Part shown: in pieces, positions 1-36,193 of the stretch
How positions within the stretch are numbered: position 1 is the first letter of the stretch
How the letters are laid out: each line of letters begins with the position of its first letter
Source of the DNA: a virus
Strand: one strand, 5' to 3'
IMG/VR virus record: IMGVR_UViG_3300045988_064948
Length of the DNA stretch: 36,193 nucleotides
Made by a program: the position numbers and the translations under genes
The notes under the pieces: generated by a model
The model's database searches: none
Told to the model about the DNA's origin: nothing
The model's input: only the letters and a program-made list of their open reading frames with translations

Positions 1-55
1 CGCGAGATGATAACAAGAGCCGCCGCGAAGCTGACGAACGCCGAAGCTCTGACAA
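1..55. repeat. Terminal direct repeat, identical to 36139..36193 (assembly overlap of a circular or circularly permuted genome)
   Basis: The 55 nt cgcgagatgataacaagagccgccgcgaagctgacgaacgccgaagctctgacaa occur at both window ends. An ORF runs continuously across the junction. Confidence 0.95.
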
Positions 56-399
56 GTATCAGCTTGTTTGAACCGTGGAGCGGCGAAAAAGATTATTCTG
101 TCGGCGACAGGGTGCGCGACGGCGGGAAACTCTACCGTTGCTACAATGCGATATCCGCCAATCCCACATGGCTACCGAGCGCAACTCCCACACACTGGGA
201 GCCTATCACGGTCGGCGAGGACGGCACGATTGATAATCCTATTACAGCGGCGGCTGGTATGAGGTACTACAAAGACCTATATTATGCTGACGCCGGCAAA
301 ACATACAAGTGCATACGCGACGACACCGACGGTCAAGGTACTATCTTGCAGTATCTTCCGTCGCAGCTCGTCGGAATATATTTTGAGGAGGCAGAGTAA
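1..399 (+). CDS. 3' part of a tail-associated protein with a CBM5/12-like carbohydrate-binding motif (the gene starts at 36112 and wraps the origin)
   Basis: The frame is open from nt 1 and continuous with the ATG at 36112. The motif YSVGDRVRDGGKLYRCYNAISANPTWLPSATPTHWEPI resembles chitin/carbohydrate-binding type 5/12 modules. It sits between fibre-like genes and the lysin. Confidence 0.6.
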   Translation, partial: REMITRAAAKLTNAEALTSISLFEPWSGEKDYSVGDRVRDGGKLYRCYNAISANPTWLPSATPTHWEPITVGEDGTIDNPITAAAGMRYYKDLYYADAGKTYKCIRDDTDGQGTILQYLPSQLVGIYFEEAE

Positions 400-1404
400 A
401 TGAATGTCTGCATATCGATAGGTCACGGAAAATCAGCAAAAGGCGGCTATGACAGCGGCGCCCTTGGCGGGAACTATCAGGAGTTTAAAATCGGTCGCGA
501 AATCGGCAGGTACATCGGCGAGATTTTTAAAGGCTACGCCTGCACAGCCGACGTTATCAACTATGACGCGACGCTCTATCTGACCGAGCGCATAGCACAT
601 GTCAACAAGCACGGCTATGACCTTGCAATAGAAATCCACCTCAACGCCGCTGGCGGCACAGGCTCGGAGGTCTATTATAAGCACAAGAGCGCAACGGGTA
701 AAAAGCTTGCCGGAGCAATCAGCAAGAGCATAGCTAACACTTTCGGCATTCGCGACAGAGGCGCCAAGGTCAAAATCAATCCTGCAAACGGCACGGATTA
801 TTTCGGATTTGTCCGCTCCTGCAAGTGCGAGAGCCTGCTGATAGAGACGGTATTCATCGACACGGCAAGCGACAGAAAGCATGTCGAGACCGCCGCAGGA
901 CAGAAGCAGTGCGCGGAGGCTATCGTATCTGCCATTGCCAATTTTTACGGCATAAAGAAAAAGGCAAGCACATCAACTAACAAGCCTACGACGGATAAGC
1001 CGAGTGGCGGCAATCTTACAACAGTCAAAGCTGGCGACACTGTCAAGATAACCGGAAGCAAGTACGCGACAGGGCAGAATATTCCGCTTTGGGTGAAGCT
1101 GAAATCGCACACGGTCAAATTAATCAGCGGCAATAGGGCACTGTTAAAAGAAATAAACAGCTGGGTTTATATCGCAGACCTCAAGGTCACGAAATCGGGA
1201 GAAATCAAAGCCGGAAGCGTTGTGACGATAAGAAAGGGCGCGGTATATGGCGGTCTTTCGTCAACTCGCGGCAAGGCAGTACCAAAAGAACAGCTCGCGC
1301 CAAAGAAGCACACGGTCAGCAAAATAGAAACTCACAACGGCGTAAAAGAAGCGTTGCTCTCTGGTATTATGTCGTGGGTTGCTATAAAATATTTAAAAAT
1401 GTGA
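400..1404 (+). CDS. Endolysin: N-acetylmuramoyl-L-alanine amidase (Amidase_3-like) with two C-terminal wall-binding repeats
   Basis: N-terminus ISIGHGKSAKGGYDSGA ... EIHLNAAGGTGSEVYY is typical of Amidase_3/CwlC. The C-terminal half holds two related ~55-aa repeats (GDTVKITGSKY.../GSVVTIRKGAVY...). The ATG directly follows the upstream stop. Confidence 0.85.
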   Translation: MNVCISIGHGKSAKGGYDSGALGGNYQEFKIGREIGRYIGEIFKGYACTADVINYDATLYLTERIAHVNKHGYDLAIEIHLNAAGGTGSEVYYKHKSATGKKLAGAISKSIANTFGIRDRGAKVKINPANGTDYFGFVRSCKCESLLIETVFIDTASDRKHVETAAGQKQCAEAIVSAIANFYGIKKKASTSTNKPTTDKPSGGNLTTVKAGDTVKITGSKYATGQNIPLWVKLKSHTVKLISGNRALLKEINSWVYIADLKVTKSGEIKAGSVVTIRKGAVYGGLSSTRGKAVPKEQLAPKKHTVSKIETHNGVKEALLSGIMSWVAIKYLKM

Positions 1405-1413
1405 GGTAACACG

Positions 1414-1701
1414 ATGAACAAAATTAAGGACATTTTCGCAAACATCAGCAATGTCAAAGTCGGCACGTGGGTTAGAGGAATCCTGCTTATTATCTCGTTT
1501 GTCAACATGGCACTTTCAGCTGCTGGCAAAACGCCTATCCCTACAGATTATAACGAGCTTTACACAATCGTGAGCGTTATTTTCTCAGTGCTCGTCGGAA
1601 TCTCAGCTTATTGGAAGAACAACAGCTTCACGGAAGCGGCACAGACCGCCGATAAGTTCCTCCACGAGCAGGGCGACGCAAAGGAGGACGCGGGAGAATG
1701 A
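1414..1701 (+). CDS. Holin (phiLC3/LL-H-type family)
   Basis: 95 aa with two hydrophobic segments, the motif YWKNNSFTEAAQ and a charged C-terminus. GAGGT RBS; adjacent to the endolysin. Confidence 0.75.
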   Translation: MNKIKDIFANISNVKVGTWVRGILLIISFVNMALSAAGKTPIPTDYNELYTIVSVIFSVLVGISAYWKNNSFTEAAQTADKFLHEQGDAKEDAGE

Positions 1702-1793
1702 TTATTGCAATATTGTATAATCTGCTTAATCAGCTCGGGCTTTACGGCGCGGGAATCGTCGTAGCAATTCTTAAGATTTTGGGAATGATGTAA
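1698..1793 (+). CDS. 31-aa hydrophobic mini-protein, translationally coupled to the holin and the MuF-like gene
   Basis: MIIAILYNLLNQLGLYGAGIVVAILKILGMM. ATGA overlap with the holin stop and TAATG overlap with the next start. Below the ORF-track size cut-off. Confidence 0.45.
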   Translation: MIIAILYNLLNQLGLYGAGIVVAILKILGMM

Positions 1794-2716
1794 TGGATAA
1801 GGCGCATAGCAGGACGGACAAAATACTTGAACAAATGGAGCGCGAGCTGACGACAATCTACAGCAACGCGCACGCCAATGTTCAAAAAGCTTGGCTGGAA
1901 TATATGGAGTCAGCGTCGGACGAACTGGCAGATCTGCAAGAGGCTTATGAAAAAGCCAAAAAAGCGGGAGATATAGAATCACAGCGCAAGCTCGGAAGAG
2001 AACTCCGCGCGATGAAAAAAGAATATACCGTCCAGAATGACCGCTATAAACAAGTGGTAGAAAGAACCGCTTTAGAACTGGCGAATGTCAACGAAATAGC
2101 GACGGCATATATCAACGGTCAGTTGCCGCCCGTCTATGCGCTTAATTACAACTACTTTGCAAGCGGCTTTTCAAAGCACGGCATTTCCTTTTCTTTGATT
2201 GACGCGAACACCGTTAAATACTTGGCTACCACGGATAAATCACTTTTGCCGCAATATAAGCTGAATGTCAATAAAGATGTGCGCTGGAACACAAAGCGAT
2301 TGAACTCGGAAGTCTTGCAAGGGATTCTGCAAGGCGACAGTATACCGAAGATTGCGAAGCGGCTTGAGCGCGTGGAAAAGATGAACGAAAGCGCATCAAT
2401 CAGAACCGCTCGCACTATGGTTACAAGCGCAGAAAACAAGGGCAGAATGGATATGCTCGAAAAAGCGGAATCCGAGGGAATTATAGTTAAAAAAATGTGG
2501 ATAAGCGCACACGACGCGAGAACAAGGGATTGGCATAGAGAGCTGGACGGTGAGCTGCGCGACAAAGACGAGCCGTTTGAAAATTCAGTCGGAAAAATAA
2601 TGTACCCAGGCGACCCGTCAGCAAACGCAGCCAATTTGTATAACTGCCGGTGTGCGCTGGGCTATAAGATTTTCGGATTCAAAAAGTTAGGAGGGAGCTT
2701 GAAAAGTGAGCGATGA
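1793..2716 (+). CDS. Minor head/head morphogenesis protein (SPP1 gp7 / Mu F-like)
   Basis: C-terminal region DARTRDWHRELDG ... NLYNCRCAL is characteristic of the Phage_Mu_F family. Confidence 0.8.
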   Translation: MDKAHSRTDKILEQMERELTTIYSNAHANVQKAWLEYMESASDELADLQEAYEKAKKAGDIESQRKLGRELRAMKKEYTVQNDRYKQVVERTALELANVNEIATAYINGQLPPVYALNYNYFASGFSKHGISFSLIDANTVKYLATTDKSLLPQYKLNVNKDVRWNTKRLNSEVLQGILQGDSIPKIAKRLERVEKMNESASIRTARTMVTSAENKGRMDMLEKAESEGIIVKKMWISAHDARTRDWHRELDGELRDKDEPFENSVGKIMYPGDPSANAANLYNCRCALGYKIFGFKKLGGSLKSER

Positions 2717-3155
2717 GTTCAAAGACAACTCCGAAGAGTATAAAGAGTTAAGGGACGCAGCAATCAGGCGTGGATTAAGAGCTATCGGGATGACTGCTGA
2801 AACTTACGCAAAAAGCAATTGCCCTGTAGACACTGGCTATGCGCGAAATAGCATCACCTATGCCTTATCAGGAGAATCTGCGAACATATCCGCATATCAA
2901 GCAGACAAAGGCAAAGGCGAAAATCCTCCACAGACAGGCTATTACAAAGGCACGGCGGGAAATTTGTTGAGCAATCTTTTTGGCAAAATGGCGGGCACTG
3001 CTAACTATGTGTTAATCGGGAGCAATGTCGAATATTTCCCGTACATCGAAGAGGGCGCGAGAGGTGGGAAAGCTTGGCATACCCTGAGACGCGCCGCGAC
3101 GGAGCACAAAGACGAATACAAGCAGTTGCTAACCGATAGTATCGAAAACGCTTGA
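2706..3155 (+). CDS. HK97 gp10-family structural protein
   Basis: The motif SNCPVDTGYARNSITY matches the PVDTG.LRNS signature of the HK97 gp10 family. GTG start overlaps the upstream gene. Confidence 0.6.
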   Translation: MSDEFKDNSEEYKELRDAAIRRGLRAIGMTAETYAKSNCPVDTGYARNSITYALSGESANISAYQADKGKGENPPQTGYYKGTAGNLLSNLFGKMAGTANYVLIGSNVEYFPYIEEGARGGKAWHTLRRAATEHKDEYKQLLTDSIENA

Positions 3156-3180
3156 CAACAATTTTTACTTGTGATAAAAT
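3152..3180 (+). promoter_or_regulatory. Sigma-A-type promoter upstream of the scaffold/capsid genes
   Basis: TTGACA (3152-3157), 17-nt spacer, extended -10 TGaTAAAAT (3175-3180). The 6-bp inverted repeat ACTTGT/ACAAGT (3167-3172/3181-3186) brackets the -10. Confidence 0.55.
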
Positions 3181-3255
3181 ACAAGTGGTAAACAAATGTT
3201 TGCCTATAATCAAATGGCGCAGAAATGCCACCGAAGAACAGGAGATTGAAATAAA

Positions 3256-3858
3256 ATGGCACTAACAAGAAGAAGCCTAAAAGCAATGGGCATTGAAGAT
3301 GACAAAATCGACGAGATTATATCGGCACACGCCGAAACGGTTGACGCGTTAAAGGAACAGCGCGACAATTACAAGGCGCAGGCTGACGAGCTTGCAAAAG
3401 TCCAACAGAAACTGGATGAAGCAAACGAGACAATCAAGGCTAATGGCTCGGATGCCTGGAAAGTCAAGTATGACGCAATCAAAGAGGAGTATGACAATTA
3501 TAAATCAGACATATCCGCAAAGGAAACCACACGCGCAAAGCAAGCGGCTTATCGCGAAGTGTTAAAGGCGGCAGGAGTTTCCGAGAAGCGGATTGATAGC
3601 ATTGTTAGGGTATCTGATATTGATTCCGTTGAACTTGATGAGTCGGGCAAAATAAAGGAAGCCGACAAGCTTACCGAGAGCATCAAAAACGAGTGGGCGG
3701 ACTTCATCGTTTCCACCAACACAAAAGGCGCGGACACCGCTACGCCTCCGACTACCTCCAAAAAGTCATTTAGCCGAGAGGATATCGACAAGATGACTCC
3801 CGACGAGATAAACAAGAATTGGGAGACAATCAAAAATTCACTTAAAGGAGAAAGCTAA
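3256..3858 (+). CDS. Scaffolding protein
   Basis: 200-aa, highly charged, coiled-coil-like protein immediately upstream of the major capsid gene. AGGAG RBS. Confidence 0.7.
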   Translation: MALTRRSLKAMGIEDDKIDEIISAHAETVDALKEQRDNYKAQADELAKVQQKLDEANETIKANGSDAWKVKYDAIKEEYDNYKSDISAKETTRAKQAAYREVLKAAGVSEKRIDSIVRVSDIDSVELDESGKIKEADKLTESIKNEWADFIVSTNTKGADTATPPTTSKKSFSREDIDKMTPDEINKNWETIKNSLKGES

Positions 3859-3861
3859 TTA

Positions 3862-4725
3862 ATGGCTGTTACAAGTTTTATTCCTAAGCTTTGGAGCGCG
3901 AGACTTCTTAACGCGCTCGACAAGTCCCATGTTTTCGCCAATGTCGTAAATCGCGACTACGAGGGCGACATTCAGAAGATGGGCGACACCGTGCACATCA
4001 ACACTATAGGCGCGGTCACTATCGGCACTTACACTCAGAATACCGATTTTACCTCGGGTCCTGAGACGCTGGCTACCACCGACCAGACGCTCACAATCGA
4101 CCAGGCAAAGTATTTTAATTTTCAGGTTGACGACATAGACGCGGCACAGGCGGCTGGCGATATAATGGACAAGGCAATGACCCGCGCAGCTTACGGTCTC
4201 GCGGACGCTTCCGACAAGTATATCGCGGGCATTCTTGCAGGCGCGGCTGATACAACTAACCTCGTTTCCTCGACCGCTGTCGCTCTGACCTCGTCCAATG
4301 TTTACGAGAACGTTGTCAAGATGCGCACCATCCTCGACAAGGCAAATGTCCCGACCGCTGGACGCTGGCTCGTCATTCCTCCTGAGATGTACGCTCTTAT
4401 TCTTCTTGACGACAGATTTGTCAAGACAGGCGGCGAAATGGCAGAAGGTATACTCAGAACTGGTCTTGTTGCACAGGCGGCTGGATTTGACATTTACCTG
4501 TCTAACAACTGCGTAAGCGTTACCACTGGCACCGAGAAAAAGGTCACGACCTACACCATTACCGGCGGTGTCGATGCGGCGGCAACCTATGCCGAGCAGA
4601 TAGTTTCGACCGAGGCATACCGTCCCGAAAAGAGATTTGCCGATGCCGTCAAGGGTCTCCACGTCTACGGCGCAAAGGTTGTTGACAAGGCACAGCTTGC
4701 TTGCCTCAAGGCTACATTCGCATGA
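3862..4725 (+). CDS. Major capsid protein (HK97-fold, P22-coat-like family)
   Basis: N-terminus FIPKLWSARLLNALDKSHVFANVVNRDYEGDIQKMGDTVHI is typical of this capsid family. Position after the scaffold gene supports the call. Confidence 0.85.
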   Translation: MAVTSFIPKLWSARLLNALDKSHVFANVVNRDYEGDIQKMGDTVHINTIGAVTIGTYTQNTDFTSGPETLATTDQTLTIDQAKYFNFQVDDIDAAQAAGDIMDKAMTRAAYGLADASDKYIAGILAGAADTTNLVSSTAVALTSSNVYENVVKMRTILDKANVPTAGRWLVIPPEMYALILLDDRFVKTGGEMAEGILRTGLVAQAAGFDIYLSNNCVSVTTGTEKKVTTYTITGGVDAAATYAEQIVSTEAYRPEKRFADAVKGLHVYGAKVVDKAQLACLKATFA

Positions 4726-4847
4726 TTTTAAAGCGCGGTAGAGAAACGGTTGAGATTCTCGACGCAGACCACGCCGCAGGATTTATCGCAAGCGGCTGGA
4801 GAGTTGCCGAGGAAGTAAAGACCAAAAAGACCAAAAAAAAGAAGTAA
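4722..4847 (+). CDS. Small 41-aa protein with a Lys-rich tail
   Basis: ATGA overlap with the capsid stop. Sequence is MILKRGRETVEILDADHAAGFIASGWRVAEEVKTKKTKKKK. Below the ORF-track cut-off. Confidence 0.4.
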   Translation: MILKRGRETVEILDADHAAGFIASGWRVAEEVKTKKTKKKK

Positions 4848-4862
4848 GAAAGGCGGCATATT

Positions 4863-5261
4863 ATGCTGTATGAACTGTGCGCGGAACTCCGCAATTGGTT
4901 CGTGTCTGAAAAACACGACGGAACTTTTACAGTCAAGGACGGCAATATGCCGCTTGACTTTTTACAGGACGGGCAATATTTTCGAGTCCTTGGGAGCGTC
5001 TACAATGACGGTGTGTATCAGTACCCCGCTGTTTTAACAGACGAGGTATTTGAGGGGCAGATATGGGCTATGCGTGTGCCTCCAGCGTTTATAGCCTTAT
5101 CAGGGGAAATTGATGAGTATATCGCAAAGAACGCAGAGAGTCCGTACACCTCTGAATCGTTCGGCGATTATTCATATACAAAAGCCACGGGCGAGAGCGG
5201 AGCACCGCTTACATGGCGCGATGTTTTCGCCTCGCGGCTTAACGCTTGGAGGAAAATATAA
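4863..5261 (+). CDS. Head-tail connector / head completion protein (family not named)
   Basis: 132 aa, positioned between the capsid and adaptor genes. The stop overlaps the next start (TAATG). Confidence 0.5.
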   Translation: MLYELCAELRNWFVSEKHDGTFTVKDGNMPLDFLQDGQYFRVLGSVYNDGVYQYPAVLTDEVFEGQIWAMRVPPAFIALSGEIDEYIAKNAESPYTSESFGDYSYTKATGESGAPLTWRDVFASRLNAWRKI

Positions 5262-5614
5262 TGTCTCTTTTATCAAGCGCAATGCAGAGATGTGTTTTTA
5301 TGCACGAACAGACAGCACCTGACCCGCAGGGCGGATTCACAATTACATGGACGGACGGCGCAGAGTTTGACGCGGCTATCGTGTTTGATTCTTCCATACA
5401 GGCAAGAACGGCAGAAAAAATGGGCGTTACCTCCTTGTATTCCGTGACCGTTCCAAAAGGTGTGCCCCTGCACTATTATAGCGTGTTCCGCAGGCTTTCT
5501 GACGGGCTTACGCTCCGCATAACATCACGCGACACGACCGACAAGCAGACCCCCGAAAGCGCGACTTTTCAGGTCTCACAGTTGACCGCTGAACAGTACG
5601 AGGTGACACGATGA
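5261..5614 (+). CDS. Head-tail adaptor / head closure protein (SPP1 gp16-like)
   Basis: GGAGG lies 8 nt upstream of the ATG at 5261. PDPQGGFTITWTDGAEFDAAIV is typical of the Phage_H_T_join family. Confidence 0.6.
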   Translation: MSLLSSAMQRCVFMHEQTAPDPQGGFTITWTDGAEFDAAIVFDSSIQARTAEKMGVTSLYSVTVPKGVPLHYYSVFRRLSDGLTLRITSRDTTDKQTPESATFQVSQLTAEQYEVTR

Positions 5615-5970
5615 CGAAAGAAGAAGCACTTTATTCTTTTTACAGTCAATTTGGAACGGCTTACGAAGAAACACTCTTGCCAAAAAACGCAAGCTTGCCG
5701 TATTTGACTTATTCCGTTTCAACCGCCTCTTTTGGCGACGGCGATACGTCGCTTAGCCTCTCGGTGTGGACGCGCTCGACCTCTTGGGCGTTGGCTAATT
5801 CAATTACAAAAAAAATCAGCGACACATTGGGACTGGGCGGCGTGATTATTGACTGCGATGACGGTGCGGTGTGGCTTAAAAGAGGCACTCCGTTTGCCCA
5901 AAATATGGGCGACGAGTCAGACGATTTAATCAAACGCAAGGTTATTAACATAACCGCAGAATATATTTAA
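5611..5970 (+). CDS. Tail completion / tail terminator-like protein
   Basis: 119 aa, ATGA-coupled to the upstream gene and immediately before the major tail protein. Confidence 0.5.
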   Translation: MTKEEALYSFYSQFGTAYEETLLPKNASLPYLTYSVSTASFGDGDTSLSLSVWTRSTSWALANSITKKISDTLGLGGVIIDCDDGAVWLKRGTPFAQNMGDESDDLIKRKVINITAEYI

Positions 5971-5984
5971 GAAAGGATAAGAGT

Positions 5985-6572
5985 ATGAAGTATACTAAAA
6001 TTCCGAGCGATACCTTTAAAAAGCTTCAGCTCAATGCGGCGATTATTGCCAAAAGCTTCGCTCCTGAGACTGGTACGCTTGAAGCAGACAGTCAGATAGG
6101 CGCGACAACTGGCGGTATTTCTTTTAACGCCGCTCCGACCTATTCGGACTTCGGCGAAGATATCGACAACTGCCCGAAGAATATGAAAGAGCTTAAAAAG
6201 CTCGACTCTTGGGAGGTTACGGCAAGCGGCACTTTTGTTACCGTAGACACCGCAACGGCAAAGTCGCTTATCGGCGCGGCTGATGTCGGCACTACTGACA
6301 CCACAAAGGTAACGCCACGCAACGATGTTCTCGACGCTGATTTTGCCGATATATGGATAATTGGCGACTACTCCGATAAGAACGGCGACACAAAGGGTGG
6401 CTTCATTGCAATTCACCTCATGAACGCTCTTTCAACTGGCGGCTTCCAGCTCCAGACCTCTGACAAGGCAAAGGGACAGTTCGCATTTACCTACACGGCA
6501 CATTATTCAATGGCTGCGCAGGACACTGTGCCTTTCGAGGTCTACATCAAGACTGGAGAAGCCGAAGCGTAA
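5985..6572 (+). CDS. Major tail protein
   Basis: 195 aa and acidic, located directly upstream of the chaperone/frameshift pair and the tape measure gene. Confidence 0.7.
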   Translation: MKYTKIPSDTFKKLQLNAAIIAKSFAPETGTLEADSQIGATTGGISFNAAPTYSDFGEDIDNCPKNMKELKKLDSWEVTASGTFVTVDTATAKSLIGAADVGTTDTTKVTPRNDVLDADFADIWIIGDYSDKNGDTKGGFIAIHLMNALSTGGFQLQTSDKAKGQFAFTYTAHYSMAAQDTVPFEVYIKTGEAEA

Positions 6573-6594
6573 TAAAATCATATGGAGGCAAACT

Positions 6595-6945
6595 ATGGTA
6601 TTTTTATTTGACTGTGACAACGATGAAATCCTGCTCCCGCGAGCTTACGACCTTATCGACGACTCAAAGGCGTTTATCGACCTGATGAGAAAAACAGAGG
6701 TCAAAGACGAGGGAGTAGAAGACAGCAAGGCGGCACTTAAAATCGTGCTCGAAAATATGCTTAAAAAGCACCCCGCGGAAACAAGCGCGTTTCTTAAACG
6801 CTTTTGGATTCTCGAAAAGGGGGAGAAAGCACCTAACGCGCTTAAAACTATTATCACGCTTTTGACAAGCAAGGGCGCAAACGATTTTTTTACATCAGTC
6901 GTGCCGTTCCTTGCGACATTTTCAAAGAATGTCTCTGCCGAATAA
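6595..6945 (+). CDS. Tail assembly chaperone (gpG analogue)
   Basis: 116-aa acidic protein between the major tail and tape measure genes. It contains the slippery site near its 3' end. Confidence 0.75.
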   Translation: MVFLFDCDNDEILLPRAYDLIDDSKAFIDLMRKTEVKDEGVEDSKAALKIVLENMLKKHPAETSAFLKRFWILEKGEKAPNALKTIITLLTSKGANDFFTSVVPFLATFSKNVSAE

Positions 6946-7214
6946 ATTTAAGAAGTTTTAGGCTGTTTGGTTGGGGCTATGTCAAAGATTTTTGCATAGC
7001 CCTTTATAAAAAGAGAACGGAAGATGAAATATATAGGGTTTATGTGACTGATTGCTTGCAAATGATAAGCGAAAACACCGCAAATCAAGTCGGCGGCAAG
7101 TTTATACAGAAACGCTATTACGATATATTAAATCCTCCGCCCGTTGAGACGAGAACAGCCGAAGAAATCACTCAAGAAATCGCAGAAAACTGCGGAATAG
7201 AGGTGATTAATTGA
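6595..7214 (+). CDS. Tail assembly chaperone, -1 frameshift product (gpGT analogue; slip at 6885-6891)
   Basis: The -1 frame is open from 6846 to the stop at 7212-7214. It encodes ...FRLFGWGYVKDFCIALYKKRTEDEIYRVYVTDCLQMISENTA...[22 protein letters not shown] with no start codon of its own. Confidence 0.7.
6885..6891 (+). promoter_or_regulatory. Heptanucleotide -1 slippery site T_TTT_TTT
   Basis: The zero-frame reading is GAT TTT TTT ACA, giving an X_XXY_YYZ pattern within the G/GT overlap window. Confidence 0.7.
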
Positions 7215-10200
7215 ATTTATTTGAAGTATTTATTAAAATCGGAGCGGACACATCCGAATCCGATAAGGCAATAAAGGACACAGGCGCAAAGACTAAAGAG
7301 CTGGGCGAAAAGGTTAAAAGCGGTTTAAAAACCGTTGCCAAAGTAGCCGCTGCCGCAACAGGCGCAATGGCGGCAGGCGTATCAAAGGTAGTCAAGGACG
7401 CGACAGCCGCTTATGCCGATTATGAGCAGCTCGTCGGCGGCGTTGAGACTCTTTTCAAGAAATCGTCTAACACCATCCTGCAATATGCGGATAACGCATA
7501 TAAAACAGCGGGACTTTCTGCCAATCAGTATATGGAGACCGTGACAAGCTTCTCGGCTTCGCTCTTGCAGTCCTTGGGCGGCGACACCGTGAAAGCATCA
7601 AAGTATGCGGATATGGCAATCACGGACATGGCGGATAACTACAACAAGCTCGGCACGGATATGTCCTTAGTCCAGTATGCCTATCAAGGCTTCGCAAAGC
7701 AGAACTTTACGATTAAATTTATCTATAGTCCGGCGGCGTGAGTAATCCGCCGTTGAGTGTGAGTGAACCCTACCAGGGGTGTGGGAGAAATCCTGCTAAC
7801 GGGAAAAATCTGTGGGCAAAAGCCTATGACAATCCCGTGCCAAGTCCTAAAATATAAATAATTTCACTTGCATAATAGGTGAAATTGTGTTATAATATTT
7901 TAGGAAAGGTCTAACGGCTATTGGTTCGTTACCAAGTACATCATCTATTGGTACGATGGTGGAAGCGCTCACCAACCTTTAACGGAGGAATTGACTATGG
8001 AAATTTGGAAGCCTATTGAAGAACTGCCCGGTTATTCTGTTAGCGATAAGGGCAGGGTAAGAAAAGACAGCAACGGTCAAATAATGGTGCTCAGTAAAAA
8101 TGGTGGTTATTGCAGAATAACAATTTCAAAGAGCATTCATCGGCTTGTTGCAAAAGCGTTTCTTGACGCTCCTGAGAACAAAGAGCAGTGCTGGGTTGAC
8201 CACATTGACGGAAACCGAGCAAACAACGATGTGAACAACTTGAGGTGGGTAACTCCTTCGGAAAATTGTTTAGCTTTTGGGTATAAAAGCCGCATCGAAA
8301 ACAAGAAGCGCAAAGTCAAGGCAACAAATATTCACGGTCAAACAATCATTTTTGAGTCCAGACAAGCGGCGGCAGAATATTTTGAATGTAGCGATTCCGA
8401 GATTGCTTACGGTCGCTTATATAAAAAAGGAAACAAAAAAGGTTGGTCTTTTGAAAAGGTTGAAGATATAGTCTAATCCCCTAATAAATATCGGGAAACC
8501 GAGGGTATAAAATGGTTAGATAACCTTAAGCTGGGTAGACAAAAAAATATGCCTTTAGCGGCATAACACCATTGCTCAGCATAAACCTCGTGAAAACGGT
8601 GAAACTCTTACCGGGCAATGCCGAAGAAAACACCGTGGTAAATTGACTGCGTAAAATACGCAAAGTCATAACACCTGAACGACTATCGAAACGACGGTGA
8701 AAACCGGAACGGAGTAGAGTACACCCAAGCGGGTGGAAGCGCGAGGGACTATTAAAATAGTCAAGAGATAGTCTGAACTGTATGGAAACATACAGCAGCC
8801 GAAAGGTGGTCACAGAGTAGCGACCTGTGGCGAACATAATGTATGGTGGCACTAAAGAGGAAATGGAGCGCCTCCTGAGAGACGCCGAAAAGCTGACAGG
8901 CAAGAAGTTTGACATTTCCAGCTATGCTGATATCGTCGAAGCAATACACGCCGTGCAAAAAGAAATGGGCATTGCTGGCACGACCGCAAAAGAAGCGGCA
9001 ACGACCATTCAAGGCTCTGTGAGTTCCGCTAAAGCGGCGGGGCATAATCTGCTAGTCGGCATTGCAGACGACAATCAGGACTTCGGCAAACTGGTCGATA
9101 ACTTTGTCGACTCCGTTGTAATTGCGGCTGGCAATATCCTGCCCCGCGTGGAGCAGTCCTTGACAGGTATCGGAAAGCTCGTCGATAAGCTTGCGCCCGT
9201 GCTTATTGCAAAGCTCCCCGATGTGGTCAACAAAGTTCTCCCTGGACTGCTTGACGCAACAGCAAATCTTTTAAACGGTGTTTTGGATGTACTTCCGACG
9301 CTGATAGACGGAATGGTTCCGCCGCTGTTGTCTGCGTTGTCCGATGTCGCGGCAAAACTGCTGGAAACTGTGCCAAAGTTCTGGGACACAACATTTAAAG
9401 CGATTTTGGCATTTATCACAAGCGACAGTCTGCCAAAACTGATAGAATCGGCAATCAATGCGGTGACTCAGACCGTTATTGCTATTGCGAACACTCTGTC
9501 AGACCCCGCAAGCCTTAACGCAATAATAGAGTCTGCACTCGACTTAGTGCTTGCGCTTGTGCATGGGTTAGTGGACGCTATCCCTCAGCTAATCGCCGCA
9601 GTCCCTCAGCTCGTCGGAGCTATCACGGCAACGATAATTACAGAGCTGCCTAACATCATGGCGGCAGCCGTTGAAATAATGGTAGCATTAATTCACGGAC
9701 TTATGGAAGCGTTGCCCGAACTGATGGCGTATGTGCCTAATGTTATTATAGCGATTACAAATGGACTGCTTAACAATCTTGGTACACTGATAAGCGGCGG
9801 CGTTCGCCTCCTGCTGGCTGTTGCACAAGGTATGATTCAGGCGATTCCTGATATGGTTGCAATGATACCACGAATTATCGCGTCGATAGTTGATGCTTTC
9901 CACTCTTACAACTGGAGCAGCATCGGCAAAAACATCGTGGCAGGAATGAAACAGGGTGTTGCGAATGCTTGGAAGAATTTTAGAGAATGGTTTAAAAACC
10001 TCTTTGGAGACCTCACAAACATTGCTAAAAAGATACTCGGCATTGCCTCGCCGTCAAAGGTGTTTAAAAAAATCGGTCAGTTTACGACCGAGGGACTGGC
10101 AATCGGTATCGAGCAGGGCGGCAAAGACGCATTTTCCGCAATCAAAGATGTCTCGCAGGGTGTTATTGACAATTACGGCGCGTCCGTATCGGCGGGATTT

Positions 10201-10359
10201 GGCGTTTCAGTCGGAACTTCTGCGTCAAAGGGAATTTCTCTAACGCTTAATATTGACACATTTAATAATTACACGCAGGAAGATATAAAGAGCCTTGCGG
10301 AAAGGCTGTCAGAAATGCTTGCAAATGCAGCAGAGAGAAAGGCGGGTGCTTATGCTTAA
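7211..10359 (+). CDS. Tape measure protein, split gene: exons 7211..7713, 8515..8536 and 8842..10359 (680 aa after splicing)
   Basis: TTG start follows a GAGGTG RBS. Joining the three exons gives ...[47 protein letters not shown]..., the conserved tape-measure motif. Exon lengths 503+22+1518 = 2043 nt are in frame. Confidence 0.85.
7868..7896 (+). promoter_or_regulatory. Promoter inside intron 1 for the homing endonuclease ORF
   Basis: TTGCAT, 17-nt spacer, TGtTATAAT (7891-7896). An 8-bp inverted repeat AATTTCAC/GTGAAATT overlaps it. Confidence 0.45.
7997..8476 (+). CDS. Intron-encoded homing endonuclease (NUMOD4 + HNH_3 with a C-terminal DNA-binding module)
   Basis: GGAGG lies 8 nt upstream of the ATG at 7997. 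Motifs are [21 protein letters not shown] (NUMOD4-like) and HRLVAKAFL...[24 protein letters not shown] (HNH_3-like). Confidence 0.85.
8537..8841 (+). ncRNA. Group I intron 2 (305 nt, ORF-less)
   Basis: The 5' exon ends ...CTGGGT and the intron ends ...GAACATAATG. It has a P8-like hairpin GACTAT-TAAA-ATAGTC (8747-8762), AAGAGATAGTCTGAAC (8763-8778) and a P9-like hairpin CTGTATG-GAAA-CATACAG (8778-8795). From memory, the layout resembles T4 td-type introns. Confidence 0.75.
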
Positions 10360-11050
10360 CGATTTTTTTACTTGGAATGGCAAGAAGTCCTCAGATTTTG
10401 GCATAGTCATCAAGCACAAAGAAATATATAAAGCACCCGTCCGCGACGTTGATTTTGTCGAAGTGCCCGGAAGAGACGGAGAAGTGATTTTGGACAACGG
10501 ACGCTATAGGAATGTTGATGTTACTTATCAAGTCCGTGTCAAAAATGTCAAGTCGAAGCTGTTAGAAATAGCTAACTGGCTTTCGGCTGTTGGATATCAA
10601 AAACTGATTGACAGCGACGATTCTACGCACTACAGAATGGCAGCAAGGACTGGCTCTGTTGACTGGGATTATCTCGGAAAAGGCGAGTGGGCTGATTTAG
10701 AAATAACATTTAACTGTAAGCCTTACCGAAACCTTACCACGGGCGCAACAACTTTGACGGCGGCAGGAAGTATCACAAACCCGACGCAGTACACCGCCCT
10801 GCCGTATTTTAAAATTCACGGGAGCGGTGATATCACGCTAAAGGTAAATAACAAATCTTTTGCCTTTACATCGATATCAAGTTACATCGAATGTGATAGC
10901 AGCTTGCAGGCGGTATTTACTGGCACAAGCAGCAAGGCAAACCGCGCGAACTTTGACGATTTTCCGACTTTTAAAGCAGGCGCAAACTCTATAAGCTGGA
11001 CTGGAACGGTGACTAAGGTGGAAGTCGTCCCGCACTGGCGCGAACTATAA
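10352..11050 (+). CDS. Distal tail protein (Dit, Sipho_tail-like)
   Basis: The ATG at 10352 overlaps the tape measure stop. N-terminus [21 protein letters not shown]...VEVPGRDGEV is typical of Dit proteins. Confidence 0.75.
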   Translation: MLNDFFTWNGKKSSDFGIVIKHKEIYKAPVRDVDFVEVPGRDGEVILDNGRYRNVDVTYQVRVKNVKSKLLEIANWLSAVGYQKLIDSDDSTHYRMAARTGSVDWDYLGKGEWADLEITFNCKPYRNLTTGATTLTAAGSITNPTQYTALPYFKIHGSGDITLKVNNKSFAFTSISSYIECDSSLQAVFTGTSSKANRANFDDFPTFKAGANSISWTGTVTKVEVVPHWREL

Positions 11051-11059
11051 GGTGATAAA

Positions 11060-13153
11060 ATGACTCCAATACTCTTAAAAGCGAATGCTAAAACAAAAAT
11101 AGGCTGGCTGTCAGAATGCACCGAGTGTGAAGTGACGGAGGAGCGCAATGGGGTGTATGAGCTTGAGCTTGTATACCCCATTGGCGCAACCCATGCCAAT
11201 GATATTGTGACGGATTGCTATATTAAGGCAAAGCCGAATCAGGCAAGCGAGAATCAGCTATTCCACATTTATAAAGTCTCAAAGCCTATTAACGGCGAGT
11301 TCACGGTTTACGCGGAGCACGTCAGTTATATTCTTTCGGGCTATCCTGTGCCGACTGTTTCCGCATCTGGCAACGCGCAAGTCGCGATAAACGCTATATT
11401 GACCGCTGCAAAAAATCAAATAGGAAAAGCAACAGGATTCACAGCGGCGACAACTGATATAACGATTTCCTCGTCAATCAATCTTTCCAATGTTTCAGCC
11501 CGTGCGGCTCTCGGCGGTGTTGAGGGCTCTGTGCTTTACACCTACGGCGGCGAATACGAGTTCGACAACTACACAATCAAGCTCCATAAATCGCGCGGCA
11601 AAGACAACGGCGTGAGAATAGCCTACGGCAAAAACATGACGGAGCTCAAATGTGATGTTGATATGTCCGCGTCATATACTGGAATATTCGGCTATGTCAA
11701 AACAGACGATATCAACCTCACAAGCTCTTACAATGTCACAAACACAAGCGGTATTTCAACGCGCATACTCGTCCGTGATTTTTCTTCCGACTTTGGGGAG
11801 AACGCACCGACACAAAGTTTGCTTGACGCGACTGTTAAGAAATATGCAGAAGATAATGATATCAATTCTATCAAGGCTTCTGTAACCGTTTCTTTTGTCA
11901 ATCTTGCGCAGTCGCCCGAATATGCAAACATCGCGCCGCTTGAGACTGTAAATCTCTGCGATACCGTTAAAATCTATCACAAAGAACTCGGCGTGAATAT
12001 CAAGGCAAAAGTCATAAAAACCGTCTACGATACAATCGCCGAAAAATACACAAAAATAGAACTCGGCAGTGCTCGCGCAGATATGTCGAGCATTATCACG
12101 CAGACGGTCAAAGAAGCAACGGACGCTAAAAACATCGCTATTTCAAGCAAATCGGAAATCACAGAGGCGTATCAAAAGGCAATAGCGGACGCAACAGCGG
12201 CAATCACTGGCAACAGCGGCGGCTATATCAGACTTAATCCGTCCGAGAATCCGCAGGAGCTTTTAATAATGGATACCGCGGACGCGAACACAGCAAAAAA
12301 AATATGGCGGTGGAATCTGTCGGGGCTCGGCTATTCGTCCACGGGCTACAACGGCACATACAAAACTGCAATCACACAGGACGGTCACATCGTCGCCGAC
12401 TTTGTCGATACTGGCACTTTGACCGCTAATATCATCAAAGCCGGAATAATGCAGTCTGCAAACGGTGAGTTTTCCTTTAACCTTGAATCCGGACATATTG
12501 AGGCTTCTGACATCAACATCACTGGCGGCGATATAAACCTTGACGGCGGTCAGCTGTCAATCTTAAACAACGACGGCTACAAAGCGGACTTTTCAGGCGG
12601 AGCGGTGGAGCTTTATCAGGGCGCAGGAACTGGCACTGGAACAGGCACAAAATATTTGTCGCTTTATAACTCACTTATAGGCGGAAAATTGTATGCTACA
12701 CTTGCAAGCCCGTCATACACGCTCGGCGGTGTCCCGTCTGGCGGGTTTAGAATCGGAACGAGCGTTGACAATGTCGCGGCGCTGAGCTCATGGAACACTG
12801 ATTTTGCGCTTATCGGCAAAGACAACGCAAGATTCCGCAAAAAAATCGAGGTCAATGAGTCTTTAAATGTTGCGACGGGCGGCGACGCTATCGGATTTAT
12901 TTCTCACGCGCCGTTTGGTGCTAAAGATATAAGCGTAGAGCTTGGCGCAAAAAGCAATGCACACGGTATTTTGCAGCTTGGCAACAATACGGACGGTACT
13001 ACTCCCGCGAGAATGGAATTTTACGCGAGCGGAACAGGCGGCGCGGGAATGGCGTTGGAGCTTATCGGCTCGACCCTTAGCGGCAGAATTTTTATCGATA
13101 CTGGCGGCATTTACGCGCAGTTCGGAAGCGGCACAGCCGTAAAACTTGCATAA
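11060..13153 (+). CDS. Tail-associated lysin / baseplate hub (Tal; prophage endopeptidase tail family)
   Basis: 697 aa. N-terminus ...ECEVTEERNGVYELELVYP...LFHIYKVSKPINGEFTVYAEHVSYIL matches the phage minor structural protein N-terminal region. It follows Dit. Confidence 0.8.
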   Translation: MTPILLKANAKTKIGWLSECTECEVTEERNGVYELELVYPIGATHANDIVTDCYIKAKPNQASENQLFHIYKVSKPINGEFTVYAEHVSYILSGYPVPTVSASGNAQVAINAILTAAKNQIGKATGFTAATTDITISSSINLSNVSARAALGGVEGSVLYTYGGEYEFDNYTIKLHKSRGKDNGVRIAYGKNMTELKCDVDMSASYTGIFGYVKTDDINLTSSYNVTNTSGISTRILVRDFSSDFGENAPTQSLLDATVKKYAEDNDINSIKASVTVSFVNLAQSPEYANIAPLETVNLCDTVKIYHKELGVNIKAKVIKTVYDTIAEKYTKIELGSARADMSSIITQTVKEATDAKNIAISSKSEITEAYQKAIADATAAITGNSGGYIRLNPSENPQELLIMDTADANTAKKIWRWNLSGLGYSSTGYNGTYKTAITQDGHIVADFVDTGTLTANIIKAGIMQSANGEFSFNLESGHIEASDINITGGDINLDGGQLSILNNDGYKADFSGGAVELYQGAGTGTGTGTKYLSLYNSLIGGKLYATLASPSYTLGGVPSGGFRIGTSVDNVAALSSWNTDFALIGKDNARFRKKIEVNESLNVATGGDAIGFISHAPFGAKDISVELGAKSNAHGILQLGNNTDGTTPARMEFYASGTGGAGMALELIGSTLSGRIFIDTGGIYAQFGSGTAVKLA

Positions 13154-13156
13154 CAC

Positions 13157-13184
13157 TTGATTTTTTTGTTAAAAGTGATATAAT
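13157..13184 (+). promoter_or_regulatory. Strong sigma-A-type promoter (TTGATT, 16-nt spacer, TGaTATAAT)
   Basis: TTGATT at 13157-13162 and extended -10 TGATATAAT ending at 13184. Near-identical architecture to the promoter at 29883-29911. Confidence 0.6.
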
Positions 13185-13196
13185 ATAAATATAAAA

Positions 13197-13306
13197 TCCT
13201 GCGCCGTAAAAGCAGGACTTAAAAAAGCGGTTATCCCATACCGTAAGTTGGGACTTAAAAAAGCGGAAATCCCTTGCCGTAAGTAGGGACTTAAAAAAGC
13301 GGTTAT
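13197..13306 (+). repeat. Three tandem ~36-nt units, each a short hairpin with a CCGTAA loop followed by the linker CTTAAAAAAGCGGWWA
   Basis: Stems are TCCTGC/GCAGGA (13197-13217), TCCCA/TGGGA (13234-13253) and TCCCT/AGGGA (13270-13289), with compensatory changes. Loops are gCCGTAAaa, taCCGTAAgt and tgCCGTAAgt. Confidence 0.8.
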
Positions 13307-13320
13307 CATTGGAGGCAACA

Positions 13321-13479
13321 ATGGACTATAAAAAAAGGCTGGAAGAGCTGAAAAACACGCTGAAATATTTTGAAGCGCAGGCAAACGCCACACAGGGCGC
13401 AATACAGCTCTTGCAGGAAATCATCGCAGAGGAAGAAACCGATGACGGTAACGGAAATGGAAAATCTGGAAAAAAGACT
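13321..13479 (+). CDS. Small coiled-coil protein (52 aa), function unknown
   Basis: GGAGG lies 5 nt upstream of the ATG at 13321. Sequence is MDYKKRLEELKNTLKYFEAQANATQGAIQLLQEIIAEEETDDGNGNGKSGKKT. It overlaps the next gene in another frame. Confidence 0.4.
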
Positions 13480-13672
13480 TGACGGGCGATATGTTAAGCA
13501 ATCGACTTGCAATCAGAACCACAAAGAAATAGCGGGTAAACTGGCTAACGACGACAAGCGGATAGAAATCGGGCTTGCTAAGTTAGGCGTTGTTGAAAAG
13601 CTGATGTGGACTATTGCAACGGCGACAATCGGAACACTTATTGCAACGGTGTTCGGCATTATTTTTAAATAA
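13442..13672 (+). CDS. XhlA-like small membrane protein (coiled coil plus C-terminal TM)
   Basis: MTVTEMENLEKRLDGRYVKQSTCNQNHKEIAGKLANDDKRIEIGLAKLGVVEKLMWTIATATIGTLIATVFGIIFK. The architecture resembles PBSX XhlA. The longer 13370 start gives an implausible basic extension. Confidence 0.5.
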   Translation: MTVTEMENLEKRLDGRYVKQSTCNQNHKEIAGKLANDDKRIEIGLAKLGVVEKLMWTIATATIGTLIATVFGIIFK

Positions 13673-13687
13673 CAGGAGGACGCAAAA

Positions 13688-13951
13688 ATGGAAAAGTATT
13701 GTAATGGATGTGACACGAAAAGCATTCCGCTTGCGGCGCATGAATCAGCAATGGCAAGAGCGGAGCGGACAACGCGCAGACTGTGCGCACTGATATTAAC
13801 CTTGATACTGCTCCTTTTTGCGTCCAACCTCGCTTGGATTCTTTACGAAAACTCGTTTGAAGATGAGACGAGTCAGACCGTATGGCAAGAAGCCGATAAC
13901 GGTCAAAATAATTTTGTGGGCGGTGACATAGTTGGCGAAACAGGTAGTTAA
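13688..13951 (+). CDS. Small single-pass membrane protein, function unknown
   Basis: AGGAGG RBS. The motif HESAMARAERTTRRL is followed by the TM segment ALILTLILLLFASNLAWILY. Confidence 0.6.
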   Translation: MEKYCNGCDTKSIPLAAHESAMARAERTTRRLCALILTLILLLFASNLAWILYENSFEDETSQTVWQEADNGQNNFVGGDIVGETGS

Positions 13952-14054
13952 AACGACTAAAAAGCGCGTCAAAAAGGTTGGAGGAAACACGGGATATAAA
14001 TATTGCCCGACTTGCCACGGGAGCGGACGAGTCAAAAAGAAGTAGGTGGATAAT

Positions 14055-14834
14055 ATGTTTTTGCCTGACGATACGCCGATTATTTTTAAACTTCCTCGCG
14101 ACAAAGAATATGCGGATATATATTTTATTCACGACTTGCATTATGGCTCGGAGCTGTTCGACGCAAAGAAGTGGAATAATTTGAAAGCGCAGATAATCGC
14201 AGACCCTAACGCCTACATCTGCTGGGTAGGAGACCTTATGGAGGACGCTATCCCAAACAGCAAGTCCGACATATTTACACAGACCGCAAGCCCCGCGCAC
14301 CAAAAAGAATGGGTTACAGAACAGCTATCCGAACTCAAAGAAAAGACCATAGCCGTAGTGCCCGGCAATCATTGTCACAACCGCGCTACAAAAACTTGCG
14401 GACTTTATCCTCTGTATGACTGTTGTTTAATCGCAGGAATCGGGAAAAAATACCGCGACACAATAGCCTTTTTAAACATAGCAATCGGAGAGATTAAGCC
14501 GTCAAGCGCAAAGCAGATACATTATTTTGGGCAGCTACAACATCAGGCAAAAGATATTAAATCAGTTCATTCCGCCGACTATACGGACGGCATAGACTTC
14601 TTCGCAAGCGGGCACGACCACGAAGCAAAAGACCGACCACGCGCAAAGCTTGTTTTTGACAAGTACAACAACAAAATCACCAAAAAGAATATAGAGTGTA
14701 TCAACTGCGGCTCTTTCTTATCGTTTGGCGGCTATGGGGCAAAATCGGCGTATCGTCCGCAGTCTGACAAGCTTTATGTCCTGCGGATATCGGGCAAGAA
14801 GAAATCTATGCAAACAATAGGCTTTTATGTATGA
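14055..14834 (+). CDS. Calcineurin-like metallophosphoesterase
   Basis: Motifs DLHYGS, GDLMEDA, PGNHC and GHDHE. AGGTGG lies 5 nt upstream of the ATG at 14055; an alternative GTG start is at 14046. Confidence 0.8.
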   Translation: MFLPDDTPIIFKLPRDKEYADIYFIHDLHYGSELFDAKKWNNLKAQIIADPNAYICWVGDLMEDAIPNSKSDIFTQTASPAHQKEWVTEQLSELKEKTIAVVPGNHCHNRATKTCGLYPLYDCCLIAGIGKKYRDTIAFLNIAIGEIKPSSAKQIHYFGQLQHQAKDIKSVHSADYTDGIDFFASGHDHEAKDRPRAKLVFDKYNNKITKKNIECINCGSFLSFGGYGAKSAYRPQSDKLYVLRISGKKKSMQTIGFYV

Positions 14835-15037
14835 TTGACACAGCGAAATTATCCCGCGAAGAATGGGAAAATCTGATTTATCAGCGAATCCACAACGAAA
14901 CATACAGGAAGATTATATCACGCCGCTGGCTTGACGGCGTAAAGCAGGAGGATTTAGCGGAAGAGTTCGGCTATTCTGTCCGACAAATTCAGAATATAAT
15001 CTATAGGTGTGAAAAACTGATTATAAAATATCTGTAA
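14831..15037 (+). CDS. Small sigma-70 region-4-like HTH regulator
   Basis: 68 aa. WLDGVKQEDLAEEFGYSVRQIQNIIYRCEKL resembles a sigma region 4 / ArpU-like HTH. ATGA-coupled to the upstream gene. Confidence 0.55.
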   Translation: MIDTAKLSREEWENLIYQRIHNETYRKIISRRWLDGVKQEDLAEEFGYSVRQIQNIIYRCEKLIIKYL

Positions 15038-15062
15038 AGTGATTATAAAATATCCGTAAAGG
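15019..15062 (+). repeat. Tandem 22-bp direct repeat GATTATAAAATATCYGTAAAGK spanning the stop of the HTH gene and abutting a -35 box
   Basis: The copies at 15019-15040 and 15041-15062 differ at 2 positions. Confidence 0.85.
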
Positions 15063-15064
15063 GC

Positions 15065-15093
15065 TTGACAAATGACAAACAATGCTTTATAAT
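15065..15093 (+). promoter_or_regulatory. Sigma-A-type promoter (TTGACA, 17-nt spacer, TATAAT)
   Basis: TTGACA at 15065-15070 and TATAAT at 15088-15093. Confidence 0.6.
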
Positions 15094-15099
15094 ATCTAA

Positions 15100-15204
15100 T
15101 AGTGATTGGTTTGATTTTGGGTCACGATTACTCCTTTCTTTATTTTTTTACCCCCTTTTAAAAAGTAGCAGAGCAGCATCGAGAAATCGGTGCTGTTTTG
15201 CTTT
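15100..15204 (+). ncRNA. Candidate ~105-nt sRNA (promoter at 15065 to terminator at 15174-15204)
   Basis: No ORF with an RBS lies on the + strand. It contains the CU-rich stretch ACTCCTTTCTTTATTTTTTT and ends in an intrinsic terminator. Confidence 0.35.
15174..15204 (+). terminator. Intrinsic terminator
   Basis: Stem CAGCATCGA / TCGGTGCTG (9 bp, one G-U), GAAA loop, then TTTTGCTTT. Confidence 0.65.
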
Positions 15205-15208
15205 ATAC

Positions 15209-15236
15209 TTGACTTTTTTATAATATGTGATACAAT
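15209..15236 (+). promoter_or_regulatory. Sigma-A-type promoter (TTGACT, 16-nt spacer, TGaTACAAT)
   Basis: TTGACT at 15209-15214 and TACAAT at 15231-15236, preceded by TG. Confidence 0.5.
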
Positions 15237-15242
15237 ATATAT

Positions 15243-15296
15243 GCTTCATGCGTGTCTACAAAGGTGCTCGGCTTCGGCTGGGCGCTTTTGTTTTTT
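15243..15296 (+). ncRNA. Candidate ~55-nt sRNA ending in a UUCG-tetraloop terminator
   Basis: Promoter at 15209-15236. Hairpin AGGTGCTCGGC-TTCG-GCTGGGCGCTT (15262-15287) is followed by TTTTGTTTTTT. The same hairpin could act as a terminator for - strand transcripts. Confidence 0.35.
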
Positions 15297-15326
15297 AAAA
15301 AAGTTCAAAAATATTTTAAAAAGCTA

Positions 15327-15355
15327 TTGACAAGTGCGGCAAAACAGTATATAAT
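15327..15355 (+). promoter_or_regulatory. Sigma-A-type promoter, conserved AAAAAGCTATTGACAA...AGTATATAATATA class
   Basis: TTGACA at 15327-15332, 17-nt spacer, TATAAT at 15350-15355, with an upstream A-tract. Confidence 0.7.
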
Positions 15356-15387
15356 ATAACTGCAAAACAAAGAAGGGAGACATTAAA

Positions 15388-15519
15388 ATGATTTTAAAAC
15401 TTGCAATTCAGACAGTCTTTGAAATCCTGCTCGTTGTGGGTATTATCTATGGGTTTATAAAAGAAGACAAGCTTATCGCGTTCGAGGATAAGCTTGCCGA
15501 AAAGTTTAAAAAGCGTTAA
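15388..15519 (+). CDS. 43-aa small membrane protein
   Basis: GGGAG RBS. MILKLAIQTVFEILLVVGIIYGFIKEDKLIAFEDKLAEKFKKR has an N-terminal TM segment and an amphipathic charged tail. Its stop overlaps the stop of the convergent gene 15516..15806. Confidence 0.55.
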   Translation: MILKLAIQTVFEILLVVGIIYGFIKEDKLIAFEDKLAEKFKKR

Positions 15520-15806
15520 TCAAGGTTGACGAGCTTTTGCAAGGTGGCTTGATATAGATTTATATTGATACACTTGATAGCCTCTAAAAGCTCATTAATT
15601 ACCCCTAAAACAGCCGTTAAATTTTTACCACTAATTATCTTATAAAACTCGGAATCACCCTTTACGGGCACATTTTGAGGGTCTGAGAGGGCATGGTACA
15701 ACAAAGCACAGTAAAGCGGCGCAAGTTTGTTCAGCGCCGTGAAAGAGTTGTCATAATCTAATTCATACTGTGTCAAATCGGCTTTAATGGAATTGTAGTC
15801 AATCAT
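15516..15806 (-). CDS. Hypothetical protein (96 aa), last gene of the antisense island
   Basis: GGAGG RBS 7 nt upstream. No recognisable motifs. Confidence 0.6.
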   Translation of the reverse strand: MIDYNSIKADLTQYELDYDNSFTALNKLAPLYCALLYHALSDPQNVPVKGDSEFYKIISGKNLTAVLGVINELLEAIKCININLYQATLQKLVNLD

Positions 15807-15817
15807 ATAATACCTCC

Positions 15818-15845
15818 AAAGGCAGAGCTCACGCCCTGCCTTTTT
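15818..15845. terminator. Hairpin AAAGGCAG-N10-CTGCCTTT; on the + strand it is followed by TTTTTGTCATTTT (terminator-like)
   Basis: 8-bp stem (15818-15825/15836-15843). On the - strand it sits between two island genes and abuts the GGAGG of the downstream gene. Confidence 0.5.
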
Positions 15846-15846
15846 G

Positions 15847-16293
15847 TCATTTTACGATATAATTATAGTATGCAGCCATTTTGGACTCAGGAGACTTTGC
15901 GTCCTTGTCGAATAAAAAGGCTTTTGCGAGTTCCGCGTAAAACTCAGGAGCGGGCAGACCGTATTTTTTGCCGACCTCATAATAGTCAGAATACATCATA
16001 TTAACTGCCGTGTTCCAGCAATAGTCAGGGACTCTTCCGTTGTTGCCTGCCATAGCGTTAGTCTGCGCCATGTTCCAGACTGCGCCGGACGAGCCGTCTG
16101 CATTTTTCATTTTTTCGTTCCACGCTTCGCAGTCCTCGCGGGTCAATGCGCCGGAGCCTATATCTCCGAGAGCTTCCCAACATTCGAGCATTCCCATAAC
16201 CGCTTCGGCGGCGCGTTCGCTTGCAGGTCTTTCCATATAGTCGGATATTTCCGCTTCAAGCTTTTTCCTGTATGCATCAATTTTCTCTTTCAT
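15847..16293 (-). CDS. Hypothetical protein (148 aa) with a conserved-looking W..KMKNADGSSGA.W...QT...MMYSDYY core
   Basis: The ATG at 16293 has a GGGGG RBS 14 nt after the upstream stop. The longer 16392 start would overlap the upstream gene. Confidence 0.6.
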   Translation of the reverse strand: MKEKIDAYRKKLEAEISDYMERPASERAAEAVMGMLECWEALGDIGSGALTREDCEAWNEKMKNADGSSGAVWNMAQTNAMAGNNGRVPDYCWNTAVNMMYSDYYEVGKKYGLPAPEFYAELAKAFLFDKDAKSPESKMAAYYNYIVK

Positions 16294-16307
16294 GCAATAC
16301 CCCCGAC

Positions 16308-16709
16308 TTACAGCTTTTCGACCGATATTGCAAGATTGTTGACGACAGAAGCCGCGCCTGTCAGGACAAAAGACAGAATAGAGCTGTCGCAATCGCAGAC
16401 ATTCCGGACTATAGCCGTTATCGCCATGTTGACCGTTGTGCTCGCCGCTGCTACAGTTTCAGACGCGGTCGCGCCGATTATCGCAACGCCGTCTTTCTGT
16501 GCGGTGATTGTTGCTGTTCCTGCCGCCGACGGTGTGACGGTTGCGGAGGCGTTAATCAAATAATAACCTTTTCCGGTCATTGTTATGGTGTTGCCGTCCT
16601 GTCGGAGATTGCAGCCATAGCGGCGCGCAGTAGTGCCGACCGGAATAACACTGTTGACCGCGATTGTCTGTTCCGCCGTGTTAGTTGTGTATATTGCTGA
16701 TTTTGACAT
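16308..16709 (-). CDS. Beta-rich protein resembling a BclA C-terminal (TNF/C1q-like jelly-roll) domain
   Basis: 133 aa and Ala/Thr/Val-rich. The pattern ...GKGYYLINASATV...AQKDGVAIIGA...LAISVEKL recalls the BclA C-terminal domain, judged from memory only. AAAGGA RBS. Confidence 0.35.
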   Translation of the reverse strand: MSKSAIYTTNTAEQTIAVNSVIPVGTTARRYGCNLRQDGNTITMTGKGYYLINASATVTPSAAGTATITAQKDGVAIIGATASETVAAASTTVNMAITAIVRNVCDCDSSILSFVLTGAASVVNNLAISVEKL

Positions 16710-16837
16710 TTTATCAATCCTTTCTGTAATAAAAAAACGGAGCGACTATTGCCGCCCCGCCGTGCCTCGCCGTCAGGGCGTTACCATGTTGCCGGCATCG
16801 GCAAAATGGTGTATGTTTTGCTGGTGTTAGCAAAACA

Positions 16838-17407
16838 TTAGATGTTATTGCCGCAACAGCCGCCGCAGAACGGCGAATTTCCTGCGCTGTAGGAGTAAGA
16901 CATCGGATAACGGACTACACCGCAGAAACGGGAATCCATTTCCAGGCTGGAAACTTTGTCGCGCAGTGTCTGAATCTCGTTAGTCTGAATCAGAGCGCGT
17001 GTTGCCTCGCCCTCCGCGTGGATAGCGTTAGCGATGTCACAGGTCTGTCTGTCGACCTGCGCTGAGAGATTGGCAGTTGCCAGTCTGTTATCGCAGCAAC
17101 AAGAAGCGAGCTGGCTCTGAAGCGCTCTGCCCTCAGCGTTAATGGAATTGTTAAGCGCGTAGGTACTGTCACAGATTCCGTTGCTGATGTTAGTCAGGCG
17201 GTCGTTGAGCTGCCCGAAGTGCTGACCGAAAAGAATCTCCTGCTGGCTTGCCGCTGTTGCGTACTGCCCGAACTCGCCCTGACGGTTGCCCCAAAATCCG
17301 CCGCCCATGAGGACGACAAAAAGAAGAACAATCCACCATGCGCCGCCGCTAAAGCCGTCGCCGTCGCGAGTAGCGGCAGCAAGGTCAGAAAGTGAATATT
17401 CGTTCAT
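16838..17407 (-). CDS. Membrane-anchored Cys-rich coiled-coil protein, function unknown
   Basis: AGGAAG RBS 7 nt upstream of the ATG at 17407. N-terminal TM segment GGAWWIVLLFVVLMGGGFWG, a Q/N/A-rich helical region with CCC and other Cys residues, and C-terminus FCGGCCGNNI. Confidence 0.6.
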   Translation of the reverse strand: MNEYSLSDLAAATRDGDGFSGGAWWIVLLFVVLMGGGFWGNRQGEFGQYATAASQQEILFGQHFGQLNDRLTNISNGICDSTYALNNSINAEGRALQSQLASCCCDNRLATANLSAQVDRQTCDIANAIHAEGEATRALIQTNEIQTLRDKVSSLEMDSRFCGVVRYPMSYSYSAGNSPFCGGCCGNNI

Positions 17408-17448
17408 TTGCAATCTTCCTTTCTAAAATTTATAATAAACCGCGCAGT

Positions 17449-17643
17449 TTATTTCAAAAGTTTCATCAAATCCTGTGCCTGCTGTTTATACTGATTTAGC
17501 TGGCTTTCGGATATTTTGCCTGTGTTTAAAAGGCTCTGAAGTTCCTGCTGTGCTTTTTCGGGTGTCATTCCGCTTGCAAATTTTTTAAATTCTGAAATCA
17601 TCGAAAAGGGGTTATTCTGCTTCCCGAATATGCTGCTTGCCAT
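17449..17643 (-). CDS. Small helical protein (64 aa), function unknown
   Basis: AAGGAA RBS upstream of the ATG at 17643; the track start at 17649 is TTG. It overlaps the 3' end of the upstream gene. Confidence 0.5.
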   Translation of the reverse strand: MASSIFGKQNNPFSMISEFKKFASGMTPEKAQQELQSLLNTGKISESQLNQYKQQAQDLMKLLK

Positions 17644-17959
17644 TTTCAATCATTCCTTTCAGCTCTTCAAATTCTTTCCTCGTCACATAGTCGGGCGAAT
17701 CGGGCTGTGCGTCATCGCACGGAACAAATTTAAACTTGCGAATTGATGCAAATCCCGCGCCGTCCGTGGTCTTGATATAGAAAAAATCTTCGTTTGCATC
17801 AAACAAAGCGACGGAGCTATTCGCTCCCATCTGATACGCTTGTGCTCCCTGGATTCCGTTGACCCTGACGATACCACGCTCTAAATTCTGCACGCAGTTT
17901 TGATAATTCTGCGTGTAGTTTTGATAGTTAGGATAATTCGGATAATATGGGTTAAACAT
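17612..17959 (-). CDS. Protein with an N-terminal Tyr/Asn/Pro/Gln-rich low-complexity segment, function unknown
   Basis: AAAGGAGG RBS. MFNPYYPNYPNYQNYTQNYQN is followed by a globular part, VNGIQGAQAYQMGANSSVALFDANEDFFYIKTTDGAG. Confidence 0.65.
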   Translation of the reverse strand: MFNPYYPNYPNYQNYTQNYQNCVQNLERGIVRVNGIQGAQAYQMGANSSVALFDANEDFFYIKTTDGAGFASIRKFKFVPCDDAQPDSPDYVTRKEFEELKGMIENGKQHIREAE

Positions 17960-17979
17960 ATAATTCCTCCTTTATCTCT

Positions 17980-18007
17980 ATTATACGCATATCGTGGAAA
18001 AAGTGAA
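17980..18007 (-). promoter_or_regulatory. Candidate promoter of the antisense island
   Basis: On the - strand: TTCACT (18007-18002), 16-nt spacer, TATAAT (17985-17980), just upstream of the AAAGGAGG RBS. Confidence 0.4.
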
Positions 18008-18071
18008 CGAAGCGAACACGAAAAAAGCCCGCAAAAAACGTTAAAAAAGCTAAAAAATTTTAAAAAAACTA

Positions 18072-18100
18072 TTGACAAATACAGTCAAACAGTATATAAT
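18072..18100 (+). promoter_or_regulatory. Early rightward promoter, conserved AAAAAACTATTGACAA...AGTATATAATATA class
   Basis: TTGACA at 18072-18077, 17-nt spacer, TATAAT at 18095-18100, with upstream A-tracts. Divergent from the island promoter. Confidence 0.7.
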
Positions 18101-18151
18101 ATAGTCACAAGGTCAAGGAAGACCAACAAAATAAAGAAAGAGGTAAAAACA

Positions 18152-18391
18152 ATGAAAGACTTTGAAATCTGCTTGAGCAATCGGGACTGCATCTTTGACA
18201 GCGCGACTTTTGACGACGCAAAAGCGGCGGCAGAGTGGGCGACGGGAAGAAGAGAAAACTACGTTATACAAGGCGATAACGGGCTTAATGTAAAATCGTC
18301 AAAAGACAAGCTTTATGTCGAAAACTTTTACGGCTACGAAGAGATATCCGAAGATGAGCTTGTTGAAATGATTAAAAGATACGCAGAGTGA
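18152..18391 (+). CDS. Hypothetical early protein (79 aa)
   Basis: GAGGT RBS. The longer track ORF from 17900 would run through the promoter and is rejected. Confidence 0.6.
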   Translation: MKDFEICLSNRDCIFDSATFDDAKAAAEWATGRRENYVIQGDNGLNVKSSKDKLYVENFYGYEEISEDELVEMIKRYAE

Positions 18392-18468
18392 CGCGCCGAA
18401 AGGCGCGGTAATGCGGACAGACGGACGGTCACAATCCCGACGGTCGCACATAAAAGGAGGAAAAAATA

Positions 18469-18912
18469 ATGTTTATTTGCAAAGACTGTGGAAGCGTTTT
18501 TGAATGCCCCGACTACACGGAAGAGAACGTCGGCGAGTACTGCGGTCAGCCCGCATTTCAGGCGGTTGACATCTGCCCGTATTGCCATTGCGATGAGTTT
18601 GAAGAGGCGAGAAAGTGCGAAATCTGCGGCGAATGGAAGTCGGAAGATGACATGGAGTGCGATGTCTGCTATGACTGCATGAATGAGCACAAGTACGATT
18701 TTGACTATTGTGAGAGTTTGTGCGGAGACGAAACGGAGGCGGTGCAGATTAACGCGCTGTATGCGTCGCTTTTAACACCGCGTCAGATTAACATGATACT
18801 GCGCCGCGAGTTGAAGCAGGCTAACGCGATTCAGCCGCTGGATTGCACAGAGTTCATCGACTCCGACCGCACATGGTTCGCGGACAAAATGATAGAAAAG
18901 GAGGTAAAATAA
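18469..18912 (+). CDS. Multi-zinc-ribbon protein (several CxxC pairs), function unknown
   Basis: AGGAGG RBS. CxxC pairs: CKDC, CPYC, CEIC, CDVCYDC. Confidence 0.6.
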   Translation: MFICKDCGSVFECPDYTEENVGEYCGQPAFQAVDICPYCHCDEFEEARKCEICGEWKSEDDMECDVCYDCMNEHKYDFDYCESLCGDETEAVQINALYASLLTPRQINMILRRELKQANAIQPLDCTEFIDSDRTWFADKMIEKEVK

Positions 18913-19049
18913 TGGAGCATGAGATGATAGCCGTGCCGATGCCGCGTGAGTTGTACGAAAACATCTGCAAGCTTGCCAAACAGAACGACTTGACAAAAGC
19001 GGCGCAAACAAGAATACTAATCAAGAAAGGACTTGAGCACATTGGATAA
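18912..19049 (+). CDS. Ribbon-helix-helix (CopG/Arc-like) DNA-binding protein
   Basis: 45 aa. IAVPMPRELYENICKLAKQNDLTKAAQTRILIKKGLE fits a beta-strand plus two helices. GGAGG RBS. Confidence 0.5.
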   Translation: MEHEMIAVPMPRELYENICKLAKQNDLTKAAQTRILIKKGLEHIG

Positions 19050-19668
19050 TTACTTTAACGACCTGTATTCGGTCAATGTCAACGGACACACAGAAAAGAA
19101 AAACAATCTCACTTATCTTTCGTGGGCGTGGGCGTGGGGCGAGATTAAGAAGAGACACCCCGATGCGGAATACACCGTCTACGAAAATGCCGACGGCTGG
19201 AACTACCACACCGACGGGCGCACTTGCTGGGTTAAAACAGGAGTAACCGTCAACGGAATCGAGCACATAGAATATCTGCCGGTTATGGATTACAAAAACA
19301 AGTCAATCCCGGTCGAAAATGTCACATCATACGATGTCAACAAGTCAATCCAGCGGTCGCTGACAAAGGCTTGTGCGCGTCATGGTTTGGGCTTGTATAT
19401 TTACGCAGGAGAAGATTTGCCTGAAGAAGAAGCCAACGAAAAGCAGGACGCGAGCAGGAATGCCAAAAATACCGCCGTAAACAACATTATAAGCGGGCTT
19501 GCAAAGGCGCGTGGGAAAAGTGACGGCGAAATTTTAAACGCGCTTATGAGGCATATCTCGAAGCCTGAGGGCACAACAATAGAAAGCCTTGAATATGATG
19601 ACCTCATGGACGCGATAAAAATTTTGAACGATTGGAGGCTAAAAGTGGATGGAAGTAAAAAATCTTGA
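19033..19668 (+). CDS. Single-strand annealing protein (DUF1071 / Sak3-like, Rad52 superfamily)
   Basis: LTYLSWAWAWGEIKKRHPDAEY...LPVMDYKNKSI...NKSIQRSLTKACARHGLGLYIYAGEDLP. The start is uncertain (TTG at 19033 or 19042). Confidence 0.7.
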   Translation: MSTLDNYFNDLYSVNVNGHTEKKNNLTYLSWAWAWGEIKKRHPDAEYTVYENADGWNYHTDGRTCWVKTGVTVNGIEHIEYLPVMDYKNKSIPVENVTSYDVNKSIQRSLTKACARHGLGLYIYAGEDLPEEEANEKQDASRNAKNTAVNNIISGLAKARGKSDGEILNALMRHISKPEGTTIESLEYDDLMDAIKILNDWRLKVDGSKKS

Positions 19669-20182
19669 CTGGTTTCAGGACAGCGCGGGCTTCGGTCTGC
19701 GCGTTGCTGTAGACTGCCCAAACTACGCAAAAGAGCTTGTTGATGCTTATAAGTCCGATAGCAGACCGTATGAAATTGACATAAGACCCGCAGGGACTAA
19801 AAGAAGCCTTGACGCTAACGGCTATTTTTGGGCTTTATGTGGCAAACTTGCAGCAAAAACGCGAGTGCCGAAATCTGACATATACAGAAACTATGTTAAG
19901 AACATCGGCGGCAATTATGATACGGTCTGTGTGCAGGATAAGGCGGTGCTCCGGCTCGTTACGCACTGGAGCAGGAACGGCTTAGGCTGGATTGCAGAGC
20001 CGTTTGGGAGCAAGATACCCGGATGCACAAATGTCAACCTGTATTATGGCTCATCCACCTACGATACCGCGCAGATGTCGCGTCTGATTGACCTCGTTGT
20101 GTTTGACTGCAAAGAGAACGGTATCGAAACGATGACCCCTGAAGAACTTGCAAGGCTGAAAGGCGCGTGGGCAAGTGAATAG
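19649..20182 (+). CDS. NinB/Orf-like recombination mediator (tentative)
   Basis: KRSLDANGYFWALCGKLAAKT resembles the RSL.QN..W..L motif of NinB. It lies in the recombination module. Confidence 0.4.
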   Translation: MEVKNLDWFQDSAGFGLRVAVDCPNYAKELVDAYKSDSRPYEIDIRPAGTKRSLDANGYFWALCGKLAAKTRVPKSDIYRNYVKNIGGNYDTVCVQDKAVLRLVTHWSRNGLGWIAEPFGSKIPGCTNVNLYYGSSTYDTAQMSRLIDLVVFDCKENGIETMTPEELARLKGAWASE

Positions 20183-20453
20183 CATTATGCAGACAGAACA
20201 TAATTGCTTTTTGTGTGGGCGCGCTGATTGGCTGGAAAAGCATCATATTTTTGGCGCGTCCAACCGAAAAAACAGCGAAAAATACGGCTTGACCGTGTAT
20301 CTGTGCCACTGGTGCCACAACGAGCCGCCGAACGGTGTACACCACAACGCGGACAATCGTCACCGCCTTCAAGAGCTGGCGCAGAAAAAGTTTGAAGAGG
20401 TCTATCCTGACCTTGATTTTATAAAAATTTTCGGGAGGAATTACAAATGGTGA
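20175..20453 (+). CDS. Small Cys/His-rich HNH-like protein
   Basis: CFLCGR...LEKHHIFG..NRKNSEKYGLTVYLCHWCHNEPPNGVHHN. The start is uncertain (GTG at 20175 or ATG at 20187). Confidence 0.45.
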   Translation: MNSIMQTEHNCFLCGRADWLEKHHIFGASNRKNSEKYGLTVYLCHWCHNEPPNGVHHNADNRHRLQELAQKKFEEVYPDLDFIKIFGRNYKW

Positions 20454-20656
20454 GACAAAATTGCTTTGCTTACGGCTCGGCAACAGAAAACGGCTGCAAG
20501 GCGTTAATAAAGCGCGAGTGTGACAAATGCAAGTTTTACAAAACTACAAACGACGGCGAAATTGAAAAGCTGAATTGTGAGCTTAGAATCCGCCGCGTAT
20601 ATGGAATGTCATCAAAACAATTTTTAGATAGCAGGAGGACAAACGACAATGATTAA
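20447..20656 (+). CDS. Hypothetical small Cys-containing protein
   Basis: 69 aa, coupled to both flanking genes by overlaps. Confidence 0.45.
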   Translation: MVRQNCFAYGSATENGCKALIKRECDKCKFYKTTNDGEIEKLNCELRIRRVYGMSSKQFLDSRRTNDND

Positions 20657-21014
20657 CAATGTAACACTTATCGGCAGACTTACCGCAACGCCCGAACTTA
20701 GGCAGACCACCACAGGCAAAACAGTGGTATCATTTTGTATCGCCGTAGAAAGACGATTTGACCGCGCCACATCGGATTTTATCAACATAGTGGCGTGGAA
20801 CAAGACCGCCGAGTTCGTTAGCAAGTATTTTGCAAAAGGCGATTTGATTGCTTTGACTGGCAGCATACAAACTCGCAAATATGAGGACAAGGACGGCAAC
20901 AAGCGCACAGCGTTTGAAGTGTTGGCAGATGACGTCAGCTTTTGCGCAAAGAAAGAGAAATCCTCAGAGCCTGAGTTTGAAGAAATAAAAATAAGCGGTG
21001 ACCTTCCGTTTTAA
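20649..21014 (+). CDS. ssb: Single-stranded DNA-binding protein
   Basis: OB-fold N-terminus MINNVTLIGRLTATPELRQTTTGKTVVSFCIAVER...NIVAWNKTAEF and an acidic C-terminal tip ending DLPF. Confidence 0.9.
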   Translation: MINNVTLIGRLTATPELRQTTTGKTVVSFCIAVERRFDRATSDFINIVAWNKTAEFVSKYFAKGDLIALTGSIQTRKYEDKDGNKRTAFEVLADDVSFCAKKEKSSEPEFEEIKISGDLPF

Positions 21015-21048
21015 TTTGTGCCAAACATGATTAAATTTTAAAAAGCGC

Positions 21049-21077
21049 TTGACATTTGCCCCGAAATCAGTTATAAT
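21049..21077 (+). promoter_or_regulatory. Sigma-A-type promoter (TTGACA, 17-nt spacer, TATAAT)
   Basis: TTGACA at 21049-21054 and TATAAT at 21072-21077. Confidence 0.65.
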
Positions 21078-21083
21078 AAAGAA

Positions 21084-21223
21084 GATGAGAGGTCAGGTTA
21101 CAAGCCGCTTATCGGACTGTGATATTGCGTACGAGGCGGTATCGCGACGAAAACAAAATATCACAGCCCACGCCCTTTGCATCGATTAGCTCGTACCTAA
21201 TCAATGCAGAGGGCTTTTACTTT
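21084..21223 (+). ncRNA. Structured ~140-nt leader or sRNA ending in a strong intrinsic terminator
   Basis: No ORF. Long-range stem GTGATATT/AATATCAC (21119-21164), followed by the terminator. Confidence 0.4.
21172..21223 (+). terminator. Intrinsic terminator immediately upstream of the replication genes
   Basis: 18-bp stem GCCCTTTGCATCGATTAG / CTAATCAATGCAGAGGGC (one mismatch, one G-U), 7-nt loop, then TTTTACTTT. Confidence 0.7.
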
Positions 21224-21246
21224 AAAAAATAATGGAGGCAACGAAC

Positions 21247-21912
21247 ATGAAACAGACAATTGAGGGATTTAGTCAGGAATACGCTATGACGCTCAAGAAG
21301 ACGGTTGCAACCAATGAAGGCGAAAAAACTGTAAAAATTGACTGTACCGACCTTGTTATTTTGCGCTGGTTCACAGATTTTTACCCGAATATGCGCAAAA
21401 CAATAATTAGCGGGCGCGAATATGTCATGGTTACGCATAGCGATTTGGTAGAGGATATGCCAATGATTGGCATTTCAAAAAGGGCGTTTATTGAAAGAAT
21501 GCAGAAGCTGGTGGGGTTTGGAATACTTGATTATCAGCTCGTAAAAGAAGGCGGCACATTTTCGTTTTATGCGTTTGGCAAGAACTTTGAACCTTTATGC
21601 GGATGTCGCACAGCCGAAAAAGACCTTGTTATAACGGCTACAGACGAGATTGTGGGGTATCTAAACAAAAAAGCGCATACCAATTTTAAGACTAACAGCA
21701 AGCGCACACACAGATATATTTTTGAGAGATTGGCAGAGGGCTATACAGTGCAGGACTTCAAAACGGTTATTGACAAGAAATATGACGATTGGGCGGAAAC
21801 TGAGTTTGAAAAGTATTTGCGACCGTCCACGCTGTTTGGCGATAGATTTGAGGACTATTTAAATGAGTCTAAACGCAAGAAGAATTATTGCGATTCGGAG
21901 GGAATAAAATGA
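21247..21912 (+). CDS. Replisome organizer / DnaD-like protein 1
   Basis: GGAGG lies 8 nt upstream of the ATG at 21247. The C-terminal domain IVGYLNKKAHTNFKTNSKRTHRYIFERLAEGYTVQDFKTVIDKKYDDW...YLRPSTLFG..FEDYLN is typical of the phage replisome organizer C-terminal region. Confidence 0.65.
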   Translation: MKQTIEGFSQEYAMTLKKTVATNEGEKTVKIDCTDLVILRWFTDFYPNMRKTIISGREYVMVTHSDLVEDMPMIGISKRAFIERMQKLVGFGILDYQLVKEGGTFSFYAFGKNFEPLCGCRTAEKDLVITATDEIVGYLNKKAHTNFKTNSKRTHRYIFERLAEGYTVQDFKTVIDKKYDDWAETEFEKYLRPSTLFGDRFEDYLNESKRKKNYCDSEGIK

Positions 21913-22703
21913 ACGAAGTCACAGATAAAAACTACATAGTAATTCAATCTTTTATGGTGTCAGAACTGGGCTTAAAAGGAAACGAACTGCTGATATATGC
22001 TATTATATTCGGCTTTTCTCAGACCACGGGGCAGGCATTTCACGGCAGTTTGACATATCTTGAGAGCTGGACTAACAGCACGCGCCCGACGGTTATTTCG
22101 TCTCTCAAATCATTGGTAGAAAAAGGGTTGATAGAGAAAGAAGAGCAGACTATCAATGGCGTTAAGCGTTGCGGCTACTATGTGGTAGACAATTCAACCG
22201 ACGGCAAAGAAACTCCGCAGGGGGTAGTTAAAAATTTTAACGAAGGTAGTAAAAAAACTTTACATGGGGTAGTTAAAAATTTTAACGAAGGTAGTAAAAA
22301 AACTTTACCCAATAATATATTATATAATATAGTTGATAATATAGTAGATAATAATATTGTCGAGAACGCCGAAAAGCATGACATGAAAGTCATAACAGAA
22401 ATAGTCGACTATCTGAATGAGAAAGCTCATAAGAATTACAGGTCTTACAACAAGGAAACAATTAGACATATTAACGCAAGACTGAACGAGGGTCGCACCT
22501 TGTCAGATTTTAAACAGGTGATAGACAACAGATGCGCTTCATGGCTTGGTACAGACATGGAGCAATACCTGCGACCAAAAACGCTGTTTAGCTCAAACTT
22601 CGAGAGCTACTTGAACGCACCCGAGCCAAAACGCAGAGGGTCAGATGGGCGACTATTAGGCGAAAAATCAAACGGCTGGGAATTTGTATTCGGAGATGAT
22701 TAA
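21909..22703 (+). CDS. Replisome organizer / replication initiator 2 (winged-helix N-terminus, same C-terminal domain), containing the putative origin
   Basis: N-terminus ...LKGNELLIYAIIFGFSQ...TRPTVISSLKSLVEKGLIEKEE. C-terminus IVDYLNEKAHKNYRSYNKETIRHINARLNEGRTLSDFKQVIDNRCASW...YLRPKTLFS.NFESYLN. Confidence 0.7.
   Translation: MNEVTDKNYIVIQSFMVSELGLKGNELLIYAIIFGFSQTTGQAFHGSLTYLESWTNSTRPTVISSLKSLVEKGLIEKEEQTINGVKRCGYYVVDNSTDGKETPQGVVKNFNEGSKKTLHGVVKNFNEGSKKTLPNNILYNIVDNIVDNNIVENAEKHDMKVITEIVDYLNEKAHKNYRSYNKETIRHINARLNEGRTLSDFKQVIDNRCASWLGTDMEQYLRPKTLFSSNFESYLNAPEPKRRGSDGRLLGEKSNGWEFVFGDD
22221..22308. repeat. Two perfect 43-bp direct repeats (period 45 bp), each with two GGTAGTWAAAAA sub-repeats: putative iterons
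   Basis: GGGGTAGTTAAAAATTTTAACGAAGGTAGTAAAAAAACTTTAC occurs at 22221-22263 and 22266-22308. Sub-repeats start at 22223, 22245, 22268 and 22290. Confidence 0.9.
22309..22358. other. AT-rich segment adjacent to the iterons (putative DNA unwinding element)
   Basis: CCAATAATATATTATATAATATAGTTGATAATATAGTAGATAATAATATTG is about 85% A+T and has short GATAATA repeats. Confidence 0.5.
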
Positions 22704-22704
22704 C

Positions 22705-23538
22705 ATGTTTGACGAACTTATCAATGAACTTGAACAAAAATCAAAAGAAGCTATCAAAAAGAATGAGGGCGACTATATTGAAAGCAATCTGCTGCACTGT
22801 GGCAAATGTCACACGCCGAAGCAGTGCGAGGTTATCATCTGCGGCAAGCTTCGCCGTCCGTACTGCTTGTGTAAATGCGAGTCCGAGCGTGTTAAAGCAG
22901 AAGAGCAGGAAAAGAAACAGCGCGAAAGAGAAGCAAAGAAAGCCAAAAGGATAGAGATTGCGTTTGACGATTCGACGATGCGCGAAATGACTTTTGCAAA
23001 AGACGACAAGCTGAACCCGAAGCTGTCGAACGCATTTGAAAAGTATGTTAAAGACTTCGCGGCAATGCGTGACAGAGGGCAAGGGCTTTTGCTGTTCGGG
23101 AAAGTCGGATGCGGGAAAACTTTTTACGCGGCGGCTATCGCGAACGCTTTACTTGATAAAGGCTATTCGGTCAGGTTTACCAATTTTGCGCGAATAGCAA
23201 ACGAACTCGGAGCTACCTTTGACAAGCAGAATATATTTGACGAGTTAAACAGTTATAGCCTGCTGGTGCTGGACGACCTCGCAGCAGAAAGAAAAACGGA
23301 GTATATGGCGGAAGTTGTGTACAATGTCATAGATGCGCGATATCGCGCAGGACTGCCGATAATCATAACAACTAACCTGACGAGAGAGGAGCTGCTGTAT
23401 CCTGCAACGATAACAGAGCGACGCATATATGACCGCATCCTCGAAAAGTGTGTAGCGATAGAGGTCAAAAACGAAAACCGCAGACAAAAGGATTTAGGCA
23501 AGAGTCAAAAAGAAATGCGCGAATTTTTAGGATTATAA
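22705..23538 (+). CDS. DnaC/IstB-like helicase loader ATPase with an N-terminal zinc-ribbon segment
   Basis: Walker A FGKVGCGKT, Walker B LLVLDDL, plus CGKCHTP...CLCKC. Confidence 0.8.
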   Translation: MFDELINELEQKSKEAIKKNEGDYIESNLLHCGKCHTPKQCEVIICGKLRRPYCLCKCESERVKAEEQEKKQREREAKKAKRIEIAFDDSTMREMTFAKDDKLNPKLSNAFEKYVKDFAAMRDRGQGLLLFGKVGCGKTFYAAAIANALLDKGYSVRFTNFARIANELGATFDKQNIFDELNSYSLLVLDDLAAERKTEYMAEVVYNVIDARYRAGLPIIITTNLTREELLYPATITERRIYDRILEKCVAIEVKNENRRQKDLGKSQKEMREFLGL

Positions 23539-23550
23539 GCAAAAAAGCTA

Positions 23551-23579
23551 TTGACAAAAGCGACGCAATGATATATAAT
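23551..23579 (+). promoter_or_regulatory. Promoter of the conserved AAAAAAGCTATTGACAA...ATATATAATATA class
   Basis: TTGACA at 23551-23556, 17-nt spacer, TATAAT at 23574-23579. Confidence 0.7.
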
Positions 23580-23601
23580 ATAATAAAAGGAGGCAAACAA
23601 A

Positions 23602-24012
23602 ATGAAGATAGTTTTAGACGAGGGAGCTTTTAAGCCTTACAAGGCGCATCCCGAAGATGCAGGATTTGACCTCATGTCAAGAGAGTGTCAGATAGTCCCA
23701 GAGCGGGGAAGCGCAATATTTGACACAGGCGTACATATCGAGATACCGCAGGGATATGTCGGATTTCTCAAGAGCAAGAGCGGGCTTAATGTCAAGCGCG
23801 GAATAACAAGCGAGGGCGTTATTGACGCAGGCTATACAGGCAGTATTTGCGTAAAATTGTACAACAACGCCCTGATTCCCTACTTAGTCAAAAAGGGCGA
23901 TAAGATAACGCAACTCGTCATTTTGCCGATTTACAGCGACGAGCTCGAAGTCGTCGATAGTCTCGACGAGACGGCACGCGGTAATAACGGATTCGGTTCA
24001 AGCGGGAGGTAA
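23602..24012 (+). CDS. dut: dUTP diphosphatase
   Basis: Motifs AGFDL, GLNVKRGITSEGVIDAGYTG and RGNNGFGSSG. Confidence 0.9.
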   Translation: MKIVLDEGAFKPYKAHPEDAGFDLMSRECQIVPERGSAIFDTGVHIEIPQGYVGFLKSKSGLNVKRGITSEGVIDAGYTGSICVKLYNNALIPYLVKKGDKITQLVILPIYSDELEVVDSLDETARGNNGFGSSGR

Positions 24013-24017
24013 ACAAA

Positions 24018-24233
24018 ATGACCCTTGAAATAAAACAACTCAACGCCACTGCTCCGTATTTTTTGGGCGGAGTTCAAAAAATCACAGACAAAACCGAGTA
24101 TGGCGACGGACATTTCGCAATAACCATTTTCGACAGGCGAATATTCGTAGCATCGTGTTTTGAGTATGTTAAAGATGTTGAAAAAGAAAAATACTATGTA
24201 AAAATGGGAAAATGGGTAGGTGGCGAAAAATGA
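24018..24233 (+). CDS. Hypothetical protein (71 aa)
   Basis: GGGAGG RBS. No motifs recognised. Confidence 0.5.
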   Translation: MTLEIKQLNATAPYFLGGVQKITDKTEYGDGHFAITIFDRRIFVASCFEYVKDVEKEKYYVKMGKWVGGEK

Positions 24234-24282
24234 ACAAAGTGTGCATCGGAACAGCGTAACAAGATACAGGAGATGAATAATT

Positions 24283-24459
24283 ATGTTTGAAGTTAATTAC
24301 AAGGACAACGCCGGAATATGGCAGGATTCCCCGGTTTACGCCGTTGACGAGAAAAACTCGCGCTTTTTACTTGTCAATGATAACGGACGATTTTTTTGGA
24401 TAGAGATAAGCAAATGCCGCGAAGGAGGGAGCGAGTGCTATTATTATGATGAAGATTAA
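24283..24459 (+). CDS. Hypothetical protein (58 aa)
   Basis: AGGAG upstream. MFEVNYKDNAGIWQDSPVYAVDEKNSRFLLVNDNGRFFWIEISKCREGGSECYYYDED. Below the track cut-off. Confidence 0.4.
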   Translation: MFEVNYKDNAGIWQDSPVYAVDEKNSRFLLVNDNGRFFWIEISKCREGGSECYYYDED

Positions 24460-24793
24460 AAATGCTATAACCCCGTCTGCTGAACGGCAGGAAGTGAAAA
24501 ACACGACTTGCAAAGATTGTTTACACAGTGAAGTTTGCCATATGCGGGAAGTCTGCAACGACATTGAAGAGCAAATAAAAGAGTTGGGCTGTATGGATTT
24601 TATTGCTCGCTCTGATGCACAAGAGATTAAACATGGCAAATGGGTAAAGGACGATTCGGACGGTTGCTATTGTTCAGTTTGCGAGTGGTACGCTGACTAC
24701 GACTATGATTATGTCACCAACAACGGGTTAGGCAATGATGATTTTAACTATTGTCCGCACTGCGGCGCAAAAATGGACGGAGGTAAAGAATGA
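24446..24793 (+). CDS. Zinc-ribbon paralogue P1 (QEIKHGKW ... YCPHCGAKMDGG family)
   Basis: Shares the DAQEIKHGKW box and the C-terminal CPHCGAKMDGG with P2-P4. Confidence 0.65.
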   Translation: MMKIKNAITPSAERQEVKNTTCKDCLHSEVCHMREVCNDIEEQIKELGCMDFIARSDAQEIKHGKWVKDDSDGCYCSVCEWYADYDYDYVTNNGLGNDDFNYCPHCGAKMDGGKE

Positions 24794-25092
24794 GCGATTA
24801 TATTGACCGTGCTGCACTCGGGATAGGCTTGTGTAACCGAGATGTTTTTGAAAACAAGGGTTATGCGGACGGCTGGAATGCCGCTGTTAAAATTTTAAAA
24901 GAAGCTCCCGTTGCTGATGTGCAAGAAATTAAACACGGTAAATGGAAGCTGTGCTATGAAGATTGGAGAAGGCAAATCGCGGGCGATGAGTGCTCCGCTT
25001 GTGGGTTCCAGCATTACGGGACGTGTATATCGCACTATCATTACTGCCCCAACTGCGGCGCAAAAATGGACGGAGGTAATAACAATGCGTGA
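24790..25092 (+). CDS. Zinc-ribbon paralogue P2
   Basis: MSDYIDRAALG...APVADVQEIKHGKW...YCPNCGAKMDGG. The N-terminal ~52 aa are ~80% identical to P4. Confidence 0.7.
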   Translation: MSDYIDRAALGIGLCNRDVFENKGYADGWNAAVKILKEAPVADVQEIKHGKWKLCYEDWRRQIAGDECSACGFQHYGTCISHYHYCPNCGAKMDGGNNNA

Positions 25093-25378
25093 GATACTTT
25101 TTCGTGGAAAAGGCGATAAAAAATATAATGGTGGTATGTGGTATTTCGGTGTGCCTATTCGCTGTTATGACGGCGACTGGCAGATTTGCACCGATAATAG
25201 CAAAAGGACGGTAATACCTGAAACGATAGGGCAGTACACAGGTCTTAAAGATAAAAACGGCACAAAGATTTTTGAGGGCGATATGGTTATGTTTCCAATT
25301 TCAGATGAGCAACATACAAAGTGTGATTATGGAACAGTCATCGGTAATATCCACGATAATAAGTTGGAGGATTTTTAA
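25085..25378 (+). CDS. YopX-family protein, copy 1
   Basis: MREILFRGK...ETIGQYTGLKDKNGTKIFEGDMV...GNIHDN is typical of YopX. The ATG lies 8 nt after GGAGG. Confidence 0.75.
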   Translation: MREILFRGKGDKKYNGGMWYFGVPIRCYDGDWQICTDNSKRTVIPETIGQYTGLKDKNGTKIFEGDMVMFPISDEQHTKCDYGTVIGNIHDNKLEDF

Positions 25379-25379
25379 A

Positions 25380-25715
25380 ATGGACTATAGCGATTGTTTA
25401 GGATATCAGCTTGGATTTTGTCGGTTTAGGTGTACCAAACCTGAAAGCTGTGATAATTTCAAAAGCAAATCGAAGTTAATCGTGTTGCCGTGTAGCGTTG
25501 GAGACACAGTTTGGTATATCACAGGAATAAGACATAATCTAATTAAGCCGGCAAAAATAGAAGAAATTATTATAGGCAAAGACGGCATAAAAGACTTATA
25601 TGTGCAGGGTGATAGTTGCAGTTTTGAAAACTCGTTTGATATTTTTTATACTACCGAAGAAGAGGCACAAAGAGCTCTTAAAGGAGGCAACAAGGAGGTA
25701 ACGGATAATGGCTGA
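25380..25715 (+). CDS. Hypothetical protein, paralogue pair Q1
   Basis: GGAGG RBS. Shares PC.VGDTVW...EEA.RALK with 25708..26115. Confidence 0.6.
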   Translation: MDYSDCLGYQLGFCRFRCTKPESCDNFKSKSKLIVLPCSVGDTVWYITGIRHNLIKPAKIEEIIIGKDGIKDLYVQGDSCSFENSFDIFYTTEEEAQRALKGGNKEVTDNG

Positions 25716-26115
25716 TGCAGACAGAGAACGACTGATTGAAATTCTGAAACTTGATACTTGTCCATCGCCTTATCTTTGCGACGAGAATTGCAAGTATGCG
25801 AACCTTAAACAGTGCTATGAGGAAAGGACGGCAGACTTACTTCTTGAACACGGCGTTATCGTGCCTCCTTGCAAGGTGGGTGATACGGTATGGTGGGTCA
25901 CTGCAATCGTTGACGAAAACTGCGAGGAAAAGCCCGACATTTTGCTTGGCGAGATTGCCAGTTTTTCCATGCAAAAAGAGGGGCTTTGGGCGTTCTGTCG
26001 ATATGTTGGTGGCTTGACTTTTTGGCATTTAGTTTCTGATTATTTCGGTAAAACCGTATTTCTCACCCGTGAAGGGGCAGAACGAGCGTTGAAGGAGCGT
26101 GAAGACAATAGCTGA
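25708..26115 (+). CDS. Hypothetical protein, paralogue pair Q2
   Basis: AGGAGG RBS. PPCKVGDTVWWVT...FGKTVFLTREGAERALKE. Confidence 0.6.
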   Translation: MADADRERLIEILKLDTCPSPYLCDENCKYANLKQCYEERTADLLLEHGVIVPPCKVGDTVWWVTAIVDENCEEKPDILLGEIASFSMQKEGLWAFCRYVGGLTFWHLVSDYFGKTVFLTREGAERALKEREDNS

Positions 26116-26536
26116 ATACATAGAGCGTGAGGCAGTGATTGATGAAATTGAAGGCGCAACTTGGTATCACATAAGTTGTCAAAAAAATTTAGTTGAAGGA
26201 GCTGCGTGTGAAGCTGATGCACTTTATAAAGCCACAGACATTTACAATGTTATAAAGTCAGCTCCCGCCGTAGATGTACAAGAGATTAAACATGGTGAAT
26301 GGATTGAGGATAGCTATTACGATATTCCTTGCGTATGTTCATGTTGCGGAGCGGAAGCGCAATATACAAGCACCTTTAAAGAAACATTTGACTATGATTG
26401 GGAAGAAAACTTATGCCCTACAGGGTACGAAGAAATAAGAGAATATATTAGAACGCCGTTTTGTTCTAATTGCGGCGCGAAAATGGACGGAGGTACGAAT
26501 GATGATAGCAAAAAAAGCGTTAGAGCTTCTGAATGA
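26099..26536 (+). CDS. Zinc-ribbon paralogue P3
   Basis: GTG start in an overlap with the upstream gene. EYIEREAV...APAVDVQEIKHGEW...FCSNCGAKMDGG. Confidence 0.6.
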   Translation: MKTIAEYIEREAVIDEIEGATWYHISCQKNLVEGAACEADALYKATDIYNVIKSAPAVDVQEIKHGEWIEDSYYDIPCVCSCCGAEAQYTSTFKETFDYDWEENLCPTGYEEIREYIRTPFCSNCGAKMDGGTNDDSKKSVRASE

Positions 26537-26789
26537 TGTAGAATTTTCTGAAAAGTATCAAGGCGTACAAGAATATACAGAAATGCTTATCGTGTGCAAA
26601 GAAGCCCTCGAAAAGCAGATACCAAAGAAGCCTTATTTTGGCGAAGCCTTGGGCTATAAAGGCTTTAACGGGTACTTATGTCCGATATGCCGTAATTGGC
26701 TTTTATATCCCGACGAAATACCTAATTCGCGTGATTCATTCTGCTCTTTTTGTGGGCAGAAGATTGACTGGTCGGAGGTAAAAAAATGA
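26499..26789 (+). CDS. Zinc-ribbon protein, paralogue pair R1
   Basis: CKEALEKQIPKKP...CPICRN...FCSFCGQKIDW. Paralogous to 27690..28031. Confidence 0.6.
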   Translation: MMIAKKALELLNDVEFSEKYQGVQEYTEMLIVCKEALEKQIPKKPYFGEALGYKGFNGYLCPICRNWLLYPDEIPNSRDSFCSFCGQKIDWSEVKK

Positions 26790-27112
26790 GTGATTATATT
26801 GACCGCGCGGCGCTTGGAATAGACTTTTGCAGGTGGAATGTTTTTGAAAACAAAAGCTATGTAGATGGTTGGAACGCCGCCATTAAAATTTTAAAAGAAG
26901 CTCCTGCTGCTGATGTACAAGAGATTAAACACGGGAAGTGGATTGAAACTCAAGAACCGTTGGGTTGGTGCGATATTGATTGCGCTGAATGTTCTGTTTG
27001 CCACGAAAGTTGGATTATAGACGAAGATTCAAGCATTGACGATTACGAATGTATGTGGCACTACTGTCCGAACTGCGGCGCAAAAATGGACGGAGAGAAT
27101 AACAATGCGTGA
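26786..27112 (+). CDS. Zinc-ribbon paralogue P4
   Basis: MSDYIDRAALG...APAADVQEIKHGKW...YCPNCGAKMDGE. Confidence 0.7.
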   Translation: MSDYIDRAALGIDFCRWNVFENKSYVDGWNAAIKILKEAPAADVQEIKHGKWIETQEPLGWCDIDCAECSVCHESWIIDEDSSIDDYECMWHYCPNCGAKMDGENNNA

Positions 27113-27515
27113 GATACTTTTTCGTGGCAAAACAATAGGCAACGGTGAATGGGTTGAGGGATATTATTATAAAGCTAAATATTGCAGAACTGACGACGAA
27201 CTTTGTGATTATATTACTGTTCCGCACCCAAAAGAATACAACGAGCCGAGTTCGCACTATATTGTAAACCCTGAAACCGTAGGGCAGTACACAGGTCTCA
27301 AAGATAAAAACGGCACAAAGATTTTTGAGGGCGATATAGTTTTGTTGAAAGGCGATGATGAGCCTTATCAAGTCGTTTTTGATGAATCCTGTTTTCAAGT
27401 TTATAGCGACAGTGTTCGCTATGCTATGGATAACTTTTACGACTACGAGATAGAGGTCATCGGCAATATCTATGATGTCCCCGAGCTATTAGGAGGGAAT
27501 AACAATGTCGAATGA
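27105..27515 (+). CDS. YopX-family protein, copy 2
   Basis: MREILFRGK...ETVGQYTGLKDKNGTKIFEGDIV...GNIYD. Stretches of near nucleotide identity to copy 1. Confidence 0.75.
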   Translation: MREILFRGKTIGNGEWVEGYYYKAKYCRTDDELCDYITVPHPKEYNEPSSHYIVNPETVGQYTGLKDKNGTKIFEGDIVLLKGDDEPYQVVFDESCFQVYSDSVRYAMDNFYDYEIEVIGNIYDVPELLGGNNNVE

Positions 27516-27684
27516 TATTAAAACTGGTGACTTCGTAAAATGCGTTGAAATACCGTATTACGGTGTTTCGGGCGTAGTTATCAAGCAGTATTGTCCTACT
27601 GCTTGCGAAGAGCAGACAATGATAAGATGTATTGACAGCAGGGAGTTTCATGCTCCCACAAGATGTTTTATAAAAGTGGGGTGA
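27505..27684 (+). CDS. Hypothetical protein (59 aa)
   Basis: GGAGGG RBS. MSNDIKTGDFVKCVEIPYYGVSGVVIKQYCPTACEEQTMIRCIDSREFHAPTRCFIKVG. Just below the track cut-off. Confidence 0.45.
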   Translation: MSNDIKTGDFVKCVEIPYYGVSGVVIKQYCPTACEEQTMIRCIDSREFHAPTRCFIKVG

Positions 27685-27689
27685 CGAAA

Positions 27690-28031
27690 ATGACACTTGA
27701 AGAAGCAATCGACATTGTGAAATGTGCAATCGGAGAGGTCGAATGGAATTATCCTCTTGATTACGCTGAAGCGTTTGAAGTTGCGATTGAAGCTCTCGAA
27801 AAGCAGATACCGCGAAAGTGTCGCATTAAGAGCACCGCAAAGTTACAAACTTTTTATTGCCCTACTTGCGAACAGGTTATTGTATCAAGGATTGAAAATG
27901 AGTGGTTAGCAGGGCGATTACAGAAATATTGTGATAGTTGCGGACAGGCGTTAATTTGGGGTGATTATGAAACTCCTGACCCTGATGATTATTGCAGTTG
28001 CGGAGAATTGAAGGAGGGTGACACGGAATGA
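27690..28031 (+). CDS. Zinc-ribbon protein, paralogue pair R2
   Basis: AFEVAIEALEKQIPRK...CPTCEQ...YCDSCGQALIW. Confidence 0.6.
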   Translation: MTLEEAIDIVKCAIGEVEWNYPLDYAEAFEVAIEALEKQIPRKCRIKSTAKLQTFYCPTCEQVIVSRIENEWLAGRLQKYCDSCGQALIWGDYETPDPDDYCSCGELKEGDTE

Positions 28032-28726
28032 AACCTATCTATATACCGAAAGGAAAAGCAAGGGAATACGGAGATTACGCAATAAACATTTATACAGGAT
28101 GTCCGCACAGGTGTTATTACTGTTTCGCACCAAATGTTTTGCGTCGCGACCGTGAATTATTCCACAGCAATATAACCCCACGAGAAAACATTGTGGAGGA
28201 AACGGCAAAACAAATTGCGCGTGAGAACATAACAGGAAAGCTTATACATCTTTGCTTTACCTGCGACTCGTACCCGACAGGATATGACAGTACACCTACA
28301 AGGGAAATAATTAAAATACTTAAAGATAGCGGCAATAATGTGCAGATTTTAACCAAGGGTGACGGCAACCGTGATTTTGACTTGCTTGATGAAAATGACT
28401 GGTATGGAATAACTCTTGACGGAATAAAAGGTTGTTGCAAAGCGCCCTATCGGGAAAGGCTAAATAGTCTTGCCGAAGCACATAACAGAGGCGTAAAAAC
28501 TTGGGTGTCGTTTGAGCCTGTAACCGACGGCGAACAATTTTTTATTGACCTGCACCGTGTCTCATTTGTTGATAAGGTCAAAATCGGCAAACTGAACTAT
28601 CACCCCTCAAACATTGATTGGAAAGACTTCGGCAAAAAAGCAGAGGACTTATGTAAAAAGTTAAACATTGACTATTACATAAAAGATAGTTTAAGAGCTG
28701 AAATGGAAGGTGATGCCAATGGCTGA
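28028..28726 (+). CDS. Radical SAM domain protein (short, SplB/COG1533-like N-terminus)
   Basis: The CX3CX2C cluster motif in NIYTGCPHRCYYCFAP lies near the N-terminus. 232 aa; GGAGGG RBS. Confidence 0.65.
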   Translation: MKPIYIPKGKAREYGDYAINIYTGCPHRCYYCFAPNVLRRDRELFHSNITPRENIVEETAKQIARENITGKLIHLCFTCDSYPTGYDSTPTREIIKILKDSGNNVQILTKGDGNRDFDLLDENDWYGITLDGIKGCCKAPYRERLNSLAEAHNRGVKTWVSFEPVTDGEQFFIDLHRVSFVDKVKIGKLNYHPSNIDWKDFGKKAEDLCKKLNIDYYIKDSLRAEMEGDANG

Positions 28727-29147
28727 TGCAGACAGATGTATATGCTGCGGAGAGATAGTCCCCGAAGGTCGGCAAATATGTCCGCAATGCGAGCGCAAAA
28801 GGTACATCTACACTATTCCTGATATCCCGCCGTCGTTAAACAAGTTCGCAGGGCGCGAGAATGTATGGGCGTACAGAGCGGACAAAAAGCAGTGGGAAGC
28901 TCTGTGCGCGGCGTACTGCCGCCCGAAGCCGTCCGAGCCGATTAAAAAGTGCGTTGTCAGAATTACATACTTTTTCCGCACAAGGCAGCGGCACGACCCC
29001 GACAACTACAACGGCAAATTTATCCTCGACGGCTTGCGCGAAGCGGGAATAATTGAAGATGACAGCTTTTCAAATGTCGAGCTTCAGCTGTGCGGGAGCT
29101 ATGACAAAGAAAACCCGCGAACAGAAATAACAGTAAAGGAGCTTTAA
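28719..29147 (+). CDS. rusA: RusA-family Holliday junction resolvase with an N-terminal zinc ribbon
   Basis: CICCGE...CPQC is followed by ...RHDPDNYNGKFILDGLREAGIIEDDS, the RusA catalytic Asp motif pattern. An alternative ATG is at 28710. Confidence 0.75.
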   Translation: MADADRCICCGEIVPEGRQICPQCERKRYIYTIPDIPPSLNKFAGRENVWAYRADKKQWEALCAAYCRPKPSEPIKKCVVRITYFFRTRQRHDPDNYNGKFILDGLREAGIIEDDSFSNVELQLCGSYDKENPRTEITVKEL

Positions 29148-29149
29148 AA

Positions 29150-29509
29150 ATGGATTGCAACAAAACGATAGACTTCTTTGCCGAACTTAAAAGACTTTGT
29201 AATTCACGCACAAGGTGCACAACTGATGCGGCTAACAAAGAGCAATGCCCGATGTTTGGGTTTTGTGAGCGCGCGCTCACAAAAATCTGCGTCGAAGATG
29301 CTATGAAGTTAGTTGAGGTTATACAAAAATGGAGCAACGAACACCCAAAGAAAACATACGCACAGGATTTTTTTGAAAAGTTCCCAAAAGCACCCAAGGA
29401 CAAATCATTTAAAGAAAAATGTCCTTGGGTGTGTCGAATGGGAATATACGGCGGAGAGTGTCCGGGGGCAGGCTGCGATGAATGCTGGAACGAACCAATG
29501 GAGGAATAA
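29150..29509 (+). CDS. Cys-rich hypothetical protein
   Basis: 119 aa. AAGGAG RBS. ...WSNEHPKKTYAQDFFEKFP...CDECWNEP. Confidence 0.55.
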   Translation: MDCNKTIDFFAELKRLCNSRTRCTTDAANKEQCPMFGFCERALTKICVEDAMKLVEVIQKWSNEHPKKTYAQDFFEKFPKAPKDKSFKEKCPWVCRMGIYGGECPGAGCDECWNEPMEE

Positions 29510-29511
29510 CA

Positions 29512-29886
29512 ATGCATGAAACAAGAGATGCAGCACGGGAGCTGCGAATGCAAGGCTTAACCTTTGCAGAAATAGGCAAAAGGCTTGGAGTGTCAAAGCA
29601 GAGAATCGCGCAGTGTTGCGCAGGAATGAATCCCGAACAGACAGCTTGGGCTTGTCACAAGGAAGACCTTGACTGCATAATTTATGTGGGTTTAAAAAAG
29701 TGGATGCTTGAAAACAGAGTATCAGTGCCCGAAATGATGCGCAGAATAGGCTTAGACACTGGGAGCAGCCGGTCTGAACACTTTAAAAACAGGCTAAAAG
29801 GCAAAACGCAATTATCGATAACCGAGATAAAAAAAATACTCGCCGTAACTGGCGGAACATTCGAGCAGATGTTCACAACCGATTGA
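29512..29886 (+). CDS. HTH regulator (sigma region 4 / LuxR-like HTH at the N-terminus)
   Basis: ELRMQGLTFAEIGKRLGVSKQRIAQ. GGAGG RBS upstream of the ATG at 29512. It directly precedes the promoter of the methylase/terminase operon. Confidence 0.55.
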   Translation: MHETRDAARELRMQGLTFAEIGKRLGVSKQRIAQCCAGMNPEQTAWACHKEDLDCIIYVGLKKWMLENRVSVPEMMRRIGLDTGSSRSEHFKNRLKGKTQLSITEIKKILAVTGGTFEQMFTTD

Positions 29887-29911
29887 TTTTTATTGCTGGT
29901 TATGATATAAT
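29883..29911 (+). promoter_or_regulatory. Promoter (TTGATT, 17-nt spacer, TGaTATAAT), same class as 13157
   Basis: TTGATT at 29883-29888 and TATAAT at 29906-29911, preceded by TG. Confidence 0.6.
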
Positions 29912-29929
29912 ATTAAGCGGAGGGATATT

Positions 29930-31063
29930 ATGCAGATAATACAGAAAAAGCTTTCGGACATTGTGCCGTATGCAAACAACACAAAGAAGCACGATGAAAC
30001 ACAGATTAAAAATGTCGCGGAAAGCATCAAAAAATACGGCTGGGTTCAGCCGCTTGTCATAGACGATGACGGCACAATCGTTATAGGTCACTGTCGCGCT
30101 CTTGCCGCCAAAAAGCTGGGAATAGAAGAAGTGCCATGCGTGGTGGTTAGCGACCTGACAGAAGAAGAAATAAACGCGCTGAGAATCGTCGACAACAAGA
30201 CAAACGAAAGCCCGTGGGACTTTGACCTGTTGAGCGCGGAACTGCCCGAAATCGATTTAAGCGATTTTGAGTTTGATTTTGGCATTGAGGACGAGGAAGA
30301 AGAAACCGAGATTGTGGAAGATGAAGCACCCAAAGTTGACGAAGATGCAGAGCCGATTTCAAAGCTGGGCGATATTTGGAAGTTAGGCAGACACAGGCTG
30401 ATGTGCGGAAATTCTCTTGCACAGGCGGATATTGATAATTTGCTTGGTGGGGCTAAATGCGAATTGACATTTACCGATCCTCCGTATCAGTTGGAAACAC
30501 AGGGTGGTGGAATACTCAAAAAGGCAAACAGCATGAAACAAATCAAGCAAAATGGAGTTGATACATTTGACCCGTCCATGCTTATCCTTCAAAGCAAAAC
30601 AAATATTTATTGCCATAACAAGCCTTTAATCAAGAAATACATCGAACTTGCAGAAACAAACAATCAGCCCTATGATTTGTGTTTTTACAAGAAACTTTGC
30701 ACCGTTCCTAATTACAAAGGGCACATGATGACAGACTGCGAATATATTGCAATCATTGGGAAACAAGACCCAAACAAGGGATTGCCGAAAGAAACATACT
30801 CAAAGTGTTATATTGGCAAGAAAGACAATGATAACGAGTTGAGTTATTCAAAGCCCGTGGAACTATGTGCAAAGTATATTCAGCTTTATGGGAAAAACAA
30901 CATTTTGGATTTGTTCGGAGGTAGCGGGTCAACCCTTATCGCTTGTGAACAGTTAGGTCGCACTTGCTATATGATGGAACTTGACCCAAAGTATTGCGAT
31001 GTCATTATTAAGCGGTGGGAAAACTTAACGGGAGAAAAGGCGGTGCTGTTGAATGACGATTGA
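29930..31063 (+). CDS. ParB-like nuclease domain fused to a DNA methyltransferase (beta-class N4/N6)
   Basis: N-terminus ...YGWVQPLVIDDDGTIVIGHCRALAAKKLG. Methylase motif IV TDPPY precedes motif I LDLFGGSGST. Confidence 0.85.
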   Translation: MQIIQKKLSDIVPYANNTKKHDETQIKNVAESIKKYGWVQPLVIDDDGTIVIGHCRALAAKKLGIEEVPCVVVSDLTEEEINALRIVDNKTNESPWDFDLLSAELPEIDLSDFEFDFGIEDEEEETEIVEDEAPKVDEDAEPISKLGDIWKLGRHRLMCGNSLAQADIDNLLGGAKCELTFTDPPYQLETQGGGILKKANSMKQIKQNGVDTFDPSMLILQSKTNIYCHNKPLIKKYIELAETNNQPYDLCFYKKLCTVPNYKGHMMTDCEYIAIIGKQDPNKGLPKETYSKCYIGKKDNDNELSYSKPVELCAKYIQLYGKNNILDLFGGSGSTLIACEQLGRTCYMMELDPKYCDVIIKRWENLTGEKAVLLNDD

Positions 31064-31172
31064 AGAAGCAAAAGCGGCTATAGCAAAGACTAAAAGCCCA
31101 TACCTGAAAAGAGACCTTGAAAAATTCATTGCGCGACAAGAAAAGAAAAGCAAAAGGAGAGCAAATGCTTAG
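31053..31172 (+). CDS. Possible 39-aa basic protein
   Basis: The ATG overlaps the methylase 3' end. MTIEEAKAAIAKTKSPYLKRDLEKFIARQEKKSKRRANA. No clear RBS. Confidence 0.25.
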   Translation: MTIEEAKAAIAKTKSPYLKRDLEKFIARQEKKSKRRANA

Positions 31173-31228
31173 AAGAATAGCAAAGACACTTGAAATATGT
31201 GCTAAAATAAGCCTTGCGAGGTGATAAC

Positions 31229-31564
31229 ATGGCAAAGAAGATGCCTGAGGGCAGACCGTTTACAACGGAAACGGCTAAAGAGTACGGACACAACGGTGGT
31301 AAAGCGTCAGGGGAAGCGAAACGCAAAAAGAAGCTTTTAAAGGACTGCCTTAATGAGCTTTTGGCAAGCGAAATAACCGACAAGCACGGAGTGACGAGAA
31401 CGGGAAGCGAAGCCGCCGCTGTTGTACTGTGGAGCAAGTTTATGAAAACGGGAGACCCGCGAATTTTTGAAGTGATACGCGACACGGCAGGCGAAAAGCC
31501 CGTTGATAAAGTGGAGCAAGTCACAGAGATAAAAGTGGACTGGGAAGATGAAAATAACGATTAA
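31229..31564 (+). CDS. Putative terminase small subunit
   Basis: 111-aa basic protein immediately upstream of and overlapping TerL. ...GGKASGEAKRKKK...GDPRIFEVIRDTAGEKP. Confidence 0.5.
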   Translation: MAKKMPEGRPFTTETAKEYGHNGGKASGEAKRKKKLLKDCLNELLASEITDKHGVTRTGSEAAAVVLWSKFMKTGDPRIFEVIRDTAGEKPVDKVEQVTEIKVDWEDENND

Positions 31565-32774
31565 CAAAAAAGGAATATTGCCGTGCTATTTGCCGTACAT
31601 GAGAGACTATGAGACGCGAGTCAATGCCTTTTACGGCGGCGCAGGTTCAGGCAAGTCCTATTTTGTTATGCAAAAAATCGTCTTAAAAGCGTTAGACAGT
31701 CAAAGAAAAGTTTTGATTGTGCGAAAAGTCGGAGCGACGCTAAAGGAAAGCGTATGGTCGTTGACGCTGGAGCTCATACACACAGGCGGACTCGCTCCGA
31801 CAGTCAAGCAAATCAACAAATCAGATTTAACGATAGAGTTCTTAAACGGCAGCGTCCTACTGTTCAAAGGCTTGGACGACAGCGAAAAAATCAAATCTAT
31901 CAACGGCATAACAGATATAGTGATAGAAGAAGCAACAGAAATAACGCTTGACGATTTCACGCAGTTGAACCTCCGCTTGAGGTCAAAAAAGCCGAACAAT
32001 CAGATCCACCTGATGTTCAATCCTGTTTCAAAGGCTAACTGGGTGTACAAGTATTTTTTTGAAACAAAGGCCGACAACTGCGTGATAGTGCAAACGACAT
32101 ACCGAGACAACCCGCACCTGCCTAAAGAATATGTTAATTCGCTTCACGCGCTGGAAAACAAAAACCCTGCCTATTATAAAATATATGTGCGCGGAGAGTT
32201 TGCGACGCTTGATAAATTGGTATTCCCAGTTATTCATAAACGCATAATAAGTGAGGACGAACTTACAGATGCGTGGTTCTGGGTCGGAATGGACTTTGGA
32301 TATACAAACGACCCTACAGCAATCACATGGGGCTATTACAATCCTGTTCAAAATGACTTGTATATTACCGGCGAATATGATAAAATAGGAATGACAAATG
32401 ATGTTATCGCGGAAACGCTTGTATCGTTAGGATTGGGCAAAGAAAAGATTGTTGCAGATAGCGCAGAGCCGAAGTCGATAACAGAGTTGAGAAACCTTGG
32501 AATAAAAAGAATCATAGCCAGTGTAAAAGGCGCGGACAGCGTAAAGAACGGAATCGACAGGATGCAAAGGTGCAACATCATCATTGACGAACGCTGCACG
32601 AAGACGATAGAAGAGTTTGAAAATTACACTTGGCAAAAAGACAAAAAGACGGGCGAATACATTAATCAGCCTGTTGATAGTTACAATCACCATATCGACT
32701 CAATAAGATATGGCATACAAACGGTAATAAACAAGAAGCGCGGAAAAACCGCCGAATATCAATCAATATTGTGA
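31548..32774 (+). CDS. terL: Terminase large subunit (PBSX/Terminase_3 family)
   Basis: Walker A YGGAGSGKSYF, Walker B-like DIVIEEATE and a C-terminal nuclease region ...VDSYNHHIDSIRYG. Confidence 0.9.
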   Translation: MKITINKKGILPCYLPYMRDYETRVNAFYGGAGSGKSYFVMQKIVLKALDSQRKVLIVRKVGATLKESVWSLTLELIHTGGLAPTVKQINKSDLTIEFLNGSVLLFKGLDDSEKIKSINGITDIVIEEATEITLDDFTQLNLRLRSKKPNNQIHLMFNPVSKANWVYKYFFETKADNCVIVQTTYRDNPHLPKEYVNSLHALENKNPAYYKIYVRGEFATLDKLVFPVIHKRIISEDELTDAWFWVGMDFGYTNDPTAITWGYYNPVQNDLYITGEYDKIGMTNDVIAETLVSLGLGKEKIVADSAEPKSITELRNLGIKRIIASVKGADSVKNGIDRMQRCNIIIDERCTKTIEEFENYTWQKDKKTGEYINQPVDSYNHHIDSIRYGIQTVINKKRGKTAEYQSIL

Positions 32775-32783
32775 GGTAGAAAT

Positions 32784-33101
32784 ATGACAGGGTTAGAGCT
32801 GATAGAGCGTGCAAGAGATATGCGCGACAAAAACATACGGTACGAAAGTGAAATAGCAGACCTTGAAAAAATCGTTGAAAGGCTGGACGCCGAAAAGACT
32901 GAATTGAAAGAGACCAAAGCAGACCTTGAAGACGATAACAGACACCTCACAGAGCGCGCCAAACTGTTGGAACACAAGAGAAACGAACTGCTTGACGAGC
33001 TAAAGAAAGTCGGCAACACCGGGGAACGCGATTTTATGGCGGGTCAGCTTATAGCATATCGTCAGGTGCTTAGAATGATTTTAAACCGTGGCAAGGAGTG
33101 A
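32784..33101 (+). CDS. Coiled-coil protein, function unknown
   Basis: 105 aa, heptad-rich. GAGGT RBS. Confidence 0.55.
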   Translation: MTGLELIERARDMRDKNIRYESEIADLEKIVERLDAEKTELKETKADLEDDNRHLTERAKLLEHKRNELLDELKKVGNTGERDFMAGQLIAYRQVLRMILNRGKE

Positions 33102-33107
33102 TTTAAT

Positions 33108-34460
33108 ATTAAAACTTATCAGGATTTAGTGGAAGTCGGAAGCAACGAGAACGCGCGAATCTCTTTTGTGCTGGACGCGATAAACGAGCACAAAGGAAGC
33201 AAGGCTTACAGAATCGCGCTCGATGCAGACGCATACTGGCGTGGCGAAAATCCGACCATAATGAAGTATGAAAAAATCATCTATGATATGCAGGGCAAAG
33301 CCCATATCGACAGGTGGACGGCAAATCATAAGATAGCAACTAACTTTTTTTACTTTGCGGTAACGCAGGAAAATCAGTTCCTGCTGTCTAACGGCACTAA
33401 CTTCGGCAAAGAAGACACAAAAGAAAAGCTCGGCAAAAACTTCGACACACAGTTGCAAAAATTGGGTATATATGCCCTCTGCGGCGGCGTGTCTTTCGGC
33501 TTTTTTAACCTCGACCATATTGACGCTTTTTCTTTGCTTGAATTCGTCCCGCTCTACGATGAGGAAAACGGTGCACTAATGGCTGGCATAAGATTTTGGC
33601 AGATAGCAGATGACAAACCGCTCAGAGCGACGCTCTATGAGCTGGACGGCTATACGGACTATATCAAAGACACGACAGCAAGAGTGCTAAACCCGAAAAG
33701 ACCGTACAAGATACAGATAGCCCATACAGAAGCGGATGGCGACTATATCTATGACGGCGAGAATTACCCCGAGTTTCCCATTGTGCCGATGTGGGCAAAC
33801 GATAAAAAGCAATCAGAGCTCGTCGGCAGACGCGGAACACTGGACGCTTTCGACCTGCTAAATTCTAACCTTGTTAACAATGTCGAGGACGCGAACTTGA
33901 TATACTGGGTTTTGACAAACTGTAACGGCATGGACGAGATAGACGACGCAAAATTTATAGAGCAGATTAAGTCGAGCCATATCGTACACGCAGACGGCGA
34001 CGCAGGAGCAAAGGCAGAGGCACACAGCGTAGAAGTACCCGTAAGCGCGTCGGAGTTGTCAATCGAGACAATACACGACAGACTTTATCAAGACTTTATG
34101 TGCTTTAATCCTGCTTCGCTTTCGGGCGGCAATAAGACCGCAACGGAAATTAACGCGGCTTATGAGACGCTCAACAACAAAGTGGACGCTTACGAGTATT
34201 GTGTCAACGAGTTTGTTATGGCAATACTCAAAATTGCGGGAATTGAAGACGAAGTGTCTTTCACCCGCTCTCAGCAGTCGAACAAAAACGAGCAAATGGA
34301 AATGCTTTTGTCCGCCGCTGAATATCTTGACGATGACACGATAACAGAACAGGTCTGCAATATTCTTGGGCTTGGCGATAGGGTTGACGAGATAATCGCG
34401 AACAAGCGCACAGAAGAAGTGAGCCGAGTTGAACCGCTGGAGGTGATAGACAATGATTAA
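33108..34460 (+). CDS. Portal protein (SPP1 gp6-like)
   Basis: ~445 aa directly after TerL and the coiled-coil gene. The start is ambiguous: GTG at 33129 has poor SD spacing, whereas ATT at 33108 lies 9 nt after AAGGAG. Confidence 0.8.
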   Translation: MKTYQDLVEVGSNENARISFVLDAINEHKGSKAYRIALDADAYWRGENPTIMKYEKIIYDMQGKAHIDRWTANHKIATNFFYFAVTQENQFLLSNGTNFGKEDTKEKLGKNFDTQLQKLGIYALCGGVSFGFFNLDHIDAFSLLEFVPLYDEENGALMAGIRFWQIADDKPLRATLYELDGYTDYIKDTTARVLNPKRPYKIQIAHTEADGDYIYDGENYPEFPIVPMWANDKKQSELVGRRGTLDAFDLLNSNLVNNVEDANLIYWVLTNCNGMDEIDDAKFIEQIKSSHIVHADGDAGAKAEAHSVEVPVSASELSIETIHDRLYQDFMCFNPASLSGGNKTATEINAAYETLNNKVDAYEYCVNEFVMAILKIAGIEDEVSFTRSQQSNKNEQMEMLLSAAEYLDDDTITEQVCNILGLGDRVDEIIANKRTEEVSRVEPLEVIDND

Positions 34461-35139
34461 ACTTGCAGACGGTAGAGGGCATTTGTATCAGTGGGACACA
34501 GGCAGACAGGTTGAGTGTGACGCTGAACAGGTGCATTTTTCCAATCACCACTACGGCACGAGCATAGACGCGGATGTCAAAGACGGCAAGGCAATGATAC
34601 CAAATCAGCTGTTGACAAGCGCAATTCCGTTAAAGGCGTGGGCTTGGGTTAAAGACAGCAGCGGCGAATACACCAAAGAAGAACAGATATTTTTAGTTGC
34701 CAAAAGAAACAAGCCCTCCGATTATGTGTACACGCCTACGGAAATAAAGACTTGGCAGGACTTACAGAATCAGATAGGCGATTTAAGCAATCTTAAAACT
34801 GCGCACAAAGACAATCTTGTCAACGCAATAAATGACGCGGCAGGAAGTGGAGGCGGCGGAGCGTCAACCGCCGAAGACGTCAGCTATACCAACGTCGCAC
34901 TGCCAAACATATCGACGGTCGGTGGCGCACTCGACGAGCTTGTCCCCAAATCTCACACCCACACCAACAAAGACACGCTTGACAAGCTCTCCGACTCGAA
35001 CGGCAAACTCCAATATAACGGCTCTGATGTCGGCTTAAAGCCGGTCAAAGGTACTGACTACTGGACGGAGGCGGACAAGGCAGAGATAGTCGCGGACACA
35101 CTCGCCGCCCTGCCAAAATGGACGGGAGGTAGTTATTAA
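34453..35139 (+). CDS. Tail fibre-like protein
   Basis: The motifs DNLVNAINDA and SHTHTNKDTLDKLS recur in Firmicutes phage fibres (from memory). A Gly-rich linker is present. Confidence 0.5.
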   Translation: MIKLADGRGHLYQWDTGRQVECDAEQVHFSNHHYGTSIDADVKDGKAMIPNQLLTSAIPLKAWAWVKDSSGEYTKEEQIFLVAKRNKPSDYVYTPTEIKTWQDLQNQIGDLSNLKTAHKDNLVNAINDAAGSGGGGASTAEDVSYTNVALPNISTVGGALDELVPKSHTHTNKDTLDKLSDSNGKLQYNGSDVGLKPVKGTDYWTEADKAEIVADTLAALPKWTGGSY

Positions 35140-35912
35140 TGGCAAACGATAGAGTAGTTGACTCCGCCGTACTTGATGCCGCTATGACCTACACCGCTAA
35201 CCGGATTCGCAACAAGACAGGTGGCACAGACCTGATTGCATGGGACTCCGCTAAAGGTTTTGGCGACGCGGTTGACGCTATAGCTGGTTCAGACGAGGAT
35301 GCAATAATCCAGCGCACCATATCGGGCACATATTCAAATGACCGTATAACGACGGTCGGAGCGTGCGCATTTTTAGGATGTCAGGCTCTTGCAACGATTG
35401 ATTTGCCGAATGTTACTCAAGTTAAACGAAACGCTTTTGAGTCGTGCAATCGCTTACAGACAATAAATCTTCCTAAGGTCACCGAGTTTGACAAAGAGGT
35501 TTTTTTAAACACTTCAATACAACAAGCTGATTTCCCTTTAGTGACAACAATCGGAAACGGGTGTTTTTACATGGCGGCATCTCTGACATCTGCAAACCTA
35601 CCTCTTATTACGGATTTACCCGCTGATACCTTTCGCCTCTCGGCAATTCAAACAGCCGGTTTTTCGGCGGTAACAAATATAAACCGAACGGCGTTTACCG
35701 ACTGTACATCCCTTGAAACGCTCATTATCCGCACTCCGTCTGTTTGTGTGATTTCCGACATTTCGATTGCGTTGCGTGGAAGCAAGATAGCAGCGGGCAC
35801 GGGGTATATTTATGTGCCGGACAACCTTGTTGACAGCTACAAGGCAGCAACAAACTGGGTTACCCTTGCAAATCAAATCAAGCCGATTTCGGCGTTGGAG
35901 GCGAGCACATGA
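35139..35912 (+). CDS. BspA-type leucine-rich repeat protein (putative receptor-binding/adhesion protein)
   Basis: Repeated ~23-aa units: GACAFLGCQALATIDLPNVTQVKRNAFESCNRLQTINLPKVTEF...IGNGCFYMAASLTSANLPLITDL...INRTAFTDCTSLETLIIRT. Confidence 0.7.
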   Translation: MANDRVVDSAVLDAAMTYTANRIRNKTGGTDLIAWDSAKGFGDAVDAIAGSDEDAIIQRTISGTYSNDRITTVGACAFLGCQALATIDLPNVTQVKRNAFESCNRLQTINLPKVTEFDKEVFLNTSIQQADFPLVTTIGNGCFYMAASLTSANLPLITDLPADTFRLSAIQTAGFSAVTNINRTAFTDCTSLETLIIRTPSVCVISDISIALRGSKIAAGTGYIYVPDNLVDSYKAATNWVTLANQIKPISALEAST

Positions 35913-36115
35913 TAAAAACAGAGACGCGTGCAGACGGGCTTATCCGCACATATAGCGACGCGGGTAAGATGATTCAAAAGGTCGGCACGGATGAATTTTA
36001 CGATGTAGCTATCGACCTCGCCTCAGCGAGGTATAGCTACACAGAAACCGACATTGACAGCGAAATATCCGATTCCGAGGCGCTGGATATCATCACAGGG
36101 GGTGCGGATATATGA
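35909..36115 (+). CDS. Small hypothetical protein (68 aa) in the fibre cassette
   Basis: ATGA-coupled at both ends. GGAGG RBS. Confidence 0.5.
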   Translation: MIKTETRADGLIRTYSDAGKMIQKVGTDEFYDVAIDLASARYSYTETDIDSEISDSEALDIITGGADI

Positions 36116-36193
36116 CGAGGACGCAGGCGAAACGCTTCCGCGAGATGATAACAAGAGCCGCCGCGAAGCTGACGAACGCCGAAGCTCTGACAA
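36112..36193 (+). CDS. 5' part of the CBM5/12-like tail-associated protein (continues at nt 56 of the circular map)
   Basis: The ATG at 36112 overlaps the upstream stop. It reads MTRTQAKRFREMITRAAAKL..., in frame with 7..399. Confidence 0.6.
   Translation, partial: MTRTQAKRFREMITRAAAKLTNAEALT
36139..36193. repeat. Second copy of the 55-nt terminal repeat
   Basis: Exact match to 1..55. Confidence 0.95.

Follow-up and report, generated by a model that had tools for sequence, protein, structure and literature searches.

The window analyzed here, a 36,193-nt stretch of viral DNA (IMG/VR record IMGVR_UViG_3300045988_064948), carries a tape measure gene whose coding sequence lies in three pieces; all features described below are on the plus strand. 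Exon 1 (7211..7713, 503 nt), recognized by its open reading frame (ORF) and by PHROG tape measure families, starts with TTG and ends in ...ACGAU, so that U7713 is its last base and the 5' splice site of intron 1. It is followed by intron 1 (7714..8514, 801 nt), which contains the ORF of an HNH homing endonuclease, by a mini-exon of 22 nt (8515..8536), by the ORF-less intron 2 (8537..8841, 305 nt), and by exon 3 (8842..10359, 1518 nt), which begins YGGTKEEM. Read without splicing, the exon 1 ORF (7211..7741) continues as IKFIYSPAA to a stop codon at 7739-7741, and the downstream ORF spans 8827..10359, with tape measure homology resuming at 8842. The mini-exon, GTTAGATAACCTTAAGCTGGGT, encodes (M)LDNLKLG, and MLDNLKLG is read when it is preceded by AT at 7712-7713. 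Joining 7211-7713, 8515-8536 and 8842-10359 yields a single tape measure ORF of 2043 nt and 680 aa. The predicted ligated RNA would read ...ACGAU^GUUAGAUAACCUUAAGCUGGGU^UAUGGUGG (^ marks a splice junction); the conceptual spliced 38-mer across both junctions is TTTACGATGTTAGATAACCTTAAGCTGGGTTATGGTGG, and the corresponding stretch of protein is QNFTMLDNLKLGYGGTK. A search of metagenomes for the exact spliced sequence returned no match.

This layout was first proposed in a sequence-only reading of the same stretch, whose coordinates and strings (ORF ends, 22-nt island, intron lengths) all proved correct to the base. As it had pointed out, T stands at the end of both upstream exons (7713, 8536) and G at the end of both introns (8514, 8841), and the core-like strings that it quoted for the two introns are present in the sequence.

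Results

Of the 120 uninterrupted tape measure homologs that we compared, 119 contain the spliced junction block KQNFTMLDNLKLGYGGTK without a break; they fit the pattern K[QSA]N[FY]TMLDNL[KA][LI]GYGGT[KQ], and 40 of the 120 match the spliced 18-mer exactly. Judged by this comparison, the restored block is far beyond chance. The homologs bear out the earlier claim that both insertions lie inside the most conserved stretch of the protein, as well as the expectation that uninterrupted tape measure proteins would contain the block in contiguous form. Across two-intron loci, mini-exon variants differ by synonymous changes only. We also considered another in-frame register for intron 1 (ACGATT^...ATGG^, giving TILDN) and rejected it; it is absent among the homologs listed and loses the conserved U of the 5' splice site.

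Intron 2 is a group I intron of the r1t family with terminal G8841. Against the Rfam model RF00028, the interval 8537-8841 gives a full-length match of 62.1 bits (gathering score 50; E = 1.3e-13), in line with what had been predicted for it. It contains no ORF, again as claimed, and its boundaries are fixed by the contiguous homolog block and by the sister phage L031, in which site 2 is exactly empty (...AAGCTCGGC^TATGGCGGC). The guide sequence GCUCAGC (8574..8580) forms a 7-bp P1 with exon GCUGGGU (8530-8536), including a U8536-G8574 wobble. Over ~125 loci, exon and guide covary at site 2 (CUC with GCCGAG, CUG with GCUCAG or GCCCAG, CUA with GCCUAG), and exon position -7 alternates between A and G together with U and C in the guide. 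A P10 strand, CACCAU (8567..8572), is predicted to form 6 bp with AUGGUG of exon 3 (8843-8848). The 5' strand of P7, GACUAU (8681..8686), pairs with AUAGUC (8768-8773), and the covariance-model alignment shows a long insertion at the place of P7.1/P7.2. The P6a hairpin (8645..8667) is the site of an ORF cassette in sister phages: a 528-nt insertion in its loop, at about 8653/8654, comprises TTGACA-17 nt-TATAAT, a ribosome binding site (RBS) and a 164-aa ORF.

Intron 1, with terminal G8514, matches the same model at full length in a permissive scan, with a score below the gathering score (19.4 bits, E = 0.03), and is not listed in the gathering-threshold scan. L019, its closest ORF-less relative, also scores below threshold (25.8 bits), and an alignable family member that lacks an ORF and likewise occupies this site (L016/L009) passes with 52.9 bits. 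We examined covariation in an alignment of 14 sequences with 74 pairs in 15 helices. Altogether, 99.1% of the cells are paired, the window's own row being intact too, and compensatory changes occur in 39 of the 74 pairs; when partners are slid by 1-3 columns as a control, at most 9 pairs show compensatory changes and 35-45% of cells are paired. This covariation gives strong support to the core helices from P3 to P9, the P3/P7 pseudoknot and J8/7 among them; P7 itself contributes none because it is invariant. The claim that the two insertions are group I introns with the predicted boundaries is upheld by the Rfam match for intron 2 and by covariation for intron 1, the latter staying below the Rfam threshold in the window.

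Within this structure, the P3 5' strand GUGAGUG (7759..7765) pairs with CGCUCAC (7966-7972), and the central pair occurs as four different types. The Rfam alignment had placed P3' of intron 1 on the Shine-Dalgarno sequence of the ORF, and covariation favors GUGAGUG/CGCUCAC instead; a further candidate P3 strand, GGUGUG just past the first hairpin, was rejected because it covaries less strongly and would leave the window with a U-U mismatch. Two extra hairpins (7767-7780 and 7781-7796), outside the Rfam consensus, lie between P3 and J3/4-P4. P7 joins its 5' strand GGCUA (7916..7920) to UAGUC (8469-8473), with J8/7 (AAGAUA) ahead of the latter, and between P7 and P3' are P7.1 (7921-7935) and P7.2 (7939-7961), both with compensatory changes. 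The intron is IA-like by P7.1/P7.2, with the two hairpins between P3 and P4 being atypical. P8 is formed by AACCUUU (7974..7980) and AAAGGUU (8455-8461) and holds the ORF in its loop, where L019 has a GUAA-capped hairpin (AACCUU-GUAA-AAGGUU). Pairs suggested by alifold near the 3' end (GUCC/GGG) and within J8/7 were spurious and were dropped from the tested structure.

The guide sequence of intron 1, UAGUC (7726..7730), forms P1 with GAU^UA (7711-7715), with a U7713-G7728 wobble and only 3 exon base pairs. Position +1 of the site-1 introns covaries with its partner (U-A, A-U, G-C), and every site-1 intron listed keeps both the U that ends the exon and the G of the guide. The guide, read as GUCCG, is a better fit to a site further upstream, site 0 (CGGAU), than to site 1 (ACGAU). 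A P10 strand, UAUCUA (7720..7725), could pair with UAGAUA of the mini-exon (8517-8522). By these assignments, the mini-exon would lend its first 8 nt to intron 1 (P10) and its last 7 nt to intron 2 (P1), with 15 of the 22 bases engaged in guide pairings of the two ribozymes.

The ORF in the P8 loop (7997..8476, 159 aa, RBS GGAGGA at 7984-7989) is the homing endonuclease ORF that the sequence-only reading had assigned to intron 1: its product contains NUMOD4 (PF07463, 41.2 bits) and HNH_3 (PF13392, 39.1 bits), is assigned to PHROG 59, and has I-HmuI (1U3E, E = 5e-7, residues 4-91) as its only PDB sequence match. The 3' end of the ORF overlaps P8', J8/7 and P7'. A promoter-like element (TTGCAT-17 nt-TATAAT with TG upstream of the -10 box, 7868..7896), suggested by the alignment, lies in an extension of P6 that is missing from ORF-less versions of the intron. 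Because a consensus promoter scan did not report this element, its candidate role as a promoter is suggested by its co-occurrence with the ORF.

The sub-threshold Rfam score, the very short P1 and the atypical peripheral hairpins could be taken as signs that intron 1 is decaying, that it no longer self-splices or depends on a protein cofactor, and that this phage is defective. We regard this as highly unlikely. The paired cells are intact at 99.1%, window row included; copies that are 98-100% identical occur, across independent samples, in several phages that have diverged from one another, which fits recent spread in viable phages; and tails cannot be assembled without the tape measure protein.

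The same locus could also be read as a split gene, encoding polypeptides of 176 aa and ~510 aa, with a free-standing HNH gene in a non-splicing spacer. This is how gene callers render Javan271, r1t and 28201, where they give two 'minor tail'/'tape measure' CDSs plus HNH. It is nevertheless exceedingly improbable: both spacers fold as ribozymes (covariance model and covariation), exon-guide covariation is maintained, and precise empty-site alleles exist. A split gene would also break up the invariant block and leave a mini-exon with neither a start codon nor an RBS context.

Each intron is also found without the other; the window-type intron 2, for example, occurs alone in L151. The two-intron layout is present in Javan271 and in many IMG/VR contigs (Streptococcus and gut phages), in all four ORF states. 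Because each intron occurs alone, because all four ORF states exist and because intron 2 of sister phages has a separate ORF, the two are, by this comparison, independent elements and not one unit, which bears on the question, raised in the sequence-only reading, of whether one endonuclease mobilizes both. L031 has a third intron (874 nt, with a 189-aa HNH ORF) at site 0, 77 nt upstream of site 1; the corresponding position in the window (GGAU^AAC, between 7636 and 7637) is unoccupied. As judged from these alleles, the tape measure region is a hot spot for introns, in which a stretch of 100 nt holds at least three insertion sites. Introns are more conserved than exons: in phages that share 86-94% exon identity, intron 1 and its ORF reach 98-100%, and where exon identity is ~68-70% they reach 85-92%.

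As the window is metagenome-derived, we asked whether the interruptions might be an assembly artefact or a chimera. Over 7000-10400, the contig L032, which comes from a different assembly, matches the window at 100% identity, and the identical HNH protein occurs on nine further contigs (10 contigs in all, several different sequencing samples among them). The same layout is found in the isolate-genome prophage Javan271, and an artefact is effectively refuted. A pattern search of genome contigs with the 3' end of intron 1 plus the mini-exon gave a single match, to one MAG contig.

Discussion

Taken one by one, the ingredients of this locus are familiar. The site-2 intron belongs to the same family as the intron between ORF40 and ORF42 of Lactococcus phage r1t (with ORF41 as its HNH gene), also present in phages 28201, 50901 and 62501. 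The two share the tape measure host gene, an identical insertion site (LDNLKLG^YGGT), the same P1 logic and a homologous core (GCUCAGUAUAAACCUCGUGAAAACGGUG...), with ~75% nucleotide identity over the alignable parts. They differ in that r1t has a 186-aa HNH in its P6 region whereas intron 2 of the window is ORF-less, and in that the latter has an extra P1-loop hairpin and a stronger P10. Moreover, r1t has no second intron, whereas intron 2 of the window lies 22 nt downstream of one.

Javan271 (MK448723, Streptococcus phage) has the same order of parts, i.e., exon 1 ending in ...ACGAU^, an intron, a 22-nt mini-exon, an intron and exon 3. Its first intron is 893 nt long and carries an HNH 65% identical to that of the window, and its site-2 intron is 298 nt long and ORF-less; its exons, however, have diverged, with ~64% nucleotide identity over the aligned introns and adjoining exon 3. 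In the annotation of Javan271, two CDSs called 'minor tail protein' enclose an 'HNH homing endonuclease # Phage intron', and the second intron goes without annotation. For the endonuclease, the comparison is with the nicking enzyme I-HmuI from the DNA polymerase intron of Bacillus phage SPO1 (PDB 1U3E), which likewise is intron-encoded in a phage of Gram-positive bacteria and has a NUMOD4-like N-terminus followed by an HNH motif. Beyond the N-terminal and HNH region similarity is low, the target gene is another one, and nicking by the HNH protein of the window is putative.

In Bacillus cereus-group prophages, tape measure genes harbor the group I introns TMP-IVS1, IVS2 and IVS3 (Tourasse and Kolsto 2008, PMC2504315). 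According to the sections of that paper devoted to them, these introns are of type IA1 or IA2 and occupy three sites, with some genes containing two, and related introns have been fitted to different sites via P1/P10. They resemble the present case in that the tape measure gene is a multi-site intron hot spot, and differ in hosts and phage lineages; the same sections of PMC2504315 do not mention a short internal exon. The literature that we searched for two introns around a mini-exon in a tape measure gene contained no description of such an arrangement.

Short internal exons between group I introns do have precedents, of 23 nt and 34 nt, in the part of PMC10136302 that treats them. There, introns 2 and 3 of orf142 of Staphylococcus phage Twort are described as flanking the 23-nt exon (Landthaler and Shub 1999, via PMC10136302), as highly similar to each other, as members of subgroup IA2 and as giving rise to exon skipping. 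The window shares with Twort orf142 the presence of two group I introns in one phage protein gene with an exon of ~22-23 nt between them, as far as that account of orf142 goes, and its P7.1/P7.2 architecture is IA-like, akin to the IA2 assignment of the Twort introns; it differs in its host gene, in the HNH ORF of one intron, in skipping that would be out of frame, and in cores that are only 54-63% identical, in contrast to the 'highly similar introns' of the Twort type. Every ingredient therefore has a published precedent, and this is no new kind of element.

The Twort precedent raises another reading, namely that 7714-8841 is removed whole, by exon skipping or by a composite ribozyme, with 7713 joined to 8842 and the 22-nt island being a coincidence or a by-product. 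Skipping of the Twort orf142 exon and of the SIOphi terminase internal exon, as portrayed in the relevant passages of PMC10136302 and PMC11878797, lends it some weight, as do the nearly identical P7 and J8/7 strings of introns 1 and 2. Yet joining 7713 to 8842 shifts the frame and would give a truncated product of 179 aa, MLDNLKLG is present in essentially all homologs, and the mini-exon of two-intron loci varies only synonymously. Each intron also pairs with the mini-exon through a guide of its own, and the low identity of the cores sets them apart from the Twort pair as described. We consider removal as one unit very improbable, although exon skipping may occur as a minor side reaction.

The reading that we favor, and consider very likely, is that of one tape measure pre-mRNA with two independent group I ribozymes, brought together by chance as separately spreading elements. 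We infer that both introns splice: in this phage of roughly 36 kb, the tape measure gene would be transcribed as a single pre-mRNA, from which each intron would excise itself by guanosine-initiated two-step transesterification. Intron 1 would pick its 5' splice site through its short P1 (U7713-G7728), with P10 (8517-8522 with 7720-7725) aligning the 3' exon; intron 2 would rely on its 7-bp P1 (8530-8536 with 8574-8580, U8536-G8574) and 6-bp P10 (8843-8848 with 8567-8572). The guide pairings fall on non-overlapping ends of the mini-exon, and therefore either intron should be able to splice first. Inclusion of the mini-exon would then restore the invariant MLDNLKLG block.

As for homing, the I-HmuI-like HNH protein, expressed from the P8 loop with its own RBS and, probably, from a promoter of its own within the P6 extension, would open alleles that lack the intron by a nick or a cut near site 1, and repair would copy intron 1 in. 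The higher conservation of the intron relative to the exons lends indirect support to such site-specific nicking or cleavage. Intron 2 is an ORF-less member of the r1t family whose counterparts in sister phages carry an endonuclease-like cassette in the P6a loop. Its co-conversion with intron 1 could still take place, because the sites are only 22 bp apart.

A tighter association is conceivable, though in our judgment unlikely: the introns may form a linked pair, in which intron 2 homes piggy-back via the HNH of intron 1, splicing is ordered or cooperative, and a skipped transcript is possibly regulated. If so, use of the mini-exon as a guide target would impose a splicing order or a cooperative fold, and the skipped transcript could encode the 179-aa N-terminal fragment. 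The natural alleles, which cover all four ORF states as well as each intron by itself, would allow a direct test of a linked pair.

Conclusions

For annotation, current gene calls divide this tape measure gene, and many others from gut phages and Streptococcus prophages, into two or three; the pieces should be joined over two introns and a 22-nt exon that is invisible to gene callers. For biology, the locus represents a natural and widespread case of two different group I ribozymes around a very short shared exon. The public sequences already contain an allelic series, with single introns, both introns, presence or absence of endonuclease ORFs, and a third site 77 nt upstream. Such a series lends itself to studies of how P1/P10 define exons, of the order of splicing, of exon skipping, and of the co-conversion or hitch-hiking of ORF-less introns.

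Reconstruction of the tape measure gene

According to the sequence-only reading, two group I introns 22 nt apart interrupt the tape measure gene, and the sequence agrees with its account of the ORFs, the 22-nt island and the 680-aa in-frame join. The N-terminus of the protein is encoded by an ORF at 7211..7741, in which exon 1 (7211-7713) is followed by 9 unrelated codons and then a stop, and exon 3 (8842-10359) starts inside an ORF at 8827..10359. Joining 7211-7713, the mini-exon at 8515-8536 (GTTAGATAACCTTAAGCTGGGT) and 8842-10359 gives 2043 nt, or 680 aa, and would remove an intron 1 of 801 nt (7714-8514) and an intron 2 of 305 nt (8537-8841). The spliced protein matches PHROG tape measure families (best E 5e-76), and uninterrupted homologs number in the thousands when its first 359 aa serve as the query. 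The predicted contiguity of the conserved block held up in these homologs: among the best 120, which are about 55-67% identical, K[QSA]N[FY]TMLDNL[KA][LI]GYGGT[KQ] is contiguous in 119, and 40 are identical to the spliced 18-mer. The two insertions thus fall within an almost invariant stretch, which joining at the proposed bases rebuilds exactly. A 129-aa minus-strand ORF (8526-8915) spans intron 2; as a gene it is without any support and is probably spurious.

Ribozyme structure and boundaries of the two introns

The group I assignment was confirmed directly by Rfam (RF00028) for intron 2, where 8544-8795 matches full length at 62.1 bits versus a gathering score of 50, but not for intron 1, where a full-length match reaches only 19.4 bits (E 0.03). 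P1 of intron 2 pairs exon GCUGGGU (8530-8536) with GCUCAGC (8574-8580), including a U8536-G8574 wobble, and in a more compact homolog, at locus L008 (92.3 bits), the helix is recovered by the Rfam model. Across about 125 introns at this position (site 2), the exon Leu codon and the guide sequence covary: CUC occurs with GCCGAG, CUG with GCUCAG or GCCCAG, and CUA with GCCUAG, while A or G at position -7 occurs with U or C. The helix is complete (7/7 pairs) at about 113 of these loci. A putative P10 would pair exon 3 AUGGUG (8843-8848) with CACCAU (8567-8572). The boundaries are fixed independently because the sister phage L031, with exons about 91% identical, has no insertion here and reads ...AAAATG/GTTAGATAACTTGAAGCTCGGC TATGGCGGCACT, with the mini-exon directly joined to exon 3. 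An ORF-less intron of the same type, about 305 nt long, also stands alone, without an upstream intron, in metagenome contig L151.

The low score of intron 1 reflects penalties on its 480-nt ORF and on some atypical hairpins, probably the two at 7767-7796, between P3 and J3/4-P4, which intron 1 and its relatives possess and the Rfam group I consensus lacks. The ORF-less intron at the same position (site 1) in L019 is 280 nt long, is 93.5% identical to the alignable 5' core of intron 1, carries a simple hairpin (AACCUU-GUAA-AAGGUU) in place of the ORF and scores 25.8 bits; that of L016 and L009 (283 nt) scores 52.9 bits, over the gathering score. In an alignment of 14 site-1 introns, in which a tetraloop stands in for each ORF, the fold comprises P2, P3 (7759-7765 with 7966-7972), the two extra hairpins, P4-P6, P7.1, P7.2, P8 and a P9 hairpin; P7 (7916-7920 with 8469-8473) and P9 were placed by hand before the pair test. 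Standard pairs fill 99.1% of cells, 39 of 74 pairs change on both sides (versus at most 9 with partners slid by 1-3 columns), and none of 500 shuffles reached the observed covariation score. Of the extra hairpins, the second is backed by covariation, and the first is conserved in sequence with one-sided changes only. A short P1 pairs GAU/UA (7711-7715) with UAGUC (7726-7730), a register supported by covariation of position +1 with its partner (U-A, A-U, G-C). Mini-exon UAGAUA (8517-8522) and UAUCUA (7720-7725) could form P10, and the last intron base is G8514.

Endonuclease ORF of intron 1

The P8 loop of intron 1 houses a 159-aa ORF (7997-8476; RBS GGAGGA at 7984-7989) whose final codons overlap P8', J8/7 and P7'. 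Its product has NUMOD4 and HNH_3 domains and matches PHROG 59 ("HNH endonuclease"), with I-HmuI (1U3E) as its sole PDB sequence match. ORF-containing site-1 introns have a P6 extension with a TTGNNN-17 nt-TG-N-TATAAT element (7868-7896 in the window), which is probably the ORF's own promoter; ORF-less ones have no such extension. A consensus promoter scan did not return the element among its listed matches.

Intron content across phages

A site-1 search pattern recovered 35 loci, of which one (L027) has a different gene context. The site-2 intron is absent in 18 and present in 16 of the other 34, with the window and L032, which is 100% identical over 7000-10400, counted once. Site-2 introns of the r1t type occur, mostly alone, in at least 120 IMG/VR contigs. 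Two-intron loci show all ORF states: an ORF in intron 1 only (the window), in intron 2 only (L009), in neither (L008) or in both (L028). In an annotated phage collection, a single matching place covers the tape measure region in 363 of 379 matching records, a total that takes in a few ORF-less-intron cases joined from two pieces (e.g. IPP23, MissG1). At L027, 3327 (minus strand), the intron 1 3'-end pattern and GTTAGATAAC lie beside a different coding context (MLDNYGMGVNEATIKTRALEMGL...), and may mark an intron that interrupts a different tape measure family.

Site-1 introns of other, seemingly unrelated types are found in the two-intron loci L052, L070 and L141, as well as in L066 and L120, so at least two intron lineages have invaded site 1. 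These introns are ORF-less, roughly 256 nt long and end in ...AAGAAAUAGUCUGAUUCUACGGGAAACCGUAGAGCAAUCG, followed by a window-type intron 2.

Intron content also differs within the window's own phage lineage. L031, which is missing the site-2 intron, has a third intron of 874 nt (L031 4766-5639) at site 0, between 7636 and 7637 and 77 nt upstream of site 1 in the same gene; its 189-aa ORF (NUMOD4 and HNH_3) shares 31% identity with the enzyme of intron 1. This third intron and intron 1 have in common a GUCCG guide, a 47-nt 3' end (95.7% identical) and the motif GAACYCUACCAGRGGUGUG. Since the guide suits site 0 (CGGAU) better than site 1 (ACGAU), there is a hint that the site-1 intron derived from site 0 by transposition.

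In five loci (L028, L030, L033, L034, L015), the P6a loop of intron 2 carries a 528-nt cassette in which a TTGACA-17 nt-TATAAT promoter and an RBS accompany a 164-aa ORF that matches PHROG 2081 ("HNH endonuclease") and had no match in a Pfam search. The 874-nt site-1 intron of L035 has a simple P8 hairpin and its ORF apparently elsewhere; that ORF resembles the 164-aa protein of L028 (common ...DDYDKIKGFSEEIF... stretch). The location and likeness suggest that endonuclease cassettes move between introns.

Intron 1 and its ORF are 98-100% identical between phages with exons 86-94% identical, and 85-92% identical where exon identity is about 68-70%, a pattern that fits the footprint expected of horizontal spread. 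An identical HNH protein is encoded on nine further contigs beyond L032.

Two observations concern other parts of these genomes. The Mu F-like minor head protein (first gene, locus 1-746) has 581 aa and an Intein_splicing Pfam match in L028 and L030, and about 300 aa without the intein in L032; the intein is another mobile element polymorphic in this lineage. Elsewhere in the window, a Type-P5 twister ribozyme (RF02684; 56.7 bits versus a gathering score of 37.6) is matched at 18382-18440 (plus strand), where ORF 17900-18391 ends, closely upstream of ORF 18469-18912.

Splicing and mobility

We propose two independent ribozymes, each excising itself, with the first 8 bases of the mini-exon serving P10 of intron 1 and the last 7 serving P1 of intron 2. 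As these segments do not overlap, base pairing would force no splicing order. If the mini-exon were skipped, the reading frame would shift and the product would be 179 aa long, and mini-exon variation in two-intron loci is synonymous only, so that, judged from sequence, inclusion must be the productive route. Translation from the mini-exon meets a stop 10 codons into intron 2. Mobility of intron 1 would be due to its own HNH enzyme. Intron 2 of the window phage encodes no enzyme. It could represent a remnant or a form that has yet to be invaded, and its spread might rely on co-conversion with intron 1 or on enzymes acting in trans.

Relation to known systems

The site-2 intron is a member of the family of the Lactococcus phage r1t tape measure intron (ORF40/41/42), whose identity is supported by record annotation and by Rfam and sequence analysis, and which was reportedly published in the 1990s. 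In Lactococcus phages r1t and 28201 the intron at site 2 is the only one present and contains an HNH ORF, whereas intron 2 of the window is ORF-less; Streptococcus phage Javan271 has a layout identical to the window locus. In the Bacillus cereus group, group I introns are described at three tape measure sites, and some of the prophages carry two in a single gene (PMC2504315). Exon skipping is described for short exons between two group I introns in Twort orf142 (23 nt) and Coxiella 23S rRNA (34 nt) (PMC10136302, PMC11878797), and the idea that ORF-less introns can home collaboratively or in trans is well established (PMC3984707). The two-intron tape measure gene is well supported, and it is an element of a kind already known that introduces no new principle. 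Its value lies in the correct annotation of the gene and in a convenient natural allelic series.

Follow-up and report, generated by a model that had tools for sequence, protein, structure and literature searches.

A toxin-less ToxI-type repeat array inserted into the operon leader of a human-gut phage, a probable RNA decoy against ToxN

The window, that is, the whole stretch of 36,193 nucleotides analysed from the IMG/VR virus record IMGVR_UViG_3300045988_064948, is a phage genome with genes for a terminase, a portal protein, a prophage-tail protein, a replication initiator and a DnaC-like loader (Pfam, PHROGs). A tandem repeat array was located in it between a native promoter and a native operon. 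The features of the locus are the following:

13157..13184, plus strand: native sigma-70-type promoter (promoter scan), with -35 TTGATT at 13157-13162, a 16-nt spacer and the extended -10 TGATATAAT at 13176-13184
13199..13307, plus strand: 109-bp insertion, ToxI-type array (blastn and alignment A1 against relatives)
13197..13226, plus strand: unit 1, 5'-truncated, with hairpin, CTT and the A6 run at 13221-13226 kept; stem TCCTGC (13197-13202) and GCAGGA (13212-13217), loop GCCGTAAAA with CCGU at 13204-13207
13223..13258, plus strand: unit 2, complete, with A-run tail, GCGG at 13227-13230, TTA, CCGU at 13241-13244, CTT and A-run; stem TCCCA (13234-13238) and TGGGA (13249-13253), loop TACCGTAAGT
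13259..13294, plus strand: unit 3, complete, with A-run tail, GCGG at 13263-13266, AAA, CCGU at 13277-13280, CTT and A-run; stem TCCCT (13270-13274) and AGGGA (13285-13289), loop TGCCGTAAGT
13293..13307, plus strand: 3' stub, A6 followed by GCGG and TTATC, the start of a unit-2-like fourth unit
13308..15037, plus strand: native downstream operon, with Shine-Dalgarno GGAGG at 13311-13315 and ATG at 13321
14046-14834, plus strand: metallophosphoesterase, member of the operon
14831-15037, plus strand: small HTH protein, member of the operon

The -10 element of the promoter is TATAAT with TG (TG-n-TATAAT), transcription is predicted to start at about 13191-13192, and the array is inserted 7-8 nt downstream of this predicted start. 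The other products of the operon are a 53-aa protein, two small membrane-type proteins and a 37-aa ORF (ORF list, Pfam, PHROGs). No terminator was found between 13307 and 15160, and the array is now the 5' leader of the native operon.

Positions 13197-13307 consist of three tandem units of 36/37 nt. TRF matched 13215-13307 with a period of 36, 2.6 copies, 87% matches and a score of 151, and the 16-mer GGACTTAAAAAAGCGG occurred in three copies in the window against 0.03 expected, a number reached in none of 100 shuffles. Stems are of 5-6 bp and loops of 9-10 nt, with CCGTAA in each loop; the linker on the 3' side is CTT-A6-GCGG-WWA, the last three letters being TTA, AAA and TTA in units 1, 2 and 3, respectively. 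A fourth linker (13290-13307) runs into the native Shine-Dalgarno in ATTGGAGG. An earlier, sequence-only reading of this DNA had described three tandem hairpin units behind a strong promoter, in promoter-proximal leader position, with a fourth linker running into the Shine-Dalgarno of the ORF at 13321; all of this was confirmed by the sequence, TRF, the 16-mer shuffles and the promoter scan (TTGATT-16-TATAAT with TG, 13157-13184), and we agree with that reading that the hairpins are not terminators.

In terms of complete repeats, the window holds two complete units, one 5'-truncated unit and one 3' stub. Unit 1 has no preceding GCGG, the 5' strand of the pseudoknot described below, because the left end of the insertion sits at the base of the unit-1 hairpin; this strand is present in complete loci (...TAAGCGGAGATCCTGCG). 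A covariance model built from the units, R1, matched unit 1 over model positions 9-39 only, with 25 bits, and unit 3 at 13259-13297 with 61.1 bits (E = 8e-10). Unit 2, the exact ends of which hinge on a putative ToxN cut site inside the A6 runs, is identical to unit 2 in the loci L002, L003, L005 and L046, and unit 3 is identical to the conserved last unit in many toxIN loci. The 3' stub, which stops at the insertion junction, supplies the 3' A-run site of unit 3, while in canonical loci AAAAA and then a terminator come after unit 3. R1 gave no other match in the window and none in relatives without the array. The CYGTAAAG motif had also been linked to a 22-bp tandem repeat at 15019-15062; this repeat, located at 15014-15061, immediately precedes the -35 of another consensus promoter (15065); it has neither hairpin nor linker and no match to the covariance model, and the resemblance is coincidental.

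The register of a unit is A-run, GCGG, 3 nt, 5-nt stem, 2 nt, CCGU, 4 nt, 5-nt stem, CUU, A-run. Pairs were counted on the ungapped alignment A4 of 33 distinct 36-nt homologous units from other loci, instead of on R1, because R1 suppressed alternate units, its 39-nt span overlapping neighbouring units; the MAFFT alignment A2, in which 37-nt units were misregistered, was left out of the counting. The hairpin helix showed changes on both sides at 5/5 stem pairs, with 97% of cells paired, and the structure as a whole did better than each of 500 column shuffles and than every slid control. A second helix, GCGG with CCGU, was paired in 96% of cells and is nearly invariant. Its sole double change, CG to AU, gives GAGG with CCUU in unit 1 of L040 and L053 and favours pairing with the upstream over the downstream GCGG. 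Stem covariation and a selected, structured RNA instead of a simple duplication, both claimed from the window alone in the sequence-only reading, are thus borne out by the comparative pairing data, none of the 500 shuffles reaching the observed value.

As read from these alignments, each complete unit is predicted to fold as a compact pseudoknot of the H type, the single-stranded tails of which are A-rich. A passage of PMC5086642 describes ToxI units as H-type pseudoknots with single-stranded tails, and toxin-antitoxin pairing in ToxIN as highly specific. A6 runs, at 13221-13226, 13257-13262 and 13293-13298, lie between all units and match AAA/AA (the slash marks the cut), given in a passage of PMC8860590 as the cleavage motif of B. 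thuringiensis-type ToxN; among characterised toxins, that of B. thuringiensis is the nearest relative. The folding energy of the whole leader had z = -0.8, and units 1-3 had z = -3.6, -0.5 and -0.2; with the exception of unit 1 these energies were no better than those of shuffles, and they cover nested pairs alone, as nested folding cannot represent a pseudoknot.

At gathering thresholds, Rfam gave no match in the array region; its only matches in the window, a group I intron and a twister ribozyme, lie outside that region. At E <= 10 on 13050-13450, sub-threshold matches only were obtained and no meaningful cis-regulatory family was among them; the ToxI family RF02519 matched the array with 15.8 bits (E = 3), below its gathering score of 50, and this weak match was taken as a lead, not as evidence. 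The more distant arrays of L028 and L036 had no Rfam ToxI match at E <= 1. Membership in ToxI therefore rests on the context of a cognate toxin, the Rfam model being narrow. A small pseudoknot riboswitch (preQ1-like) and guanidine-II-like hairpins in tandem were also considered as candidates and rejected, as Rfam did not support them and the element is accounted for by its toxIN context.

A scan of IMG/VR for CCGTAA-N7-8-CTTAAAAAAGCGG returned 22 loci. Positions 13196-13297 of the window are 100% identical over 102 nt to the arrays of two of them, L002 and L003. The order in L002 is promoter, leader, three units, Rho-independent terminator, RBS and a gene for a 169-aa protein, which matched Pfam ToxN_toxin PF13958 (2.5e-50) and PADLOC AbiQ (4.5e-46), and whose best PDB match was 4ATO, ToxN of B. 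thuringiensis (8e-22). The identical array together with ToxN (100% identical among them) was found in L002, L162, L164 and L170, and the identical toxIN is also present on human-gut contigs of 98-263 kb. The same motif scan with one genome per species returned 49 loci, 22 of which have the canonical layout of promoter, three repeats, terminator and toxN, with diverged arrays and ToxN proteins of 35-79% identity. These 22 come from MAGs of gut Clostridia (Acutalibacteraceae, Faecousia, Congzhengia, Ca. Fimenecus, Eubacteriales and others). Most of the others are coincidences in coding sequences, and a few are toxin-less or truncated arrays. L002 is the end of a prophage, with tail genes, a holin (PF09682), a CW_7 endolysin, toxIN, a tRNA and a bacterial 2-hydroxyacid dehydrogenase in that order. 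It has several segments in common with the window phage (67-85% nucleotide identity), so a related resident prophage may be both the source of the array and its target.

Because the same array precedes toxN in other loci, the repeats are, on sequence comparison, a ToxI antitoxin, and the ToxIN subfamily to which it belongs is B. thuringiensis-like. A toxin was sought in the window by tblastn with two toxins (best E = 2.3), by a profile HMM of 20 ToxN sequences against the six frames (best E = 1.1), and by Pfam and PHROGs on the neighbouring ORFs, and no ToxN was found; with neither toxN nor an intervening terminator, the window does not hold a complete type III toxIN module. Searches of the array against GenBank phages gave no match.

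The homologous loci also bear on the proposal of the sequence-only reading that DNA, not RNA, is the active form of the repeats, with phased iterons that bind a protein or with a cruciform. The tandem arrangement, the 36-bp phasing and the inverted repeats fit such a role, but pairing on the plus strand stays G.U-compatible through the compensatory changes of the stems, the homologues always lie in transcribed orientation, from promoter to terminator, upstream of toxN, and the repeats are absent from sibling phages. With covariation of RNA type, DNA iterons found no support, and we regard action at the DNA level as extremely unlikely.

Relatives of the window phage were found via the tail protein (99-71% identity; L072 99%, L073 93%). 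L072, L073, L074, L082 and L084 matched positions 13000-13198 and 13305-15300 by blastn, and both blocks are contiguous in them, the junction reading ...TATAAAATC/ATTGGAGG... or ...AAAATC/ATTGGAGG; in alignment A1 the relatives without the array read ...TGATATAATATAAATATAAAATC/ATTGGAGGCAACAATGG. Since the relatives are contiguous across 13198/13305, the window holds 109 extra bases between two ATC triplets (13196-13198 and 13305-13307). Because this ATC microhomology bounds the insertion, it can equally be written as 13196-13304. Its length is exactly three repeat periods (37+36+36), and the empty site in the relatives is exact, with 3-bp microhomology. The promoter lies outside the acquired DNA and is kept in L072, L073, L074, L082, L084 and L150-L159; in sibling phages this promoter precedes the same operon, and the leader between them, of about 30 nt, contains no array. 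The array is foreign, and the promoter and operon are native. The element had been taken as native to the leader, and this part of the sequence-only reading is replaced by a horizontally acquired insertion of 109 bp, absent in the nearest relatives with the same promoter and operon.

The right end of the insertion lies inside GCGGTTATC, at the start of a unit-2-like fourth unit. The structure of the ends suggests either that the donor array was longer or rearranged, or that a small capture came first and homologous exchange in the shared GGACTTAAAAA second. Ten places encode a 53-aa protein identical to the one downstream of the array, and nine of them are without the array. The tenth, L153, comes from another ENA assembly and carries an identical insert; it is 97.85% identical to the window over 3162 nt, with 68 differences, none of them within 13080-13565. 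As this second genome has the identical insert, the insertion is real and heritable and not an assembly artefact. The array is rare in the lineage (1-2 of about 15 close relatives), the left junction of the insertion had 0 matches in JGI metagenomes, the insert is recent, being identical to its donor, and no evidence of purifying selection was seen in its own sequence.

The comparison with siblings also weighs on a role of the array as a cis-acting leader element, whether as sites for a phage RNA-binding regulator, as a put-like antitermination RNA, or as an mRNA switch or stabiliser responsive to ToxN. Such a role would suit an array placed between promoter and Shine-Dalgarno with no intervening terminator and with a repeated and covarying structure, and cutting by ToxN would alter the 5' end of the mRNA, so that a cis effect is possible as a by-product. 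Yet the siblings run the same promoter and operon without the array, the sequence belongs to a toxin-antitoxin system of hosts and prophages, there is no match to an Rfam cis-regulatory family, and no phage-encoded partner is indicated. Because siblings do without the element, a cis-regulatory leader is disfavoured and we consider it improbable. As for the roles that the sequence-only reading had proposed, put-like antitermination is unsupported by Rfam, and sibling phages with the same operon, which should possess any element regulating it, do not have this one. Multimeric sites for an RNA-binding regulator came nearer to the truth, in that an RNA-binding protein is the probable partner, but the likeliest such protein is the ToxN of a host or prophage and not a phage regulator.

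Toxin-less arrays were also found in other phages. The L003 lineage comprises temperate phages of about 90 kb with integrase and Bro/ANT genes (20 contigs analysed). It carries a 195-bp toxIN fragment that runs from the end of the leader through three units, a terminator and an RBS to ATGGAAAATTTAC, the opening codons of toxN, and there abuts unrelated DNA. Its siblings L004, L005 and L177 are without this fragment; their arrays lie at a different site (ACTAAAA/G), about 125 nt from the first, and consist of three copies of unit 3 or of unit 2 plus unit 3. A hammerhead-like CUGAUGA beside the arrays of L004 and L005 was examined as a separate candidate and rejected, as it had no Rfam match (gathering, E <= 1) and belongs to a native flank also present in L003. 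Orphan or truncated arrays were found as well in the MAG contigs L054, L060, L066, L067 and L048. The array of L060 has an Mrr-like nuclease on one side and an integrase on the other, and the contexts in L054, L060, L066 and L067 are largely uninformative; L048 shows an internal deletion from toxI to toxN.

The window, the L003 fragment and the L004/L005/L177 site are separate insertions, and it thus appears from these sequences that toxin-less capture of the array by phages has occurred on three or more independent occasions. Every phage capture keeps at least two complete in-phase units. The variants within the L003 lineage mostly keep pairing (C to U, giving U.G), and the terminator of this lineage shows a compensatory change from GGCGAG/CTCGCC to GACGAG/CTCGTC. 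Polymorphic sites in the L003 lineage were 12/109 in the array versus 14/65 in the co-acquired terminator and stub, a non-significant difference (P = 0.078).

An origin of the window array as the remnant of a full phage-borne toxIN defence or addiction cassette, with later deletion of the toxin gene, is highly improbable in our view. Complete modules are indeed known from prophages (L002) and from a small number of GenBank phages, the orphan of L003 type retains the terminator and the first toxN codons, and L048 has lost an internal segment. In the window, on the contrary, both junctions lie inside the array and there is no remnant of leader, terminator or toxN; the empty site of the relatives is exact, and the fourth-unit stub is absent from canonical three-unit loci.

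The main alternative is a neutral recombination scar, in which the array would have been picked up recently and by accident from a toxIN prophage or host and would hitch-hike without benefit. The 100% identity of the insert to its donor, hence its youth, its rarity among close relatives and in JGI metagenomes, the truncation of unit 1 and the non-significant polymorphism test in the L003 lineage all agree with it. It explains less readily that toxin-less phage captures happened at least three times independently, each keeping at least two complete in-phase units, that the insert landed between a strong promoter and a Shine-Dalgarno with both intact, that the variants in the L003 lineage mostly keep pairing and its terminator change is compensatory, and that the insert persists in a second genome differing at 68 flanking sites. 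On these grounds we consider a neutral scar unlikely.

We therefore favour, as the probable reading, that the orphan ToxI-type array, captured by illegitimate recombination at ATC microhomology, acts as a decoy antitoxin inhibiting ToxN. On infection, the host RNA polymerase would transcribe the array as the leader of the operon. A cognate ToxN present in the cell, for example that of a prophage of the L002 type, would cut the precursor within the A6 runs, and the released pseudoknots of about 36 nt would stay bound to ToxN in an inactive cyclic complex. The phage array would in this way replace the decaying ToxI supply of the host, ToxN would stay inhibited, and the phage would escape abortive infection or prophage-mediated exclusion. 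These steps are drawn from the ToxIN literature and the PhiTE precedent, around an array identity and an acquisition that were computed. By analogy, an RNA decoy antitoxin holding the ToxN of a host or prophage inhibited is most likely what the array provides. Two points should be read beside this reading: ToxIN of B. thuringiensis is described in PMC5086642 as having no anti-phage activity in its native host, and the window has two complete units, versus the 4.5-5.5 pseudo-ToxI repeats needed by the PhiTE escapes.

The array and its cognate loci were compared with known systems. ToxIN of B. thuringiensis pAW63 (4ATO; RF02519) and antiQ/AbiQ of Lactococcus have, like the window, tandem repeats of about 34-36 nt, and the cognate loci of the window array share the B. 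thuringiensis/AbiQ-type layout of promoter, about three repeats, Rho-independent terminator and toxN. As in B. thuringiensis ToxI, the units are predicted to be small H-type pseudoknots with A-rich single-stranded tails and an A-run matching AAA/AA; the cognate toxin belongs to PF13958, with 4ATO as the closest solved structure, and the window unit visibly resembles the Rfam ToxI consensus (CCUUaCCGUA-GUAGG-ACU-AA). Unlike those ToxIN loci, the window copy has no terminator or toxN, is placed in a phage operon leader and has a unit 1 without the 5' pseudoknot strand; unlike known ToxI, its three units are of 36/37 nt and non-identical, and score 15.8 against the Rfam gathering score of 50.

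The nearest precedent is phage PhiTE, whose escape mutants had either expanded a pseudo-ToxI or hijacked ToxI by recombination, the latter taking ToxI from the plasmid and leaving mosaic end repeats (PMC3475682). Like the PhiTE pseudo-ToxI and the PhiTE-F hijack (PMC3475682), the window array consists of phage-borne, toxin-less, intergenic ToxI-type repeats, with units 2 and 3 complete and flanked by A-runs; like PhiTE-F, it shows recombination with a toxIN locus and mosaic or partial end repeats, and the insert is absent from siblings. The RNA mimicry proposed here, which would hold ToxN inhibited, is also that of PhiTE. The variants of PhiTE, a Pectobacterium myovirus, were selected in the laboratory against the plasmid ToxIN of P. 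atrosepticum and carried 4.5-5.5 repeats, whereas the window array belongs to wild human-gut phages of Clostridia and to a partly prophage-borne B. thuringiensis-like subfamily, has 2 complete units behind a strong promoter and at least three independent acquisitions, and is known here from its sequence. It would be the natural counterpart of the laboratory-evolved ToxI hijack of PhiTE.

T4 Dmd and DarG-like orphan antitoxins (PMC11825919, PMC11481870) are further cases in which a phage carries the neutralising half of a host immune module, and the CRISPR-repeat-like RNAs of phages (bioRxiv 10.1101/2024.10.29.618823) are an RNA look-alike of such a module. [quoted passage not shown]

ToxI and its hijack by a phage were already known. 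To our knowledge, RNA-based escape from abortive infection by type III toxin-antitoxin systems is so far limited to one laboratory selection, that of PhiTE. The literature searched yielded no account of orphan ToxI arrays that occur naturally in wild or environmental phages. For the window array, the states before and after capture are both available, as the exact empty site of the siblings and the donor-type locus with its toxin, and two further independent captures exist in another phage lineage. The natural capture of an antitoxin, the part of prophage ToxIN in competition between gut phages, and the number of repeats that suffices become testable thereby. Additionally, a search for toxI-like repeats without toxN in viral contigs offers a recipe for finding non-coding anti-defence genes missed by protein-centred screens.

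On balance, we lean towards the view that the RNA half of type III toxin-antitoxin defence systems is captured again and again by wild gut phages and expressed by them on its own, as an RNA gene against defence. If so, orphan ToxI arrays would constitute a widespread class of viral counter-defence, not yet catalogued and comparable to RNA anti-CRISPRs, that is directed in large part at the ToxIN of competing prophages, and the window, with its array behind a strong promoter, would show a recent capture.

The leader from promoter to first repeat was conserved, at about 70 nt, among canonical toxIN loci, which comprise promoter, ToxI repeats, terminator and toxN toxin gene:

L002 (prophage end) 11380-11460, minus strand: conserved leader of about 70 nt, found likewise in contigs L023, L026, L038 and L060.

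This leader contains a C-rich tract as well as a GTGGA..TCCAC and a GTGATA..TATCAC hairpin, and is absent from the orphan arrays of the window and of the MAG contig L054.

Broken and orphan arrays were also found in bacterial contigs. In L048 (Acutalibacteraceae MAG, 4596-4762) the array is joined straight onto toxN codons ~77-110; an internal deletion has removed the terminator together with unit 3 and the N-terminal part of the toxin, and the toxIN system is therefore inactivated. The orphan array of the MAG contig L060 keeps its terminator, lacks toxN, and is flanked by genes for a Mrr-type restriction endonuclease and a tyrosine integrase; the region 633-3476 looks like a mobile defence island.

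The temperate phage lineage of ~90 kb represented by L003 carries toxIN-derived arrays that differ in unit composition, at two sites separated by ~125 nt:

L003 (type contig) 11941-12135: toxIN-derived array, compared with those of its siblings.
L004 4041-4147, and L005 and L177 (siblings): toxIN-derived arrays compared with that of L003.

The terminator in contigs L173 and L175 showed a compensatory change, from GGCGAG/CTCGCC to GACGAG/CTCGTC.

Other RNA and regulatory elements were detected in the window:

8544-8795, plus strand: group I intron RF00028 (62.1 bits, E = 1.3e-13).
15065-15093: perfect consensus promoter.
15167-15202 and 15258-15291: terminators of two promoter-to-terminator pairs, downstream of a 22-bp repeat.
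15327-15355: third consensus promoter, after both pairs.
18382-18440, plus strand: self-cleaving twister ribozyme of type P5 (RF02684; 56.7 bits, where the gathering score is 37.6).

The group I intron is located in the tail-module region, between the ORFs 7991-8476 and 8827-10359, and probably interrupts a structural gene; the twister ribozyme lies in an intergenic or early phage region. Two tandem copies of the 22-bp repeat TGATTATAAAATATCYGTAAAG directly adjoin the -35 element of the promoter at 15065-15093, and the region 15014-15360, which is unrelated to the ToxI array, looks like operator repeats with one or two transcription units of very short length, which are candidates for small RNAs. 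Two perfect 45-bp direct repeats with internal subrepeats of 22-23 bp, together with 12-bp repeats, were observed at 22221-22353, adjoining replication-initiator and DnaC-loader genes, and this site is likely an origin with iterons.

Within toxIN arrays (L002, L023, L026, L038, L040, L046, L047, L068 and others) the three units differ from one another and keep a conserved order; loci whose ToxN proteins share only 57-79% identity still have AAATCCCTTGCCGTAAGTAGGGA in common as the last unit. Since the units differ, and both their order and the last unit are kept across loci, these sequences hint that a single array may encode three different edges for the triangular ToxN3:ToxI3 complex.

Follow-up and report, generated by a model that had tools for sequence, protein, structure and literature searches.

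The window, a 36,193-nt stretch of viral DNA (IMG/VR record IMGVR_UViG_3300045988_064948), carries an island of six well-formed genes, P1 to P6, on its minus strand at positions 15516–17959. All six open reading frames (ORFs) listed in a preliminary description of the sequence were located, each with a ribosome-binding site of the GGAGG or GAAAGGA type 6–10 nt upstream, and the same six genes were called by independent gene callers on eight near-identical metagenomic contigs. A consensus scan placed a candidate sigma-A-type promoter (TTCACT-16-TATAAT; 17980–18007, minus strand) back to back with a perfect-consensus early promoter on the plus strand (TTGACA-17-TATAAT; 18072–18100), in agreement with the earlier proposal that the island has its own promoter and diverges from the early one. 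The island was also described as the only minus-strand block, and it is indeed the sole convincing one in the window. The AT skew, negative only at 16001–18000 (−0.16, −0.12) and positive elsewhere, supports a single minus-strand block. The purine fraction at codon position 1 is 0.68 ± 0.04 in plus-strand genes and 0.58–0.64 in the scored island genes; this scoring used ORF tiling, in which P1 and P4 were displaced by overlapping ORFs and hence left unscored. Two other long minus-strand ORFs (29020–29553 and 31126–31524) were rejected as genes, with position-1 purine fractions of 0.36–0.40 and plus-strand genes overlapping them. Homologues of P1, P2, P3, and P4 occur in 69, 67, 67, and 65 of 71 related loci, respectively, in constant order and orientation, which places the island genes far beyond chance ORFs.

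The first gene, P1 (17612–17959, minus strand, as for all island genes; 115 aa; PHROG 21718, category unknown function), encodes a disordered Tyr/Asn/Gln-rich head (residues 1–29; YPNYPNYQNYTQNYQN), a small alpha/beta domain (residues 30–78, pLDDT >90), and a C-terminal helix, and its family comprises 4627 database protein clusters. The helical protein P2 (17449–17643; 64 aa from its ATG; PHROG 22984) overlaps the 3′ end of P1 by 32 nt, and its relatives carry a head rich in Met, Asn, Pro, and Gln. P5 (15847–16293; 148 aa from its ATG), with the core W..KMKNADGSSGAVW...MMYSDYY, matches DUF7841 (PF25223) at 62.7 bits and E 4.7e-17, well past the 25.2-bit cut-off; its family contains 3238 protein clusters, its model is all-alpha (pLDDT 89), and its structural matches in BFVD are DUF7841 proteins only. 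P6 (15516–15806; 96 aa, helical) is retained in 39 related loci, including those of C. perfringens phages. Searches of NCBIfam returned no match for P1–P6. Profile and structure comparisons, suggested earlier as a check on the six proteins, led from P4 to BclA chains, whereas the high-confidence model of the P1 structured domain resembled no solved fold in the PDB and the P5 model had no match among solved structures.

P3 (16838–17407; 189 aa) represents the anchor family of the module, with 3095 protein clusters. An acidic N-terminal tail is followed by a single hydrophobic segment flanked by Gly and Trp (GGAWWIVLLFVVLMGGGFWG), a helical region with conserved cysteines (CCC), and a conserved tail (VVRYP..Y.Y.AG.SPFCG..C), the C-terminus in the window reading FCGGCCGNNI. 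The 16-residue hydrophobic core is kept across 75 homologues with a mean hydropathy of 1.92 and an acidic N-tail, while the positive-inside rule gives a K+R value of 1.0 on each side and hence no decision on topology. P3 alone of the six sequences has a clear hydrophobic segment of the membrane-spanning type, and no hydrophobic, signal-like N-terminal segment was seen by eye in P1, P2, or P4–P6. A profile search of the PDB with P3 matched nothing.

P4 (16308–16709; 133 aa) is a beta-rich protein that had been likened to the C-terminal domain of BclA, and this likeness held up. Residues 7–122 align with positions 2–114 of the Pfam BclA_C profile (PF18573; 113 of 128 profile positions) at E 2.2e-4 and 21.6 bits, below the 38-bit gathering cut-off, and a PDB search with the P4 family profile gave BclA chains as its best five matches (E 1.5e-4 to 1.2e-3). 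In BclA this domain (PDB 1WCK, 3TWI, 2Z5W) is the trimeric, C1q/TNF-like knob on the exosporium filament of Bacillus. The alignment with P4 spans nearly all of it, but P4 is phage-encoded and stands alone, starting MSKSAIYTTNT, without a collagen-like GXX stalk and with no BclA-type N-terminal anchoring sequence recognizable by eye. Some lineages have, instead of P4, a small beta-rich protein unrelated to it, and P4 variants carry Cys clusters. The two types are matched by two types of P3 tail: VVRYP..SPFCG pairs with the BclA-C-like P4, and RP.P....C.PYGC pairs with the other beta-rich protein in one related locus (L067) and in C. perfringens, crAss-like, and Bacteroides phages. The spacer between P3 and P4 holds a two-hairpin element (16729–16780, minus strand), in which a small CGCC...GGCG hairpin (16780–16768) precedes a GC-rich hairpin (16761–16736) and a U run that extends to about 16729, some 25 nt ahead of the P4 ribosome-binding site. 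Across 12 loci, 9 of the 15 pairs are preserved through double changes; the element is conserved and terminator- or attenuator-like.

Co-occurrence of the families, another check proposed at the outset, was found for P1–P4 in most of the 71 related loci, and the P1, P3, and P5 families each have thousands of clusters. The module consists of a rigid P1-P2-P3-P4 core followed by P5 and/or a ferritin-like protein plus P6. The ferritin-like protein stands in for P5 in 23 loci; its family profile matches 23 ferritin chains (E 1.5e-3 to 5e-2) over the first two helices only, with di-iron ligands partly retained, and it is unrelated to P5 (hhalign E 0.49). Of 72 loci, 60 have, linked to the module, a gene for a 68-aa helix-turn-helix (HTH) protein resembling sigma-70 region 4 (14831–15037, plus strand), which lies directly upstream of and co-oriented with P1 in 30 and convergent downstream, as in the window, in the other 30. 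Detection in 35 related loci was shared by the HTH gene and the gene for an 87-aa single-pass membrane protein (13688–13951, plus strand), and the two adjoin wherever coordinates were inspected. A 43-aa membrane ORF (15388–15519, plus strand), present only in close relatives, follows a perfect consensus promoter at 15327–15355, within a duplicate (15298–15358) of the 61-nt early promoter region. This ORF runs toward the island, with a 4-nt overlap at the P6 stop, so that antisense transcripts reaching into the island might arise from it.

The crAss-like Suoliviridae and a cultured phage of Bacteroides uniformis encode P3 and P5 homologues with the same neighbors, and viruses assigned to Methanomassiliicoccales, which are methanogenic archaea, have P3-like proteins. 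Carriers include virulent phages. The P3/P5 pair is thus present in viruses of both Firmicutes and Bacteroidota, and P4 is 96–99% identical between relatives whose tail protein Tal is only 73–79% identical; both observations argue that the target of the module is conserved and not receptor-specific. The module appears restricted to viruses: P3 and P5 had no match among 72,556 plasmids, NCBIfam yielded none, and none of the six proteins, nor of four neighbors or analogues, matched PADLOC at E ≤ 0.1, the only line being P4 against AbiEi (E 0.23, 8.9 bits). The island is one copy of a widespread, previously undescribed, dispensable module common to thousands of gut viruses with very different hosts.

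Its genomic placement varies. In one relative, the module follows a holin and an M23 peptidase and abuts host comEC at the prophage end; in another it lies between lysis genes and the integrase; and in a further relative it closes the block of late genes and converges on the early genes. The copy in the window is inverted and lies beside the early promoters, with an XhlA-like protein and the 87-aa membrane protein as neighbors and the endolysin 14 kb away. Consensus scans revealed hairpins with U runs 5′ of P1 in two related loci (L053 and L069). The crAss-like phage cr10_1 encodes, in order, a pholin, a TM-coiled-coil protein (LysB/FtsL-like by annotation in the cr52_1 record), P5-like and P3-like proteins, a beta protein, and, farther along, a transpeptidase-like protein. 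The P3 gene of crAss-like phages is within a TAG-recoded, presumably late, region, and that of C. perfringens and Bacteroides uniformis phages is among early/recombination genes. The module is missing from C. perfringens phages phiCP13O, 9O, 26F, 34O, and 39-O and present in 17DYC, HMD-PC1, and PMQ04, which are 93–97% identical to the module-less phages. A 2.9-kb block of 17DYC (L078:4405–7307) is replaced in phiCP13O between flanks of 96–98% identity; it comprises a variant antirepressor gene, P1 to the alternative P4, an ORF of 65 aa, and the 5′ part of P6. These genome comparisons show that lytic growth in a related phage lineage does not require the module. Prophage-end or post-lysis placement, flanking hairpins, a promoter of its own, and absence from near-identical phages all fit the original view of the island as a moron-like cassette.

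A lysogeny module might be expected at such a position, but the island was rejected as one. In line with the preliminary description, Pfam and PHROG searches of P1–P6 found no integrase, CI/Cro-like HTH, or excisionase; NCBIfam likewise gave no repressor, Cro, excisionase, or HTH match for the six proteins; and no integrase is present among window ORFs longer than 300 aa, those checked encoding an amidase, head-morphogenesis protein, tape measure, Tal, ParB-methylase, terminase, and portal. The preliminary description instead raised a moron cassette acting on the host cell or spore surface, for example in superinfection exclusion; in its spore form, such a cassette would build or modify spore or exosporium surfaces with coat-like Tyr-rich, Cys-rich, and BclA-C-like proteins. 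The fold of P4, low-complexity Tyr/Asn/Gln, Arg/Asp/Tyr, and Cys/Gly/Tyr segments that resemble coat proteins, a small GerE-type HTH upstream in one relative, and carriers whose hosts sporulate (C. perfringens) are compatible with that spore idea. It fails because homologous P3/P5 modules occur in crAss-like and Bacteroides phages and P3-like proteins in viruses assigned to methanogenic archaea; neither Bacteroidota nor Methanomassiliicoccales are known to form spores. Further points against it are the missing collagen stalk of P4, which also has no anchoring sequence recognizable by eye, the absence of matches to coat or exosporium families other than the BclA_C fold in Pfam and NCBIfam, and the lack of any visible secretion or sporulation-promoter signals. 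The radical SAM gene once regarded as SplB-like is not a verified spore photoproduct lyase: its hits are to radical-SAM proteins in general and score far below the cut-offs of the families, so it adds nothing. Host range has already largely refuted a spore role, which we rate as the most improbable of the explanations weighed here, and the island is very probably a conserved accessory module with neither a lysogeny nor a spore function. Almost as improbable is metal or redox handling in anaerobic hosts, with iron or Fe-S/Zn bound at the membrane. The replacement of P5 by a ferritin-like protein, the CCC motif and Cys-rich tail of P3, the Cys clusters of P4 variants, and the origin of every carrier from anoxic gut samples could be read in this way, but the ferritin match is partial, the two alternating proteins are unrelated, and no transporter or known metallochaperone accompanies them. 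Toxin-antitoxin, abortive-infection, or other defense or counter-defense cargo at a variable phage locus is improbable as well, if a little less so: presence or absence between near-identical phages and location at prophage ends, where such cargo accumulates, are set against the empty PADLOC and plasmid searches, the occurrence in virulent phages, and a content and order that stay constant between very distant phages, unlike the exchange typical of hotspots.

Two explanations deserve more weight. The proteins may be virion-associated accessories, either dispensable decoration or fiber components, with P3 as stalk and P4 as knob, or helpers of entry or early takeover that, as proposed for solo polyvalent-protein domains, travel in the head and leave it together with the DNA. 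The module is restricted to viruses and, like decoration proteins, dispensable, and the P4 fold is of a trimeric-knob type used at fiber tips. P2 bears a weak resemblance to part of a tape-measure protein (TMP_2, E 0.003), P3 combines a Gly-rich hydrophobic segment with a coiled coil as in tape-measure or ejection proteins, Arg/Gly-rich disordered extensions could bind DNA, and the crAss-like copies lie among virion genes in the TAG-recoded region. Polyvalent-protein domains and solo LPDs have been proposed to be delivered with the DNA and to act early thereafter (Iyer et al. 2017, PMC5512222). A DUF7841 relative (P0548) has an LPD3-like N-terminal domain, although this match (19 bits, cut-off 27) is confined to one cluster, and in one Bacteroides phage a PolyVal metallopeptidase adjoins the module. 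P5 of the window was rejected as a polyvalent protein, having one domain where two or more effector/LPD domains, usually together with a processing peptidase, define the class, and the island contains neither a MuF fusion nor a peptidase. The operon in the window also has a candidate sigma-A-type promoter and diverges from the early promoter, on the strand opposite all virion genes, and in C. perfringens and B. uniformis phages the module sits among early/recombination genes; a virion role is unlikely. Somewhat less probable is an accessory of the lysis cassette, in which a membrane complex would regulate holin triggering, as antiholins or lysis-inhibition proteins do, or aid release. The module directly follows holin/endolysin genes in many Firmicutes relatives, its cr10_1 copy is enclosed by pholin, TM-coiled-coil, and transpeptidase-like genes, the island in the window neighbors XhlA-like and 87-aa membrane proteins, and P3 has the shape of an i-spanin or antiholin (TM plus Cys coiled coil). 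However, the module is dispensable, carriers infect monoderm hosts in which spanins play no role, a lipoprotein partner is absent, and in several phages the module lies among early genes distant from lysis genes, as the endolysin does from the island in the window.

The reading that we favor, with a probability of roughly 0.35, is that the island is a self-contained accessory operon for a P3-anchored membrane complex that excludes superinfecting phages or adjusts lysis timing. P3, the only one of the six with a clear hydrophobic segment, is proposed on that ground to insert into the infected cell's cytoplasmic membrane, its Cys-rich helical domain lying on the cytoplasmic side. Its C-terminal tail would dock the P4 jelly-roll, presumably a trimer, as suggested by the co-variation of tail type with P4 type, and P1, P2, P5, and P6, several with low-complexity disordered regions, may assemble on this P3/P4 scaffold. 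Synteny and co-variation across three lineages are the only evidence for such a complex. It would control passage across the membrane of the infected cell, and the first candidate role is the exclusion of superinfecting phage genomes, a mechanism in which, taken by itself, confidence is low; holin or lysis-timing control is the second candidate. P1–P6 show no homology to exclusion or lysis-control proteins.

Comparison with known systems places the proposed membrane complex between several of them. Phi29 p16.7 consists of an N-terminal TM segment plus a coiled coil. With i-spanin Rz, antiholins, and p16.7, P3 shares the layout of one N-terminal hydrophobic segment and then a helical coiled-coil region with conserved cysteines, and it often adjoins lysis genes. 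It differs from them in lacking an o-spanin partner, occurring in monoderm hosts, being dispensable, and having an additional conserved Pro/Tyr/Cys tail, and the PDB profile search detected no homology to them. A two-component spanin, suggested by the TM-plus-helix layout, was rejected: inspection by eye showed no lipobox-type N-terminus in P1, P2, or P4–P6, the module is dispensable, and phages of C. perfringens are among its carriers. With Firmicutes prophage morons the module has in common its position between lysis genes and attR/integrase, flanking hairpins, its own promoter, and presence or absence among close relatives. Morons are normally lineage-specific cargo, whereas the content and order of this module are conserved across thousands of phages, strictly virulent ones included. 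Exclusion is otherwise known from small proteins acting singly, not from complexes of five or six genes. The module differs from lactococcal Sie2009, Ltp of S. thermophilus, T4 Imm, and HK97 gp15 in comprising five or six co-evolving genes, most of whose products are apparently soluble with disordered low-complexity regions, in having no sequence or fold similarity to them, and in its conservation across host phyla. Like them, it is accessory, phage-encoded, and probably membrane-anchored, with a moron-type position or its own promoter, and it is found in both temperate and virulent phages; its architecture and placement are compatible with superinfection exclusion.

The window is a siphophage-type genome of ~36 kb, represented by near-identical 35.6–36.2-kb contigs in metagenome assemblies, with relatives among viral contigs in IMG/VR and GenBank records derived from human faecal samples. 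Its genes lie on the + strand nearly throughout: late genes encoding an amidase (400–1404), head proteins, the tape measure, Dit, and the tail protein Tal (11060–13153); then an XhlA-like protein (13445–13672), an 87-aa membrane protein, a phosphoesterase, and a 68-aa sigma-region-4-like HTH protein (14831–15037); and, from ~18150, early genes for Sak, NinB, SSB, DnaD/DnaC-like, ParB-methylase, and terminase proteins. Between the late and early blocks stands an island of six − strand genes, P1 (17612–17959), P2 (17449–17643), P3 (16838–17407), P4 (16308–16709), P5 (15847–16293), and P6 (15516–15806). Their limits are exactly those of the preliminary description, all are preceded by good ribosome-binding sites, and the same six genes were called by independent gene callers on eight contigs. 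Both AT and GC skew are inverted over 16–18 kb and nowhere else in the window, and the remaining long − strand ORFs overlap + strand genes and show the codon-position statistics of non-coding sequence, which confirms the island as the sole credible − strand coding block. As initially reported, no integrase, repressor, or excisionase was found in the window; without an integrase or repressor, a lysogeny module is ruled out.

The proposed island promoter was recovered in a promoter scan as a TTCACT-16-TATAAT candidate (18007–17980, − strand), back to back with, and divergent from, a perfect TTGACA-17-TATAAT early promoter (18072–18100, +). The P3–P4 spacer contains a conserved pair of hairpins (16780–16736), the second of which is GC-rich, is followed by a U run, and lies ~25 nt upstream of the ribosome-binding site for P4. 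Comparison of 12 divergent loci shows two-sided changes that preserve pairing at 9 of the 15 pairs in these hairpins, and the element is therefore predicted to act as an internal terminator or attenuator in the operon. On the far side of the island, a 43-aa membrane ORF found in close relatives only (15388–15519, +) converges on P6, overlapping its stop codon by 4 nt, and is preceded by a perfect consensus promoter (15327–15355) within a sequence that duplicates the early promoter region. Because no terminator separates this ORF from P6 in the window, antisense transcription into P6 and P5 is possible. The two promoter regions form a 61-nt direct repeat flanking the island (15298–15358 and 18043–18103, 79% identity), and a 22-nt inverted repeat also brackets it (15128–15149 and 18125–18146, 86% complementary), with its right arm lying across the ribosome-binding site that serves the first early gene. 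Both the direct and the inverted repeat may be traces of a rearrangement that inverted the module, or may be regulatory sites. The stretch at 15065–15300 (+) additionally holds two strong predicted promoters, each followed by a terminator-like hairpin: a perfect consensus (15065–15093) with a hairpin at 15167–15202, and TTGACT-16-TACAAT (15209–15236) with a hairpin at 15258–15291. These pairs could give rise to short RNAs of ~110 and ~55 nt in the stretch separating the island from the late genes.

Other features were observed elsewhere in the window. The amidase is an Amidase_3 endolysin encoded between portal-side genes and a head-morphogenesis gene, ~12 kb from the XhlA-like and 87-aa membrane proteins encoded after the tail genes (13445–13951). 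A group I intron (Rfam RF00028, 62 bits; 8544–8795, +) interrupts the tape-measure region and adjoins an HNH/NUMOD4 endonuclease ORF (7991–8476), and positions 8443–8523 share 90–96% identity with many SPO1-like Listeria, Staphylococcus, and Enterococcus phages. The early operon contains a twister-P5 ribozyme (RF02684, 56.7 bits against a cut-off of 37.6; 18382–18440, +) between the first early ORF (18152–18391) and a Cys-rich 147-aa ORF (18469–18912). The radical SAM gene at 28028–28726 (+), previously likened to SplB, has only generic similarity to Radical_SAM (E = 9e-10) and scores ~40 bits with the PA0069/Rv2578c families against cut-offs of 360–430 bits, so the SplB link was rejected.

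P1 combines a Tyr/Asn/Gln-rich disordered head with a C-terminal helix and, between them, a small alpha/beta domain modelled with high confidence, while P2 is small and helical, with a Met/Asn/Pro/Gln-rich head in its relatives. P3 consists of an acidic N-terminal tail, a single strongly hydrophobic segment bordered by Gly and Trp residues, a helical part whose conserved cysteines include a CCC triplet, and a conserved Pro/Tyr/Cys-rich tail; neither orientation is favoured by the positive-inside rule. Outside this P3 segment, no hydrophobic N-terminal signal-like or membrane segment was seen by eye in P1–P6. The suggestion that P4 resembles the BclA C-terminal domain held up: the Pfam match (E = 2e-4) falls short of the family cut-off, but the top five PDB matches of the P4 family profile are all BclA (E = 1.5e-4 to 1.2e-3). 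Unlike BclA, P4 has no collagen stalk. P5 belongs to the Pfam family DUF7841 (62.7 bits), and its AlphaFold model is all-alpha (pLDDT 89). Many DUF7841 relatives carry disordered extensions of 70–200 residues rich in Arg/Gly (RGG-like), Met, Asn, Tyr, and Asp, with the recurring motif RFRDRRGREHYDNGRF (for example homologues P0415–P0494, and positions 4638–5327 of locus L067 and 3917–4516 of locus L080), and in one cluster (P0548, 533 aa) DUF7841 is joined to an LPD3-like polyvalent-protein domain. P6 is small, helical, and conserved out to Clostridium perfringens phages.

Structure comparison, as advised at the outset, was run on the P1 model (structured core pLDDT >90) and the P5 model; neither had a Foldseek match in the PDB at E ≤ 0.001, and BFVD matches of P5 were DUF7841 proteins only. 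PDB sequence searches with P1, P4, and P5 singly and with P1, P3, and P5 family profiles gave nothing significant, no Pfam family covers P1, P2, P3, or P6, and hhalign found no link between P5 and the ferritin-like protein that replaces it in some loci, or between the BclA-C-like P4 and alternative small beta proteins. No module protein matched NCBIfam or PADLOC, and in the absence of a PADLOC match a known defence system is ruled out. Literature searches on DUF7841, on BclA/exosporium genes carried by phages, and on virion proteomes of carrier phages returned nothing usable.

Scanning viral contigs for a P3-based pattern yielded 60 loci, and all fetched loci were searched by tblastn and iterative HMM. 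P1 was found in 69, P2 in 67, P3 in 67, and P4 in 65 of 71 loci, without exception on one strand and in the order P1-P2-P3-P4 where found, so that the co-occurrence check called for at the start reveals a conserved module. Downstream of this core, three layouts occur: P5 (25 loci), P6, mostly preceded by a 175–189-aa protein (25 loci), or P5 and P6 together (nine loci), the type to which the window belongs. In 23 loci P5 is replaced by a protein with weak but consistent ferritin matches. The module is accompanied in 60 of 72 loci by a small HTH gene (sigma-region-4/GerE/DUF1492-like): in 30 of them this gene immediately precedes P1 in the same orientation, and in the other 30 it lies past the module's 3′ end and is convergent. 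The window is among the latter, and thus shows an inverted arrangement of the P1–P6 block relative to the late genes. Database searches recovered 3095 clusters of P3, 4627 of P1, and 3238 of P5 at 90% identity, and 2017 of DUF7841 at 50% identity, none with a functional name in any source. The module is virus-restricted, and no copy was present among 72,556 plasmids. A scan of genome contigs, flooded by degenerate patterns, returned six phage-like contigs binned into MAGs and gave no host assignment; the sole named cluster member leads to Candidatus Limivicinus.

Module carriers extend well beyond the relatives of the window. In crAss-like Suoliviridae, DUF7841 and P3 homologues are encoded side by side, as in cr52_1, where gp22 and gp23 are neighbouring homologues (P3 HMM, E = 1e-10; P5 HMM, E = 1e-29) and gp23 has the Gly/Trp-flanked segment of P3, a QLASCCCD motif, and the tail RP.P....C.PYGC. 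The crAss-like P3 homologue is followed by a small beta-rich protein, with pholin, LysB/FtsL-like, and transpeptidase-like genes nearby, and the neighbourhood lies within a TAG-recoded region; in cr52_1, the in-frame stops of the P3-like gene and its neighbours (L080, 2644–7902) are all TAG, consistent with stop-codon recoding. In the cultured Bacteroides uniformis phage C3_41T2LP, the order, set among recombination genes, is P3-like protein, beta protein, coiled-coil protein, Arg/Asp/Tyr-rich peptide, DUF7841, and PolyVal peptidase. P3-like proteins (PHROG 16490) also occur in proviruses and viruses assigned to Methanomassiliicoccales archaea, including Caudoviricetes sp. vir215 (L085, 4659–5540), where the gene lies a few genes before the integrase, and vir335 (homologues H119/H120). 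These archaeal-assigned copies have no C-terminal Cys tail. Loci that differ in the type of P3 tail also differ in the type of small beta protein encoded next, which suggests that P3 and the beta protein touch. Because carriers infect Bacteroidota, and possibly archaea, a spore-surface or spore-specific function is rejected; of the first functional ideas on the island, the BclA-C fold and the moron-like character stand and the spore link does not.

The moron-like character is evident from genomic position and from presence or absence among relatives. One prophage reads holin, M23 peptidase, small HTH, P1–P5, and then host comEC; the temperate phages L053 and L061 carry the module between lysis genes and integrase, and in L082 it closes the late genes and converges on replication genes. 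In the virulent C. perfringens phages vB_CpeS-17DYC, HMD-PC1, and PMQ04, it sits among early genes, flanked by an antirepressor and Gam/recombinase. Their relatives phiCP13O, 9O, 26F, 34O, and 39-O have no block from P1 to the small beta protein, with flanks 96–98% identical to those of carriers. Therefore, the module is dispensable for lytic growth in this lineage, and its natural absence there rules out an essential virion, structural, or lysis component, at least in these C. perfringens phages.

Taken as a mechanism, P3 would be embedded in the cytoplasmic membrane and its Cys-rich helical domain would point into the cell, since P3 alone has a clear membrane-spanning-type segment and the other proteins seem to have no export signals. 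Its tail would hold the P4 jelly-roll, and P1, P2, P5, and P6, rich in disordered low-complexity sequence, would assemble on it and control traffic across the membrane of the infected cell. Such a role would fit a module that is virus-restricted, dispensable, and present in virulent and temperate phages, that recurs beside lysis genes and prophage ends, and whose conservation is untied to receptor-binding proteins (P4 is 96–99% identical where Tal is 73–79%). Exclusion of superinfecting genomes is the first-choice candidate, at a probability of roughly 0.3. Control of lysis timing, its nearest rival, would draw on the same adjacency to lysis genes and appears improbable. A virion-associated or ejected protein, for which late-region placement in crAss-like phages, tape-measure-like features, the DUF7841-LPD3-like fusion, and the neighbouring PolyVal peptidase argue, is somewhat less doubtful than lysis control, and would have to be of a non-essential kind in the C. 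perfringens lineage.

A broader reading, judged about as unlikely as the virion role, takes the island as one copy of a virus-built, membrane-tethered protein matrix or condensate machine of the gut virome at large. Here membrane-anchored P3 would be a scaffold that bears a P4 jelly-roll trimer and recruits P1, P2, and DUF7841 through prion-like, RGG-like, and Met/Gln-rich disordered regions, and the machine would be common to viruses of Firmicutes and Bacteroidota and possibly to those of methanogenic archaea.

Whether it excludes superinfecting genomes or not, the module is abundant (thousands of 90%-identity clusters per core gene), virus-restricted, and dispensable in the laboratory, and its carriers' hosts have little in common besides the gut as habitat and a cytoplasmic membrane. 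These traits suggest a step of infection that matters ecologically, for example inter-phage competition, release timing, or entry. Cultured carriers (C. perfringens phages 17DYC, HMD-PC1, and PMQ04, and B. uniformis phage C3_41T2LP) and natural module-minus relatives (phiCP13O, phiCP26F, and phiCP39-O) make its function directly testable, and DUF7841 and three PHROGs without a functional annotation gain a defined genomic setting. The PDB, NCBIfam, PADLOC, and the literature searched hold no description of the module. It could be either a truly new machine or an elaborate form of exclusion or lysis control; a matrix or condensate, if real, would represent a new type of structure of the infection stage, without any characterised counterpart. 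Judged by its breadth, rigid gene order, internal RNA element, and odd composition, the module appears to stand outside any characterised kind of phage system.

Follow-up and report, generated by a model that had tools for sequence, protein, structure and literature searches.

Gene content and layout of the array

The window, meaning the whole stretch of 36,193 nucleotides analyzed here, is a circular viral assembly with a terminal overlap of 55 nt. Positions 24446-28031 contained a 3.6 kb array of tightly packed plus-strand genes, in which P occurs four times and YopX, Q, and R twice each. Since the assembly is circular with this overlap, the array does occupy ten percent of the genome, as the original prediction had stated. 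All of the gene coordinates in that prediction corresponded to real plus-strand open reading frames (ORFs), and the motifs it quoted were present as written, except that Q2 had GAERALK where Q1 had EAQRALK.

The plus-strand series began with u58 (24283-24459), a small acidic ORF that overlapped the start of P1 and had no match in Pfam or PHROG. P1 (24446-24793) comprised the Cys-rich N-module C and zinc-ribbon cassette a; P2 (24790-25092), N-module A and cassette b; P3 (26099-26536), N-module B and cassette c; and P4 (26786-27112), a second, deeply diverged allele of N-module A and cassette d. YopX-1 (25085-25378) followed P2, and YopX-2 (27105-27515) followed P4. Between YopX-1 and P3 lay Q1 (25380-25715) and Q2 (25708-26115), which had PC.VGDTVW and A.RALK boxes in common. 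R1 (26499-26789), consisting of a helical N-module, an EALEKQIPKKP box, and a zinc ribbon, was found between P3 and P4. R2 (27690-28031) closed the array after u59 (27505-27684), a small Cys-containing ORF. Comparison with positions 9709-10041 of locus L002 showed that the C-terminal tail of R2, GDYETPDPDDYCSCGELKEGDTE, comes from another type of zinc module (RCKDCK...FCSYGE[RL]K), one that further members of the family also carry.

The flanking genes were a dUTPase upstream (23602-24012, plus strand; PF00692, E 4.8e-27) and a RusA-like resolvase downstream (28710-29147, plus strand; PF05866), which bound the slot holding the array. At its distal end the slot also held the gene of a small radical SAM protein (28028-28726, plus strand; PF04055, E 9e-10; phrog_13321). 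Two recombination-protein genes were located further upstream: the Rad52-like single-strand annealing protein Sak (19033-19668, plus strand; PF06378, E 6.8e-43) and an SSB (20649-21014).

A sigma-70-type promoter matching the consensus at 12/12 positions was found just upstream of the dUTPase gene (23551-23579, plus strand), and no convincing terminator was found between it and RusA. This promoter is the probable start of an operon containing the array; a sister phage (L162) kept the promoter but lacked the dUTPase and u71. All of the array ORFs were intact, with ribosome-binding sites, coupled starts, and overlapping genes. A GGAGG motif occurred inside the KMDGG codons, 5-9 nt ahead of the start of the next gene.

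Protein families and predicted folds

The paralogy of the P, R, YopX, and Q genes was far above chance according to PHROG, Pfam, BLAST, and family clustering. All four P proteins matched phrog_22543 (E 3e-8 to 3e-6; P1 3e-6, P2 2.8e-6, P4 4.5e-7), a 100-aa cluster match (P0072) being taken as the P2 protein. Both R proteins matched phrog_10714 (R1, E 7e-11; R2, E 1.5e-10). Pairwise BLAST similarity between Q1 and Q2 was weaker (18 residues), and Q1 had no PHROG match while Q2 matched phrog_38832 (E 1.8e-5); the two belonged to one family of 4074 clusters. P, Q, and R are unnamed families of very large size in phages of gut and rumen Clostridia, each with thousands of clusters at 90% identity, and the P family alone had 13,789 representatives at 50% identity (E <= 1e-3).

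No P, Q, or R protein matched a Pfam family above its curated cut-off, and the three PHROGs (window matches at E 1e-5 to 1e-11) are all listed as 'unknown function'. PHROGs records membership only and says nothing of how the modules are shuffled, of tandem arrays, of how large the families are, or of their dispensability. The original prediction named no function for the P family, and the profile searches likewise assigned no housekeeping function. Structure searches returned only uncharacterized family members or generic folds, and the longer family members contained neither enzymatic domains nor domain fusions.

In P and R proteins alike, a short conserved junction linked an N-terminal domain that varied to a predicted C4 zinc ribbon, and a variable insert lay between the two CxxC knuckles of the ribbon. 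The four Cys predicted to be zinc ligands were invariant or nearly so. In the Q proteins the N-terminal part varied, as did an SH3-like barrel set between conserved boxes; in the AF2 model of Q2 (pLDDT 83.5) helices flanked the predicted beta-barrel, for which Foldseek returned weak similarities to bL19, chromo-barrel, and Tudor folds. The proteins were acidic (pI 4.2-6.5; family median 4.6).

Two CxxC knuckles and a CPxCG motif are shared with generic C4 zinc ribbons (Zn_Ribbon_1, PF13240; bL33 and rubredoxin-like knuckles), and the family profile picked up PDB entries of bL33 and rubredoxin with E values of about 1e-3 to 1. Window proteins scored 13.6-15.9 bits against Zn_Ribbon_1, below its cut-off of 25. 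Unlike generic ribbons, P has a preceding P-[AT]-A-D-V-x-[EP]-V-x-H-G-x-W segment and a variable insert of 20-50 residues. The small Cys-rich ORFs adjoin the radical SAM gene, so they might be imagined as ribosomally made, post-translationally modified (RiPP-type) peptide precursors processed by that enzyme. This seems very improbable: the Cys are arranged as two CxxC knuckles, as is usual for zinc ribbons, and the AF2 model of P3 folds with high confidence there; no leader/core organization was visible; with 232 aa the enzyme is short, Radical_SAM being its sole detected domain; and the radical SAM gene, found in only a few relatives, accompanied P, Q, and R in only a few loci.

Both YopX copies exceeded the PF09643 cut-off of 22.4 bits. 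YopX-2 (74.4 bits, E 1.1e-20) was a full-length member covering profile positions 2-127 of 128, and YopX-1 (97 aa, 43.4 bits) was internally shortened, matching only positions 34-79. The relatives of YopX (PF09643 / TIGR01671) in the PDB (2qyz, 2ox7, 2p84, 2i2l) are all uncharacterized, and a literature search gave no function. Here, as in Bacillus, Staphylococcus, and Streptococcus phages, YopX lies in an early/middle accessory region; the window differs from these in having two copies, each of them coupled directly to a P gene and one of them shortened internally.

Probable exchange of modules at conserved boxes

The variable middles of the P proteins were of four discrete types (cassettes), and every type recurred in other phages with 80-100% conservation. 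Of the 12 combinations of P N-module and cassette, 11 were found in other contigs, as were all four R combinations and three of four Q combinations. N-terminal halves were exchanged as freely as middles, and two cross-family chimeras were seen (N_R2 with cassette a, and N_A with C_R1).

Breakpoints fell inside the conserved boxes QEIKHGKW, CPNCGAKMDGG, and EALEKQIP. The junction box (family D2), coding for ..D[AV]QEIKHG[KE]W, occurs on the plus strand at 24591-24648, 24893-24950, 26250-26307, and 26889-26946. Judging from alignments, it is the crossover site of N-modules and cassettes: overlapping BLAST segments met there in three loci (L004, L007, L011), and in the breakpoint alignment the L007 P gene tracked P1 up to CAAGAGATTAAACATGGCAAATGG and P3 thereafter. 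The 3' box (family D3) codes for YCPNCGAKMDGG, includes the GGAGG Shine-Dalgarno of the next gene, and occurs on the plus strand at 24749-24786, 25042-25079, 26459-26496, and 27062-27099. The EALEKQIP box of R1 (26601-26623, plus strand; D7) has a 96%-identical partner in R2 (27789-27811). An R gene in L001 tracked R1 up to GAAGCCCTCGAAAAGCAGATACC and then R2, and therefore lacks the equivalent of window positions 26624-27788.

The central YopX box (25211-25293 and 27264-27346, plus strand; D4) had low synonymous divergence (pS 0-0.26) and was 83-96% identical in many other loci. Low synonymous divergence in this box and at the P/YopX junction could be explained by selection on RNA or on the ribosome-binding site rather than by frequent exchange.

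Selection on cassettes and age of the copies

The DNA repeats between P2+YopX-1 and P4+YopX-2 were as originally reported: 81% identity between 24785-24946 and 26781-26942, 92% between 25039-25111 and 27059-27131, and 92% in the central YopX box. With their shared gene order, these blocks (81-92%) suit a model of tandem or segmental duplication within the genome followed by fast zinc-ribbon divergence under positive, diversifying selection on point substitutions in an arms race. Variation is also concentrated between conserved boxes, as that model expects. However, synonymous sites of the N-module shared by P2 and P4 were saturated (dS 1.56, dN/dS 0.05), so the copies are old. Moreover, cassettes and N-module alleles recurred in other phages at 80-100% identity in other combinations, and each P2/P4 allele had near-identical counterparts elsewhere. 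Middles of different cassettes could not be aligned, which points to replacement and not to substitution. For cassettes set against their equivalents in other loci, dN/dS was 0.015-0.44, a range that covers comparisons with at least about five synonymous changes, each cassette having few substitutions.

Duplication with point diversification is thus improbable and, on these sequence comparisons, largely refuted. The diversifying selection on the middles that had been suggested is contradicted by dN/dS well below 1 within cassette types. The picture of conserved scaffolds with hypervariable inserts stands as far as the boxes around variable inserts go, but the inserts are discrete cassettes under purifying selection and are not hypervariable by substitution. 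Likewise, the gene order and repeats of the proposed segmental duplication are real, but it was not recent, and the two gene pairs look like alleles co-assembled through inter-phage recombination, a better fit than duplication in situ.

Copy number and slot content in relatives

Among 28 RusA-anchored relatives that also showed dut or DnaC, the number of P copies was zero in nine loci, one in 11, two in five, three in one, and four in two, these counts depending on HMM sensitivity. Slot size ranged from 480 to 4690 bp, and several relatives carried none of P, Q, R, or YopX. Two or more P copies were found in 37/81 P-anchored loci, a sample biased by its mode of collection. In P-less relatives the same slot held a C5 DNA methylase, a PAPS-reductase protein, or an HNH nuclease, and a PAPS-reductase/C5 methylase fusion was also present in the slot of relatives.

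The genes are accessory, then, with close relatives carrying zero to four P genes in one slot. This bears on whether they are housekeeping or regulatory factors, such as Ogr/Delta-type zinc-finger activators of late genes or replication accessories, with copies serving different promoters or steps. Position between the replication and late modules and small zinc-ribbon size are in keeping with such a role, as is a weak sub-threshold Ogr_Delta match in one longer homolog (P0231). Yet no window protein matched Ogr_Delta even at E <= 1, the strong acidity of the proteins does not favor DNA binding, both the number of copies and the modules present vary freely, and nine of 28 close relatives lack P altogether. 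We consider such a role quite unlikely.

Part of the array may be decaying, because P3 lacks a normal start codon and YopX-1 is shortened. The canonical ATG of P3 was replaced by ATA (26108-26110), also in sister phage L162, and its sole in-frame start was a GTG at 26099 with a Shine-Dalgarno 1 nt away. These features, the loss of the C-terminal half of the YopX-1 domain, the success of relatives without array genes, and odd fusions such as a dUTPase-YopX tail in L189 could mean that the array is mostly non-functional baggage, recombination remnants that the boxes keep generating under weak selection against some 3 kb. We regard this as unlikely, given the intact and translationally coupled ORFs, strong purifying selection on modules across phages, the thousands of clusters per family, and the retention of the identical array by a second contig (99.3% identity).

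The redundancy had been called unexpected under capsid-size constraint. That argument is weak: the contigs of relatives, some possibly incomplete, measured about 31-39 kb, and the SPP1-type portal and Terminase_3 here presumably indicate headful packaging.

Discussion

On balance we lean slightly toward reading the region as a hyperplastic cargo slot, filled by shuffled modular proteins, in a siphovirus-like phage that infects gut Oscillospirales. The slot lies between the replication genes (DnaC-like, dUTPase) and RusA with the late genes, is probably transcribed from the 23551 promoter, and is filled with small acidic P, Q, and R proteins plus YopX. Comparable cargo or 'moron' regions are the hyperplastic regions of T4 and, in staphylococcal siphoviruses, the accessory region that includes the dUTPase gene. 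The likeness lies in a fixed slot with variable, small, non-essential genes in otherwise near-identical genomes; the slot here differs in being dominated by paralogs of three modular families and not by unrelated ORFans.

The evolutionary mechanism is, with good probability, module exchange by recombination at the boxes. Diversity would arise by homologous recombination at short conserved boxes rather than by point hypermutation. Such recombination would swap modules between genes and between phages, insert or delete whole blocks, and probably put the four-copy array together from long-diverged alleles. The boxes would be conserved because the protein needs them, the 3' box also holding the ribosome-binding site of the next gene. 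Sak would be the likely catalyst, although host RecA could do the same job.

As to function, P, Q, and R could tentatively be protein-binding modulators of host or defense proteins, with one target per cassette. A role in counter-defense or host takeover is plausible from context: the proteins are acidic and dispensable, and relatives carry DNA-modification genes in this slot. Enki, which blocks AbiH and a retron, and Lar (restriction alleviation, PF14354) are likewise small, are encoded among the accessory genes of phages, and have a predicted zinc ribbon. No window protein matched PF14354, a BFVD 'restriction alleviation protein' was matched only at E 0.11, and sequence and structure searches found no homology to known anti-defense proteins. 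With no detectable sequence or structural relationship, Enki and Lar offer a functional analogy and not membership. Sharing a slot location with methylases is weak evidence.

Botstein's modular theory reportedly holds that phage modules carry conserved linker sequences. De Paepe et al. (2014, PMC3945230) report that diverged phage sequences undergo relaxed recombination driven by Rad52-like annealing proteins. The window resembles such mosaicism in its exchange at short, imperfectly conserved sequences, its mosaic relatives, and its Sak gene; it differs in that the exchange points lie inside genes, at domain junctions kept by protein-level constraint. Recombination at these points would shuffle the domains of proteins as well as whole genes.

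Array Genes and Their Genomic Setting

ORF listing and translation confirmed each of the small paralogous genes originally predicted for the array (24446-28031), all on the + strand: P1 (24446-24793), P2 (24790-25092), YopX-1 (25085-25378), Q1 (25380-25715), Q2 (25708-26115), P3 (26099-26536), R1 (26499-26789), P4 (26786-27112), YopX-2 (27105-27515), and R2 (27690-28031). Two further small ORFs were found at 24283-24459 and 27505-27684. The predicted DNA repeats were also present within the array (81% identity over 162 nt; 92% over 73 nt and over 83 nt). The window ends (1-55 and 36139-36193) were identical, a 55-nt terminal overlap that makes the window a circularly closed, complete assembly of ~36,138 bp, so the array does occupy the proposed one tenth of the genome.

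Upstream of the array were genes for a Sak annealing protein, SSB, two Phg_2220_C replication proteins, a DnaC/IstB-like ATPase, and dUTPase; downstream were a small radical SAM protein, RusA, an HTH protein, a ParB-methylase, terminase, and portal. The two Phg_2220_C genes were adjacent (21232-21912 and 21888-22703; E ~1e-27 each) and are a second case of tandem paralogues, in the replication module. The radical SAM protein (28028-28726; 232 aa; phrog_13321) lay at the distal end of the dUTPase-to-RusA region, hereafter the slot, and was found in only a few relatives (L162, L184, and L037). A Cys-rich 119-aa protein at 29150-29509 had no Pfam or PHROG match; about half of the loci compared had a member of its family, sometimes upstream of dUTPase and not downstream of RusA, so this looks like a further mobile family of small proteins in these phages. 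The interval between the portal gene (33129-34460) and the gene for the Mu-F-like head protein (1793-2716), spanning 34453-35912 and 7-1404, encoded a BspA-type leucine-rich-repeat protein (35139-35912), an Amidase_3 protein (400-1404), and two unassigned ORFs; neither a lysin nor a repeat protein of surface type is usual in this position.

A consensus promoter (12/12) was located at 23551-23579, directly 5' of dUTPase. A terminator search inside the array found none that was convincing, and the array genes overlapped or abutted. The P1, P2, and P3 genes ended in AAA ATG GAC GGA GGT, such that the next gene has its GGAGG ribosome-binding site within the KMDGG codons, 5-9 nt 5' of the ATG; P4 had a weaker GGAGAG in this place. 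These boxes were found at 24749-24793, 25042-25092, 26459-26501, and 27062-27107. With the ribosome-binding site inside its codons, the KMDGG box is constrained in both coding and translation.

P3 carried ATA (26108-26110) where 99% of the family, including the close relatives L001, L019, and L010, start with ATG. Its sole in-frame start was GTG at 26099, with a Shine-Dalgarno sequence 1 nt away. The same ATA was present in L162, a sister contig, so the change is not a sequencing error. Translation of P3 may be weak, or the gene may have been silenced recently. The underlying G-to-A change also makes a Gly to Ser substitution in the overlapping end of Q2.

Family Membership and Distribution

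The proposed paralogy held beyond chance. All four P proteins matched phrog_22543 (P1 E 3.1e-6; P2 E 2.8e-6; P3 E 3.3e-8; P4 E 4.5e-7), with the P3 alignment spanning profile positions 2-103 of 105, and both R proteins matched phrog_10714 (R1 E 7.4e-11; R2 E 1.5e-10). Q2 matched phrog_38832 (E 1.8e-5) and Q1 was unmatched there; in a large protein collection Q1 and Q2 were members of one family of 4074 clusters. YopX-2 scored 74.4 bits against PF09643 (gathering cut-off 22.4) over profile positions 2-127 of 128. YopX-1, at 43.4 bits, was also above the cut-off and aligned at positions 34-79 only, making it a partial member.

In Pfam, NCBIfam, and PADLOC searches YopX was the sole family above curated cut-off. 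None of these three families had a Pfam family above curated cut-off, a meaningful name, or a structure, and a limited literature search found no functional study of YopX. A search with a profile of the four window proteins put the P family at more than 7358 clusters when grouped at 90% identity. At 50% identity it had 13,789 representatives at E <= 1e-3, some of the weak matches being generic zinc ribbons, and 455 of these reached E <= 1e-10. The R family contained at least 5646 clusters. Host contigs of the P family came from gut and rumen Oscillospiraceae, Ruminococcaceae, Acutalibacteraceae, and Lachnospiraceae. Cultured candidates for carriers of a related prophage were Yanshouia hominis BX1 and Clostridiales bacterium CCNA10.

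Among 50,697 GenBank phages, a DNA search with the 12 kb around the array gave zero matches. In protein mode, P4 matched two unannotated faecal contigs only and a typical family member matched nothing. The P family is thus nearly missing from deposited phage genomes, and there was no isolated phage to compare with.

Predicted Structure of the Array Proteins

Among 103 diverse P members the signature was M-x-[ED]-Y-I-[ED]-R-[ED]-A ... P-[AT]-A-D-V-x-[EP]-V-x-H-G-x-W ... C-S-x-C ... [YF]-C-P-[NH]-C-G-A-[KR]-M-D-G. Of the ribbon cysteines in these sequences, C80 was invariant and C83, C122, and C125 were 98-99% conserved. In the AF2 model of P3 (mean pLDDT 79.5), a small N-module of order alpha-beta-beta-alpha preceded a zinc ribbon, whose long beta-hairpins bore two CxxC/CPxCG knuckles with the four conserved cysteines (pLDDT 92-95). 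The P proteins are therefore predicted to carry a C4 zinc ribbon; the Pfam models Zn_Ribbon_1 and Zn_ribbon_3 scored 13.6-15.9 bits, under the gathering cut-offs of 25-27. Structure prediction, suggested earlier as a check, gave a fold of N-module plus zinc ribbon but no informative relative: Foldseek with the P3 model found no match in PDB (best E 0.3) and, in BFVD, only uncharacterised 'zinc-ribbon domain proteins'. The P sequence profile found only generic zinc ribbons in PDB (bL33 and rubredoxin knuckles).

P and R had the ribbon in common (hhalign probability 94.8% over 45 columns). The Q2 model (pLDDT 83.5) was an SH3-like barrel, with weak Foldseek matches to bL19, chromo-barrel, and Tudor proteins that reflect a generic SH3-like/chromo-barrel fold (E 5e-3 or weaker). 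All of the array proteins were acidic (family median pI 4.6), which speaks against simple DNA binding and in favour of binding to proteins or mimicry of nucleic acids. A scan of longer homologues for domain fusions turned up only P units fused in tandem and additional zinc ribbons, and no enzymatic domains.

Modularity and Breakpoints

The N-terminal parts of the window P proteins were of three module types, namely A (P2 and P4), B (P3), and C (P1), and their middles were four discrete cassettes, a-d. Copies of each cassette, 80-100% identical in amino-acid sequence, were present in other contigs but in other combinations. After deduplication, 11 of 12 possible N-module and cassette combinations were observed for P, four of four for R, and three of four for Q; two cross-family chimeras were also found. 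Alignments of the Q and R families revealed the design seen in P, here around the GVIVLPCKVGDTVW, GKTVFLTREEAERALKE, and EALEKQIPKKP boxes. Q-P and P-YopX pairs were often neighbours.

Several relatives carried chimeric genes. The P gene of L007 was P1-like through the QEIKHGKW codons and P3-like thereafter. The R gene of L001 was R1-like through the 23-nt EALEKQIP box and R2-like thereafter; as a consequence of this switch, L001 lacked window 26624-27788, the exact interval between the two EALEKQIP direct repeats. In L004, L007, and L011, BLAST segments to different window genes overlapped by 33-60 nt inside a junction box. Chimera breakpoints thus fall within conserved boxes of 23-60 nt. The original prediction of conserved scaffolds with variable inserts was right in outline, but the variation is cassette replacement and not hypermutation.

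An alternative Cys module, VVRCKDCK...DDFCSYGE[RL]K, replaced the HGxW...CPNCGAKMDGG ribbon in L002 (9709-10041), L018 (4244-4787), and other loci. It joins after the same ADVxPVV junction and is present in many family members; the C-terminal end of R2 (window 27960-28031) is the tail of this module. Some relatives encoded single polypeptides with two complete P units (P0252, P0127, and P0253), and in L189 (7246-7473) the dUTPase N-terminus was fused in frame to the YopX C-terminal tail. These in-frame fusions arose through slot deletions.

Selection and Age of the Copies

The P2-YopX-1 and P4-YopX-2 blocks had been taken for a segmental duplication. The N-module common to P2 and P4 had a dS of 1.56, a dN of 0.084, and a dN/dS of 0.05, and on account of this saturated dS a recent in-situ duplication was rejected. 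The P2 allele of the N-module differed from its L004 and L070 counterparts by a dS of 0.13-0.29, and the P4 allele differed from the same counterparts by 1.7-2.4. Together these values suggest that the blocks are old alleles brought together.

Diversifying selection had been proposed for the variable middles. These are unalignable across cassette types, so dN/dS between types was dropped and each cassette was compared with cassettes of its own type from other loci. Where counts were adequate dN/dS was 0.015-0.44, figures based on few changes, which indicates that substitutions are under purifying and not diversifying selection.

Synonymous divergence was uneven, being saturated in the N-module and 0-0.38 at the P/YopX junction and the central YopX box, the latter 83-96% identical across many phages. 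Such low divergence at the boxes fits frequent exchange through them; selection on RNA could instead hold these nucleotides constant.

Variation of the Slot Among Relatives

Among loci sampled through the P genes, a sample skewed towards P-gene carriers, 37 of 81 contained at least two P genes and one contained five. Because of this bias, relatives were sampled through RusA, the directly downstream gene, and the 28 loci with RusA and either dut or DnaC were counted. Nine of these had no P gene, 11 had one, five had two, one had three, and two (the window and L162) had four, counts that depend on HMM thresholds and on relatives' contigs that may be incomplete. Slot length ranged from 480 to 4690 bp, the longest being that of the window, and RusA was 89-99% identical among relatives with a variable slot. 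In P-less relatives the slot contained a PAPS-reductase-domain protein, a C5 DNA methylase, a fusion of both, or an HNH nuclease. Position was fixed, content was variable, and the genes were completely absent from some relatives. From the copy numbers, length range, and alternative cargo, the slot is a hyperplastic cargo hot spot with accessory content.

L162 (IMGVR_UViG_3300045988_033359) was 99.3% identical to the window over 24259-31000 and had the same array. It was without the dUTPase and the next 71-aa ORF (window 23598-24258, L162 3550-3554) and retained the consensus promoter, which would drive its array directly. Relatives occurred in long bacterial contigs. No integrase was found among the window ORFs scanned, so a temperate lifestyle is not claimed.

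How Diversity May Arise

A 'conserved linker' mechanism has long been proposed for modular phage evolution, and the array is a clean natural example of it, acting inside genes. The slot proteins were shown to be modular, individually conserved, dispensable, small, and shuffled at conserved boxes. N-modules and cassettes are exchanged at these boxes, with the phage's own Sak (PF06378, E 6.8e-43) as the putative catalyst. The phage has an annealing-protein gene and breakpoints lie in boxes of 23-60 nt, as in Rad52-like recombination at short homologies, and Rad52-like annealing proteins promote recombination between diverged phage sequences, as one report describes (PMC3945230).

A diversity-generating retroelement was rejected, as no RT domain was seen in the seven ORFs of at least 300 aa that were scanned. 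Six of these were assigned (amidase, Mu-F, tail endopeptidase, methylase, terminase, and portal); the seventh, a 510-aa ORF of the tail module, gave no match.

It is conceivable, if rather unlikely, that the array goes beyond mosaicism and is a working cassette library: several N-modules and zinc-ribbon cassettes maintained in a single genome between recombinogenic boxes, from which Sak keeps making new two-module combinations, expansions, and contractions within a population. Such a library would use recombination to diversify adaptor proteins for counter-defence or host targeting, by a logic like that of antigenic-variation cassette systems and unlike that of retroelement-based systems.

Possible Functions and Significance

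By analogy, the array proteins may bind host or defence proteins. Enki is a precedent for small zinc-ribbon counter-defence proteins, with which the array proteins have no homology. No window protein matched the Ogr/Delta late-gene activators (PF04606) at E <= 1, and one longer homologue (P0231) had a sub-threshold match; the Lar restriction-alleviation family (PF14354) had no match among window proteins. The sole match to PADLOC defence profiles was marginal (P4; E 0.0077, 14.6 bits). A role as modified-peptide precursors was rejected, since the radical SAM gene does not accompany the array genes from locus to locus.

The analysis shows P, Q, and R to be dispensable two-module proteins that evolve via domain swapping at conserved junctions and occupy a slot in common with DNA-modification genes. 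Each family comprises thousands of clusters in phages and prophages of the dominant gut and rumen Clostridia, the four bacterial families named above. Their modularity, together with the sharing of the slot with DNA-modification genes, provides an experimental handle on the host or defence partners of each cassette. If these proteins are counter-defence factors, they would rank with the gut virome's largest families of that kind.
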